NCBI RefSeq assembly: GCF_004010195.1
Contig: NC_057743.1
Location: 23,409,970 to 23,473,969, forward strand
From: Chiloscyllium plagiosum
Taxonomy: Eukaryota
DNA: 64,000 bases
Direction: 5' to 3'
Made by a program: the position numbers and the translations under genes. Below are positions 1 through 64,000 of this stretch, piece after piece. Every line of letters begins with the position of its first letter. The first letter of the stretch is position 1. Under the pieces are notes generated by a model that saw only the letters and a program-made list of their open reading frames with translations, searched no databases and was not told where the DNA came from.

Positions 1-283
1 AGTCAAATCCATCGAACTCAGCACCGCCTTCCTAACCTGCAATCTTCTTCCCGACCTCTCCGCCCCCACTCCCGTCTGACCTATCACCCTCACCTTGACC
101 TCTTTCCACCTATCACATTTCCGACGCCCCTCCCCCAAGTCCCTCCTCCCTACCTTTTATCTTAGCCTGCTGGACAAACTTTCCTCATTCCTGAAGAAGG
201 GCTTATGCCCGAAACGTCAATTCTCCTATTCCCTGGATGCTGCCTGACCTGCTGCGCTTTTCCAGCAACATATTTTCACCTCT
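1..283 (+). mobile_element. Penelope-like element 3' terminal repeat (family A)
   Basis: Near-identical to 6027-6310, which follows a GIY-YIG C-terminal ORF. Contains the hammerhead-like core at 191-218. Confidence 0.8.
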
Positions 284-3200
284 GTGACTTCAACCAACAC
301 CACTAAAACACAATTCTTTTGTACATGTTTGCTACATGTAAGTTAGAAGTGACTAATGTGATGAAGGGTGAATAGTATATAATTGCTATAGAATGTTACC
401 CTCCAGAAGCCATATTGCAATAAACTGAAGCTATTAAAGTTACAATCTATCAAATATAATTTGGGATTTAGAATTTAAAAAGAGGCAGATGGATGTGAGT
501 CAGTTTTGCAAAAGTATTTTTTAGCAGATCAGTAATGTTTTTAAACAGTGACCTAAGTGCATTAGTTCCAATAAAGTGTGTAACTGCAGTAAACTGCTTG
601 GCAGTCCTCTTTTAGTGTTAATTGTTGGAATATTCATACTGCTGAGTTTACACCAGATCAGAAAGCCATCAGGATTAGCTTTGAGTTAAGTTCAGAAGGG
701 ATAACAGTTTCTTCTAGCAGAAGAATTGAGTCTTTAGTTTGGGGAACTAGTCAACCTAGCTGAGGCTAGATATCTCTTCAAGTTCTTAGAACTGAATAGG
801 ATTATGAAAGTTTCATGATAGCAGACACAGAAAAGTCATAAAACTGTCTCTGCAATCCAAGGAGAATAAACTAAGAGGAGTCAGTTAAGCAAAAACTTAA
901 GGGTTGAGATAGGAGAGACATTTCTTTGGATTGAGTAGCTAGCTGTTAAAAGGATAGTGTTGGGGAACAGGTTGTTTTGCTGTTTCTATTAATATTTTTC
1001 CAACTCATTTATGGGATGTGGGTATTGTTGGCTAGATCAGCATTTGTTGCTATTCCTAATTTCCCTGAAGATGGTGATGAGCTGCTTTCTTGAAATGTTT
1101 TGGTCCTGCGGTGGTATTTAGAAGGGAGCTCCGAGATTTTGACCGAGAAGGTCCTGATTGTTTGTTCGGATATTTTCATCCTCTTCTGTTTTATGTTTTG
1201 TTGTTAAAGAAGATTTGGAGCCTCAGTGGCTAACCACCATGATAACCAACAGCAACAAAACCGTTCTGTCAAACAAGGTATCATTCTGAATCGGACTTCA
1301 TCAGTATAATTGGAATCACACTAGACTTCATAAGGTACTCCATTCGCTGTTATAGATCACCTTAGATAATTTGGAATGACTCAATTAAGAGTCTTTTTAT
1401 TTTCCTTCTTTTAAACACAGGAAGTAACTTGCACTGAGGTTTAATCAAAAAATGGACACATAACCAAAAGAGGCAATATTAGGAAAGGTGATCAAAGGTT
1501 TGGTGAAATAGTTGGATTTTAATTGTTTTTTTTTAAGATAGAAATGGAGAAGCATGTAAGTTTGGGAGTGAAACTGAAGGTTTATCTTTCAGATAGCTTG
1601 AAGTGCGGCTACCTAATGATGAAGAGAAGGGATGATTTATGAATATGAAGCCAGCTTCAGAGGAAGAGATTTTTGGGAGCAGTACTGTATGACAGGTGGG
1701 TGTAGAGATCAAGAGAGATGCTGTTGTAACACATCTTTGAACGTCATAAAAAGCCTACGTTCAAGTTCCACCTGACCCAGTGGGGTGTTGTAACACATCT
1801 GAACAGATCGATTAAAAATATCTATACAGAGTAGGAGGGACAAGGCCATAGAATTTGTGGACTAGAAAGGATACAAATTTGTAAATTGGAGGACCATAGC
1901 TATTTTACATTGTGAAAGCAGGCATTATGTAGAATAGGACATGACAGAAAAGTTCTAGATTAGAAGATGTTTACAGAGGATAGGAGGATAACCATGAGAC
2001 CATTGAAAATATTAAGTCCAAAAGTGACTTTGGCAAAGATATAAAATACTTCCATGGAAATAGATTAAAGCTGTAGCACTTAAGCAAGAAATAAGGAAAT
2101 AGAAATAAGATGATACGTGGTATACATTGCTGACAGGCTTTATTAGAGAGCATCAATATGCTTCTGCATTTAGAGACGTTTGTGGATATTGATACAGAAA
2201 GAAGATGACCTTAATGTTATTTCATAAGGACGTTCTGAGGTTTATGACTAATAGACAGAGGTTGGAACCAAAAAGGAATGGTTTTCTGAATGCAACTCAA
2301 ATTCATATTGAACATCAATTTATATTTACATAGCATCTTTAACAAAGAAAGATTCCAGGGCTTTTCACAATAGCAGTATAAAACAAACCATGACACTGAA
2401 CCATGTAAGATTCAGTTAGATGATCAAAATCTTGATCAGAGAAATTTGTTTAACGAGTGTCTAAAATGATGAAAGCAGAGAGTCAGTGAGACATAGGAAG
2501 TGAATACTAAAGCCTAGGCAATTGAAGACAAGGCCACCAAAGGTGGAGTGATTGTAACTGGAAAAAGACAATACACCAATCTGACCTCATACTGTTCCTT
2601 GATTACACAGCAATGAGAAGGGAGCAAAGGCAGATCTTGTCAACAGAATATTATAAACAGCAGTTCATGTTCAAAGGAAGTGAATCTATTGAAATTGTTT
2701 TTTTTTGTTTAAAGGCCACTTGTGAATTTTTCAAATAGTCTATTGTTGATTATTTTAAGATTCGCCCAACAAGAATTTAAATTAATAAAGCTCACTTGAC
2801 ATTTCAGAGGAATAATGCCATGAGGAGTAATTTTGACACTGTTGACATTAAGTAGATATTTGGACATGTGACTAATAGCTTTCCCAAAGAGGCCAATTGT
2901 AGGGAGGGTTTAAGAAGTGAAAGATGCAACAAGGTTTAGGGAGAAAACGTCAGAACATTATGCCTTAGGGAGCTGTAGGTGCTGGGTTATGGGGCTGCAG
3001 TAGTTCACAGAAATTGGGAGGAACAAAGGCAAGGAAGGATTTGAACACAAGAGAGAATTTTTAAATTTGAGCAGAGCTGGTCTGGAAACCAATATAGGTT
3101 AACATTCACAGAATAGTGGATGAAAAGGACATTGCAAGTCAAGAAATGCATAATAGTTTTGGAACTGTAATGTACAGAAAATGAAAGGTAGTTTGTTGGC

Positions 3201-3329
3201 TAGGAAAGTAATGAAATAATGCCAATAGTTAAAAAAAAACTTCCAGTAGAGGAGAAACATCTGGATAGAGTAGAGAGGGAGAAAATTGTCCCACTGGTGA
3301 AAGGATCAGATTTAAGAAAATGTCTATAT

Positions 3330-5246
3330 TTGAGGAGGCAGTGCTGGATGTCTTGAAATGCATGAAAGTGGATAAATCACCAGAAGCTAGAGAAATGATT
3401 GCTGGGCCCCTAGCTGAGATAAAGTGTTGCTGGAAAAGCGCAGCAGGTCAGGCAGCATCCAAGGAGCAGGAGAATTGACGTTTCGGGCATGAGCCCTTCT
3501 TCAGGAATGAGGAAAGTGTGTCCAGCAGNNNNNNNNNNNNNNNNNNNNNNNNNNNNNNCCACCTATCGCATTTCCAACGCCCCTCCCCCAAGTCCCTCCT
3601 CCCTACCTTTTATCTTAGCCTGCTGGACACACTTTCCTCATTCCTGAAGAAGGGCTCATGCCCGAAATGTCGATTCTCCTGCTCCTTGGATGCTGCCTGA
3701 CCTGCTGCGCTTTTCCAGCAACACATTTTCACCTCTGATCTCCAGCATCTGCAGACCTCACTTTCTCCCCTAGCTGAGATATTTGTATCATCGATAGTCA
3801 CTGGTGAGGTGCTGGAAGACTGAAAGTTGGTTAACGTGGTGCCATTATTTAAGAGAAATGGTAAGGAAAAGTCAGGAAACTATAGACCAGTGAGCCTGAC
3901 ATCGGTAGTGGACAAGTTGTTGGAGGGAATCCTGACAGACAGGATGTACATGTATTTGGAAAGACAAGGACTGATTCAGGATAGTCAACATGGCTTTATG
4001 CAGAGAAAATTATGTCTCACAAACTTGATTGAGTTTTTTGAAGAAGTAACAAAGAGGATTGGTGAGGGCAGAGCAGTAGATGTAATCGATATGGACTTCA
4101 GTAAGGCATTCAACTAGGTTCCCCACGGGAGACAGATTAGCAGGCTTAGATCTCATGGAATAGAGGGAGAACTAGCCATTTAGATACAGAATTGGCTCAA
4201 AGGTAGAAGACAGAGGGTGGTGGTGGAGAGCTGCTTTTCAAACTGGAGGCCTGTGACCAGTGGTGTGTCACAAGGATTGGTGCTGGGTCCACTACTTTTC
4301 ATCATTTATATAAATGATTTGGATGTGAGCGTAGGAGGTATAGTTAGTAGGTTTGCAGGTGGAGGTCTAGTGGACAGCAAAGAAGGATACATCAGATTAA
4401 AACTGGATCTTGATCAGATGGGACAATGGGCTGATGAGTGGCAGATGGAGTTTAATTCAGATAAATATGAGGTGCTGCATTTTGGAAAAGCAAATCTTAG
4501 CAGGACTTATACACTTAATGGTAAGATCCTAGGGAGTGTTGCTGAACAAAGAGACCTTGGAGTGCAGGTTCATAGTTCCTTGAAAGTAGAGTTGCAGGTA
4601 CATAGACCAGTAAAGAAGGCAGTTGGTATGCTTTCCTTTATTGGTCAGAGCATTGGGTACCTGAGTTGGGAGGTCATGTTGCAGCTGTACAGGACATTGG
4701 TTAGGCCTCTGTTGGAATATTGCATACAATTCTGGTCTCCTTCCTATTGGAAGGATGTTGTGAAACTTGAAAGGATTCAGAAAAGATTTACAAGAATGTT
4801 GCCAGGGTTGGAAAATATAGGGAGAGGCTAAATAGGTTGGGGCTGTTTTCCCTGGAGTGCTGGAGGCTGAGGGGTGACCTTATAGAGGTTTATGAAATCA
4901 TGAGGGACATGGATAGGATAAATAGACAAGGTATTTTCCCTGGGGTCAGGGAGTCCTGAACTAGAGGGCATAGGTTCAGGGTGAGAGGTGAAAGATATAA
5001 AAGGGATCGAAGGGGCAACTCTTTCCTCGCAGAGGGTGGTACTTGCATGGAATGAACTGCCAAAGGAAGTGGTGGAGACTGGTAGAATTGCAATATTTAA
5101 AAGGCATCTGGAAGGGTATATAAATAAGAAGGGTTTAGAGACCAAGTACTGGCAAATGGGACTAGATTAGTTTGGGATAACTGGTCAGCATGGACAAGTT
5201 GGACCAAAGGGTCTGTTTCTGTTCTGTACATCTCTACGACTCTACA
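3330..5246 (+). mobile_element. CR1-type LINE, 5'-truncated, degenerate ORF2 (RT)
   Basis: ORFs 3827-4117 (GNYRPVSLTS, QHGF, DFSKAF) and 4217-4831 (VTSGVSQG.VLGPLLF..YINDL, LYRTLVRPLLEYC), ending in a ctacgactcta-type 3' tail. Confidence 0.9.
3422..3766. mobile_element. Inverted Penelope-terminus element inserted in CR1
   Basis: Family A terminus in both orientations around a gap, flanked by the exact 15-bp duplication cccctagctgagata (3407-3421 / 3767-3781). Confidence 0.8.
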
Positions 5247-5719
5247 ATTGTCAAAAGAGGCAGTAAGTGACCTGAGGAACCTTTCACCCAGCCTATGGTT
5301 AGGTAGTGAATGCATTGCTAAGAATGTAGTGGAGGCAGGTTTCAAGCAGGAATTGAGTTGAATTGTAGTTTGAAAATGAAGAATTTGAATAGCAATGAAG
5401 GTGTAGAACCATGTGAATTGCTCCTTCAAAGGACCAGCACAGTCACAATGAGCTAAATGGTCTCCTCCTGTACTGTAAATTTCAGTGATGCTGCTGGCCC
5501 TGACTAAAGGCCTGGTCTGTACTGACCCAAAAATATATTTGACCATTTTAGTCTATGGTCATGTGACTAACATGAGGAATTACAACAAAGATTGTCAAGG
5601 TAAAAACAATGACTGCAGATGCTGGAAACCAGATTCTGGATCAATGGTGCTGGAAGAGCACAGCAATTCAGGCAGCATCGAGGAGCTTCAGCTTGTCATA
5701 CAACCACCCAAGTATCACA

Positions 5720-6630
5720 TGGAATCATACAGTTCAAAAGAGGCCATTTGGTCCATTCTGTCTGCACCAACCCTCCAAAACATGTTTCAGAGAACACCTC
5801 TGGGACACCCGGACCAACCAACCCAACCACCCTGTAGCTCAACATTTCAATTCCCCCTCCCACTCCACCAAGGATATGCAGGTCTTTGGACTCCTCCATC
5901 GTCAGACCACAACAAAACGACGGTTGGAGGAAGAACGCCTCATCTTCCGGCTAGGAACCCTCCAACCACAAGGGATGAACTCGGATTTCACCAGTTTCCT
6001 CATTTCCCCTCCCCCCACCCTGTCTCAGTCAAATCCATCAAATTCAGCACCGCCTTCCTAACCTGAGATCTTCTTCCCGACCTCTCCGCCCCCACCCCAG
6101 TCTGACCTATCACCCTCACCTTGACCTCTTTCCACCTATCACATTTCCGACGCCCCTCCCCCAAGTCCCTCCTCCCTACCTTTTATCTTAGCCTGCTGGA
6201 CAAACTTTCCCCATTCCTGAAGAAGGGCTTATGCCCGAAACGTCGATTCTCCTGTTCCCTGGATGCTGCCTGACCTGCTGCGCTTTTCCAGCAACACATT
6301 TCCAGCTCTGATCTCCAGCATCTGCAGACCTCACTTTCCGCTCCAAAACATATCCCCACCCAAATCCATACTCTATCCTTGTCTTCCCATTTTTTCTCTG
6401 GCTGATGCATCTATCTTGCACAACCCAGGAAACTGTGGAGATTTCTTTTGTATGGCCAATTCACCTAACCTGCACATCTTTGGACTGTGGGAGGAAACCA
6501 GAGCACCCAGAGGAAACCCACACAGACACGGGGAGAACATGCAAACTTCATAGACAGTTGTGCAAGGCTGGAATCAAACCCATGTCAAACCCATGTCCAG
6601 GCACTGTGAGCAGCACTGCTAACCATTACT
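5720..6630 (-). mobile_element. HE1-like tRNA-derived SINE (interrupted by the Penelope insertion)
   Basis: 6450-6630 is the reverse complement of the SINE body at 46431 and 58540; its CR1-like tail is split by the 5784-6340 insertion. Confidence 0.65.
5784..6340 (+). mobile_element. 5'-truncated Penelope-like element (GIY-YIG C-terminus plus terminal repeat)
   Basis: FREHLWDTRTNQPNHPVAQHFN...EERLIFRLGTLQPQGMN. 11-bp duplication ctccaaaacat (5773-5783 / 6341-6351). Confidence 0.85.
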
Positions 6631-7174
6631 TCCTACACCCTTTCAAGTTTCATGTCCTTGGCCCCCAACCTTGAATGTATGACAGTCAAATGCTTATCCA
6701 AGGGTTGTGAGGTTTCACCCTCCCAGGATATTCGGATAACGAAAAGAGCTGCTTATCTGATAGATCCTCACCTACACAGAAAGGTGAACTCAGTTTGTCA
6801 TTTTTAAAATATAATAACCTGAATTAGTTGTTACAAAGCCTGCGTTCAGATATATTTTCATTCCCTTAAAATTTTTCATCATATCTATCGGACATTGAGA
6901 GTTGGGGTTAGAAAGAAAAACTGGATATAATGTATCTAATATCAGATTAGGCCCCTATCCCTATTATGTGAAGATGCAGGACTTCGGTTAACATTAGGCA
7001 CAGGTTAGTTAGTCGGCCCCATGCACTGAGCTTGTGCCTCATGGACGCTTATGAGAGACCAAGCAATCTCTGGTACAACACCAAGCAATCTCTGGTCTGA
7101 CCAGAAATCATTGTCTGAACTGTTTTAACGTTAGTGATTCTGTTATTCGTTACTGGCACTTATTGAATTCGTAC

Positions 7175-7309
7175 CTTGTATACGTCGTAGGATTCAATCC
7201 TGGTATCAAAACACATGTACAAATTGTTCAACATCTCCACCACCTGCAGAGGCGTACACGAGGCAGCGATGGTGGTGAATCCTACAATGTCCGAGAAATA
7301 AATTGTCAC
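7175..7309 (-). CDS. Guanylyl cyclase catalytic-domain exon (atypical NIT-like GC gene)
   Basis: Not in the ORF track. The reverse strand reads cag|GTG...AAG|gtac, 135 nt, phase 0/0, encoding [45 protein letters not shown]. This is the start of a class III cyclase domain of GC type and continues in frame from ...VEAESYEQ of the 14557 exon. The next exon (expected VETIGDAYM) was not found in 1-7174. Confidence 0.93.
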
Positions 7310-10239
7310 CTGCCAACAAAATGTAAACGTGTACAGACGCTAAATTAAGAAGCTTGTATTGTTCCTCCAGTTCAAAGTCGCATACACTTCGCGAAACAAT
7401 GGTCCTGAATTTGGCCTGAACATTGATAACACATTCACAGTGAGAAGTAGGAGGCTGCAGTTTTCTGCAGGCCTACAATAGCAGCTACCATTGGACGGTG
7501 TATTAATGTACCCTACAGCTGGGTTTCTTTTGATTTAATCTTTTGATTCAGTAACTTGATGATATAAGCATTCTGACGTGTAATCCAGAGATTTTAAACC
7601 GAATGCATAAACTTTCCCAGATCAGTAACCCAACAGTTCCTTTCAAGGTCAATATCATAGAGTCTATGTAAAGATAGTGGTCATTCGGTTCATTGTGCCT
7701 TTATTGGCTCTTTGACAGAGCCACTTCAAATCGTAACTATTCACGATGTTCAAACTCCATTACCTTTTTCGCCAGTTCGCTTAACCACCTCTCGTCCATG
7801 CACCTTCCATGTGTATGAGTATCTCTGGATATTCTCGATATCCTTCATACTTTTGAACATCTCTTTCAAATTCCCCAACAGCCTCTGTTCTAAGGAAAAC
7901 CATACTTGCTGTTCCAATTTTCCTCTGTCTGAGATCCCTTCATCCGCGGTACCACTCCGGTAAATCTCAGCATTCCCCAGCCCCTCTCAAGGTTTTAATA
8001 CCCTTTCTGGAAGTTACGCGCTTAGAATTGCACACAACACTGACTTTCGCTTAACACGAGATTTAGAACGTTTTACTATATAGCACTCAAATAAACGCGA
8101 AATACTGCTACACTGGGAATGCTGCAGGAACTCGGCAGGACTGGCAGCATCTGTGGAGAGAGAAAGAGTTAACGTTTCGAGACCAATCTGTCGCTTCAGA
8201 ACCTGTGTTCTTCCTCTGAGTGTTAAAACTAAGGTTCCGAATTTCCATCACTGTACCTGACATCACTTGCAATAAGCTGAAAAGAACGGCTTCATTATTG
8301 CAGTGCAATGAGGCCCAAGTGGAACCTCTCGGGGTTGCATTGAGTTCCGACTGGACTCCCAGTGTTACCTCGTCCGTGATGCAGTTTAGATCTGACACCA
8401 CGAGGTACAAATGGATAGAAATTGAGGTTTAAGGATTTGCACTTAGATGTCACCAGTTGAGCTGGAACACAGCGCCTTTCATATTGTTAAGGAATTGGGG
8501 GGGTGAGCAGGATATTTTTCGCGCTGTACCTGAAATACAATGAGGTGCAGATATTGCTGGCAGCTGCGTGTAAACAGAAAGTGCAAGCCTGTTGAGTCTC
8601 CCAGAACTCCTTCCAACCACCGCAGATATCGTGTATTCCCAACGTAGGAAACTGGGCAATCAATTTGTTTTTGCACTGCATCCGGATAGCTGCTTATTTA
8701 TCATCCCCATTCTCTACATTTTCCTTAAGAACCAAAGATAGGTAATTGACTAATTATGTGTAATTATTTGCAAACAATGATGCCCTTGGGCAGCTTTCAG
8801 ATGCAAATAAACCCGTCCGGCTGGCCAAACCCGACAGTCATTTTGCTGCCTTGAAAAAGTGTTTTGGGCCTGCAACTCGAAATATCTTTTGAAGCTCGCT
8901 CTGCACAATTCCTGCTCTCTTTAAAACTGAGCTTTGTTACAGACTGTATTCGAGAACTGGTACTTGTCCCAACGTATCATGTTTTATTCTGCAATGTCCG
9001 GTAGGAATTTTCTAATAGCGATTTAATTATTTTTTTTTAAATTACAAAGTATTTTAGAAAATCATGCACTATAAGTCAGAAACGTTTAGGCGTACTTTGT
9101 TGCAAAGGCACAAGGTTTTTGGGTGGAACTGCGTATGGTGGTATTGCCTCGATATTATCAACACTGAATTAAATGCTGCACTCACTGGAAACCTCTTCAG
9201 AAGGATACGGAAATGAAAGCATAACTCGACTTGAAACACAACCATAGCATGCGTCAAAGTTCCTGAAATGTCCCCTACAAAGGATTCAGACAGTCGGATC
9301 AAATTCGAGTTCTACATAATTCTCCTACTGTTGGTTTAGCCAATTGCCAAAAAGTTTAAAATGATATGGTAAGAGCAGTTATACTGCAGTGTAATTCAAT
9401 GGCTAATGTCGTCATATTCTTCCTAAGATGTAAAGCCCCAAACTGGATACATAGTCTTATGGAGGCCAAACCAGTGTTTTATAAAGGCTCGTCATGACGT
9501 TCTTGGTTTACAATTGCTGTAAAAATGCTAATTTTGTTGAAGTCATCTTCACTCATCAGAATAATCTGCAAAAAAATGCCAAAGGAAAGGGAAAATAACA
9601 TTTGTTGTGTCAGAGAAGACAGTGCTTAATTGTTGACAAGTGGATTCTGAATGAGGAATGCATTAGTTAATGATGACTGATAGATAACTGCTTTAAAAAA
9701 AAATTAAACCAGGCAGATTGATTCTGATTAAATGAACCGGAGAATGGCTGTCACTTTCTTTTATATATTATTTAATGGAAAGCAGGCATTGTTGGCATTT
9801 TCTGCCCATCCTTAATTGCCCTTGAACTGCTAACTGGGCCGTTTCAGAGGACTGTTACATGTCAACCACACTGTGGATCCACAGTCACATGAAGACCAGA
9901 CAAAGCAGATTTGCTTCCCATTGGTGAACCACATGGTATTTTTTGACAATGATTCCACAGATGCCATTAGACTACCTTTAAATTTCAGATTTCATTAAAT
10001 TCAAATTTCACTGTTGCCATGCTGGAATTTGAATCCATATCACCAGAATATTAAATAAAAATAGGAAGTGCTGAAGAAATTCAGTCTGACAGCACCTGCG
10101 GAGAGACAAAACAGACGCAACACTACCAGTAGAATGACCCTTCATTAGACCTTCCCCAGAATATTAACCTGGATCTTTGAATTACTAGCGAAGTGATATT
10201 ACTACAATGTCACTGCCTCCCTCTAATTTGTTGAGTTGA

Positions 10240-11110
10240 AACAGGCATGTTATTTTCACCTGATAAGAAGGTGAAATTATTAATATTTGTAGCTTCCACT
10301 ATATGCAAGTGCACCACATTGCAAGCCAGACTGACAATGTCATATATTTGTTGTTGGTGTAATTCTTCACACACTAGGGTTTGCCCAGTCGTGGAGTCAC
10401 ATCTAATATTGAACACTGTTTTGTGAGTTTTGCAAGCATGGGCTAGTTGTGTGCAATTAGAACTTTGCTTGTTGTGAACAACCAAAGGGATATGCTGTTT
10501 GATATGATCCAGCAGCTTTGGGACTGACGGCTTACATACCAAGCATTGCACCAGAACTGAAGTGTATATACTACATTACTCATTTGTATATTATGTGAAC
10601 ATCTCTTTGGCTTGATGCCAGCATTCAGTTAATGGTGAACATCACTCATGCAACTACTGCTTAGAAACAGGGTGAGCTGGAAAGGTGAACAACCAACTTG
10701 GACTATATATACAAATTTTCTGATTAAGGCTAATTATATTGCTTGTGGAGCTGTATGAATACTAACATGTATATTGACCAGTGAAGGCAGGGTTGCAGTC
10801 AACAATGGCAGAGATCACCATGGCCAATTTTTCAACATCTTCGACATCAGGAGATGGAGCTTATTTTACTGCTAAATTGGCAAATTTGAACATGGGGGGA
10901 ATCTCATTAAGATGTGTAAATAACTTTTATACAAAAAGCAGTATGACCTCAGTCAATTTCAGCTCAGGCGGCTGCTTCCCAATCCCCTTTATACGTCCAA
11001 CAATTAAAAACATTCTTGATCCCAAAACTTTAACTGAGGTTTTGGCTGCCAGTGTGCCCTCTATTTTGTGTATTCTCACCTTTCTGAAAATCCCAATGTG
11101 AAGTTTATGC
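10240..11110 (-). mobile_element. Old, degenerate Penelope-like element (second lineage)
   Basis: Across frameshifts the reverse strand gives MLASSQRDV...QMSNVVY...C.AWYV...LLDHIKQHIP...CDSTTGQ...HLHIVEA, a decayed GIY-YIG endonuclease region. Confidence 0.65.
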
Positions 11111-11299
11111 TGTTTAATTGTCAAACATTCCTGGGCTCCTTAATCACTGGAGCAGTAACACAGTGAGTGTTTGTGTCTGAGCTCAGGAGATTAGGCAGAG
11201 ACACTACGGCTGACATCTCAACCCTAAACATAATCCCCAGCGTCAGCAGGCAACATGGAAGTATCATCCTGAATCGCAATTGGGCTACAGAAAGGAATA

Positions 11300-13580
11300 A
11301 GTGGGAAAGCAAGAAGTGAGAATGGCATAAAAAAGCTAAGATGATTATAGATAAGTTAAATGAGTAGGCAAAAACTTGGCAGTTGGAATGCAATGTGGGA
11401 AAATGTGAGGTTATGTACTTTGGCAGGAAGAATGGAAGAGCTGAATATTATTTAAATGAAGAAAATCCTCAAAGTTGCAACACAGAGGAATGTGAAGGTC
11501 TTTGTGCATGAATCATAAAAAGCTAGCATCCAAATTAAGAAGGAGTGTAGTACAAAAATGGGAATGCCTTGCTAAAACTATACAAAACACTAGTCAAACC
11601 TCGGAGAAAGTGAGGACTGCAGATGCTGGAGACCAGAGTTGAAAAATGTGGTGCTGGAAAAACACAGCAGGCCAGGCAGCATCCAAGGAGCAGGAGAATC
11701 GACGTTTCGGGCATAAGCCCTTCTTCAGGAATGAAGCTGGTGTGCCAAGCGGGCTGAGATAAAATGTAGGGGGGAGGGAATTTGAGGGAGGTGCGCTGGG
11801 AATACGATAGGTGGAAGGAGGTGAGGGTGAGGGTGATAGGCCGGAGAAGGGGTGGGGGCGAAGAGATTGAGAAGAAGATTGCAGATCAAGAGGGTGGTGC
11901 TGAATCTGGGGGTTGGGACTGAGATAAGGTGGGGGGAGGGGAAATGAGGAAGCTGGAGAAATCTACATTCATCCCGTGTGGTTGGAGGGTTCCTAAGTGG
12001 AATATGAGGTGCTCTTCCTCCAAGCGTCATGTGCATGTCCTTGGCGGAGTGGGAGAGGGAGTTAAAGTGTTCAGCCATGGGGCGGTTGGGTTGGTTGGTG
12101 CGGGTGTCCCAGAGGTGTTCCCTGAAACGTTCCACAAGTAGGCGGCCTGTCTCCCCAATGTAGTGGAGGCCACATTGGGTGCAGCAGATACAGTAAATGA
12201 TGTGTGTGGAGGTGCAGGTGAATTTGCGATGAATATGGAAGGATCCATTGGGGCCTTGGAGGGAGGTGAGGGGGGAGGTGTGGGCACAAGTTTTGCACTT
12301 CTTGTAGTTGCAGGGGAAGGTGCCGGGAGTGGAGGTTGGGTTGTGGGGAGTGCGGACCTGACGAGGGAGTTGCGGAGGGAGTGGTCTCACCAGAACGCTG
12401 ATGGAGTGGGGAGTGAAATATATCCCTGGGTGGCAGGGTCTGTTTGGAGGTGGCAGAAATGACGGAGGATGATACAATATATCCGGAGGTTGGTGGGGTG
12501 GAAGGTGAGGACCAGTGGGGTTCGGTACTGGTGGCAATTGGAGGGGTGGGGTTCAAGAGCGGAGGTGTGGGAAGTGGAGGAGATGCAGTGGAGAGCATCG
12601 NNNNNNNNNNNNNNNNNNNNNNNNNNNNNNNNNNNNNNNNNNNNNNNNNNNNNNNNNNNNNNNNNNNNNNNNNNNNNNNNNNNNNNNNNNNNNNNNNNNN
12701 NNNNNNNNNNNNNNNNNNNNNNNNNNNNNNNNNNNNNNNNNNNNNNNNNNNNNNNNNNNNNNNNNNNNNNNNNNNNNNNNNNNNNNNNNNNNNNNNNNNN
12801 NNNNNNNNNNNNNNNNNNNNNNNNNNNNNNNNNNNNNNNNNNNNNNNNNNNNNNNNNNNNNNNNNNNNNNNNNNNNNAGTCGGTCGGTTTGTAGTAAATG
12901 TCTGTGTTGAGTCAGTCGCCCAAGATAGAAATGGAGAGGTCTAGGAAGGGGAGGGAGGAGTCTGAGACGGTCCAGGTAAATTTGAGGTCAGGGTGGAAGG
13001 TGTTGGTAAAGTGGATGAACTGTTCAACCTCCTCGTGGGAGCACGAGGTAGCGCCAATATAATCATCAATGTAGCGGAGGAAAAGGTGGGGGGTGGTGCC
13101 AGTGTAGTCAAACCTCACCTGAAATATTGTGAACAGTTTTGGTCCCCTTATCTAAGAAAATATGTAGTGGCACTGGAAGCAGCCCAGGTAATGTTTACTT
13201 GATAGATTCTGAATCTGGGTGAGTTATTTTCTGAGGAGAGGTTGCGTTGGTTGGACTTGTACTGGTTGGAATTTAAAAGACTGAGAGGAGATTCTTATGG
13301 GACTTGATAAGGTAGATATGGAGAGGCTATTACCCCTTGTGGAAGAGTCCAGGACCAGAGGGCATAATTTCTGAGTACTGTAATAGGTTGCCCATTTAAA
13401 AACAGATGAGGATTTTTTTAGTGAATCTGTGGCATTCTTTATAGCGGAAAACTGGGGAGGCTGGGCAATTAAGTATATTCAAGGCTGGAATAGACAGATT
13501 TTGGTCAGTAAAGGAATTCAGTGTTGGGGGATAGAAAAGGGAAGTAGAGTTGAGGATTATCGGTCAGCCATGATCTCATT
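11300..13580 (+). mobile_element. Degenerate CR1 3' fragment hosting the Penelope insertion
   Basis: WQLECNVGKCEV..FG before the insertion; LYKTLVKPHLKYCEQFWSPYL is restored across it. Confidence 0.7.
11603..13104 (-). mobile_element. Penelope-like element (RT plus GIY-YIG), spans an assembly gap
   Basis: LFLRYIDD (RT, ORF 12912-13118) and CKTC...FTCTSTHIIYCICCTQCGLHYIGETGRLLVERFREH (GIY-YIG). Terminal repeat with hammerhead at ~11701-11728. 12-bp duplication tagtcaaacctc (11591-11602 / 13105-13116) inside a CR1 fragment. Confidence 0.9.
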
Positions 13581-14556
13581 GATAGACCAGCATCAGGAGG
13601 TGGCGAAGTGGACGTTTCAGGTGTAACCCTTCTTCAGGATCTGCATCTGCAGTTCTGTTTTGTCTCTAACCAAGTTTGTACCAAGACAAAGTCTCTTCAA
13701 AGGATGCACACATTTTGAAGAAGTTCTTTGCCCCTCCTGATGCTGCCTGGCTTGCTGTGTTCTTCCAGCCTCCTGCCTGTCTACCTTGGATTCCAGCATC
13801 TGCACTTTTGTTTTCATCCCTAAACACGATCTTATTGATGGCAGAGCAGACCCGATGGGGCTCTTGCCCCTACATCCTATGGTCTAAATGTGTTGAGGTT
13901 CTTCACTTCTAGACAGAGAGTGGCCTTCACAGGTGGGAGGAACCATGTTGAACTGAGCCTGAGGCAAACAGACTCCAACGGTTTCCCGAATGGATTCTGA
14001 AACGACAGAATCAAATTCAAACCAAAATCCGAACCATGGAGGCAGCTCAGCGCCGTACCCAGGGAAGTGTCATAACCACACGGAGTAGCCCAGACCAGGG
14101 CTGGGAGGGGGAGGTTTGCTCCGGCCATCCCACCCGTGGACAGCGCGGGTCAGAACTAGCCAGCCATGACCTGTATGAAGTTCACATTGAAACCACCTCA
14201 CTTTCGGATCCAACCCGTTTGACGCAACGTGTTATTGCAAAGTAAGACTGCAAATCCCTAACTTCAGGAGAGAGCTCCTGATTGGTCAGCTTAATTGAGA
14301 ACAGTCTAGACAGCGTTGGGGTGGGGATGGCTGTGGTCTTGTGGCCCAGTGATGGTGTCCCTACCTCTGAGCCAAGAGATCCGGGTTCAAGTACCCCCTT
14401 GGCGCCAGACGTTTGTAAAAACAGGTTCCTTGGAACATATCTAGAGATTGCTGGACTGACTATTCAGAGCGATGGCACCGAGCCACGGAGTAAGGTTAAA
14501 TAAAAGCGGAAAGTACTGGAGAAACTCTCTCTGGGGTGGGACCTCAAGAAAGCTAC

Positions 14557-15667
14557 CTGTTCATAACTCTCCGCTTCGACATGTTCGCGCCTCCTCAGCT
14601 GTTTCGCCACCGACTTGGGTAACATCTGATGCAGGAGGTCCTCGGCCAGGCGCCTCTGCAGCTTCAGCTCCTCAGTGCGCTCCTTCAGGCCCCGGGCATA
14701 GTTCTGGATCCATTCGGTCATCTGTTTGAAGGAGAGCAACACTATCGGGTAAATGAGGCAGGCGGTGCTCAACAAGGTGATCCGGAAGCTCACGGCAGAC
14801 AGAATGTCTCTGGATTTCTCTCGCATCGAGTCTGTGCTGATGTGAAGTAGACAATCCTGGATAAAGCTGATGTGGTGAAGTATCACATCCCTCTGGGACG
14901 TTTGAGACACCAGGTCAGTGGAAGGTATGAACTGACAGACTCCTTCACAGTCAGTAAAGTGGAGCGAGAGATTCATGTTCTTTCTGCAGCAGCCCTGCAG
15001 GTTTTCTGACATGAACAGAGCATGGTTCAGCCTGGTTGAGATTTGGTGCCATGTTGTCGGAGGATCCCCTGGTCCAGCACGCTGTGAGGAGGCTGCGAGC
15101 TGTGACCTGTACCACATGAACATCTCTTCCTTGGATCTAAGTACCATCCTGAGAGACAGCACATCTGCCCAGTCCTGGTTAGACCTGGCCAGGCTCAGGT
15201 CTCTTTCTGGGCCCTCGAGGGCCCTCAGTAGGTTGGAGATAATGGACGAGATGAGATTGTCCCCCTCATCCTCATCAAGCGGCCAGCTTGCAATCTCTGT
15301 GCTGCCATTCACAAACTGGGGACAAGGAAATTCTGCCTTCAAACAGCCCGAGTGGCTCTTCCGGATGGCGAGCGCCAGTTCTTTGCAGGTGCCCTGGATC
15401 CAGTCGCTGCTGTGGGTGACCGAGGAGCTGTTTGGATGCCACCAGACAAAGGCACGTTCTTCCTGCAGCCGGTTGATCAGGTGAAGGAGGAGAAGGTTTC
15501 TGCAGGAAGCCACAGCCTGGAGCGCATTCTCTGTCTCTCTCCACGTCCTCAGGCTGCTGTCCAGGTCAAGACAGATCGAGCCCAGCAAGGCGGCCAAGGA
15601 CAGAAGGCAAGCGGCTCCGATCCTGCGGACAGTGCGGTTTCCTCCCGCTTCAGGTGGGGGCACACAC
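14557..15667 (-). CDS. Large exon of atypical guanylyl cyclase: TM1, NIT-like loop, TM2, coiled coil
   Basis: ORF 14464-15663. Acceptor ttccctgtcttccag before 15667, donor CAG|gtagc after 14557. Hydrophobic IGAACLLSLAALLGSICL and FRITLLSTACLIYPIVLLSF, followed by KERTEELKLQRRLAEDLLHQMLPKSVAKQL (GC dimerisation helix / LLxxMLP motif). Confidence 0.88.
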
Positions 15668-17480
15668 CTGGAAGACAGGGAACAAGGTCAGGAAAAGCTG
15701 CCTTTGAGGCTGACCAGCCGCCGCTCTTACCAGAGAGTCTCAAGGCTGCAAGGAACCGTCAGTCAGCCACCCACTTACTGCCAGTGGGTGATCAGGTGAT
15801 GAAGCAGCGCTCCGAAAGCTAGTGCTTCCAAATAAACCTGTTGGACTGTAACCTGGTGTTGTGTGATTTTGAACTCTGGAGTGTCTGTGGGTGTCTCCAC
15901 GTTTCTCTGTCGCTCGGACTGCAAACATGTTACACCCCGGTTTTTGGCCAGTTTGACACAGTGCTGCTATCCACTTGTACAGAAAGAAAGGACTTTGTTC
16001 TTTTCTAAATAGTGAAAATGCAGAATGGGTAAAGAGATTTAAGGGCGAGGATCCCTGTACATAAATCGTTAAAATGTCACCACAAGGACAGAAAATAAAC
16101 CAGAAAGGCTTCTGGACTGCTGGCCTATGTAATTCGAGGAACAGGAAGCGCGGGAGCAATCTGCTGTTGAGACCACATCCAGAATACTGCCAGCAATTCA
16201 GACTACTACAGCCCTCAGGGAGGCTGTGTTAGCCTCGGAGGGATTTGCAGATTTTCTTTCTATTCGTTCCTGGGATGTGGGTGTCTGACCAGGCCAGCAT
16301 TTATTGCCCAGAGGGCCGTTAAGAGTCAATTCCACTGCTGCGGCTCTGGAGTCACATGCAGACCAGACCAGGTAAAGATGCCTACCTTGAAGAAGTTCTC
16401 TTCTCTCTACAAGAACCTCAGTGAGTCTCTCTCCCTCTCTCACTCACTGCAAACCCCAGGTCATCTCCTCTGCCCTGAAGCTGTTATTCTTGGCTACCTT
16501 CTCCTCAGTCCCACCCCACCCCCTACTATTTATCTCTCCACCCTGGGGGCTCCCTGCCTTCATTCCTTTCCTGCTCCTCAGTGCTGTCTGACCTGATGTG
16601 CTTTTCCAGCACCACTCTAATCTAGGTAAAGGTGACAGTTACCCTCTCTTATAGACATTAGTGAACCAGGTGGGTTTTTTTTCCTCCTGACCGTGGTCAC
16701 CATTAGACTCTTAATTCTCGATTTTGGTCGCATTCAAGTGTTATCATCAGCCACCATCCCATTGATTTTTGGAGCGAATTGAGAACGTGAAATGGCCTCT
16801 TGTTCCCCCTGCCGCTGTCACACGAGGTATCATTCTGTTTCCCTCTCTCTGTTTCTCTGAATTATTGTGCATCAGCGTCCCGCTCTCATTGTCAGGGCTA
16901 GGTTGTGACTTCGTGCGTGTGATCGTCGGTCCGAAGCCCACTTTGTCTTTCCTGCGATAGGAATAGAATGGGTTTGGGTACCTACCCCCTCACCCCTGTT
17001 ACACCATTGGATAAAGCCAAAATCTACCTCTCTCTTTGTGTTTGTTTCTAAATACACAGAACCGAGATGTTTTTAAGTAAATGTGGGTATATTCATTGCC
17101 AAATTACATATTGTGGTTTAGTTTCTGCTCCGAGTTAAACGGCTGTAAGAGTTCAGCGTGCATTCGTTTTAAAAGCGAGTAAATCAAATTCCTCTGTCAA
17201 ATGCAAAATTATTTTCAGACCTAGGGTCAGATTGCCATTATCTTGATTGTCCCAGGGCAGGAAGTGGTAAAGGAGTGCCTAAAAACTGCTACCTAAAATT
17301 ACACATAATCAACATTTTACTGAGTTGACGATTTGTGTTTTTTCATCAGAACAGCGATCATTCTGAGAGCCTGAAATCCCGAGTACATGCTCATCCCTCC
17401 AAAACCTTCAACAAAGGGTCAATGCCTCACATCTTCCCGGTCGTTTCCCGATTATTTTAGCTAACTTCAGAAGTCCCAGG

Positions 17481-17790
17481 ACACCAGGTTATAGTCCACT
17501 GGGAGAAAGTGAGGACTGCAGGTGCTGGAGATCGGAGTCAAGAAGTACGTGCTGGAAAGTGCACCCCTGATGTACAGCTTATGCTCAAAACGTCGACTCT
17601 CCTGTTCCTCGGATGCTGCCTGACCGGTTGTGTTTTTCCCAGCGCCACACTTATTTATGGTCCAACAGGTTTATTTGAAATCACAAGTTTTCAGAGCAGC
17701 TCCGAAAGCTTGTGACTTCAAGTAAACCTGTTGGACTTTAACCTGGTGTCGTGTGACTTCTGACCCCGTCCAACACCGGCACCTCCACAT
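17481..17790. mobile_element. Nested Penelope-terminus mini-elements (family A inside family B)
   Basis: The family B end acaccaggttatagtcca is interrupted by a family A fold-back and resumes at ttatggtccaacagg. Confidence 0.65.
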
Positions 17791-18765
17791 GGCTCCAAAT
17801 CTCGAGTTTTCCATTTTCCAGAGGAATGGTCACTCGACCCTAAATGTTAGCTCTGATTGCCCTCCACGGATGCTGCCAGACCTGCAGAAGCTTTCCAGCA
17901 ATGTTTATGTTTGCCTTTGCAGATTTCGATATTTTATTTACATTTGATGGCCGGGCGAGAGGCTAGTGTGTTATTTCGCCATCACAAAATTATTGCCAGG
18001 TTTATATTTAACACGGCCCAGGCCCAGCTCCGATTAGTCCGTTAATCAACGGAATTTGCGCAGGCGGACGGTGTTCGGTAAAAACAATAGTCACTTTGTC
18101 TCCATCAGATACCCCCGAGGCCTCCTCTGCCTCAGCCCCGCCGTTCGATGCCTGTTTCTGGGCTCTGTTCCGAGGTGACAACGCTCCCGGAGCCCGCCAC
18201 CATGATTCCGCTCCGCATCTCATTTCCCAACTTAATGTAAAACTCATCTCGGCTTGTGTCGCCGGAGAACTGAGTAGACCGCAGTAAATGTAAGATTTAA
18301 TTTCTGCCGGTTAGAAAACGGACCGGACTGATGGAGGTTAGTTAGGTAACAGTGGAACGAAACTGAAAATCTGCTGGAAATCTGAGATAACTCGACAAGC
18401 TGAAAAAGCTCAACATCGAAAACAAAATAGAGAACTGCGGAAATCAGAAACAAAAAAAAACAGAAATTGCTGTAAAAGCTCAGCAGGTCTGACAACATCT
18501 CTGGAGAGAAATCAGAATTAACGTTTCGGGTTCAGAGAGCCTCCCTCAGCACTGCAGTCAGCCGGATTTTCAAAAGGTTAATCTTTCTGAACTGACTGAT
18601 TTGCTGAGAATTTCCAATATTTTTTTTCGTTAAAATTCATCTGATCTACACACTGACCACAGGCGCCTGTTGAACCTCGTGTTCCAGTCTGTTTACCTGG
18701 AAATGTCACAGAGCGAGTCTGAAGCCGTGTCATGACATCCCTGATCCTGGGGCCGTTTCACTTAC

Positions 18766-18782
18766 CGACTCTGGATCGCCAT
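18766..18782 (-). CDS. Candidate first coding exon of the atypical guanylyl cyclase
   Basis: AAAGCC-ATG-G (strong Kozak), ATG GCG ATC CAG AGT CG|gtaagt. The phase-2 end matches the 15667 acceptor, giving MAIQSR-CVPPPEAGG. An in-frame upstream ATG exists at 18860. Intervening exons (e.g. starting at ~18269 or ~16951) cannot be excluded. Confidence 0.5.
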
Positions 18783-21700
18783 GGCTTTCCCTTTAGCGGA
18801 GGAAGGAGGCTGAACCCCCAAGGAGAAACCAGCCTCAATTCTCCAGCTGGCTGCAGACATGAGCACAGTACAGTGAGAGGTGAGCCAACACGAAACCCTG
18901 ACACCCGCCGGAATCTCTCAGTGCCACCTCGAGCCGGTGAGGATGGGCCCTGGCATCACGGGACTTGAAACCGCCACCGGAGAACCTGCAGCTGGCGGAG
19001 GGTTAACCGAACAGGGTCCGCCACTCGATGTGAGAGCGAATGAGAGGAAGAGGGAAGAGGATCCCATGTGGCCAAATGGAGCCAATGAAGTCACCACCAG
19101 AGAGAGAGAGAGAGATGGAAGAAAATCTCCCGCCAGCCTCCAGCCCTCAGTCAAACCACCACCAACATCACCCCCCCNCCCCCCTCCCTCCCAAACCCCA
19201 GCTCCAGACAGTCCCGGAGTATGGAAACCAGCATTGCTCTGAAGACAGATACTCGCCTGCATTAGACGTGGGAAGGTCACCTCTGGCTGTTCCTTCAGAA
19301 ACTATTTCCCTCTTCCCCAGGATTATCCTGGCCTTTCATCTCCACCTCCACTCTTTGCGAATCTGCCTCTGTGTTTTGCCTTAACTGTAGTTTAGGAAGA
19401 GAAGCGAATTCGTGGTTTTCGAAGGAATTGGATTCGGGGCGAAACGAGCGATATCCGTTCAGTCGTTTCCCGTTAGTCTAATTGCGCGGCTTGTTCTCTG
19501 GCTGCAACTGAAGTGAGTTTCCGCTGCAGGTGTCACAGGCGGGCGATGTGCTATCGTCAGGGAGAAAACTGGGGCTAAGATTCATTCCCAGCCTGCACGC
19601 TCCAATACTTCTTGTGCAAATAAATCGTTCCCAATCTCTCCCTCAGTACCACAATTAGCTCTCTCGAGTAATAAATTACATGGGTTCAGTTACACTCATC
19701 TCAAGCAGTTAAGATACACTTTGCAACTTTTTTTGATGTTCAACCAGAGAATAAAGACCATCTGACCTGACCATCCAGACTCCGTCCACCTGACAAAATA
19801 CTATGCCAGAGGCATCCCACCCGGGATACTGTCTGAAGTTTAAGGGCTGCAAAATAACATTCCACCGACAAAGCATAGCACTTCATACAAATATCATTTA
19901 ATGATTCGTAGAATAACCTAATCATCTTTTTGGAATAAAGTCTGTGAAAAAATCGACCCGGTAAATAGTAAGAATTCAATTCTAGCCACCATGTATCTGG
20001 TTAGGATTCGGCAGCCATTCCTGTCCACTTCCAGCCGTGGGAATTATTTTCCCCATTTCATAGCGCCTTCCAAATCCTTGGCCTCGACCAGATAAGACCA
20101 ACTGATAGATGGGAACACCACCACCTGCACGTTTCCCTCCAAGATGCATACCATCCTGTGTTGGAACTGTTTATTCACTGTCACTGAGTCAAAATCCTGA
20201 AACTCCTTCCATAACCGCTACGGGCACCCTCCCCCCCCCCACCCCAAACCCCCCAACCCCAGAGCTACAACAGTTCAGAAAGGCAGCTCCTCAGCCCGGT
20301 CTAAAGAGCAATTTAGAGATGGAGAATAGTTCAGAAAACTCCAAATCCCATGAACGAGGTAAAATGACATACTCGCCTGCATGGGCTGTTGTTATCGAAC
20401 AGATAGTGTAATTTTCTTTAAGCGAACTTTGTTTTAACCTCTTAAAAAGACAGGTAAGGAAAAGCTGACACTGACAATACACAAAACCTTATTAGAAAAA
20501 TCAAAACCCTAGGATTAAATTATACATTTGTAAGGTACACAAAATTGGGAAAGTTTGTTTTTCACCGTGTAAGCAAAGGACAAGATACAGTACACTTCAA
20601 CTAGACCCGTTATTTCGGAGGAAAAGGTGTATTATAATTAATATAATATTAAATACTGATCATAACTGATCATGAAGAGGTAGTTAGCTTAACATAAACA
20701 ACAAATGATATTTCAATTTACAAAAAGTTACTTCCATTTACAAAGTCCCCTGTCATATATTACATCTCGAATAGTAAAGAATAAAATGCAAAAATATAAA
20801 GACGACAGTTTTCGATGAACTTCAAGTTTATGAAGGCGCGGGCTGCCCAGGAGAACATTCACAAATGTTTCTGAAGGTAAACTGTTAGCATGGACTAGTG
20901 GCCAAACTTAAATCGAGACTGAAACATCAGTCCGAGCTCTGTACCTGTACTGCAAATGTACAGAGTGTTCAATAGGTGCTGGAAGGGAGCTGGCATTTAC
21001 AGCAAAAGCGTGAACTGTGAGAGTAATTTGTCCTATCAGCATCATGGAGCAATATGTGACAACATCGACCTTCACCGAACTTGTGCTTTTATGATTAAAC
21101 CTGAAAAGTGGACTCACCTTCAACCACTTAATTAATTCTATTTTATGCAGTGAGCCATCCGCTGTATAATTTCCGAGTTTGTGACCGAAATTGAATATTC
21201 ATTTTGTTGTGCAGTTGGAGATCAACTTGTTTGTTCTGACGACGCAGCATTTTACCAGAGGTCCTTTTGATGTTTGGAAATGGAGAGGACGATACAAAGA
21301 TAGTCCACCTGAGACCTACTCATATTCAGAGCCAGACAATATGCTGCACAGGGGAAGTCTGATGGAGTCGCCGCCAACAGGCAGAATCCTCGCCCGATTC
21401 CATCAGTTGCTCTCATACACAGTATCCGAACACGAAAAGACATCTGGATGGGTATATAAATAAGGGTTTAAGAGGGATATGGGCCAAGTGCTGGCAAATA
21501 GGACTAGATTAGGTTGGGATATCTGGTCGGCATAGACCAGTTGACCGAAGAGTCTGTTTCCGTGCTGTTTCCATCTCTATGACTCAGCTAAACTGCTCCT
21601 CCACCACTTAAACAAACATCCACTTGGAACGTGTAGGTCTTCAGTTGGACCCCAGCTAGAGCACTGTGCACACTTTGGGTTTCATTTAAGGAATAACATA

Positions 21701-24700
21701 GTGACCAAGAGCAGTGAAGATTCAATGGGGCATTACCAGGGATACGGAGTCACACTCATAAAGAGAAATTCGATACCTTTGCTGAGGGGTGCCTGTTAGA
21801 GTATTATCGCAGAGACAGGTAAACATTGTTTCTACCGACTAAAGGATTGGCAGAAAGAGGTGATAGTGAATAGAGTTAAATGGGACCTTCAAAGCACACA
21901 GGGTGGCTACAATGTGGGATTCTATTTTTGTTCTATTTAATCTATTTTTTTTTTCTCTGATCAGCCTATGCAGACCTCCGGAGCAGATGCGACCTGAAGC
22001 CGGGCCTTCCTGTCCAAGGATAGGGACATTACTATTGTGAAAGCAGAGTCCAAAACACCTTTACATGAGAATGAGCTTAACAGTATGGAATACTAAAGGC
22101 TTCGCTGAATGAGCAGGAGCAGGGGAGGACCAGGCAGGGTAGCTCGGGAGAGATGAAACAAAGAACGGCGGATGTTGGGAATCTGAAACAAAAGCAGAAA
22201 GTGCTGAAGAAATCCAACAGATCCGGCAGGATTGATGAGGGGGAAACGTTTTCTCGTAGTACAGGAGACAATAACCATGGGACACGGCTTTAAGGTAAGG
22301 GACAGGTTTAGAGGGAATTTGAAGGGGTAATACTTCACCCAGAGGACTGTGGCTATCACCGCCTAAAATGATGGTAGATGCGGGAACACCAACGACAGTT
22401 AAGAAGTATTTTGACGAACACTTGAAACGCCATTGAGTACAAGGCCGAGTAATAGAAAACGGAACTATAAGAGATGGGTATTTGATGATCGACATGGACG
22501 CGATGGGCTGAAGGGCCTCTTTTTTCTCCTTTTTTATATTTCCCCCATACTACCGCCTAACTGCGGTAGTGCTTGTTTTTCCCCAGCAGCCATGTTGTGA
22601 AGGGCTTCTCTATGCTGTAAAAAACACTGATGGATTTAAGTGGGCGTTCATCAAAAAAGAAACCCTCGGAGCTTCGTCGTTAATGCGGTCGCTTTATATT
22701 GGAATGAAATTGTTCGAGTAACAGGAAATAGGGTTATATTTATAACATTGGTGCAAGTCCATTCCAGAGTAGTTCCACCCTCCCAGCTGCCTGACGATGA
22801 TGGCGATGAGCAATTACTCTGCCAGTGACGGTTAGGCCTCATGCTGAAAGAAGGTTCTGCCTCACGCTTTTAAATAATTCCCGATTTCAGGTCGACACGG
22901 GCCGTTGCTCATGCAAAATTATTTGTGAATTTTATCAAAACAGGAGAAGATGTATCGCAGCCGCAACAATGTAACTGGGAGGGAGCGTCATGAACGTATC
23001 TTCCTGAGTGACTTTCTACCATTGGCTAGAGTCCGGGGTGAAAAGCTGGTTTACAGTCTTAAATGTACACCGCCATGAATTAGGCCATAAATAAATACTG
23101 AGGTTAACAAAAAATTAACTAGATATACCCCAGTAAGACCCTGACTGGAGACTGAGAAGTTTTGAGTTCCACACTATAGGAAAAATGTTGTGATTTTATA
23201 TTTACATATGTAAAGAAGACTACTGAGGTAGATGGCTAGCTTGTAGGATCACACTAATGCCAGCAGCATAGGGCTCACTATGGCTGAAATAAGCTTGGAA
23301 ACTGTATCCTTACACGACCAGTGGCTACATAAAATCACAGCCTTTTGGCCATGGTTCAGGAACTAATCCCAAGGATGTAGCTTCAGACAGAGAACTGAAG
23401 ATACGTACACACTAGCCATAATTCAGTGAATCAGTGAGATAATATCCAAAACTTTCCCAGGTCAGTACAGGGCAAATGGAGAAAATTGCCTTCGGCCCTT
23501 TTAAACTGAAAGCAAAGCTTCCTCTAAAACAAAGAGCTGTAGCTGCTGGATATCTGAAACAAAAACAGAAATTGCTGGCGAAACACAGCAGATCTGGTGG
23601 CATCTGTGGGAAGAAAGCAGAGTCCAGTGACTCTTCATCAGAACTGTTAGCAGCTAGGAAATAGAATAGCATTTGTGCTGAAGATTAAGTTGGGGTGGAG
23701 TGTAGCTAAGAGAAGGAGCGAGTTGATAGGTTGTGAAGTCCAGAGACAGAGACAGAAATGAAAAATTCTCTCTACTCTTAGCTCCTATCATCACTTATTC
23801 AACTTTTCTTCTCTTGGGGCCTGCTATCTATAATCTCCTTATTTACCTACTCCTTTTATTTCTCTCCTGCTGCACACCATCTCCACACCCCCAAACTTTG
23901 TCATCAGTCTAAATACGACTTTTCCCTAGCTGCTGACTGTTCTGATGAAGAGTTGATGGGCCTGAAACATTAACTGTGCTTTCTTCCCACAGATGTTGCC
24001 AGATATGCTGAGTTTCTCCAGCAATTTCTGTTTTTGTTGTAAAGATTCTTCTCAAATGGAAAGTAAAGCTTTCATTTTCACTGTCCCCATCAAACACTTC
24101 TAAGATAAGGTCAGCACAGTGTTAGATACAGCATAAAGCTTCTTCTACTCTTTTGAAGCAGAAAGCTTCTACGACACTGCCTCATTATTCCAGACTATCA
24201 TTGGGGTATGAATATACTAACCCAACTGTCATTGTTCATGGTGAGACTAGGTTGAGAGTTGCTGTTTACAACTGTAGGATGCATCACATCTGATCCTGAC
24301 TTTACCCAACATTCATACGCCGAACCTGTTTGACATGTGGTACTCAGTGTAGATCTGGATTCTAAACCTTGGCTCATTCCCCGTTCCCTAATCAAGGATA
24401 CAGTACCCACATATAGTTACCTCTGAGTAAGTGCCTTGACCAAGGAATGAGGATTGAAACCAGTGTCTCTGATTAACAGCCTCAATTATTGAGCAAGTGG
24501 AAACTATCCTTCACTGTTCATAAATGGTAGCAATTGTACGACTGATTCCACTTTAATTGCTGCTGTTAATGTGATGGTGAGTTAAACCAACATTTGATGC
24601 TATAGAAACAATGCAGGTAGTTTTGGCCATTGTGCACGAGAAGTTCTGTTACAGACTTAACAGAGTTACAGCCTCAGGCAGGATGCAACAACAGCAAATG

Positions 24701-27700
24701 ACACCTAGATACTTCATCACTATCACTTACTGAAATACAAAATTTACACTGAAAAGTACAAAATATATTTAAATCTACCAGTGGTGGCAATTTTTTGCAA
24801 TATTTTATGAACAATAGCCAGAAAAAGGATGTAACTAGTTCTCAATCAATCCAAAATTTAATTCATGTGTCACAATGATGGCATTTACTTCAAACCGTGA
24901 ACAGCATCATTACAAATTCCCACAGCAATATCACCCCACAACATCATTTCAATCAGAAACAATTTCCCACAGTTCTCTCCCTAAATGACAGATTTAAATC
25001 TGATAAACAAAGGCCACATAACCGATTCAGAAAAGTATTCCCTCACTCCCTAGCCCATATACTGCTAGAAAACACAAGGTGATTTCACTAGATAACAAAG
25101 TTTCATGGTTTTCTGTCTGGTATTCCAGTTTAATGTCAGTTAGATGACAAATGACAGCTTTGTTGCAGGTTGTCTAATATCCAGTGTTTAATGCAATTTC
25201 ACATTCTTTTAGCAAATAAATTAATGCACTGCCATTTATTTTTTTTTAAAAAAAGAACAAAAGGGATCTGTTTGTAGTTGCAGTCTCACCCGATGCCGAT
25301 GGCCACATCACCTTCTAATCCTTAAGCCTACAGGTGTCAACAGCCACACAAGATCATGATGACACAGGATAAGAACCATTTCATGGCATGATTTCGATAT
25401 CCTGTTTAATTGACAAAGAGAAAACTGTAACCAACATACTTGAAAACTTGTCAAACTTTCAGACTGCAAAAAGCAATTCACCCAAGCTAGAATCCAACAG
25501 GAAAACAGATCAAAAAGCCAAGTGAACACAAAAATACTGACTGTGGCCCTCGGTAAACATGATCAAGGTAGCAATAGAGCAGGACAGTAACAAAGAATAG
25601 CATTATTAAAGGCAGCAATAATGGATGTACTCAGAGCAGTAACATTCAATGGTATGAACCATAGGACAGTGACAATGGAATAATTGGGATAATAATAGCG
25701 AACAGAACTAAGGACAGTTGCGAAGTACAGCAAGAATATTCAGGGCCATTTTAATGCAAAGAGATAATAACCTGGGGGCTAAATGTTAGGTCTTAATAAT
25801 CAGGAGTAACATGGATATTAATAAACAGGGAATGAAAATTAAAAGGTACTAACAGTTCCCAATCCAGTTTGATATTTATTTGACACAGACTATCCCATAA
25901 CCTGGGTTTGTTTAACCACACTGATCTCAAGCCCATGCATGCTGCTTTGTAAACAGCCCAAGAGAGCACCACAGGCAAAGTGAATGAGAAACTATTCATC
26001 TGATTCTTCCCAAGATGGGGACATGCTTCATTTGCTTTTGACTGTAACCTGAACAGCAGACCAAGTGCTGCAGGGTGGTTGAGGGCACTCACTGGGATTG
26101 GACAATTTCAAACTAAGCAGCACATAATGTGGGCAGAATGAAGATTCTGCATCATGTCAGATAGTTCAATAAAATCCTTACACACTACAGTGGGAGACAA
26201 TAAAAGTGGAAAACAGCAGCCCTTATGTAAATTAATCCCAAAGCTGGTTTGATGGTTTGTTTGTTTTTATCTGTTCTCCAGCTGCTACTAAATAAAAGGG
26301 TTTTGTTTAAACTAGTCTGAAGTGAGAGTAAGTATGTCTATGTCACAGAACTCAGGATCTCCTTGAAATAACAGTCACTAGCACAATAATACTTTCTATG
26401 TACTTGCCGGTACAGAAACTACTTGTTTGCTCTTGAGCCAAAACATTGCCTTTTATTCCATGATCCACCGAGAGGCGAAAGAACAGCAGTAGATTATAAA
26501 AGTCTCATAGGCAAAGTATAGCTCCAGTGACACCCGAGAACATAGCAACTTCAGAGCATGGTTTATTGTATATTAATAGAGTGATTGGGAATATTATAGT
26601 CACCAGCCTGGTCCTTTGCAAACTTCATGCCCCAAGTCAGGTCACTTATAAACTCTGAAATAATGAATACAACCCTCAGAGCATTCACACACAAGCACAG
26701 TTTACAAATAAATCAATAAAAACTCACATATAAACCGACAGGAGGTAAAATCACTCACCTCTACCCAAGAGTTCTCAGCAAACTCTGACCAAAGGGAATA
26801 CTAAGGAACAGTGAGTCTGTGATGTGGGTGAATCTGTTGTTGAGGGGAGGGTTTGGTGCTGTTGGAGGAGTGTGGTTTCATACCATGTCATGAACATCTG
26901 CTGTATCAAATAAGTGCCCATTGATTTTTTTTGCTGATTAACACCAGACTAATGAATCAAGAGAGATAGTAGAGGAAGCTGGCTATTCAACTGTGGAGAC
27001 ACCCTATTAAGACCCGTAATCTGTTTCATCCTGTTGTTTATAGGCACTAACAATCATGCATAGTGATTCCAGGCGCTGGAAACTGAATGTTGGTGCCTGC
27101 TGGGCTGGATGTCTTGAAAGTTCACTTGATAAACTCACTGACATCCAGTCCTTTCTGCTCAGTCCAATCATTGTCCTATTTCACAGTACAGTTTCTTTTT
27201 CAGTAAAAGGTCAAAGTGAAATGTTTTGGGTTTCCTGGTGTACGAAAGACAAACTCATTAAGGTTCACTCTCTCTGTAACAGTCACAACCAAAATTTGTG
27301 GACTCAAATAGCTCTGTTTGAACATGGTTGCTGGCAGGGTCCATCACATTCCCACCCACTCCAAAACTCTGCATACTCACATTAGAAAGAATGAACCAGA
27401 ACATGTCTCAGGGATTGTGTTGACACTGATTAACCACAGGTTTACTTTCCAATTTTATATTAAAATTTATACTTGCCGTCTCTGCGTTCTGTATAGATTT
27501 CACACTGGTTCAGGAAATCACTTCAGAGACTGGAATTGTTCTGAATTTAGAGGAGGCTTGGTGAAATTTGACTGAGTCTTAACTAAGCTGTAAAGCAGGA
27601 CCCTGTCAGATTGGACTGAAGCAAAAGACAGTCAGGCACCAATTCATGCTGCATATGCTCAGATTCCATTCTGCAGTCAATACCCACTCATGCTCCCACT

Positions 27701-28249
27701 GTTCACCTTCAGAGCCACTAAAAGTAACCGGTGTCACAAAACAGTTGTTCAATTTGGACATTGCTTCAAATCAGTCCGAAATTATTTATCTCATTTGATC
27801 TGCCCTTACATCAAATCTCCCAAAACATAATGCTGAGAGAGCAGGAAGGATCCCCTTCACCTGCACTCTGTGCGGATACCACACTTAAAACAACAAGCTC
27901 TGATAAAGCTACTTTATCAAGTATTTTGCGTTGATAATTTTTCAGTGGGTATAATTGAGCCAGGCACGCGGGCACACACACAAATACAAGCTTTGATTCT
28001 GCTCAACCCAAAATTTGTAGTGCAAACTAAAAAATTGATTTATGTCAGGAAGCATATTGTTCCAAGTTTGAATCAGGGTCCTTGTGCTGGCAACAAAGAT
28101 TAAAAGGTCTCACCAGAAAGAAAAACAAATCTCCTTTAGCACCACAGACCCACAGGCATTCCCATCTCAGAGAAAGATTGTAAGAGTCGGAATGTAGCAT
28201 GGCTCCCAACTAGCAAGCAGAGATGGGGAGTCCCACTGAAGATTTATAC

Positions 28250-29103
28250 CTTACTCCTGAATATGGGCTTGGCGCCTGGGCCGCAGTATTCGTTGTAGAT
28301 GAGTTTGAAGAGGAAGAGGTGGAACAAGGTGATGAGTGATGCCACACTGAACCAGAAGAGGAAGGGGAGACCTGGGTACTGTTCAGCCATGTGATCCTCA
28401 TGAGCAAGGATTGCCTTCAGGTGGAGTGTGTGTCTCAGTGCCTGCAGGTGGGTCAGGTCAGTCGAGATGTAGAGCAAGGGAGTGATGGGACGTGTTACCA
28501 TGACAGGAAATATATGATCTTTATTCTCCGAAGTCAGTTCCACTGGATCATTCATGCAGCCTGCTTCACAGCCGTACAGTTTGACTGGTTTGTCCTGAGG
28601 TTTGACAGAGACATGAAGAAAAGGTTTGTTCTCCCCATCCAATAACACTGCTAGGTTGATAAGGTCCTTGTTGTAATGAATCCCTCGCAGCAGGTAGCTG
28701 TTGTGCAGGACAGAGGGATCAGCCTGGAACTGCAGGTGGTTTTCTGTAAACTGTAGGCCCCCAAAGCTCATGACCATCCCTTGAAGCATGCCATGTGAGC
28801 CAGCTGCCAATAAGCTTCTGCAGCCTCGTTTCTGCAGTGTGAGTCTCCACAGGTTAGTGAGCTGCAGCAAGCGAACTACATTAGAAATCTCCTCGGGCCA
28901 CAGGTTCTCTGCATGCATTGTGGCATGGCCACTGAAACAATGATCTGCATAATTCAGGTTGGCCTCTAGTTTCTCCCGTTCTTCAGCCCCACTCCGCAGA
29001 TCCAGGAGAGGAGCTGCTGACATGGAAAGAACATAGAAGAGGGTTCTGTTCACAGTCACACTGGAAGGGGTGTGCAAATCAGTGATCTTCTTCATTTCCA
29101 CAC
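28250..29103 (-). CDS. KIAA2013: KIAA2013 (DUF2152) coding exon 2
   Basis: ORF 28244-29143 encodes GVEMKKITDLHTPS...NYADHCFSGHATMHAENLWP...GLPFLFWFSVASLITLFHLFLFKLIYNEYCGPGAKPIFRSK, recognisable KIAA2013 with a C-terminal TM. Acceptor ttccag at 29104, phase compatible with the upstream exon. Ends at AAG|gtataa, or reads through to a stop at 28244. Confidence 0.93.
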
Positions 29104-30099
29104 CTGGAACAGAAAAAGGCAGATCATTGTGAACACTTAGCAAGATTCACTCTCATCCCCTCAGCCTCAGGGCACACCGATATCCACAGAAGAATCTAGT
29201 TCCTCTAGTCAGCATGGCCCAGACCAAGGTGTGAAGGGGGTTTAGTGAGAAAAGGTGAGGAAGGTAAGACTAAGGTGATTGCAACGAATACAGTAGGAGT
29301 GGATGGATGGATGGATGGATGAGGGAATTAAGAGTGAGAGATGAGCAGGATGAGAGGGAGGCATGGTGAGAGGAATGTAACAGTGCAGATATAGCCACAA
29401 TCATGGTTTCAACCACTACATGGCATCAGGCAGCTTTTACATCAGTTCCTGTCCCACCACCCCTCCCTGCCACCCACAAGGTGTTAAATCTATGCAAAGA
29501 TGTCACAATGACACTGAAATGCACAGACAGTGGGATTATCATACACTCTGAATAATAGCTGAGAACTTGCATCAATGCAGACTAAGAAGTGAATCTCCAA
29601 GACCTCTTGGAATATGAATGCACTAAAGTGGTACTAACTCACTTAGGAAAGACTAATTTTCCCAACAAATGACAATGGGTCAAAGAGGTCAAATAACTTG
29701 AAACCAACAAAAGCACCTCAGAGAGCCGCAGGCTGTAGGTGATGTAGAACTGGTCTTACTGGTTCTGGGGGAAAGAGAGTAACTCATATTTCCGGAGTAT
29801 CAGAAGCAAACTCACTGACCAGCACCAAGGCTCTGCACCAACCATGCCAAAGGCTGACTTGATTGTTTTCAGCCCAAGCTTCATGTGTTGACTCACTATT
29901 AAATGTCACTGTTTCTCCCTGCTTTGGTAAAAAGCTGATCACACCATTAGGAGCTTGGCTGTTTGGATCGGTGTCAATAGTTCATTCCAATTTGTTTCTG
30001 AAGGATGTATACAACGCTGTCTCGAACGCAGAAACAGTGAACTTGTGGGCAGGAGTAGGCTATTTCAATTTGCTTCAACATTCAAATCAAATCAAATTG

Positions 30100-31373
30100 C
30101 TTCCAGTTCCTCGGGCTAGTGAGGCCAGAAACAGGGAGTGAATGGACTTGAACGTGTGGCTGGGGAACTGGTGCAGGAAGCAAGGATTTAAATTCTTGGA
30201 TCACTGGGGTATGTTTTATGGTAAGCATAAATTCTACAAGAGAGACAATTTGTACCTTAATAGGTTAGGGACCAGCATTCTGGCAGGCAGGTTTGCTACT
30301 GCAACTCAGCTACGTTTAAACTAAGTAGCAGGGGGGAGGGGACAAACTGGATGTTTAAGAAGGAAATTGAAGGGAAAGTTAGAACAAGGGAAGTCAAGAA
30401 AGACAACTGTATCAATGAGGCAGAAAACTCAGAAAGGGATCATGCTGTAAGGTTGAGTGAAATAGGAGTTGATGGGAAGGGTGAGGGCAGTAACAAATTA
30501 AAAATACTATACATGAATGCACAAAGCATTAGAAATAAGATGGATGAGCTTGAGCCTCTTTTGGAAATTGGCAGATATGATATTGTGGGGATAAGTGAGA
30601 CATGGCTTCAAGTGGACAGGGCCTGGGAAATGAATATTCAAGGCTACACATGCTATCGTAAGGACAGACTGACGGGCAGAGGGGATGGGGTGGACTTGTT
30701 GGTAAGGGATGATATTCAGTCCCTTGCGCGGGGGGACCTAGAATCAGGGGATGTAGAGTCAGTGTGGATAGAGCTGAGAAATACTAAGGGTAAAAAGACC
30801 TTCTTGGGAGTCATCTACAGGCCCCCAAACAGCAGTCTGGATGTTGGATGTAAGTTGAATCAGGAGCTGAAATTGGCTTGTCGCAAAGATGTTACTACAT
30901 TTGTTATGGGGGATTTCAACATGCAGGTAGACTGGGAGAATCAGGATGGTATTGGACCTCAAGAAAGACACTTTCTGGAATGCCTCAGAGATGAATTCTT
31001 AAAACAGCTGGTGCTGGAGCCGACCAGGGAGAAGGCAATTCTGGATCTGGTATTGTGCAACAAACCAGAATTGGTCAGGGACCTCGAAGTGAAGGAGCCA
31101 TTGGGAAGTAGTGACCATAATATAATAAGCTTCAATCTGCAATGTGAGAGGGAGAGGGTACAATCGGAAGTGACAATATTTCTGTTGAATAAAGGGAACT
31201 ATGGAGCTATGAGGGAGGAGCTGGCGAAAGTTCAATGATGCAATACCTTAGCAGGGATGACAGTGGAGGAACAATGGCAGATATTTCTGTGTATAATGCA
31301 GAAGTTGCAGGATCAGTTCATTCCAAAAAGGAAGAAAGATCCTAAGAGGAGGCATGGGTGGCCGTGGCTGACG
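30100..31373 (+). mobile_element. CR1 LINE internal fragment: ORF1 esterase C-terminus and ORF2 AP endonuclease
   Basis: 30142-30324: LNVWLGNWCRKQGFKFLDHW...YKRDNLYLN (SGNH-esterase-like ORF1). 30351-31238: YMNAQSIRNK, GISETW, YRPP, MGDFN, LDLVL, SDH (APE). Lies in the KIAA2013 intron, antisense. Confidence 0.9.
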
Positions 31374-32394
31374 AGCTCTTAACTTAACTTGTTGTTTGTC
31401 TGAGAATGTTTATGGGGCACAATGCTATATGAGAGTGGGGAACACGATGCTGCAAACACTGAAGGGTTAATAATTTATTGGTTTGATATTAAGAGCCCCT
31501 GGGGTTAAGTTCCATTATCTTGATGTGTGGCAGTGCATAATGAGACGCACAGCATAATGAAATCCAGTGCAGGCGATATTTTCAGCACTGACTTTATTAC
31601 CTGGTTTAGCTTGCATAAGATTGCATGTGGGTTTTAAAAACAAATATGTAATGATTAATGCAGAATGACGCGTTTTAATGGATGGTGATGGCAATGTCAA
31701 CAGCCCTGCCACTCCTAAAAATGATGCAAATATGAGTTAACATGAGTGATTCTGACTAAGCGAGAGCAAAACTGTCTACAGCAAGTCAGGTGTAATAAGG
31801 ATCTTGGGCTGGAAGCCAAAGCTGGAAAGGTAGATTCACTGAGGTTGAGCCCCATGGCATATCTATGGAGATGAGAGCTCTGTCAAGGTCCAGATAAGTG
31901 CCCACAAACCAGATTGTAAAGTGTATGGGGTGGTGTAAGAACGTAGTTTGGGTGTAGACAATCAAGCACGATTCTGTGGAATAGTAGAGCAAACTTGAAG
32001 GGCTGAACAGCCTCAAACGTGCTGTTGACCCTGTCCAGAATTCAAAATGAACTAGCATGAGGAATCAGGGCTAGGAATGACCAACTGGCCTCTCCTGCTC
32101 CTATTCCTGCTGTCTTACATCATGTGATCTGCTCCTAGGGATTGGTTGAAGGATTAACATTTGCCAGGGAGAACTCCTCTTTGAAATAATGGCTGCAGGA
32201 TCCTTGATGCCTACCTGAAAGGGCATCAATATAAGGTCTCATCCAAATGTCCTCCAAGATTTCCCAGTCCCCTGCTAAAAGTGTCAGCCTAGACTTTGGG
32301 GTCAAATCTCTGGAATATGATTCAAATCTTCAAAGTCAAAGGCAAGAGTGTACCCCACTGAGCCACAACCAGCAGCACAGACTGGGGATGTTTT

Positions 32395-33075
32395 CCTTAG
32401 AATGGAGGAGACTGGGGGGAGCATGAATGAGATGTATAAGATCATGAGGGGCATAGATAGGAAGCAATTTTCCCTTTTGGTGAAGGGATCATTGAGCAGG
32501 GGCTTGGACGTAAGGCAAGGGACTGAATGTTTAGAGGGGATGCGAGGAAAATCTTTATCACTCAGAAGGTGCTGGGAATCTGGAACTCACTGCCAGTAAC
32601 GGTGGTGGAGGCAGAAACAGTCATAACATTGAAGAAGTATTTAGATATGCACTCGCGATACCAAGGCAAGCAATGTAATGGGCTAACAGCTGAGAAACAG
32701 GATTGGAATAATTAGGGAGTTGTTTCTGACCAGTGCAGATTCGATGGACCAAAGGACCTTTTTCTGTGCTGTAGACCTCCAGAGGACACAGCTTAAAAAT
32801 ACGGGGTAGACCATTTAGGACAGAGATGGGGAGAAACTTCTTCACCCAGAGAGTGGTGGCTGTGTGGGATGCTCTGCCCCAGAGGGCAGTGGAGGCCCAG
32901 TCTCTGGATTCATTTAAGAAAGAGTTGGATAGAGCTCTCGAGGATTGTGGAATCAAGGGTTATGGAGATAAGGCAGGAACAGGATACTGATTAAGGATGA
33001 TCAGCCATGATCATATTGAATGGTGGTGCAGACTCGAAGGGCAGAATGGCCTACTCCTGCACCTATTGTCTATTG
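32395..33075 (+). mobile_element. Two tandem CR1 3'-end fragments
   Basis: MYKIMRG, FTQRVV..W..LP and 3'UTR tails ending cctattgtctatt. Confidence 0.7.
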
Positions 33076-34017
33076 ATTCTAGCCAGTCTGGTAGTAGTCT
33101 CAGTTCCACATTTGCATCTGAACCCCATAAGCCTCAATTCACTTGTCAATCACTAATTTATGTACATTAGCCTTAAATAGACTTAAAAGGGGGTAAAACC
33201 CAACTCCAACTTGTCTTAATCAGAACTACATGATCACTGGACCAGAAATCCAAAGACCCAAGTTAATGTTCTAGGGAGATGGGTTAAATTCTCACTATGA
33301 TACACAGTAATATTTGAATTGAATGCAATTTGGCTTTAAAAGCTAGTTTAATGGACCATTGTCAAACTTTACAAAAACTCATCAGGTTCACTGATATCCT
33401 TTAAGGAAGAAAATCTCCTTTCTTACCTGGTCTAGTCTACGTGAGGTTCCAGGCTCTCAGTAATATCGCTGACTTTTAATTGCTCTCTGAAATGCCGTGC
33501 AGAGCTAATTACTTCAATGGAACCAGTGATGGGCAACAATCACCAGCTTTGGCAACAAAACCCACATCCCTTGCAAGAATAAAACAATTTAAAAAACTGA
33601 CAGTGAGACTGATTAATTGCCAAATGAAACAAAAGCAAAATATTGCAGAAATTAAAGATGCAAAATTTTAATAAAACAAATGCTGAAAATGCTCAGCAAG
33701 TCAGCATCTGTAGAAACAAAAAAAAGTGTTAATGCTTCAGATCATCTATCTGCTGTTGGATACCTAAATAAAATATGTTTCTGCAGAAAATAAACATAAA
33801 TCAATAAGATTCCAGGAGGGGGAAGCTGAAGTGAGACACTGGTATTTCCATTCAGGTCAGTTTATGGGCTCATGGCTTTTTTCTCATGAGCATTATCCCT
33901 CTTTTCCTGGAACACAACAGCTGCTCTGAGAGAGTCTAGACAGTACATATCAATATATTATTGAACTATTACAGTGGTCACAGTGAAGATCAATCGAGAC
34001 TACACACAGTAGCTTAC

Positions 34018-34987
34018 CTGAGATTATTAAATCACCCCACATCTTTTGATGTTCACGATACAATTCTTCTGCTCCCATTCTCAGCAGCTCAGACATTTCC
34101 ACTTTTGCTGCATCTCTCAGTTTACTGAATGATTCTTCCAATTTTGTTAAGTCAACTAACTGAAGCGTATAAACCACTGACACCACATGTTCAGTGAATT
34201 CAGACTTTGCTGCTAACTGCAGCCTGTTGGCCATTTTCTCTGTGGCCACCACCACTAGAATGGTCTCCCTTTCCTCTGTCAGAACTCTTCCCGATAATAG
34301 TAGAAACTCCTGGTCATTGTGCTTCTCCACACTAGAGGAAAATTTGTTTCCAATGATGGATGGCTTGTTATTGACTTCAAAGACTGTAGCCCTATCACTG
34401 GGGTTGGAAATGTGAATCTTCTGCAGTATAAGATGGGGCCTGCTCCGATGCACAATCACATCCTCACGAAGGGTGATACACTCCCTATATTTGTGGGACA
34501 GTCCGATCTGTATACACTGGAACAATCGAACCAGTCCCTCCTGAAAGTGGATGAGTGCAGCTCTGGATACTGAACGAACACTGAGTGATTTCAAAACTAC
34601 CAATGGCACATAATCTGTCAGGTGAATGGCAGCAAGACCTGAGGCAGGAGCTGATGCTACCCAAAGCTGATTGGAAAGAGCATCCACAACTAGATGACCA
34701 TTGCCAACCACAGCTGGGCCAGATAATTGTCCTCTATTGTCTGCACCAATAACACTCATCAGGCCATTGCTGTTCTCTACAACTGCCTTCCATTGTTGGG
34801 TCTCTACCTGAAGACAATTGTCTGTCACTGTCCTAGGGTCCTCAGAGCCAGAGAACAACCTGAACCCACCTTCTGATGCCAGGTACCAGTAAAAGATCAA
34901 CAGGATACCTAGGCCTCCCAGCATTCTTCTGGCCCAGCTGCTTGAAAGCAGCATTGGTAACCCTTTCAAACGCTGCTGCAACCACAT
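34018..34987 (-). CDS. KIAA2013: KIAA2013 coding exon 1
   Basis: ORF starts MWLQQRLKGLPMLLSSSWARR (conserved KIAA2013 N-terminus), followed by a signal anchor, VVGNGH and HRSRPHL motifs. Donor G|gtaagc after 34018, phase 1. Confidence 0.93.
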
Positions 34988-35689
34988 CCTTTGGCCACTA
35001 GCACCTTCCCTTCGTCCTTTGTCTTCCAGCTTCTAATTGAAGTGTTGATTTGTCCTGCAGAGTCTCTCTGTTTCTAATAATTCCTCTTTCTATCAGGTCT
35101 CAGGAGAGGACAAGAGCACAGGAGAAAAACATATCACAAAAATCTTTGTCTTGCTATCTTAAATTTCAATTGTAAAATCTCTCCACAATATGCTGATTGT
35201 ACTACTAAGAAGGTCAACCCTACAATTTTAGCTTCAGTACGATTTTCTTATTATTATCCTCTTTTAATCCAGTTACATCAACCTAACTCTTCTCTGGACT
35301 GGTACGAGAAAACAAGCTCTCTGACAGGCACACCAAGTAATTTTGAGTCCTGGTCTATCGCTCTTTTCCCAATTCATTGCAGTCTCCCTCTCATCCCCCT
35401 TCTCCGTTTTTTTCTCTCTGTGTCCTTCCTTCCTTCCCTTACTCCCTCCTCTATCTCCAACTCAGTTCATTTCCATCTCCATTAGCATCAATGTTTCACT
35501 TTTTATCTGTTTTTCCAGCATTTCTCCCTTGATCTATTCTCGATCGTTCTCATCTCTCACTACTCTAATGTCCGAATTTTCTTCCTCGGCTCTGGTTCCC
35601 GGTGCTTGCTACGGCTTGAGTCAGAAATCCAGTCGTCTTTCAGCCAACGTCTAATCCTACTCTGATTCTCGACGCTCCTGTCACCCTCA

Positions 35690-36225
35690 CAGGACATTGC
35701 CGTCTGTCGGATTTTCTGCCATCAGTGAGATTTACCAGGAACCATCGTTATATTTCCAGTTTATTTTGCGACAGCTTGGGGGACCTGCAGCCGCAAAAAG
35801 GAAATCGGGAACGGCCGAGCGCAGAGGCCGCGCCTCATCCTCGCACAGGCCCCGCCCATCCCGGCCACGCCTCCTCATGACGCTGCAACGTGCTGACCCC
35901 GCCCCCAAACAAACACTGCCGAAGCCTGGCTCCACCCCTTCGCAACTCGACTCTCCAGGACTGGCCGCGCCCCTTCGGTGCTCCGCCCTCCACCAATGCT
36001 GACCACGCCCTTTGACGCCCAGGCCCCGCCCCCCTCGCGACCTCGCCCTCAATGCAGATCACGTCCCTCACGACTCCGCGCTCTGATCCCGCCCACATTT
36101 CAGACCACGCCCTCTCTCAGGACTCAGGTCCAAGCGAATCCACCTTCTTTGAGCCGTGCGGATTTGGCCGCGCACCTTAGTAATCCGGAACAAGGACGGC
36201 TCAGGTCTGAAAGGCGTGGATGATG
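35690..36225. promoter_or_regulatory. CpG-rich, GC-box (Sp/KLF) promoter region between head-to-head KIAA2013 and PLOD1
   Basis: High CpG density with repeated CCCCGCCC / CCACGCCC / CTCCGCCC boxes. Lies upstream of KIAA2013 (-) and ~1 kb upstream of the PLOD1 ATG (+). Candidate KIAA2013 5'UTR donor (ctg|gtaaat) near 35736. Confidence 0.65.
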
Positions 36226-37259
36226 TTGGACACAGCTGAAAATCACAAAAACCACATTGACACTGGTACTTTCGCCAGTGTTCTCCCTGAAGTTTGCTGA
36301 CTCTTGTGTAAATTTCTATACATTTCTTCTACCTACTCACTGGCCATGATCAGGAACACGAACCTAGGCTGATTCCCCACAACAATGTCTTGGTCCAAGA
36401 GAGTCAATGCTCGGGGCAGAATTCGTTGATGACTTTTAGCTAGAGTCTCACTTTGGTTAAAGAGGGCCGTATTTTGCGAATGAGGGGACGCAGTGATAAG
36501 GGGAAGGAACCTCGTTTAATTTTCCCTCCCTCTGATCAAAGTGATCAAAGGTAGTGATCTCGACCAGGTACCTCGGTTGGTATTCTTTCGTTCTCAAACC
36601 CACGTGTCTGGTGCAGTAGCCCTCAGGTTATGTACCGTTCCCCTAACCCAAGAATTACTGTGATGTGGAGGTGCCGGTGTTGGACTGGGGTGGACAAAGT
36701 TAAAAATCGCCAGGTTATAGTCCAACAGGTTTATTTGGAAGTACTAGCTTTCGGAGCGCTGCTTCCTCATCAGGTGGCTGTGGAATTACTGGCAAGTGTT
36801 GAGGGTCGGGAAGCCAGGCATCATTGGATGGTCAGAAGCAGGAATGATTTCCCCTCTCTAACCTATGTATCACTGCAGAGCAATGAGAAGCTAGCTGACA
36901 TCCTCTCTCTCTACACCAGGAATCACTGGTCAGTGATCGGGAAAAGTTGATTTAAGGATTTTTGGATAGTGATGGAGAACAGCAACAGTGATTGAGCAGA
37001 AAATTCGACCTAATTAAGTGGCTTCATTTATTGTGTGCGTTTCGTGTATGTTAAGCCTGTGCACAGTCTGTGTGTACGTGAGTCAGGGGCAGTAGTGAAA
37101 CAGCCTGGGAAGGGGGGCTGGCAGCATAGGAAGAGGGGCTGGCCTGTTTAAAGTGACGCGCTGCCCTATAGAAGGCGATGTTGTAGCCCTGGGCCCCGTT
37201 TAAGCTCTGAGAAGGAAAGTCGAGAGGAAAGGATTGAAGGACAGAATACAAAAACAAGC

Positions 37260-37383
37260 ATGGAGGCTGCTATGAATCGCGTTCGAAGAGTTTGCTTAGT
37301 GTTTCTGATCCTTCCGGTCCTGATTTTAATCTCCCAATTTCTCGTTTGTAAAAGCGAAACTCAGGAAAGTCCGGTTCCGAAAG
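37260..37383 (+). CDS. PLOD1: PLOD1 exon 1 (signal peptide)
   Basis: ATG GAG GCT...AAA G|gtatct encodes MEAAMNRVRRVCLVFLILPVLILISQFLVCKSETQESPVPK, a hydrophobic signal peptide. Phase 1 matches exon 2. The second ATG (M5) is an alternative start. Confidence 0.72.
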
Positions 37384-39327
37384 GTATCTCCAAGACTGCG
37401 GGAAGAGTGGGAGAGGGTATTCTTTGAGGAGAAATAAGAGAGGTTCTGGAGATTGAGGTACAGCGACAGAGTAGAATGGAGAGAAGAGAGAGGTCGGATG
37501 TAAGAAAGAGCAGATGACGGAGACAAAGATGAGTGGGAGGGGTGGGAATAGAGAGAGGTGGGGGGTTGGGGTTGGGGAGGGTGAGGTGGGGGGGAGGGAG
37601 GTGTGGTGGGGATGGCGTGAGAGGTGGAGNNNNNNNNNNNNNNNNNNNNNNNNNNNNNNNNNNNNNNNNNNNNNNNNNNNNNNNNNNNNNNNNNNNNNNN
37701 NNNNNNNNNNNNNNNNNNNNNNNNNNNNNNNNNNNNNNNNNNNNNNNNNNNNNNNNNNNNNNNNNNNNNNNNNNNNNNNNNNNNNNNNNNNNNNNNNNNN
37801 NNNNNNNNNNNNNNNNNNNNNNNNNNNNNNNNNNNNNNNNNNNNNNNNNNNNNNNNNNNNNNNNNNNNNNNNNNNNNNNNNNNNNNNNNNNNNNNNNNNN
37901 NNNNNNNNNNNNNNNNNNNNNNNNNNNNNNNNNNNNNNNNNNNNNNNNNNNNNNNNNNNNNNNNNNNNNNNNNNNNNNNNNNNNNNNNNNNNNNNNNNNN
38001 NNNNNNNNNNNNNNNNNNNNNNNNNNNNNNNNNNNNNNNNNNNNNNNNNNNNNNNNNNNNNNNNNNNNNNNNNNNNNNNNNNNNNNNNNNNNNNNNNNNN
38101 NNNNNNNNNNNNNNNNNNNNNNNNNNCAGTGGAATGAGGTGGGACGAGTGGAGTGGGGGAGGATATGGAAAGAGGAATGGGGAGAAAAAATATGGGCTGA
38201 AGGGTTATGAGGGAGGAGGGTGGGATGGGACAGGGAATAGAGCAGATGAGGGTTAATGAGAGATTGGGGAAATAAAGAGAAGGGTTCTGAAGGGAGAATA
38301 GGAGGAATGGAATGGAGAGAGATAAGGAGGGAAGGGTGCTGTGGAAGGCCAATGCAAAGACGGGAGAAACGTCGCTTTTTGGGATACAGTGAAGCCCCTT
38401 GGTTGGGTGTGGGGGAATGGGGTCAATGGGAGAATGGGGGGGGGGAGGAGAGGGCGGGATTATGAAAGCGAGTTTGAAGGAGAGAAGGATGCGGTTACGA
38501 AGAGCTAAATGATTGGGAGAATCCTATGAGTTGGAATTGGGGAGCGTCTTAGCGGCCCACATGGATTAAATGTCGGAGGAATGGGTGCATAAAGAGCCAG
38601 GGTGTTCAAACAAAAGTGATCCGGTTCTTCAGAAAATAATATGGAGTTTGTAGCGTCCGAGCGACATTCTGTGGGGTGGGGGGAATCAGGGCTGAAGTCT
38701 GTGCCTACCCTCTCCTGAATCTTTATTATGTTTGCTGTTTGGGGTCATTTATTTTCGGGGATGGGTGGAGGTGCTGACGTGGAAAAAGATGGGGGAGGGG
38801 AGTGCGGTTCGGGAGGGACTGAGTTGTAGAGTCAGCGGCTCACTGTCTGTGTTGACTGTGAGCCCAGGCTCTGGAATATACTCCGCCTGCCTTCCTCCCA
38901 TTTCCAATGCACTTGCCAAGATCTTAAACCCCCGATATCCCTGCAACCGCTGGATATTTCTGGAACATTCCCCTCGCTCATAGTCCAATTTTTACTCCAG
39001 TCTCATAGATTGTGTTTTCGATTTGAAATTGCACGGTTTGGTGAGAGAAGGCTTCATTCATTTAAGATCTGCTTCTGTACTAAGTAAAATAATTGGCATG
39101 TTTTCCCCAACAGTTGATTAATCTGAGATTTGAAGGTCGCTTGCTACCCCCTACCCCACCCATCATCTTAGTTTAGACTACATTTTTAGAATATTTCTTT
39201 GCAATAGAGAGAAACGACCCTGCATCGGTCCAGAAAGATCTGACTGCTGGGAAAAAAAAACACTCCTAAAATCCCAGCTTGTGGCTTATATCCTTAGAGG
39301 CGATGGCAACCCTAATGAATGTTTAAA

Positions 39328-39538
39328 ACAAAACAGAAATTGCTGGAGAAGCTCGGCAGGTCTGGGAGGATCTGTGGAGAGAAAGCAGAGGTAACGTTTC
39401 CAGTCCTGTGACTCTTCTTCAGAACCACCAGGGTCACTTAGTTCTGAGGAAGAGTAACTGGACTCGAAAAGTTAACCCTGCTCTCTCTCCATATATACTG
39501 GCAGACCTTCTGAGCTTCTCCAGCAATTTGTTTTTCAG
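39328..39538. mobile_element. Fold-back mini-element (family C) with hammerhead core
   Basis: Inverted arms aaaacagaaattgctggagaagctc.../...gagcttctccagcaatttgttttt around gtt-CTGAGGA-agagt-aactgg-actc-GAAAA-GTT-aac. Related copies at ~8100, 18460, 23560-24040 and 45560. Confidence 0.65.
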
Positions 39539-39540
39539 TT

Positions 39541-40260
39541 ATAGAGTCATAGAGAAGTACAGCACGGAAACAGACCCTCTAGTCCAACCCGTCCATGCTG
39601 ACCAGATACCCCAACCCAATCTAGTTCCACCTGCCAGCACCCAGCCCATATCCCTCCAAACTCTTCCTATTCATATACCCATCCAAATGCCTCTTAAATG
39701 TTGCAATTGTACCAGCCTCCACCACTTCCTCTGGCAGCTCATTCTACACTCACACCACCCTCTGCATGAAAACGTTGCCTATTAGGCCTCTTTTATTATC
39801 TTTCCCCCTCACCCTAAACCAATGCCCTCTAGTTCTGAATTCCCCCACCCCAGGAAAACACCTTGTCTATTTATCCTATCCATACCCCTCATGATTTTAT
39901 AAACTTCTGTAATGTCACCCCTCAGCCTCCAACGCTCCAGGGAAAACCCGCTCTAGCCTATTCAACCTCTCCCTATAGCTCAAACGGAACAACCCTGACA
40001 ACATCCTTGTAAATCTTTTCTCAACTCTTTCAAGTTTCACAACATCTTTCCGATAGGAAGAGGACCAGATCTGCATGCAATATTCCAAAAGTGGCCTAAC
40101 CAATGTCCTGTACAGCCACCTTTATATCCAAATGGTTAGTTCTCCTTGTATTCCATGCGATCTAACCTTGCTAACCAATCTCCCACGGGAAACCTTGTCA
40201 AATGCCTTACTGAAGTCCATGTAGATCACGTCTACCACTCTGCCCTCATCAATCCTCTTT
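39541..40260 (-). mobile_element. CR1 3' fragment
   Basis: Reverse complement of the 52400-53130 CR1 end; VRPLLEYCMQIWSSSYRKDVVKLERV. Confidence 0.85.
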
Positions 40261-40800
40261 GTTCTTTTATTTATTTTTGTGACTATCTAACTCAACCACT
40301 CTTTCAAGTGAATAAAAACCATCTCGATTCTCCCTTTGACCTTCTACCTCTGAAATCTACACCCTTGAGTTATTGATCCCTTAGTAGAAAATGTGCCTTC
40401 CTATCCTATTTCTGCCCCTCATCATTTTATACACCTCTATCAGGTCCCCTCTAAACCTTTGCTGCTCCTTGGAAATCAATTCCAGACTATCTTCCTCACA
40501 GCTCAGAAAGCTTCATGGGGAATCTCCTATGCACCCTCAGTTATATCCATCATATAATGTGTTGACCTGAAATACTCCATGCAATAACTCTAGTTGTCGA
40601 CAACCAGCATTTTATACATTCTTGTGTAACTCCTTGCTCTTGTATTTCTGTGCCTTGAGAACAAAAATTGACAGATGGGGTCAGTATTTTAATAGGCTGT
40701 TGAGGGTGGGGTGGGATGGCTTCTGATTAATAAGTGACTGTTAATTATTACATAATTTATTTTCTTTTAATTTGATGAAAGATTGGGATCACAATCAATG

Positions 40801-42650
40801 AGTCATAGATATGTACAGTGCAGAAACAGACCATTCGGTCCAACTTGTCCTTACCTACCAGATATCCCAACCCAATCTAGTCCTATTTGCCAGCACGTGG
40901 CCCATTTCTCTCTAAACCCCTCCTCTTCATATACTCATCCAGATGCCTTTTAAATGTTGCAATTTTACCAGCCTCCAACACTTCCTCTGGCAGCTCATTC
41001 CATACACGTATGAACCTCTGCATGAAAAAGTTGACCCTTAAGTCTCTTTATATCTTTCCCCTCTCATCCTAAACCTATGCCCTCTAGTCTGGACTCCCCC
41101 ACCCCAGGGAAACGACTTTGTCTATTTATCCTATCCATGCCCCTCATGATTTTATAAACCTCTATAAGATCACTCCTCAGGCTCCAACACTCCAGTGAAA
41201 CCGGAACCAGCCTATTCAACTTCTCCCTATAGCTCTAATCCACTAACCCTGGCAACATCCTTGTAAATCTTTTCTGAACCCTTTCAAGTTTCACAACATC
41301 CTTCTGATAGGAAGGAAACCAGAATTGAATGCAGTATTCCAAAAGTGACCTAACCAATGTCCTGTACAGCTGCAACATGACCTCCCAACTCCTATACTCA
41401 ATTCTCTGACCAATAACGGAAAGCATACCAAATGCCTTCTTCACTATCCTATCTACATGCAACTCTACTTTCAAGGAGCTATGAACCTGCACTCCAAGGT
41501 CTATTTGTTCAGCAACACTCTCTAGGACCTTACCATTAAGTGTATAAGGAGAAAGTGAGGACTGCAGATGCTGGAGATCAGAGCTGAAAATGTGTTGCTG
41601 GAAAAGCGCAGCAGGTCAGGCAGCATCCAGGGAACAGGAGAATCGACGTTTCGGGCATAAGCCCATTCCTGAAGAAGGGCTTATGCCCGAAACGTCGATT
41701 CTCCTGTTCCCTGGATGCTGCCTGACCTGCTGCGCTTTTCCAGCAACACATTTTCAGCATTAAGTATGTAAATCCTGCTAAGATTTGCTTTCCAAAATGC
41801 TGCACCTACATTTATCTAAATTAAATTCCATCTGCCACTCCTCAGCCCATTGCCCCATCTGATCAAGATCCTGTTGTAATTTGAGATAACCTCCTTCACT
41901 GTTCACTACACCTCCAATTTATGGTGTCATTGCAAACTTACTAACTATATCTCCTATGTTCATATCCAAATCATTTATATAAATGACAAAAAGTAGTGGG
42001 CCCAGCACCTTGTGGCACTCCACTGGTCATAGGCCTCCATTGTGAAAAACAACCCTCCACCACCACTCTTTGTCTTCTTGAGGCAGTTCCGTGTCCAAAT
42101 GGCTAAGTTCTCCCTCTATTCCATGATATCTAACCTTGCTAACAAATCTCCCATGAGGAACATTGCCGAACACCTTACTGAAGTCCATATAGATCACATT
42201 CACCACTCTGCCCTCATCAATCCTCTTTGTTACTTTTTCAAGTTTGTGAGACATGATTTCCCACACACAAAGCCATGTTGACTATCCCTAATCAGTCCTT
42301 GCCTTTCCAAATATGTGTAAATCCTGTCCCTCAGGATTCCCTCCAATAACCTGCCCACCACCGTCAGGCTCACCGGTCTATATTCCTTGGCTTGTCCTCA
42401 CCACCTTTCTTAAATAATGGTATCACATAAGCCAACCTCCAGAATTCTGGCACCTCACGTGTTACTATCAATGATACAAATATCTCAGTAAGAGACCCAG
42501 CAGTCACTTCTCTAGCTTCCCACAGAGTTCTAGGGTACACCTGAGCAGGTCCTGGGGATTTATCCACTTTTATGCATTTTAAGACATCCAGCACTTCCTC
42601 GTATATGGACATTTTTCAAGCTGTCACTATCTATTTCCCCACATTCTATA
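40801..42650 (-). mobile_element. CR1 LINE, degenerate RT region
   Basis: KSPGP..VYPR.L.EARE, YMDFSKVF, LYRTLVRSLLEYC. Interrupted at 41549-41758. Confidence 0.88.
41549..41758. mobile_element. Penelope-terminus fold-back element (family A), 82-bp perfect inverted repeat
   Basis: 41583-41664 is the exact reverse complement of 41677-41758, with a 12-nt loop. Imperfect duplication attaagtgtataa / attaagtatgtaa. Confidence 0.85.
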
Positions 42651-42889
42651 TCTCAGAGACTTCCATGCTTGTTGCCAAGTCCATTTCTGCAGCATGAATG
42701 GCAAGCCAATCTTGCTCAGAGTGTTGTAAAGTGTTTTTTATCTCTTGAAAGAATTATTCAGTAATGCTGTTGACACCCCATCTCAGAGTGACCTGAGGAG
42801 AGTTTGCCAACACATTGCATGATCATTGCAGAATGATGGACCTAGTGAGTCTGTCTTGTTCAGATCATTTCAGAAACAATTGCATTTAA

Positions 42890-42982
42890 TTAAAAATCAT
42901 AAAACACCAGGTTATAGTCCAGCAGGTTTATTTGGAAGCACTAGCTTTCGGAGCGCTGCTCCTTCATCAGGTGATTGTGGCA
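42890..42982 (-). mobile_element. Family B mini-element with minimal hammerhead
   Basis: 12-bp duplication aattgcatttaa (42878-42889 / 42983-42994). The same terminus occurs at ~15790, 17660, 36660 and 58830. Confidence 0.75.
42939..42973 (-). ncRNA. Minimal type I hammerhead ribozyme motif
   Basis: cac-CUGAUGA-a-GGAGC-agc-GCUCC-GAAA-G-CUA-gug: conserved core, stem II, palindromic stem III (AGCU), NUH triplet, stem I cac/gug. Confidence 0.7.
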
Positions 42983-43911
42983 AATTGCATTTAACAAAAT
43001 GATAATTTTAAGAGAGTTGCTGTAGGATATTAATTATGTCGCATGCTGGAAATCAAGCCTTCCTATTCTCAGAGGTGTCCTCAAAGTTAAAGATTTTCAA
43101 AAGTATACAGAATTCCTCAATTTATCTTCTTTCGGGCCCAGGTTTATAGAAAACATAGACTATGTTTCTGTACTTAACAAGAATGACTATTTCAAATAAA
43201 TAAATTCGAATGACAAACAAACAATTACGAACCATCAATTGATTACTCTGCTAGAGTTAAAACTGTAACTTCCCTTATAAATGCCCTGTCTCTAAACACA
43301 CTTGAATACACATGTGGGAAACAAAATATAGGTGGAATTAAAGAGTGGAGTAGCAGTTCAGTGGCCCCTGTCCACAGGGTTTGCTGAGGTGATTCTTGGC
43401 CTGATCAGAGGACTGCTTCTTTATTATCCTTCTCCAGATACTCCCACCTGTTTGCAGGAGGCACAGAGTGGCCGGTTCCCTTTTATACAGGTCTTTGATT
43501 TATCAGTTAAGTCTCAGGTTAGGTATCTGGGAGTAGATCACATAGTTGTTGGCAAGCAGAAAACCTTCATCATTGATAACTAGCTACTAGCCCACAGACC
43601 AATCAGGTACTTGTTGCCAGGCAAAGCTACTTTCATGCGCACCCCATTGGCTCCAAGCAGCTGTGCAAACAGTACTTACAATAAGTGACAGATACTTTCT
43701 TTTTAAAATGCAGCAATTCTTCAATAATCCATGACTTTTAAAACAATTGTTTTCCCACAACCAAAAATACAAAAAAAAAGTAACACTCCCCACTGTATTG
43801 AGCTGGTGCCTGAGAGTTAAGGAGGGAATGTATATTTTGTGAATCAATAACTGTAAGTTGGGAATTGATGTGCTTCAGCCACAAACTCTGCTTTTTGTTG
43901 TTTCTTTGCAG

Positions 43912-44003
43912 AAAATCTCTTGGTATTCACTGTCGCCACAAAAGAGACAGATGGCTTCACGCGATTCATGAGATCTGCAAATTTCTTCAATTACACGGTT
44001 AAG
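43912..44003 (+). CDS. PLOD1: PLOD1 exon 2
   Basis: ttgcag|...AAG|gtgat; (E)[30 protein letters not shown]. Confidence 0.93.
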
Positions 44004-44803
44004 GTGATATAAGTTGGAGAAAATTATACATAAACTAACACAATATCAATGAGAACAGATCAGCAATTGATATCAGAGACTAATGAAGTTACACTCTAAT
44101 GCAAAATGCTTCTGTCAAATTAACTCCTGATTGACTGGACTAAAACAATAAGGTTTTTATAAAGTTTCCAATTGCAGTTAACGTTCTCACAACCAAATGA
44201 TGCTGTCAACCCAGCTGCTTACTCAGTTTTTAAGTTTCTGATTAGTTGGTTCAGTCTGTTGGATCATTCTGAGAGTTGAGGGTGGGAAAAGGATGTGCAT
44301 GGGATGGTCCATATCATTGTAGATTCAGCAAGTTTGAGGGCAGTGCAAACTACTGGGTGCAAAGTTTAATTATCAGGAAATTTGTTAAACATATTTTACT
44401 AATAACTAAATCAGTCAGGTGACTGAAAATATACAGGCACCCTAAGGGGAATAGTTGGCTGATTTGTCATCTTGTGTGTTGGATATGGGTAATGTCAATG
44501 TATGATATTACAAAAATCAATTATTGGATCCTCCTTCTTTAACTGAGGTTATGAATATAAAATAAAATTTCAGACATCCCACCTCCTTGACTAGTGATTT
44601 GTAACAAATCCAACGCAGAGGGTGGTACGTGTATGGAACGAGCTGCCCAGAGGAAGTGGTGGAGGCTGGTACAATTTCAACATGTTGGCCTGCTCCTAAT
44701 AAGTAGAATAGATCATTCCCAATTGAGTATTCAAGGGCAGTTTAGCATTGCTCAATCCCATGGGTGTTTAATAGTGAAAATTGTCCCTTTTTGTATTTTG
44801 AAG

Positions 44804-44940
44804 GTGTTGGGTCTGGGTGAGGAGTGGACAGGTGGAGATGTGACAAAATCCTCAGGAGGCGGGCAGAAAGTACGGATTCTGAAGCAAGCCTTGAAATCAT
44901 ATGCCACAGAGAAGGAACTGATCATTCTGTTTGTGGACAG
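44804..44940 (+). CDS. PLOD1: PLOD1 exon 3
   Basis: VLGLGEEWTGGDVTKSSGGGQKVRILKQALKSYATEKELIILFVD(S), canonical AG/GT. Confidence 0.93.
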
Positions 44941-45308
44941 GTACACCCCAGCTGTATGAGACCTCCCTGCATGGGGTTGGGTTGTGAGGTTTTTCTAGAT
45001 TTGACCAATCTGATCTCTCAGCAGAGTGCAGGAGATCACAGAGTACTATTCTGAAGAAGAATGGAAGAATTTCTCACAATGTCCTAAACAATATTTATCC
45101 CTCAACAACATCATTAGAACAAATTAACTGTTCTATATCACTTTGCTGTTAGAAGGAGCTTGTTGCATGCAAATTGGCTGCCAGCATTCTTAAATTACAA
45201 CAGTGCATGTGCTTCAAAACCTTTTGGAAACATCCTGACATAGTGAGAGGTGCAATTTAAATTCAAGTCCTCCTTTCTGTCACCACCTAATCTTGTAATG
45301 TTTTGCAG

Positions 45309-45472
45309 CTATGACGTAATATTTGCTTCAGGGCCTGACGAATTACTGAAGAAGTTTCATCAGGCAAAGCATAATGTAGTCTTTGCTGCTGAGGGCTTTA
45401 TTTGGCCCAATCACCATCTTGAAGTCCAGTACCCTCATGTAAGGGAAGGCAAGCGATTCCTCAATTCCGGAG
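45309..45472 (+). CDS. PLOD1: PLOD1 exon 4
   Basis: [54 protein letters not shown], canonical AG/GT. Confidence 0.93.
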
Positions 45473-46062
45473 GTGAGTTTCCACGTTTGCGGTGCACAAA
45501 GTTCACCTTTTTGAGTGTTACAGGCACAGTGAATGCTTGGATTTATATCTGTGTGTAAAACAGAAAGTACTAGAGAAACTCAATAACATTCAATGAGACA
45601 GAAATAGAGTTAACATTAAGTCACACGTGACTGTTCTTACAAATAAAAGTCAAATTGGACTCAAAACATTAACCCACTTTTTCTCTCCACAGATGCTGGC
45701 AAATCTGCTGAGTTCCCCCAGCACTTTCTGTTTTTATTTCAAATCTGCAGCTTTCATAGTGCTTTGCTTTTATTTCTATGTAAAGCAGCTTGTGTATAAT
45801 ACTATGTTTCCAGTAAATAACTTGTGATTGTATGAAAGCGTGCACATGAACATGTCTATGTGTATTTGTACATATATTTGTACGGGTGCCTCCATGCATA
45901 TGTATCTATCTTCAAATAGGTGTTCATGTGGTTGTTTATGTACATCTTTAATTTAGTTCTGTGCTAGTACACTCCAATACCTTGTAATATTTGCTAGAAA
46001 AAGGATCAGGATTACAGTGCCTGGATATGATGCAAATTCATAATCCTTTTGGGAAATTTCAG

Positions 46063-46175
46063 GATTTATTGGCTTTGCTCCAAATATTTATGAACTTGTG
46101 GAACCCTGGGATCTGCAGGACAAACATGATGATCAACTCTTTTACACAAAAACATACCTGGATCCAAAGAAGAGG
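46063..46175 (+). CDS. PLOD1: PLOD1 exon 5
   Basis: (G)[37 protein letters not shown], canonical AG/GT. Confidence 0.93.
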
Positions 46176-46430
46176 GTAAGGAACTGGAGAGAGCATTGAA
46201 GAGTATAGACTTTGGTGGGTAATAGTGGAACACTATGGTAAGGTATTATTCAGTAACATAGGATGGAATCTTCTGTTATGTTGTCTAAGCTTGGTGTCAG
46301 GTGAGAAGTGAACATCATTTCCAGTTAGCATGTCAGCACCTCTCAGGTGATTACACCAATCTCAGTTTATTACAGATGAATGTATAAGTAGCTTGGTGAA
46401 TCTTGTGATAGAGCACAGTGGCTCAGTGGT

Positions 46431-46778
46431 TGGTGGCACAGTAGCTCAGTGGTTAGTACTGCTGTCTTACAGCACCAGGGACCTGGGTTCAATTCCAGCC
46501 CGGGGACTGTCTGTGGGGAGTTTGCACATTCTCTCCTTATTTGTGTGAGTTTCCTCCAGGTGCTCCGGTTTCCTCCCACAATTGAAAGATGTGCAGGTTG
46601 GGTGAATTGGCCATGCTGAATTGCCCATAGTGTTCATGGATGTGTAGGTTAGGTGCATTGGTCAGGGGAAATGTAGAGTAATAGGGAGGGGAATGGGTCT
46701 GGGCGGGATACTCTTTGGAAAGTGGGTGTGGGCTTGTTGAGCAAAATAACCCCTTTTCACACTGTAGGGAATCTATGA
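46431..46778 (+). mobile_element. HE1-like tRNA-derived SINE
   Basis: A-box tagctcagtggtt, B-box ggttcaattcc, V-SINE-like core gagtttgcacattctc...gtttcctcc.ggtgctccggtttcctccca. Confidence 0.82.
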
Positions 46779-48445
46779 TTTCAAAGCAGAAAGGAATCCT
46801 TGATGCTGAGTTACCCCTCAGAGTTGAAGGATCTACTGCCTTGTTTAAAGAGCACCTTGACAGCTACCCACCAGGAACATCAGTTATGCCTTTGTAGCAC
46901 CCCATCATCCAAAACTGTTACCCAGCAATATCACAGGCACAACAGAACATGAACCCATGTTCAGGGATGCCTCACTGCACCATAGCTAGTAGAAGTGCAG
47001 GATTCACATGTCCCATCCTCATTTATGCATGAAGTAATAGAATAAATGGCAGGGATCAATCTGTTCACTATTTCCTTTGCTGTTCTCATTTTTTTTCTGC
47101 CTTTGACCATACAAAATGCCTTTCATCTCAAATTTCATTGTAGTTCCTGACCTTGCTGACATTTCAATGTCATGAGGCTCCTGAGTCATGGAGTGAACGT
47201 GTTGCCCTATGCGCACTTCACATAGAGAGGAGAGGACACTTGAGCCTGGTTCTCAAGCTGTTGGCTCATTGCTACAAGGATTTGCCTTTAGTTAATCCCA
47301 GGAACTCTACAGTAACTCCTCCCATCTGCAAATCCCTGCTTTCTATTTTACTGTGCATTATTGATGAGAAACTCTGCCCTGATCTAGAGAAAAGCAAAAT
47401 GGTCTGCATCACTTTCATTTCTGAAGTTCCACTACACTTTCCTTCATTTCATCTTCCCACCTTCCTTCCTTCCCTTCCTTCCCTCCTTCCTCCCTTCCTC
47501 TTCCTCCTTCCTCTCCCTCCCAACCTCTCCCTGAGAGTATAGCCATCATCTTCACCATGCCCATCCATAGAACAACCTACTGCTTTACCTTTAACGACCT
47601 CCCTCATGTGACCATCTGCCTCTTTTCTATGAACTGGGAACTCTCAAAGCCCCACTTCGCCCTATCTCTGTCACTGTCCCAGCCACTTCCCAATATCTTC
47701 AACTTAATTCTCATGACCCCAACATTGACACAACTGATAGTAGCCCTTAGGCACAGTACCTTTAGTCAACCACCTAAGAAACCACTCCTAACTGTAGCTG
47801 CACCATTCACATTCACTATAACCCTTCCCTGGTGGTGAATACCCTACTACATTGCAACAGACATAATTCCTCAATTTGGCCAGGCTCCTTACCCCTTGTC
47901 TGTTACACTCCATTCTGCTTTCCTTGGTCATCTTCCACGGCCTGTACAAACTGGGGTACCATCACCCAATCTCAGTCAAGACATGGAATACACAAACACT
48001 CCCCAAAAAGGACAAAACCATGGCTAGTTACTCCAATATCCTTGAGATGATGCATTTGACTAGTGCACACGTGTTATACAATAGAAATCTGGAAGTCAAA
48101 TATTGCTTGCTGATAGAGAAATTAATTGGCAGAGGTAGCCTCTGGCAAGCTAGTATTTTGGTAGGCGTACATGAGATGCAAATGCATGCAAAAAGGCTTC
48201 CAGACCTTTGCTGATGTGAAGCTCAACACACCTCTAAAATTCTGCGTACTTAATTGCAAAAGATACCCCGTCCATTGAAATTCTGAATTTTGGCATCCTG
48301 CAGAATTAAGATCCCCCCCTCCATGGTCCACACTCCCCACTTCTCGGAACAGCACAAGCTTCTGCCTATTGTGACCAACAAAGTTCTATTTATTCTATTT
48401 ATTATCTTCCTGTTCACATTTGCCTTCTTTCCTTTTTTTCCCCAG

Positions 48446-48509
48446 GCAAGTTTGAACATTACTTTGGACCACAAATGTCGGATATTCCAGAATTTGAACG
48501 GAGCACTTG
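48446..48509 (+). CDS. PLOD1: PLOD1 exon 6
   Basis: ASLNITLDHKCRIFQNLNGAL, strong pyrimidine tract, G|gtatg. Confidence 0.92.
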
Positions 48510-49635
48510 GTATGTTAGGGTTGGGATCCTGTATAGGTCTCTGTGTTTCCCACTTTTCTGAATCACAGTCAGGAGTCATGTCACAAAGCATCCAATCAAG
48601 AATTCAAGCATAGAGCAGCTATGAAAATATGAGCAAATCGTGAAATAGTGGTAATGTCAGCCGATGAGTAATCCAGAAGCCCAGGCAAATGCTTTGGGAA
48701 CATGATATAAAATCTCCCTTCTGTCAGCTGGTACAATTTAAATTCAATTAGTTCAATTAAATTCTATTACAGTGAAAATTGGAAGTTAATGCTAATCTTA
48801 GTGATGTTGATGATGACTGTCAACATTAATTGTTGTAAAAATCCACCAGGTTCACTAGTGTCTTTAGAAAAAGGAATGTGCCATCCTTACCTGGTCTGGC
48901 CAATGTGTGACTGCAGAGCAATGTGGTTGACTCTCTGAAACCACCTAGCAAGTCACTCCATTCAAGTTCAAACAGCCCATTTAAAGATGGGTAACAAATA
49001 CTGTCTTGCCAGCCATGTCCACATTCCTAAGAAAGAATAAAGAAGAAAAGAACATAATTATACAATTGTCAATTCACCTAATATTCAAAACCAGTTTCGT
49101 ACAGCAGTGACCTTTGGTTCATAAAGATCATCAGGAGTGTGTGCTTGGGGCATAACCTCCTACCAGTTGTAGTTGTTCAAGATGCTAGAATAAAGGCAAA
49201 TGTTGTTAGTGAAGTTATGAACCTAGGCAGAGCTGTCCTGGTGCTGGCTACCAACTGAATTCTAGCTGAAGCAGACAATGGAAATTGGAAACTGCCTTTA
49301 TGCTGAATGCTGAGATTGCAACCATCACTGAACAATGAATATTCCATGTTCTTTCCCGACAGTGTACAGAGAGCTAAAAGCAGAAAACATTGGAAACGTA
49401 TAGTGGGAAATCTCTCTCCACAGACACAAATTTCTGAATGTTTCCAGAACTTTGTTTTATGTTAGATATGTTGCATGTACAATCTGGTACTTTTTGTCTT
49501 AAACTTACATTGATAAACTAACTTCAAGGGAATATAGAATTAAGAGTGAAAGTTCCTTTTATAATAACTGTCAGTATTGAGATTTAATAGTGCTAAACAC
49601 AATCTGTCATTCGCTGGTCTCTCTCTGATTGCCAG

Positions 49636-49733
49636 ATGAAGTGGTTCTGAAGTTTGAAGATAAACGAGTAAGAGCACGAAACATGGAGTATAATTCATTG
49701 CCTGTCATCATCCATGGAAATGGTCCCACAAAG
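49636..49733 (+). CDS. PLOD1: PLOD1 exon 7
   Basis: (D)[32 protein letters not shown], canonical AG/GT. Confidence 0.93.
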
Positions 49734-50324
49734 GTAGGTGTGTCTCTGTAGTCATGATCCCAAGTTTATTACAGGGCAGGAATCTCATTCAGATCATCTA
49801 GTGAGATTCTAACATCCTACATTGTGATATGCGATTGTTTCTTACATCTCATATCTCACGCCATTTAAGATGGGGATAAAGTTAACATTTTGGCTCAATG
49901 AAAGGTATTTGATGTGAAATATTAACTTTACTTCTCTCTCTACATATGTTTCAGAGCATTTTCAGCATTTTCTGTTTTAGTTAGACATCTTATAAAGATG
50001 TTAAGCAGGGATGTGGCAGTAAATTGATTCATTTTTCAAAAACCCAGTAGAAGCACGAATGGCCTCCTGCATGCATGTATATGTAATTCTGTATGTGATA
50101 TTACCTTTACTTTGCCTGTTTATCATTGCTGTCATATTCATTCAAAATGTCCCTTTCCTGCTGTGGCAATTCCTCTCTAACTCTTAGTTACTCATCTGTT
50201 ACACTACCTTTATTTCTGTCATTTCCTCTGCCAGTCATTCAATCTTTCATTCATTTTCTATCTTTATGCCAGTTCTCCACACTCTTGGTCACTGCCTCAA
50301 TTTACCTTCAGTGCTTTGGTAATC

Positions 50325-50750
50325 AAGCCGAGTGATAGTATGACTAGATTAATAATCCAGTGACCCAGGTAATGTTCTGGCGACCAGAGTTTAAATCCAG
50401 CAATGGCAGATGATGGATTTGAAATTCAATAGAAATCTGGAATTAAGAGTCTGATGATGACCATGAAACCATTGTCGATTGTCAGGAAAATCCATCTGGT
50501 TCACTGATGTCCTTGAGGGAAGGAAACTGCCGTCCTTCCTTGGTCTTGCCTGCATAGAATCATATAGCATAGAAGCAGACTCTTTTGTCCAACCAGTCCA
50601 TGCTGCCCATTATCCCAAACTAAATTAGTCCCACCTGCCATGTGACTCCAGACCCACAACAATATGGTTGGGTGTCCTCTGGATAATAGGGGTGGGCAAT
50701 AAAGCTGGCCTACACAGAGACACCCATATCCTATGAATGAATGAAAAAAA
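50325..50750 (+). mobile_element. tRNA-derived SINE of a second family (DeuSINE-like)
   Basis: Shared with 33230-33590, 48640-49040 and reverse copies at ~9780-10210 and ~16260-16720 (aaggaaa.ctgcc.tccttacctggtctggcc core). Family name is tentative. Confidence 0.55.
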
Positions 50751-51740
50751 AATCGTCTCCACTAGAAATAATAGAAGTGTAAATGTTTCACTCGTTCACC
50801 AAAATGGTGAATGTTTTTCTCTTCCTTACTGTTATCCAGCATAAAAAAGACTGTCAACAGATTTCTTCAATAAACTGAAAAATAATTGTTTATTATAAAC
50901 GAATTTCGACTTCACTTTGATGAGAATAGTCTTAGACTTAGGACTTTCAACAGAAATAACAATTCAGTTTCAGAGTTTAAGAGGAGGTGAAGCATATTTG
51001 TTTCTGGAAATTTATCAGGTTCCTATAAGATATTTCACTGAGAGAGGTTTACGCAGTTATCCTGCTGTAAGGTTTCTTCTTTTTCAGGTGAAGGAGAGAT
51101 TTTTTTTGCTGCCAACCTTTTGGAGGTTTGTCATTTCAACTGTCGCTCCAACCTGTGCACTAAAGCAGTAACTTTAGTTCAAATGATGAGCTAGGCAGCC
51201 TTCAGCACTTTGCCCCTATCCCTTCCAAACCAAGATTGTCCAGAAATTAAACTGATCCCTTAACTCTCTTCAAAGCTTTGCTTGTCTTCTTTCCCAAAGA
51301 CATTTGACTTCCAATAAAACAGCAGATGGCTAATAGCAAGCATTAAAATTTGACTCGTAATTACTGCTGAACACAACACTCAGAAATTACATGTTTCTTC
51401 AAAATCTTTTCAAACCAGAGTCCAACAGTTTCATATTCCAGTTCCACATAATCCTTAAATATAATTATGTATTCCCTGTCCTTGTTTTCTTGCTCACGTG
51501 CTCTGACGATGTCACATTTTCACTCTCTTGTTCATTAACAAAATCTGTCTCTACCTGTCTCACTTTCATTGATTCTGTTTCTAGTCCCTCTCTTTAAACA
51601 TGCTTCCTCTACCTCTTCCTCCCGCTCACTGGCACATGTAGGAAAAAGAATATGCCATTCAGCTTATCAAGCCTGCCCCACCATTCAAAACAATCACAGC
51701 TGAACACTCTAATGCCTTTTACTTATCCTATTTCCACAAG

Positions 51741-53136
51741 TAAAGACAAGCCAGGGAACTATAGACCAGTGAGCCTGACCTCGCTGGTGGGCAAGTTGTT
51801 GGAGGGAATCCTGAGGGACAGGATGTACATGTATTTGGAAAGGCAAGGACTGATTCGGGATAGTCAACATGGCTTTGTGAATGGGAAATCATATCTCACA
51901 AACTTGATTGAGTTTTTTGAGGAAGTAACAAAGAAGATTGATGAGGGCAGAGAAGTAGATGTGATCTATATGAACTTCAGTAAGGCGTTCGACAAGGTTC
52001 CCCATGGGAGACTGATTAGCAAGGTTAGATCTCGTGGAATACACAGAGAACTAGTCATTTGGATACAGAACTGGCTCAAGGGTAGAAGACAGAGGGTAGT
52101 AGTGGAGGGTTGTTTTTCAGACTGGAGGCCTGTGACCAGTGGAGTGCCACAAGGATCGGTGCTGGGCCCTCTATTTTTTGTCATTTACATAAATGATTTG
52201 GATACGAGCATAAGAGGTACAGTTAGTAAGTTTGCAGATGACACCAAAATTGGAGGTGTAGTGGACAGCGAAGAGGGTTACCTCAGATTACAACAGGATT
52301 GGACCAGATGGGCCAATGGGCTGAGAAGTGGCAAATGGAGTTTAATTCAGATAAATGCGAGGTGCTGCATTTTGGGAAAGCAAATCTTAGCAGGACTTAT
52401 ACACTTAATGGTAAGGACCTAGGGAGTGTTGCTGAAGATTCATAGCTCCTTGAAAGTGGAGTCGCAGGTAGATAGGATAGTGAAGAAGGCGTTTGGTATA
52501 TTTTCCTTTATTGGTCAGAGTATTAAGTACAGGCGTTGGGAGGGCATGTTGTGGCTGTACAGGATGTTGGTTAGGCCACTGTTGGAATATTGCGTGCAAT
52601 TCTGGCCTCCTTCCTATCAGAAAGATGTTGTGAAATTTGAAAGGGTTCAGAGAAGATTTACAAGGATGTTGCCAGGGTTGGAGGATCTGAGCTACAGGGG
52701 GAGGCTGAACAGGCTGGGGCTGTTTTCTCTAGAGCATCGGAGGCTGAGGGGTGACCTTATAGAGGTTTACAAAATTATGAGGGGCATGGATAGGATAAAT
52801 AGACAAAGTCTTTTCCCTGGAGTCGGGGAGTCCAGAACTAGAGGGCATAGGTTTAGGGTGAGAGGGGAAAGATATAAAAGAGATCTAAGGGGCAACATTT
52901 TCTCGCAGAGGGTGGTACTTACATGGAATGAACTGCCAGAGGATGTGGTGGAGGTTGGTACAATTGCAACATTTAAGAGACATTTGGATGGGTATATGAA
53001 TAGGAAGGGTTTGGAGGGATATGGGCCTGGTGCTAGCAGGTGGGACTAGATTGGGTTGGCATATCTGGTCGGCATGGACAGGTTGGACCAAAGGGTCTGT
53101 TTCCATGCTGTACATCTATATGACTCTATGACTCTA
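51741..53136 (+). mobile_element. CR1 LINE 3' half, relatively young (RT domain)
   Basis: ORFs 51652-52422 and 52426-53049: PGNYRPVSLTS, GVPQGSVLGP, KFADDTK; (ctatgact)n tail. One frameshift and an internal deletion. Confidence 0.92.
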
Positions 53137-53364
53137 ACTCCTTGTGCCACTCGTAATCACAAACCTTAAAATTGCAACTTTAACATACTCAAAGACTGAG
53201 CCTCCACAGCCCCCTAGGATAGAGAATTCCAAAGGTTCATCTTGTGCCTCAGTGTCATGTCCCTTGTTTTTAAATTGTGTCACCTGCTTCTAGACTCTCA
53301 ACCAGAGGATACGTTTCCTGTTTCTATCAAATTATTCTAACTATTTGACTTCTTCACTTTAAAG

Positions 53365-53466
53365 TTGCAGCTTAATTATATGGGGAACTACATTCCAAAG
53401 GTCTGGACCTTTGAAACTGGCTGCACAGAATGTGATAAAGACACAATAAGTTTGGCAGAAAAGACG
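53365..53466 (+). CDS. PLOD1: PLOD1 exon 8
   Basis: [34 protein letters not shown]; WTFETGC is PLOD1-like. Confidence 0.92.
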
Positions 53467-53769
53467 GTGAGTGACTCTGGTCCCTTTTTCTTTGTTTGAT
53501 ACCAGCTTAAAAAGCTGGAACAGGCAGTATGTCCTTCTTCCCATAAGTTATACTTGAGCCTGAGCCTTATAGTACTATGTTTACAGGTGCAGTATGACTT
53601 GCAGTATCAATGCTCCTAGACCCGGTGACTTGAGCTGATAAACTTGAGATCTCCCCACGTACCCCAGCTATGAGATATATCTGAGAATGAATTGCGTTCT
53701 TAAATCTGAAGTTGTGATTCATTGATCACTTTGCAAACTAGGGAGTGATTTTGTTTCTCTCATATTTAG

Positions 53770-53901
53770 GACAGTGAATTACCTACTGTGTTCATTGGAA
53801 TCTTCATTGAGCAGCCAACACCATTTGTCGAGAATTTCTTTGAGCGTTTAGTGAATTTGAATTATCCAAAGAAGCAACTCCGAATATTCATCCACAACAC
53901 A
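53770..53901 (+). CDS. PLOD1: PLOD1 exon 9
   Basis: [44 protein letters not shown], canonical AG/GT. Confidence 0.93.
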
Positions 53902-54144
53902 GTGAGTATCAATTCTGCTATCTATTATTTAGTTTGCTGTTAGAACCATTGCCTTGCTGAACAGTTGGGAAAATTCTCAATTATTCCTTTGTTTAGTCAA
54001 TGGTTCCTAAAAAGAACTCTTGATATATTGAGTGATATGTTATCAGATTAGTGCCAGTGCTAAAGAAAGTTCAGTACAGAGGATGAAATGGAAGTGATTT
54101 GGTAAAGTTATACTTAGAGATTCCTTCTTTCTCTATGTTAACAG

Positions 54145-54266
54145 CAAACCCATCATGAGCAGCATGTGTGGCAGTTTGTAGAGCGACATGGGGACAAGTA
54201 CCAGACTGTGAAAGTAGTTGGACCTGATGAGGAAATTGCCAATGCAGATGCTCGCAACTTGGGGAT
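54145..54266 (+). CDS. PLOD1: PLOD1 exon 10
   Basis: QTHHEQHVWQFVERHGDKYQTVKVVGPDEEIANADARNLG, canonical AG/GT. Confidence 0.92.
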
Positions 54267-54540
54267 GTGAGTAACAAAGGGCATTAATTAGAAATGAAAT
54301 CTCATGTTGTCCACTGACAACATGATCGCACTTTTCCTTTGTTTGGGATTCAAACTACATTTCTGAGACTTCACCACATAATCCATTTTGACACTCCCAA
54401 GTGCACTCCGGGAATGCAGTGAAGATACAATGAGTTCCTATCAACCCTCTCAAGGAAACATAAAAGATCCTACAATGCTGCTTTGAAGATCAAAGAACTT
54501 CTCCAGTAGACTGTGCCGATATTTATCCCTTACCCGGTTG

Positions 54541-55123
54541 GCAGAATTTTCCCATATTGGGAGTGGTGTGTTGAGTAGCAACTAACATACCATCATCATG
54601 ATTGCGATAACTCAACCCATTCAGCTCATGGCAACCTGGGTCACTAGAGCTGTCAGACCTTGCCAGTCGAGACCTTAGGAGATTCAAAGGTGAGGAAGTT
54701 GTCACTTTTAATTCCTGGTCATGTGGTGGGGTTCACAGGGTCAGGTGGGTTCAGAGAGGTTAGAGGCAAGGGCATGGGTATGGCTTTCAAAGGCTACTTC
54801 TTGTCCTCACCATTCATGCCTCTGATCGCCTTCAGATTGAAGCATTTAGAGGCCTCCACTGCAATCTGTTGGATGTGTCCCGATGGCGTCCCTGTCAGGA
54901 AATTAAGCCTTTTTCTTGCCTTTCAGGGAGGCAGGCAATCAGGGACGTGACAGGTCAAGGCTATTAATCGATGACTTTAGGATTGTAATTGCTGTCCTCA
55001 TTTGACCGTCTTACCCAACACTTAATTGCTGAGTGGTATTGAGTTTCTATCTAGGTCAAGTTGCCCCATTATTTCCTTTTTGCATCATCTCTTTTACCAT
55101 CTTCAGAGCAGGGAAAATTATGC
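54541..55123. mobile_element. Possible non-autonomous DNA transposon (MITE)
   Basis: 13-bp terminal inverted repeats gcagaattttccc / gggaaaattatgc (1 mismatch); no ORF. Confidence 0.35.
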
Positions 55124-55925
55124 TCAAGGTCACTTAAACACATAAGTTGACCGTTATTACATTGCTGTTTCTGAGACCATGCCATGTACAAATTGGCTGT
55201 TGTTTCCTATATTAGAAAAATGATTATGTATCTAAAAGCACTTAATTGATTGTAAAATGTTTTGTTCTATCTTGAAATAATGAAAAGTGCTTAGATGTGC
55301 AAGTCTTTGTGAAAAAGATTTTGCTCAACTCTGCATAGGGAAGTGAGAATGTGAACCTTTAATTGAAGGTTTTAATTGTCTCTATTACCAATCTCCTTGC
55401 ATTATATGTTAATGGTTTGTGCAGATGCAAGTAAATGTATTACTCTTTCATCTTGTGTGTACCCTTGCAGATATACGTTAATGTGTCTGTACATTTTTAT
55501 ACCTATGTGCTCAACTGTGATATCTCATGCATTCTTCACACCCTTTTCTCCACAATTTGAGTCCATCCTTTCAGGTGTTTAAGTTCTAAACCATGGAATT
55601 ATCTCCAGAAATCTTTCTACCTCTCTTTTTTAAGATGCTCCTTAAAACTCTTCATTTTATAAGGCTTTTGTCACCTGTCCTAATATCTCCTTGTTTGGCG
55701 CAATGCCAGATTTAATCTGATTATGCTCCTGTGAATTATCATGGAATTTTTTACTACATTAAAGGTGGTATATAAATATAAATTGTTTTTATTGATAGGA
55801 TCATAAGACATAGGATTTAGGAGCAGGAGTATGTTCTGGTGTATCTATATGTTGTTCTGACTGTGTGTATGAGATTGCTGTTTTCAAAGTTTGCAGTTTA
55901 ATTCTGTATGATCTTCTGACCACAG

Positions 55926-56030
55926 TGACCTGTGCCGGCAAGATGTGACATGTGACTATTACTTCAGTGTTGACATTGAAGTTGTGCTGCAGAATCATGA
56001 CATCCTGAAACTCCTCATTGAACAGAACAG
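55926..56030 (+). CDS. PLOD1: PLOD1 exon 11
   Basis: [34 protein letters not shown], canonical AG/GT. Confidence 0.93.
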
Positions 56031-57408
56031 GTCAGAAAAAATACCTGACACACCCACCTCTTTATCTGTTGCTTTTCTGTTGATGTCTGGTTGGGCAGGA
56101 AGGGCGAGAGAGGAGATTTGAGGCTATGTTTACTGTCAACACCCCATAAGGTGAGGCAGCAATGGTGCATGCACAGAAACACATCTTTGCAATGTTATGT
56201 CACTGCAAAGGAAGGGAAAAGCAGCTGCCAGGAACAAAGATAATGTTGGCTACTTAAATGCACTGCAGAATGTCGCTAAACTCCTAAACGTCAGCTTTCT
56301 GACATTAGCATATCAACTAGGTGGAATCATTTCAGTATGGCAGGATGGAAAGTCCCCAGAGTTCTATTGTAAGTAGAGGATTATAGTAGGAAGAAGTGTA
56401 ATCAAATGAAATCAGACAAAGCAGAATGAGGTTAGGAATTCTCCAGTAAGGACGAAATGGGAGAAGAGAGTGTTCATATTTCTTCGAAAAATGTGTTCAG
56501 AACCACACACTAGTGAACCTGAGGCTGTTGTTCATCCACAGATTTCATGACACATTCGCAAATCAGCAACAGAGTTTTATTTATCTGCATGTGCACAGAT
56601 GACATCATTATTTGCAAATCATCCTCGCAGAGAAAGCATTGGCATAACAGTATGATGTCATCAGTGCAGGTAATGCCAGCTATCTTTGCCAGCAATTTCA
56701 GAGCTTGGCAGCACACACACAATGTGTTAAATTACATAAAACAAGCAGATTGAACAGCCTGGTTCATGCTCCTCCATTTAATGGAACTAAGAAAGGCCTG
56801 TGGCAAATGACCAAAACTCCAGTTTATCATACTCAAAACAGTAAATGTAAAGCAAAATAAACCCTCAGCTCATGATATCTTTGGTCCCTTGTACATGATC
56901 ATATCAGCACCAAATTTATCAACTAGACCAACCATATTGAATGAAGAAGAGTTTGCCTTATTGCAATATTTAAATGTTCTTCCCCATTTATCTGAGCTTA
57001 ATGTCCCCTCTAGATTGCTAGGCCAACAATCTCCTGCATCTAAGAGATCTGCACTGCATCAAGCCTTGTCCAACTCTGCCCAATGTGACTGCTGAACAGA
57101 AAGGTATTGAATGACTCAGTTCATCATAGTTGCATCTCAAAAACACAGAGGCAGCAGACAAAACTAGCACAAGTCTACAGAAAGCCCCTGGAAAATAGGG
57201 GCAACCAACAGCAGAGAAGTTACCTCCATGCATCAGAATCCCTGAGGAGCTTTTTCACTCATGATGACTGGTTCTCACCTTTGCTGCTGGTAAGCAGGAG
57301 AGAGGCAGCCTGTGACTACAGCAGCATAGAGAAGGTGAATAGCAGCACTGAGCAAGACTGGATAAAGTGCTGCTGGCCATTACAGATGGCATAAGTTTGG
57401 GTCAGAGA

Positions 57409-57698
57409 GGCTAGCGAGGCTGCAGCCTCTGTACGAAGTGAAGGGGGAAGGGAGACTGGTGAGAGTGAAGGTCTTGGGCAGGGGAGCAGTGAATGAAGCT
57501 ACAAGTGGGGACAGGGGCTACAAAGGGCAGCAAAGGACTAAAAGTGGAAAGAAGCTGGCTAGCGAGGCTGCAGTACGAAGTGAAGGGGGAAGGGAGACTG
57601 GTGAGAGTGAAGGTCTTGGGCAGGGGAGCAGGGAATGAAGCTACAAATGGGGACAGGGGCTACAAAGGGCAGCAAAGGACTAAAAGTGGAAAGAAGCT
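57409..57698. repeat. Two-copy tandem duplication, ~145-bp unit
   Basis: ggctagcgaggctgcag...aaagtggaaagaagct is repeated with a small indel and few substitutions (57409-57556, 57557-57698). Confidence 0.9.
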
Positions 57699-58272
57699 GC
57701 ACTGGGGAAAGGGCAGTTTTAAAATCTTTCAACAAAGGAATACTCAGTGAATTGAGAGTCAGGAAACTTGAGGTAATTAATTCTTTAGAAATGAATGTGA
57801 AGTCACTTGAGCTTGCAGACATTCAGGGGTTAGCTACTCTATTAGACAAAAATGTGATGGGCGCTCTCTGTGTTAATTGGATTATTTAATACTGAACAGT
57901 ATTATTTCATAAAGATTTTCATTTGAGTATTATCAAATCTCAAACTCTTGTGAACAACCTTGTTGATTAATTTTAATTATTTCTATGATCCAGAGAAAGG
58001 GCACTGATGAGAAGCCTTTAAAAATAATATTAATGGTAAGTGTTCTATTGTGTCACATTGCATCAGGGATTGACATTAATTGTTATAACCTAGGCTATGA
58101 TAAACTAGATAAAAAAGGTAAGAATTTGATTTAAGTGTAGAATTGGAACTCAGAGCCACATTCCTTTGGACATGGAAGCTTACTTATAACAGCATTGAAG
58201 ATTGCAATTCTTTGACTTTAGAAATGGCTCTAGTCTTATAATAAATGTCATCAATTACCTTGATCTTTGTAG

Positions 58273-58398
58273 ACCAATACTGGCACCACTGATCAGTCGC
58301 CACAAGAAGCTGTGGTCTAACTTCTGGGGGGCACTTGATGTTGATGGATATTACGCCCGATCAGAGGATTATGTGGATATTGTTCAGCAACGCAGAGT
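58273..58398 (+). CDS. PLOD1: PLOD1 exon 12
   Basis: [41 protein letters not shown], with the hallmark WSNFWGA...YYARSEDY. Confidence 0.95.
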
Positions 58399-58539
58399 GT
58401 GAGTATCAATTTTAAAAACCTTTTGAACTTTCATTCTTGTGTTATGATATTGTCAATTAACTCCCAAATAGGCAAAAATACCTAAATGTATTGAGAAGCC
58501 CTGTATCAAATCTCCAAATGAGTCATTGTCCATCCGACA

Positions 58540-58795
58540 GGGGGTGGCATGGTGGCTCACTGCTGCCTCACAGTGCCAGGGACCGGGTTCGATTCTCTCC
58601 TCAGGTGACTGTCTGTTTGCACATTCTCCCCATGTCTGCATGGGTTTCCTCTGGGTGCTCTTCCTCCCACAATCCAAAGATGTGCAGGTCAGGTGAATTG
58701 GCCATGCTAAATTGTCCATAGTGTTTAGGGTAAATGTAGGGAAGGTCAGTGTGCACTTGTTGGTCCGAAGGGCCTGTTTCCCTACTGTAGTTAAT
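58540..58795 (+). mobile_element. HE1-like SINE
   Basis: Same head (B-box ggttcgattc) and body as the 46431 copy. Confidence 0.78.
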
Positions 58796-58826
58796 CTAAT
58801 CATTGCAATAGTGACTAGATGCTTAG

Positions 58827-58972
58827 GAAATGCCGGTGTTGGACTAGGGTGTACAAAGTTAAAAAACACACAACACCAGGTTATAGTCCAACAGGTTTAA
58901 TTGGAAGCTCCGAAAGCTAGTGTGCTTCCAATTAAACCTGTTGGACTATAACCTGGTGTTGTGTGATTTTTA
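58827..58972. mobile_element. Family B fold-back mini-element
   Basis: Inverted arms cacacaacaccaggttatagtccaacaggtttaattggaagc and its reverse complement. 13-bp duplication actagatgcttag (58814-58826 / 58973-58985). Confidence 0.8.
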
Positions 58973-59922
58973 ACTAGATGCTTAGAGTAGTTATATTTTT
59001 GAGTAGCATTTTACTCTCGCTGAGTTGAAAAACGGCAAGGGCTATGATCTATTGCACATGTTGCCACACAAACTCTGACATGACAAGCTGAACACATGCG
59101 TTTTGCAAACTCGTTGCAAGTGTAGAAGAATTCCAGCATGAGTTTTCTTTTGGAGCTTGTTGTGAACAAAATTGTTGGTGCGTTGCTGATTATTTCTAGA
59201 TCAGTGGGCAACTTGCCTTGTGGAACCATTACAAATTCCCTTTCCTTTGGACCACTATGGATAGGTTGGTTCTGCTCAGGATTCACTCCACATTGGATCA
59301 TGCTAGCTGAATTTAGATGAAATCCAAATTCATTCCCATTTAGATCTTCATAACAGGATTGGATCCACTGGCTCATTCTCACTGGATTATATCAGCTGGA
59401 TTTAGATTCACTTTAAATTTGCTTCTCATTGAGTCATTAAGCTGATGGTGAAAGATTCTCTTTCTGTGATTCTGGACTGGATTTAAATCCATGTTTCAGA
59501 TAATCATTGGATTTCATCACCAAGGTAAAACCTTGAAACTCCTTCCCTCACAATACTGTGGGTGTACCAACAGCACATGAGTGCAGCTGTTTAAGAATGT
59601 GGTTCGCCACTGCTTTCTCCTAATAAATATTGGCCTTGTGAGTGACAGCCACAGATCATGAATTATAAAATGGACTGACCTGCAGATGATGGTTCCTCTG
59701 ATACTTGGCAGTGAGGAAATGGAAATGTTTCCCAGCGGGACAATGTGGATACAATTTGCAGCACAATTATCTGTGAAAGAGGCTCCAAGTAGGCTGAAGG
59801 GCAGCCAATAGGTGCTGTCATTGGAAATTGACATTCATAGTTCCCAGAAAGGGCAGTGATCTGAATAATTTGCCAAAGATTTAAATTGTTTACTGGTATT
59901 AATGTGCTCTATTTCTGTGCAG

Positions 59923-60064
59923 TGGCCTCTGGAATGTTCCATACATCTCCAGCATATACCTGATCCAAGGCACTTTGCTTCAATCAGTCCTGACTGAGAA
60001 AGATCTCTACCATGCTGGCAGCCTGGATACAGACATGGCTTTCTGTCATAATATCAGGGAACAG
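59923..60064 (+). CDS. PLOD1: PLOD1 exon 13
   Basis: GLWNVPYISSIYLIQGTLLQSVLTEKDLYHAGSLDTDMAFCHNIREQ, canonical AG/GT. Confidence 0.94.
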
Positions 60065-60211
60065 GTGAGTGTATTGTTTCCCAGGAAGTGAGCAGCTTGC
60101 CAGAGTATCTTCCTCCAAGATTATGCATTGGAAATGGAGCTTCTTGGCAGGAATTAAAAGTTTTGATCCCCCCGAATATCAAGATTAATCTGTGCTTTTT
60201 TTTTGCTGTAG

Positions 60212-60325
60212 GGAATTTTCATGTACATCACCAACAGGCATGAATTTGGACGCATTCTCTCCGTTGCAAATTATCATACTGATCACCTGCATAATGACCT
60301 TTGGCAGATCTCTGAAAACCCACAG
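60212..60325 (+). CDS. PLOD1: PLOD1 exon 14
   Basis: [38 protein letters not shown], canonical AG/GT. Confidence 0.93.
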
Positions 60326-60865
60326 GTACACCATCAAGGCGAATAGTGGAGGAGGTGGGAATCAGACCTCTAAACCTGAGATAGAGTAATGGGACAGAAC
60401 TAGTTTGTTTTGTGTGGTGCACCATGTTGTGTGGGACTGAACCAAAAGTTTTAGGATCCCAGAGTTCCAGTCTGATTCAATGTTGAGTGAAGCAGAGTAC
60501 CAAATTGTGGAACCAGGAATGGTGTGACTCAAGGCACCTGGAAGAGAATGAGCAAAAGAAAGAAGCAATATATTCCAATTTGTTATTCAAATATTTGTGT
60601 CTACAATTACTGAAATGCTTGTGTACTTTCATTTTAAAATAACGATTGAAGTCTAATCAAAAAGTAATATTTTGATGGGAAAGTAAGGACTGTTTCCTTC
60701 CCTCCATTTATTTGATTGATCCCTGACTCATTACTGAGAATAGCTGTGTTGAGAGTCCAAGTTACTCACTATGACATATTGACTAAAGAGAGTGAAAGGT
60801 CTGAGGAGAATAGCACCAAAGGTACGAATGGCATTTCATCCATTTTCCATTATGTTCCGTTACAG

Positions 60866-60931
60866 GATTGGGAAGACAAGTACATTCATGAAAACTATAG
60901 CTCAATAATCGAAAACAAGATCCTTCTACAG
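60866..60931 (+). CDS. PLOD1: PLOD1 exon 15
   Basis: DWEDKYIHENYSSIIENKILLQ, tacag|...CAG|gtaag. Confidence 0.92.
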
Positions 60932-61821
60932 GTAAGGATCTGTTATATGAATGAGTGCATGGGTACTGCAGGACATCTGACAACTTATGTACTCATCCTG
61001 ATCCTGTCCGTGCTAGAAGCTGACAATTGAAATTGCCACAATGCATTGTGTCTTTGGGAAAAATGTGTGCAGTGAGGTCCATTTTCACCCCCAGCTTTCT
61101 TCTGCTCGCTGCACTGAGATCAGCAAATCAAGCTGGAAATTCACAATCAACAGAACAAACACAGGAAGTTCTTGATTACTGAGGAGCCCAGAATTGGGGG
61201 TCACAGTTTAAGGATACGAGATAGGCTATTTAGGACTGAGATGAGAAATTTCTTCACCTGGTGAGCCTGTTGTTTCCCTGCCACGGAAAGCAGTTGAGGC
61301 CAAAAAATGAAATGTTTTCATCAATCAGTTAAATATAGTTATTGGGGCTAAAGGGATCAAAGGGTGTGCAGACAAAGCAGGAACAGAGTACCGACTTAAA
61401 AGATCAGCCATGATCATATTGAATCATAATAACCTATCAAATGGTTCTAATTTTGATGTTTCTAGAAGGTCTTGCCGTTTTTAAAATTGAATGTAATTGT
61501 CATGTGCAATGCTCAGTTGTGACAATAATGTCAACACAGTAATCGTATCTGATAAATATGATGCTTACTTTCCAGTAGTGAAATCTGATAGGGGTCACTG
61601 TGAGATGAGCTCACGACATCTAGAAGTCCTGCAGAGATATAAAATTTCATATTGGTTTGTAGATTAGGCATGATAACATGATCGATTTGAGATAATCCAG
61701 TTTCATGAATATTGGTTGATTGACATGGTCCGATACACAATAATTGCCTGTTGAACAGGCAGTTGGGCCATATGGTATATTCTAAACCATATATTTGATA
61801 TTTGTTGGTGTTATTTTGCAG

Positions 61822-61926
61822 CCTTGTCCAGATGTATACTGGTTCCCTATTTTCACTGAACAAGCCTGTGATGATATTGTTGAGGAGATGGAACATTTTG
61901 GACAGTGGTCAACTGGAGGCAATAAG
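61822..61926 (+). CDS. PLOD1: PLOD1 exon 16
   Basis: [35 protein letters not shown], canonical AG/GT. Confidence 0.95.
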
Positions 61927-62011
61927 GTAAGTATGCCAAAGATCAAAAATCAAGTATTATTTCAATGTATCTGATCACAGTTTCTGAACAATTTCTCCAA
62001 TCCTACCCCAG

Positions 62012-62158
62012 GATATACGTATTCAGGGTGGATATGAAAATGTGCCAACAATTGATATTCACATGAATCAGATCGGATATGAGAAAGAATGGCAGAGGTT
62101 TTTAAGAGAATACATTGCACCTTTAACAGAAGAGGTCTACCCAGGCTACTACACCAAG
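62012..62158 (+). CDS. PLOD1: PLOD1 exon 17 (gene continues beyond window)
   Basis: [49 protein letters not shown]. The remaining Fe/2-oxoglutarate-binding exons are not seen in the window. Confidence 0.95.
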
Positions 62159-64000
62159 GTCAGTCCTGCTGTCAAGTGCTGCATGCTCCAGTCCATTCTG
62201 TGATTGGTTAGTGGTTTCCTCTTGCTGCACTGGAATAACAACCATCAGCATTAATACCTACTTAAACCCAGTGATACCAGGAAAATGGGTCACTTTTAAT
62301 CATACCCTGATACTGGCAATGTTGCAGAAATAACAGTCAGTAGATTGAGATGGAATTGATGATTGCTCAGCCTTTTAAAATAGGGAATGACCAACAGACC
62401 AGAGTTGGAGGAGCACAGAGATCTCCAAGGGAATTACAGAGATAAGGAAGGATGAGGAATTGGAGGCATCTTTTAAAAAAAATTGGAATTGTAACAAATA
62501 TATTTCTTAAACTTGAGTCATGAGAGTCATGACAATAGAGGTAATAGCTAAACTTTGTCCTGGTTTGATGAGGGTAGCAAAGTTTTAGATGTGCTTAAGT
62601 TTATGGCAGAGGAAAGATGAGAGGCTGGTCAGAAGAATATTGGAATAGTCAAGTCGAGAGGGAATAAAAGCAGGGATGAGGGTTTCAGCAGCAGATGAGG
62701 TAAAGCAGGGGGTGGAGATGAGTGATGTTACATACATAGAACAGGCAGTTTTGGTCACAAAATGGATGTGGATTCAGAAGCTCTGCTCAGAGTCAGACAG
62801 AAAGCTAAGGTTGCAAAATGACTAGGTCTCCCCCTTGCAAAGTAGCTAGGAAAAGAAGTGGATGAGGTTCCTAGGGAACTGTTGTTTGTGACAGGAACTA
62901 AAAATGTCTTTGGTCTAATATTTAGTTGCAGATAATTTCTACTCATCCTGTATGGTATGTCAACAAAGGATGTGTACAATTGGAGGCATTGTGGGAATTG
63001 GAAGGGGTGATGGTGAAGTAAAGATGGGTGTGATCAGTATACATGTGAGAACTGATATGCTTTTGTCAAGGTGCAGCATCATGTTGAGAACAAAGAGCAG
63101 ACCAAGGCTAGGTAAATTACATTTTGCAAAGCAAGTTTCCAGCTGGCGCGATGGAGCATCGATGTGTCTTCACTGGTGCACTGAAGAGGTTGAACCTTTT
63201 AAATATGGTGTATGTAACTTTGAATGAATAATATGTTAAATTTATTCCTGCAAGACCAGAATTTAAGTTCCTGTTCATTATGCCTAGAGGTCTCGTAACT
63301 GAGAAAATGAGTTGGAAACAAAGACACCTGGTGTTGAGTACTTTTAAAGTAATTTCTAACCTGTTCTGTAGTTTCTTAAAATTGTGCTAATCGAGCAGCA
63401 GCTATGGAAATGCTTCAGTTTAACATTTTCCCCGTCAGGCAATGTGTATATTAAGATCTGATCAAGACATGGCATTTGAAACATGAGGTTCAAACATGAA
63501 ATAAAACTCTTTGCAGCAAACCTTTCCACAGTCAATGTTGCCAACACTGGTTGGATGTATTCCTGGACGTTTTGTCATACTGGCCATCAGAGTCCAATGG
63601 TTCCAACCAGTTAAACAGCAGTTTGCTGTTTTCAATATCTTTTAATACTTTTATTTAAATGCTATGATTTTTCTCACAACAGATCAGGGAATTTTTTTTA
63701 GTATACCCTGTCACCCAGACAGTAACCAGAAATCCACTGTTCACAAAACACTGTGTGCCCACAAGAGATTGAAGCTTCAGTTTTTGATCCCTGCTCTGTT
63801 ACATCCTATAGAAAGTGTTAGTGTGTGAATCAGTTGATGTCAGATTGGACTTTGCTCTTATGCTACCATCACTGAATAACTTCATAACATCCTCTCGGGC
63901 TGAAGTATGACATCTTTGGTGTTGTAGCAGAGGCAGCAGTATCAAAGGGATTCCACATAAGAGGCAGTAATGTCTATCTAGAAAGGAACAATAAAAGTAA

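Follow-up and report, generated by a model that had tools for sequence, protein, structure and literature searches.

Gene structure

The window analysed is a stretch of 64,000 nucleotides of Chiloscyllium plagiosum DNA (contig NC_057743.1), in which all features described below lie on the minus strand. Analysis of the three exons proposed in a first-pass annotation of this DNA (18766–18782, 14557–15667 and 7175–7309) reveals that they join in frame into 421 codons without a stop, ending in YDVYK, with AG acceptors at both internal exons, GT donors at all three and splice phases of 2 and 0. The proposed exon joining therefore describes a real gene. Concerning the candidate first exon, its donor and frame hold but its start probably does not: the tblastn alignment of P0126, a full-length relative, runs from 18860 through 18697 (E 3e-11), and because it begins at 18860 we place the start of exon 1, on this sequence comparison, at ATG 18860 rather than at 18782. 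Exon 1 as probably used covers positions 18766–18860, from this ATG to the donor CG/GTAAGT, and encodes a short cytosolic N-terminus; ATG 18782 would then be an in-frame internal Met, and the ORF joined from 18860 comprises 447 codons without a stop. It is to be noted that exon 1 escaped an HMM built from the N-termini of bony vertebrates and was recovered by tblastn with one close relative.

The P0126 alignment spans an in-frame TAA (18764–18762) in what appears to be the rest of the ancestral exon 1 (18697–18765); the stop aligns to a Lys of P0126, whose homology runs on past it to an older, intact donor (AG/GTAAAC after 18697). Ranked by U1 pairing energy, the donor CG/GTAAGT is third and the older one fourteenth among 600 GT sites, and splicing at the latter would cut the protein to 32 aa. 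The in-frame stop is probably bypassed by the new donor.

Exon 2 (14557–15667, 1111 nt) encodes the first transmembrane helix (TM1), a loop derived from the nitrate/nitrite-sensor (NIT) domain, TM2 and the signalling helix; it shares 82% identity with a close relative and 63% with Scyliorhinus. Exon 3 (7175–7309) encodes the first 45 residues of a guanylyl cyclase (GC) domain, from FSDIVGF to YDVYK (Pfam Guanylate_cyc, E 2.9e-12), with 100% and 97.9% identity to the two closest relatives. Since neither a motif scan nor tblastn with 12 relatives found a downstream catalytic exon in 1–7174, the second half of the cyclase falls outside the window. Upstream on the same strand lies the neighbouring gene KIAA2013 (28244–35032), where Pfam DUF2152 matches 33950–35029 and 28247–29146.

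Protein architecture

The encoded protein consists of TM1, a loop of 260 residues, TM2, a signalling helix and the start of the cyclase, without a kinase-homology domain. TM1 (15565–15621, exon-2 residues 16–34) and TM2 (14725–14781, residues 296–314) are defined by hydropathy and lie, in the structure model, within a helix of residues 11–53 and a continuous helix of residues 256–348, respectively. The ectodomain between them (14782–15564, about 260 aa), to which we assign a degenerate NIT fold, contains nine Cys, six of them family-invariant, and three sequons (NSS, NGS and NLS). The signalling helix or coiled coil (14596–14724) terminates in LLHQMLP and is matched in exon 2 by Pfam HNOBA (319–357). 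Spacing between the YP motif of TM2 and SDIVGF is 72 residues in 33 of the 34 orthologues measured. Hydropathy, Pfam and this spacing agree on the two-TM, kinase-less guanylyl cyclase of the first-pass annotation, and the features on which that reading was built were all recovered, namely the short N-terminus, two hydrophobic segments, nine Cys, three sequons and FSDIVGFT...YDVYK, together with the motifs LHLINRLQEER and LRMVLRSKEE in the translated exons. A two-TM sensor followed by a signalling helix and a GC domain, with no kinase-homology domain, is the layout described for NIT-GCs (PMC7400543). Pfam scans revealed neither ANF-receptor nor H-NOX domains in the window protein or among the families listed for its relatives.

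Cyclase domain and phylogeny

Catalysis in these enzymes involves a pair of metal-binding Asp, a Glu (KVETIGD) and a Cys (RYCLFGD) specifying GTP, and the transition-state Asn/Arg. Among the 31 orthologues extending past GIHTG, PRYCLFGD and TVNTASRMES are found in 31/31, YKVETIGD and FSDIVGF in 28/31 each; the Glu, Cys and Asn/Arg motifs expected of a class III GTP-specific, homodimer-type GC are thus present in 28, 31 and 31 of them, and the cyclase is about 90% conserved. The first metal-binding Asp motif lies in the window (exon 3) and the other catalytic motifs were read only in orthologues, so that the GC-specific Glu and Cys, which the first-pass annotation proposed to look for, are present in the family while the shark's own downstream exons lie beyond the window.

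In the cyclase tree the vertebrate sequences form a clade (99/98) outside the receptor GCs (100/100) and the soluble GCs (100/99), and a clade uniting the vertebrate gene with receptor GCs is rejected (p-AU 0.024); the anticipated separation from both NPR-type and soluble GCs was therefore borne out. The vertebrate-containing clade also holds Pfam-negative invertebrate genes and is sister to, not nested within, the Pfam-positive NIT-GCs (97/75); a topology uniting every two-TM form in one clade is also compatible with the data (p-AU 0.32). The single-pass receptor GCs (NPR1/GC-A, NPR2, GC-C and retinal GCs) share the homodimer-type GC domain and the signalling helix, for which NPR1 is the best PDB sequence match, whereas the protein described here has two TM helices and neither an ANF-receptor nor a kinase-homology domain. 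Soluble GCs share the signalling helix (the tail of Pfam HNOBA) and the cyclase fold, whereas the vertebrate two-TM protein is membrane-anchored and lacks H-NOX.

Origin of the ectodomain

The proposal of a NIT-like ectodomain is supported as regards its descent. The Pfam profile itself (PF08376 NIT) did not hit the window protein even at E<=10, is absent among the 25 of 29 families listed for 49 members, and was not found in 7 further proteins. On the other hand, a profile of the loop alone matches that of 41 invertebrate NIT domains in hhalign with a probability of 83% (E 8.5e-6, score 42.8), above all 61 controls (reversed 10.8; 30 column shuffles <=16.3; 30 block shuffles <=27.2), although this local match spans only the first 124 columns. 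Taken singly, vertebrate loops match the invertebrate NIT profile weakly (best E 1e-4, window protein 0.044). In a comparison of ESM features, 27/30 matches were NIT, the top one at 0.91 with 166 shared features, on a score that is not calibrated for parts of proteins.

In three fold comparisons of the loop model the NIT domain of Klebsiella NasR was the top hit, aligned over the whole domain with a Z of 11.9 and an rmsd of 5.3 over 229 residues (model 25–287 on chain 9–287 of PDB 4AKK). This Z lies below the threshold of about 13 set by the tool for helical bundles. A canonical NIT-GC used as control reaches a Z of 27.5 and an rmsd of 3.5, and the Foldseek match to NasR is not significant (E 0.064). 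The proposed comparison with the NasR fold thus returned the expected domain, at a much lower score than the control. When the PDB was searched by sequence using the vertebrate profile (9 sequences), only cyclase signalling helices and no NasR were recovered, and the same search with an invertebrate NIT-GC profile matched NasR (E 4e-11).

Invertebrate NIT-GCs (Trichoplax, Platynereis NIT-GC1/2, arthropod, mollusc and echinoderm) share the same kinase-less, two-TM arrangement, and their profile alignment with the vertebrate gene, which keeps LQxxR, is colinear end to end. They differ from the vertebrate gene in that the latter has no Pfam NIT match, has lost GxERAxG, has six fixed Cys and belongs to a separate clade together with Pfam-negative invertebrate genes. 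Pfam NIT is itself found in 55/80 distant relatives scanned (E<=0.01), and 6/22 Pfam-negative invertebrate relatives match a metazoan NIT profile under E 1e-3, against 0/22 reversed sequences. Within the vertebrate-containing clade such matches concern P0149 (6e-8), P0148 (1e-5), P0146 (1e-5) and P0218 (3e-4); outside the tree sampling, the Pfam-negative relatives P0147 (1e-16) and P0143 (6e-7) match as well. Run against 64 distant relatives, the vertebrate loop HMM gave weak scores throughout, the best E being 4.5e-4 as compared with 0.013 for the strongest reversed control. A profile pooled from 20 invertebrate loops negative for Pfam NIT was not matched by the vertebrate loop profile (score 10.6), probably because this pool, which reaches only E 0.016 against NIT, aligns badly. 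Descent of the loop from NIT is supported by the agreement of four individually modest tests, i.e., profile, ESM features, fold and cyclase tree.

The rebuilt pocket

Comparing the loop with NasR, it becomes apparent that only half of the oxyanion pocket is conserved. The ligand residues of NasR are R50 and E175/R176 (PMC7496416; PMC9581486), and the constructs named R50A and R176A lose the nitrate response (PMC9581486). Motif 1, LQEER (15454–15468), keeps the Arg equivalent to R50, as do 36 of the 42 vertebrate rows that are not gapped at this position, the window protein included; the preceding Glu is found in only 14/42. The motif 2 region, KEEMFMWY (15109–15132), has lost the canonical KExxGxER with E175/R176: GxER occurs in 0/49 vertebrate rows and R in the aligned column in 4/48, where 41 invertebrate NIT domains show G in 35, E in 24 and R in 28. 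Of the two NIT signatures first read in the loop, LQEER is kept and the one at LRMVLRSKEE lacks GxER. Six Cys are nearly invariant in the vertebrate rows, whereas invertebrate NIT domains have 0–4 scattered Cys. Moreover, the vertebrate protein is membrane-bound and coupled to a cyclase, whereas NasR is coupled to ANTAR. Because GxER is missing throughout and six Cys are fixed, nitrate or nitrite sensing in the manner of NasR, as initially suggested, appears doubtful from the alignment.

Distribution

Orthologues were found in sharks, teleosts (including zebrafish), amphibians (including Xenopus), reptiles, birds and a wallaby; databases file them as 'uncharacterized LOC' or under misleading NPR-like or gcy-like names. 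The gene occurs across jawed vertebrates and is not a relic of cartilaginous fishes; nor is it absent from mammals, since the tammar wallaby orthologue (P0056) has intact cyclase motifs.

Discussion

Vertebrate cGMP signalling is usually described in terms of soluble NO receptors and single-pass receptor cyclases. The present gene is an orphan, degenerate NIT-GC, in contradiction to published statements that the family was lost: vertebrates are said to have lost NIT domains (Moroz 2020, PMC7400543), Jokura et al. list Chordata among the phyla without NIT-GCs (bioRxiv 2023.08.02.551600), and absence from vertebrates is reported in the NIT-GC papers (PMC7400543; bioRxiv 2023.08.02.551600; PMC1592074). 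No description of the vertebrate gene was found in the literature searched, which covers a minority of subscription journals. A disguised member of the NIT-GC lineage, invisible to Pfam, thus persists in vertebrates, where a bacterial-type sensor has been remodelled, with putative disulfides, for what is probably another signal.

The gene very probably encodes an active NIT-derived guanylyl cyclase, as judged from its sequence and that of its orthologues. The reading that we prefer as a whole, with a probability of about 55%, is that of an orphan cell-surface cyclase of the NIT-GC lineage, conserved in jawed vertebrates, with an extracellular ligand other than nitrate. In such a receptor the loop would face the outside or the lumen, glycosylated and held by about three disulfides, and two chains would dimerise via the signalling helix. 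Binding of an extracellular ligand would shift the helical bundle, TM2 would transmit this movement to the signalling helix with no kinase-like intermediary, and the cyclase dimer would produce cGMP. The least sure step concerns the ligand: as the oxyanion pocket has lost one half, it may no longer be nitrate or nitrite held between two arginines but another molecule from outside the cell, a peptide or small metabolite being the likeliest. Since zebrafish, Xenopus and birds have the gene, knockout and ligand screening of this orphan receptor, with its simple cGMP read-out, are feasible now. More tentatively, it may represent a third class of vertebrate guanylyl cyclase, present from sharks to marsupials: a two-pass receptor lacking heme and kinase-homology domain, encoded next to the natriuretic peptide genes, which would convert an external signal not so far recognised (either a nitrogen oxide via the rebuilt pocket or a hormone) directly into cGMP, in a pathway that placental mammals would have lost.

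The best surviving alternative, improbable but with a real share of the odds, is the first-pass reading of a sensor of nitrite, nitrate or NO, acting through the kept Arg together with either a displaced basic residue or reactive cysteines. The alignment indeed leaves room for an altered anion site, with the LQxxR Arg retained and a basic residue (R/K/H) at exon-2 position 173 in 49/49 rows; NasR is the top fold match and Platynereis NIT-GC1 makes cGMP after addition of an NO donor, the NIT domain being required (bioRxiv 2023.08.02.551600). The universal loss of GxER, at a position needed for the nitrate response of NasR (PMC9581486), and a fold match far weaker than that of the canonical NIT-GC nevertheless argue against it.

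That the ectodomain is a structural relic, on an enzyme that is constitutively active or else regulated intracellularly or through a partner protein and not by an external ligand, seems unlikely. The loop does diverge fast (about 35–45% identity between classes) in comparison with the cyclase, and Cys and hydrophobic residues account for most of its invariant positions; yet its length, six Cys, LQxxR and WxDV are kept from sharks to wallaby, which suggests a constrained function. Slightly less probable still is that the gene has recently become a pseudogene or null allele in C. plagiosum, or that the exon 1 stop is a sequencing error. The TAA within the region homologous to P0126 and the intact older donor would fit such a case, but the same bases form the stronger donor that restores the frame, exon 2 is one open frame that has changed no faster than in the closest relative (16 versus 16 changes, p 1.0), 61/65 conserved exon 2 columns are kept in both this shark and that relative, and exon 3 is identical between them.

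Convergence of an unrelated helical bundle towards NIT is improbable to a further degree. It would account for the negative Pfam and Foldseek results, for a Z near that reached by helical bundles by chance, and for a vertebrate clade placed beside rather than inside the Pfam-positive NIT-GCs; however, both matched motifs are colinear and at the right distance from TM1, and the metazoan NIT profile picks up Pfam-negative relatives from invertebrates but none of their reversed sequences.

Genomic neighbourhood

In a bird gene model the order is KIAA2013, a trypsin-like gene, this cyclase and an ANP-family peptide gene, so that the genes are adjacent there, but a receptor or co-receptor for this natriuretic-family peptide is the least probable reading of all, as linkage alone is weak, the family has no ANF-receptor domain and the invertebrate sister genes share the architecture. 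KIAA2013 is fused to the cyclase in catfish and bird gene models and marks conserved synteny; the longer fused forms (2 proteins among 8000 scored) were read as gene models wrongly joined to their neighbours.

Gene structure and integrity

The window carries the first exons of a real, conserved receptor-type guanylyl cyclase of vertebrates, which is of the NIT-GC kind, is not a canonical member of it and is apparently so far undescribed. Exons 2 (14557–15667) and 3 (7175–7309), both on the minus strand and flanked by AG acceptors and GT donors, join in frame with the exon 1 proposed in the first-pass annotation to give 421 codons ending in YDVYK. The two-transmembrane topology proposed there also holds, as hydropathy places hydrophobic segments at exon-2 residues 16–34 and 296–314, and the loop between them contains nine cysteines and three sequons. 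A signalling helix (residues 319–357, Pfam HNOBA) follows, and exon 3 encodes the start of the guanylate cyclase domain (Pfam E = 2.9e-12). Neither a motif scan nor tblastn with 12 relatives found a further cyclase exon in 1–7174; the gene therefore runs on past the window. Among the matches listed, exon 2 is 82% identical to the closest gene model and 63% to Scyliorhinus.

A full-length relative (P0126), 57% identical over exon 2, aligns from its first methionine to 18860–18697 (minus strand; tblastn, E = 3e-11), and the alignment includes an in-frame TAA at 18764–18762, where P0126 has lysine. It ends at a second donor, AG/GTAAAC, in the same phase as the donor chosen in the first-pass annotation, CG/GTAAGT, which is formed by the same bases as the stop. 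Splicing at CG/GTAAGT yields an open frame of 447 codons; splicing at the older donor ends the protein at 32 residues. By U1 pairing energy, a crude score based on the U1 motif, the new donor ranks third and the old one 14th of 600 GT sites. Exon 2 shows no relaxation relative to the closest relative (16 vs. 16 changes), and 61 of 65 conserved columns are kept in both. Given the open frame, the stronger donor and the unrelaxed exon 2, the shark gene is probably functional with a shortened N-terminus. A single apparent A-to-T change in 18697–18860 accounts for the premature stop in the ancestral first exon as well as for the consensus donor by which splicing avoids that stop; the exon is 69 nt shorter as a result.

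Gene order and distribution

Gene order around the cyclase is conserved, as judged from gene models wrongly fused to their neighbours: KIAA2013–cyclase in a catfish and KIAA2013–trypsin-like gene–cyclase–ANP-family peptide in a bird (P0124, Pitangus). In the shark, KIAA2013 (DUF2152; 28244–35032, minus strand) lies upstream on the same strand, followed on the opposite strand by PLOD lysyl hydroxylase exons (about 44591–45558, plus strand), which we take from gene order to be PLOD1; tblastn did not find the bird's trypsin-like protease in the window. The human KIAA2013–PLOD1 pair adjoins NPPA/NPPB, which places the cyclase within that interval.

The exon-2 search gave 186 matches among 7805 candidates. 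The 48 of the 120 listed matches that carry the name of a source or a gene identifier include sharks, bowfin, many teleosts, lungfish, frogs, a caecilian, a newt, a turtle, snakes, a gecko, birds and tammar wallaby, the last of which contradicts the earlier statement that the route is absent from mammals. The zebrafish match is LOC110440024 and the coho salmon match bears the name si:ch211-215j19.12. No named placental row occurs among the 120 of 186 matches listed; the human and mouse cyclase catalogues are not known to hold such a gene, so loss in placentals is likely.

The cyclase domain and its phylogeny

Of 51 orthologues examined, 31 reach past GIHTG. PRYCLFGD and TVNTASRMES are present in all 31, YKVETIGD (with lysine for glutamate in one) and FSDIVGF in 28 each; by established cyclase chemistry, we take these motifs to predict a GTP-specific homodimeric enzyme. 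The catalytic Glu and Cys named for checking in the first-pass annotation are thus found in orthologues, the shark's own downstream exons not being in 1–7174. In 33 of the 34 orthologues where the distance could be measured, 72 residues separate the YP motif of TM2 from SDIVGF, leaving no space for a kinase-homology domain; its absence had been proposed. Beyond the region covered by the window, a tail motif, SVQNDSLVCH, is conserved in 23/31 orthologues, a similar NDSMVC is visible in members of the invertebrate clade, and many full-length orthologues end near LPGxV.

The tree was built from 83 of 110 candidate proteins with a long enough cyclase match (235 columns), without the 27 dropped proteins (lungfish and Scyliorhinus among them) and the window's own partial cyclase; its sampling is skewed by search choice, GC-C, retinal and olfactory cyclases are absent as named rows, and bootstrap values had not fully converged. 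Thirteen vertebrate rows form one clade (99/98), which groups (98/87) with seven invertebrate-type cyclases that have neither a Pfam NIT match nor a kinase-homology domain; three of the seven are named proteins from gastropods. The 24 receptor (100/100) and six soluble (100/99) cyclases fall outside this group, whose sister consists of 33 Pfam-positive NIT-GCs plus the receptor cyclases (97/75). A single clade of vertebrate and receptor cyclases, the outcome named beforehand as fatal to the NIT-GC proposal, is rejected (p-AU = 0.024); one of all two-transmembrane forms is not (p-AU = 0.32). Six of 22 Pfam-negative relatives match a metazoan NIT profile at E<1e-3 (reversed controls, 0/22), and where they align the nitrate arginines are likewise missing. 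Because of this tree position and these matches, we assign the vertebrate gene, on sequence grounds, to an old, degenerate NIT-GC branch. The set P0142–P0218, P0229, P0300 and P0310 (two-transmembrane, kinase-less invertebrate-type cyclases with Cys-rich loops, missed by Pfam NIT, with Biomphalaria, Bulinus and Elysia among named members) appears to be an overlooked degenerate NIT-GC branch.

Descent of the loop from NIT

Pfam NIT, in which a match had been expected, matches neither the shark protein nor, among the 25 of 29 Pfam families listed, any of 49 members, nor seven further proteins, which would account for surveys missing the vertebrate gene. A profile including TM2 and the signalling helix, run against 1.84 billion representatives, returned 200 proteins at E<=1e-10 (150 listed); among 80 of the 122 distant rows listed, picked by length, 55 contain Pfam NIT at E<=0.01, 47 of them above the curated cut-off. 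Since that profile contained TM2 and the signalling helix, a loop-only profile (49 vertebrate rows) was compared with 41 invertebrate NIT domains, giving a probability of 83%, E = 8.5e-6 and a score of 42.8 over 124 columns (reversed, 10.8; 30 column shuffles, <=16.3; 30 block shuffles, <=27.2), with LI..LQ..R and W..V..L.L.L..KE in register. Single-sequence scores of vertebrate loops against NIT are weak, and the vertebrate profile gave no match to the pooled Pfam-negative invertebrate loops. With ESM features, NIT accounts for 27 of 30 matches to residues 30–295 (best 0.91), and the whole pigeon orthologue retrieves a chordate cluster first and then NIT-GC clusters at 0.98. The AlphaFold model of the shark domain (pLDDT 82.7) is almost wholly helical, and NasR, the Klebsiella NIT protein, takes first place in Foldseek (E = 0.064 at a probability of 0.99), in agreement with the fold expected at the outset. 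It does so again in a comparison with 48,161 chains, where 229 residues align at Z 11.9 and rmsd 5.3, the rows that follow having Z 9.5 over 91–143 residues. Profile, feature and model-based fold comparisons together show the vertebrate loop as NIT-derived. As a control, the predicted structure of a canonical NIT-GC from an invertebrate reached Z 27.5 (rmsd 3.5, Foldseek E = 8e-6), so that the shark domain, by comparison, is strongly reshaped.

Nitrate pocket and proposed mechanism

In NasR, nitrate is bound by two arginines on adjacent helices, and the nitrate response is lost in the constructs designated R50A and R176A (PMC9581486); the residues lining the pocket include E175 and R176 (PMC7496416). 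The printed primers read LQCERG and GQ-RAL, i.e. both motifs (LQxxR and GxER), and the R176A primer, as read here, alters the residue preceding the arginine (PMC9581486); that residue and the following arginine are both missing in the vertebrate gene. Vertebrate loops keep the first arginine (36/42 rows) and lose motif 2 (GxER in 0/49), which in the 41 invertebrate domains has G in 35, E in 24, R in 28 and the following G in all. Whereas those domains have 0–4 cysteines, six are nearly invariant in vertebrates (41/41, 42/42, 44/44, 44/45, 49/49 and 49/49). A basic residue at position 173 (49/49) might substitute for motif 2. Retained nitrogen-oxide sensing, to be set beside the kept arginine and the missing motif 2, seems unlikely; that the ligand is something other than nitrate or nitrite has slightly better than even odds (about 0.55). 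A helical sensor, facing outward, glycosylated and held by disulfides, would sit on two chains dimerised via the signalling helix; a ligand-driven shift would travel down the single helix 256–348, which in the AlphaFold model runs continuously from the sensor end through TM2 and the signalling helix, and cGMP would be the output of the shifted cyclase dimer.

NIT-GCs have been described from insects as well as sea urchins (PMC1592074) and across invertebrates, and according to Moroz 2020 (PMC7400543) NIT domains were lost in vertebrates; Jokura et al. exclude Chordata from the phyla bearing them and describe NO donor-dependent cGMP for Platynereis NIT-GC1 (bioRxiv 2023.08.02.551600), and Mnemiopsis is reported to have a NIT-like cyclase that is highly derived (PMC10073611). 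Our search on the gene and family, mostly outside subscription journals, found no description of the vertebrate gene.

Other features of the window

Assembly gaps (N runs at 3529–3558, 12601–12877, 19178 and 37630–38126) fall in none of the coding exons identified in the window. Repeated element ends lie at 1–284, 3454–3737 and 6027–6310. Retroelement fragments at 11725–12552 (minus strand), 4184–4831, 30264–31238 and 51598–52422 (plus strand) encode GIY-YIG endonuclease, presumably Penelope-like, reverse transcriptase and LINE endonuclease.
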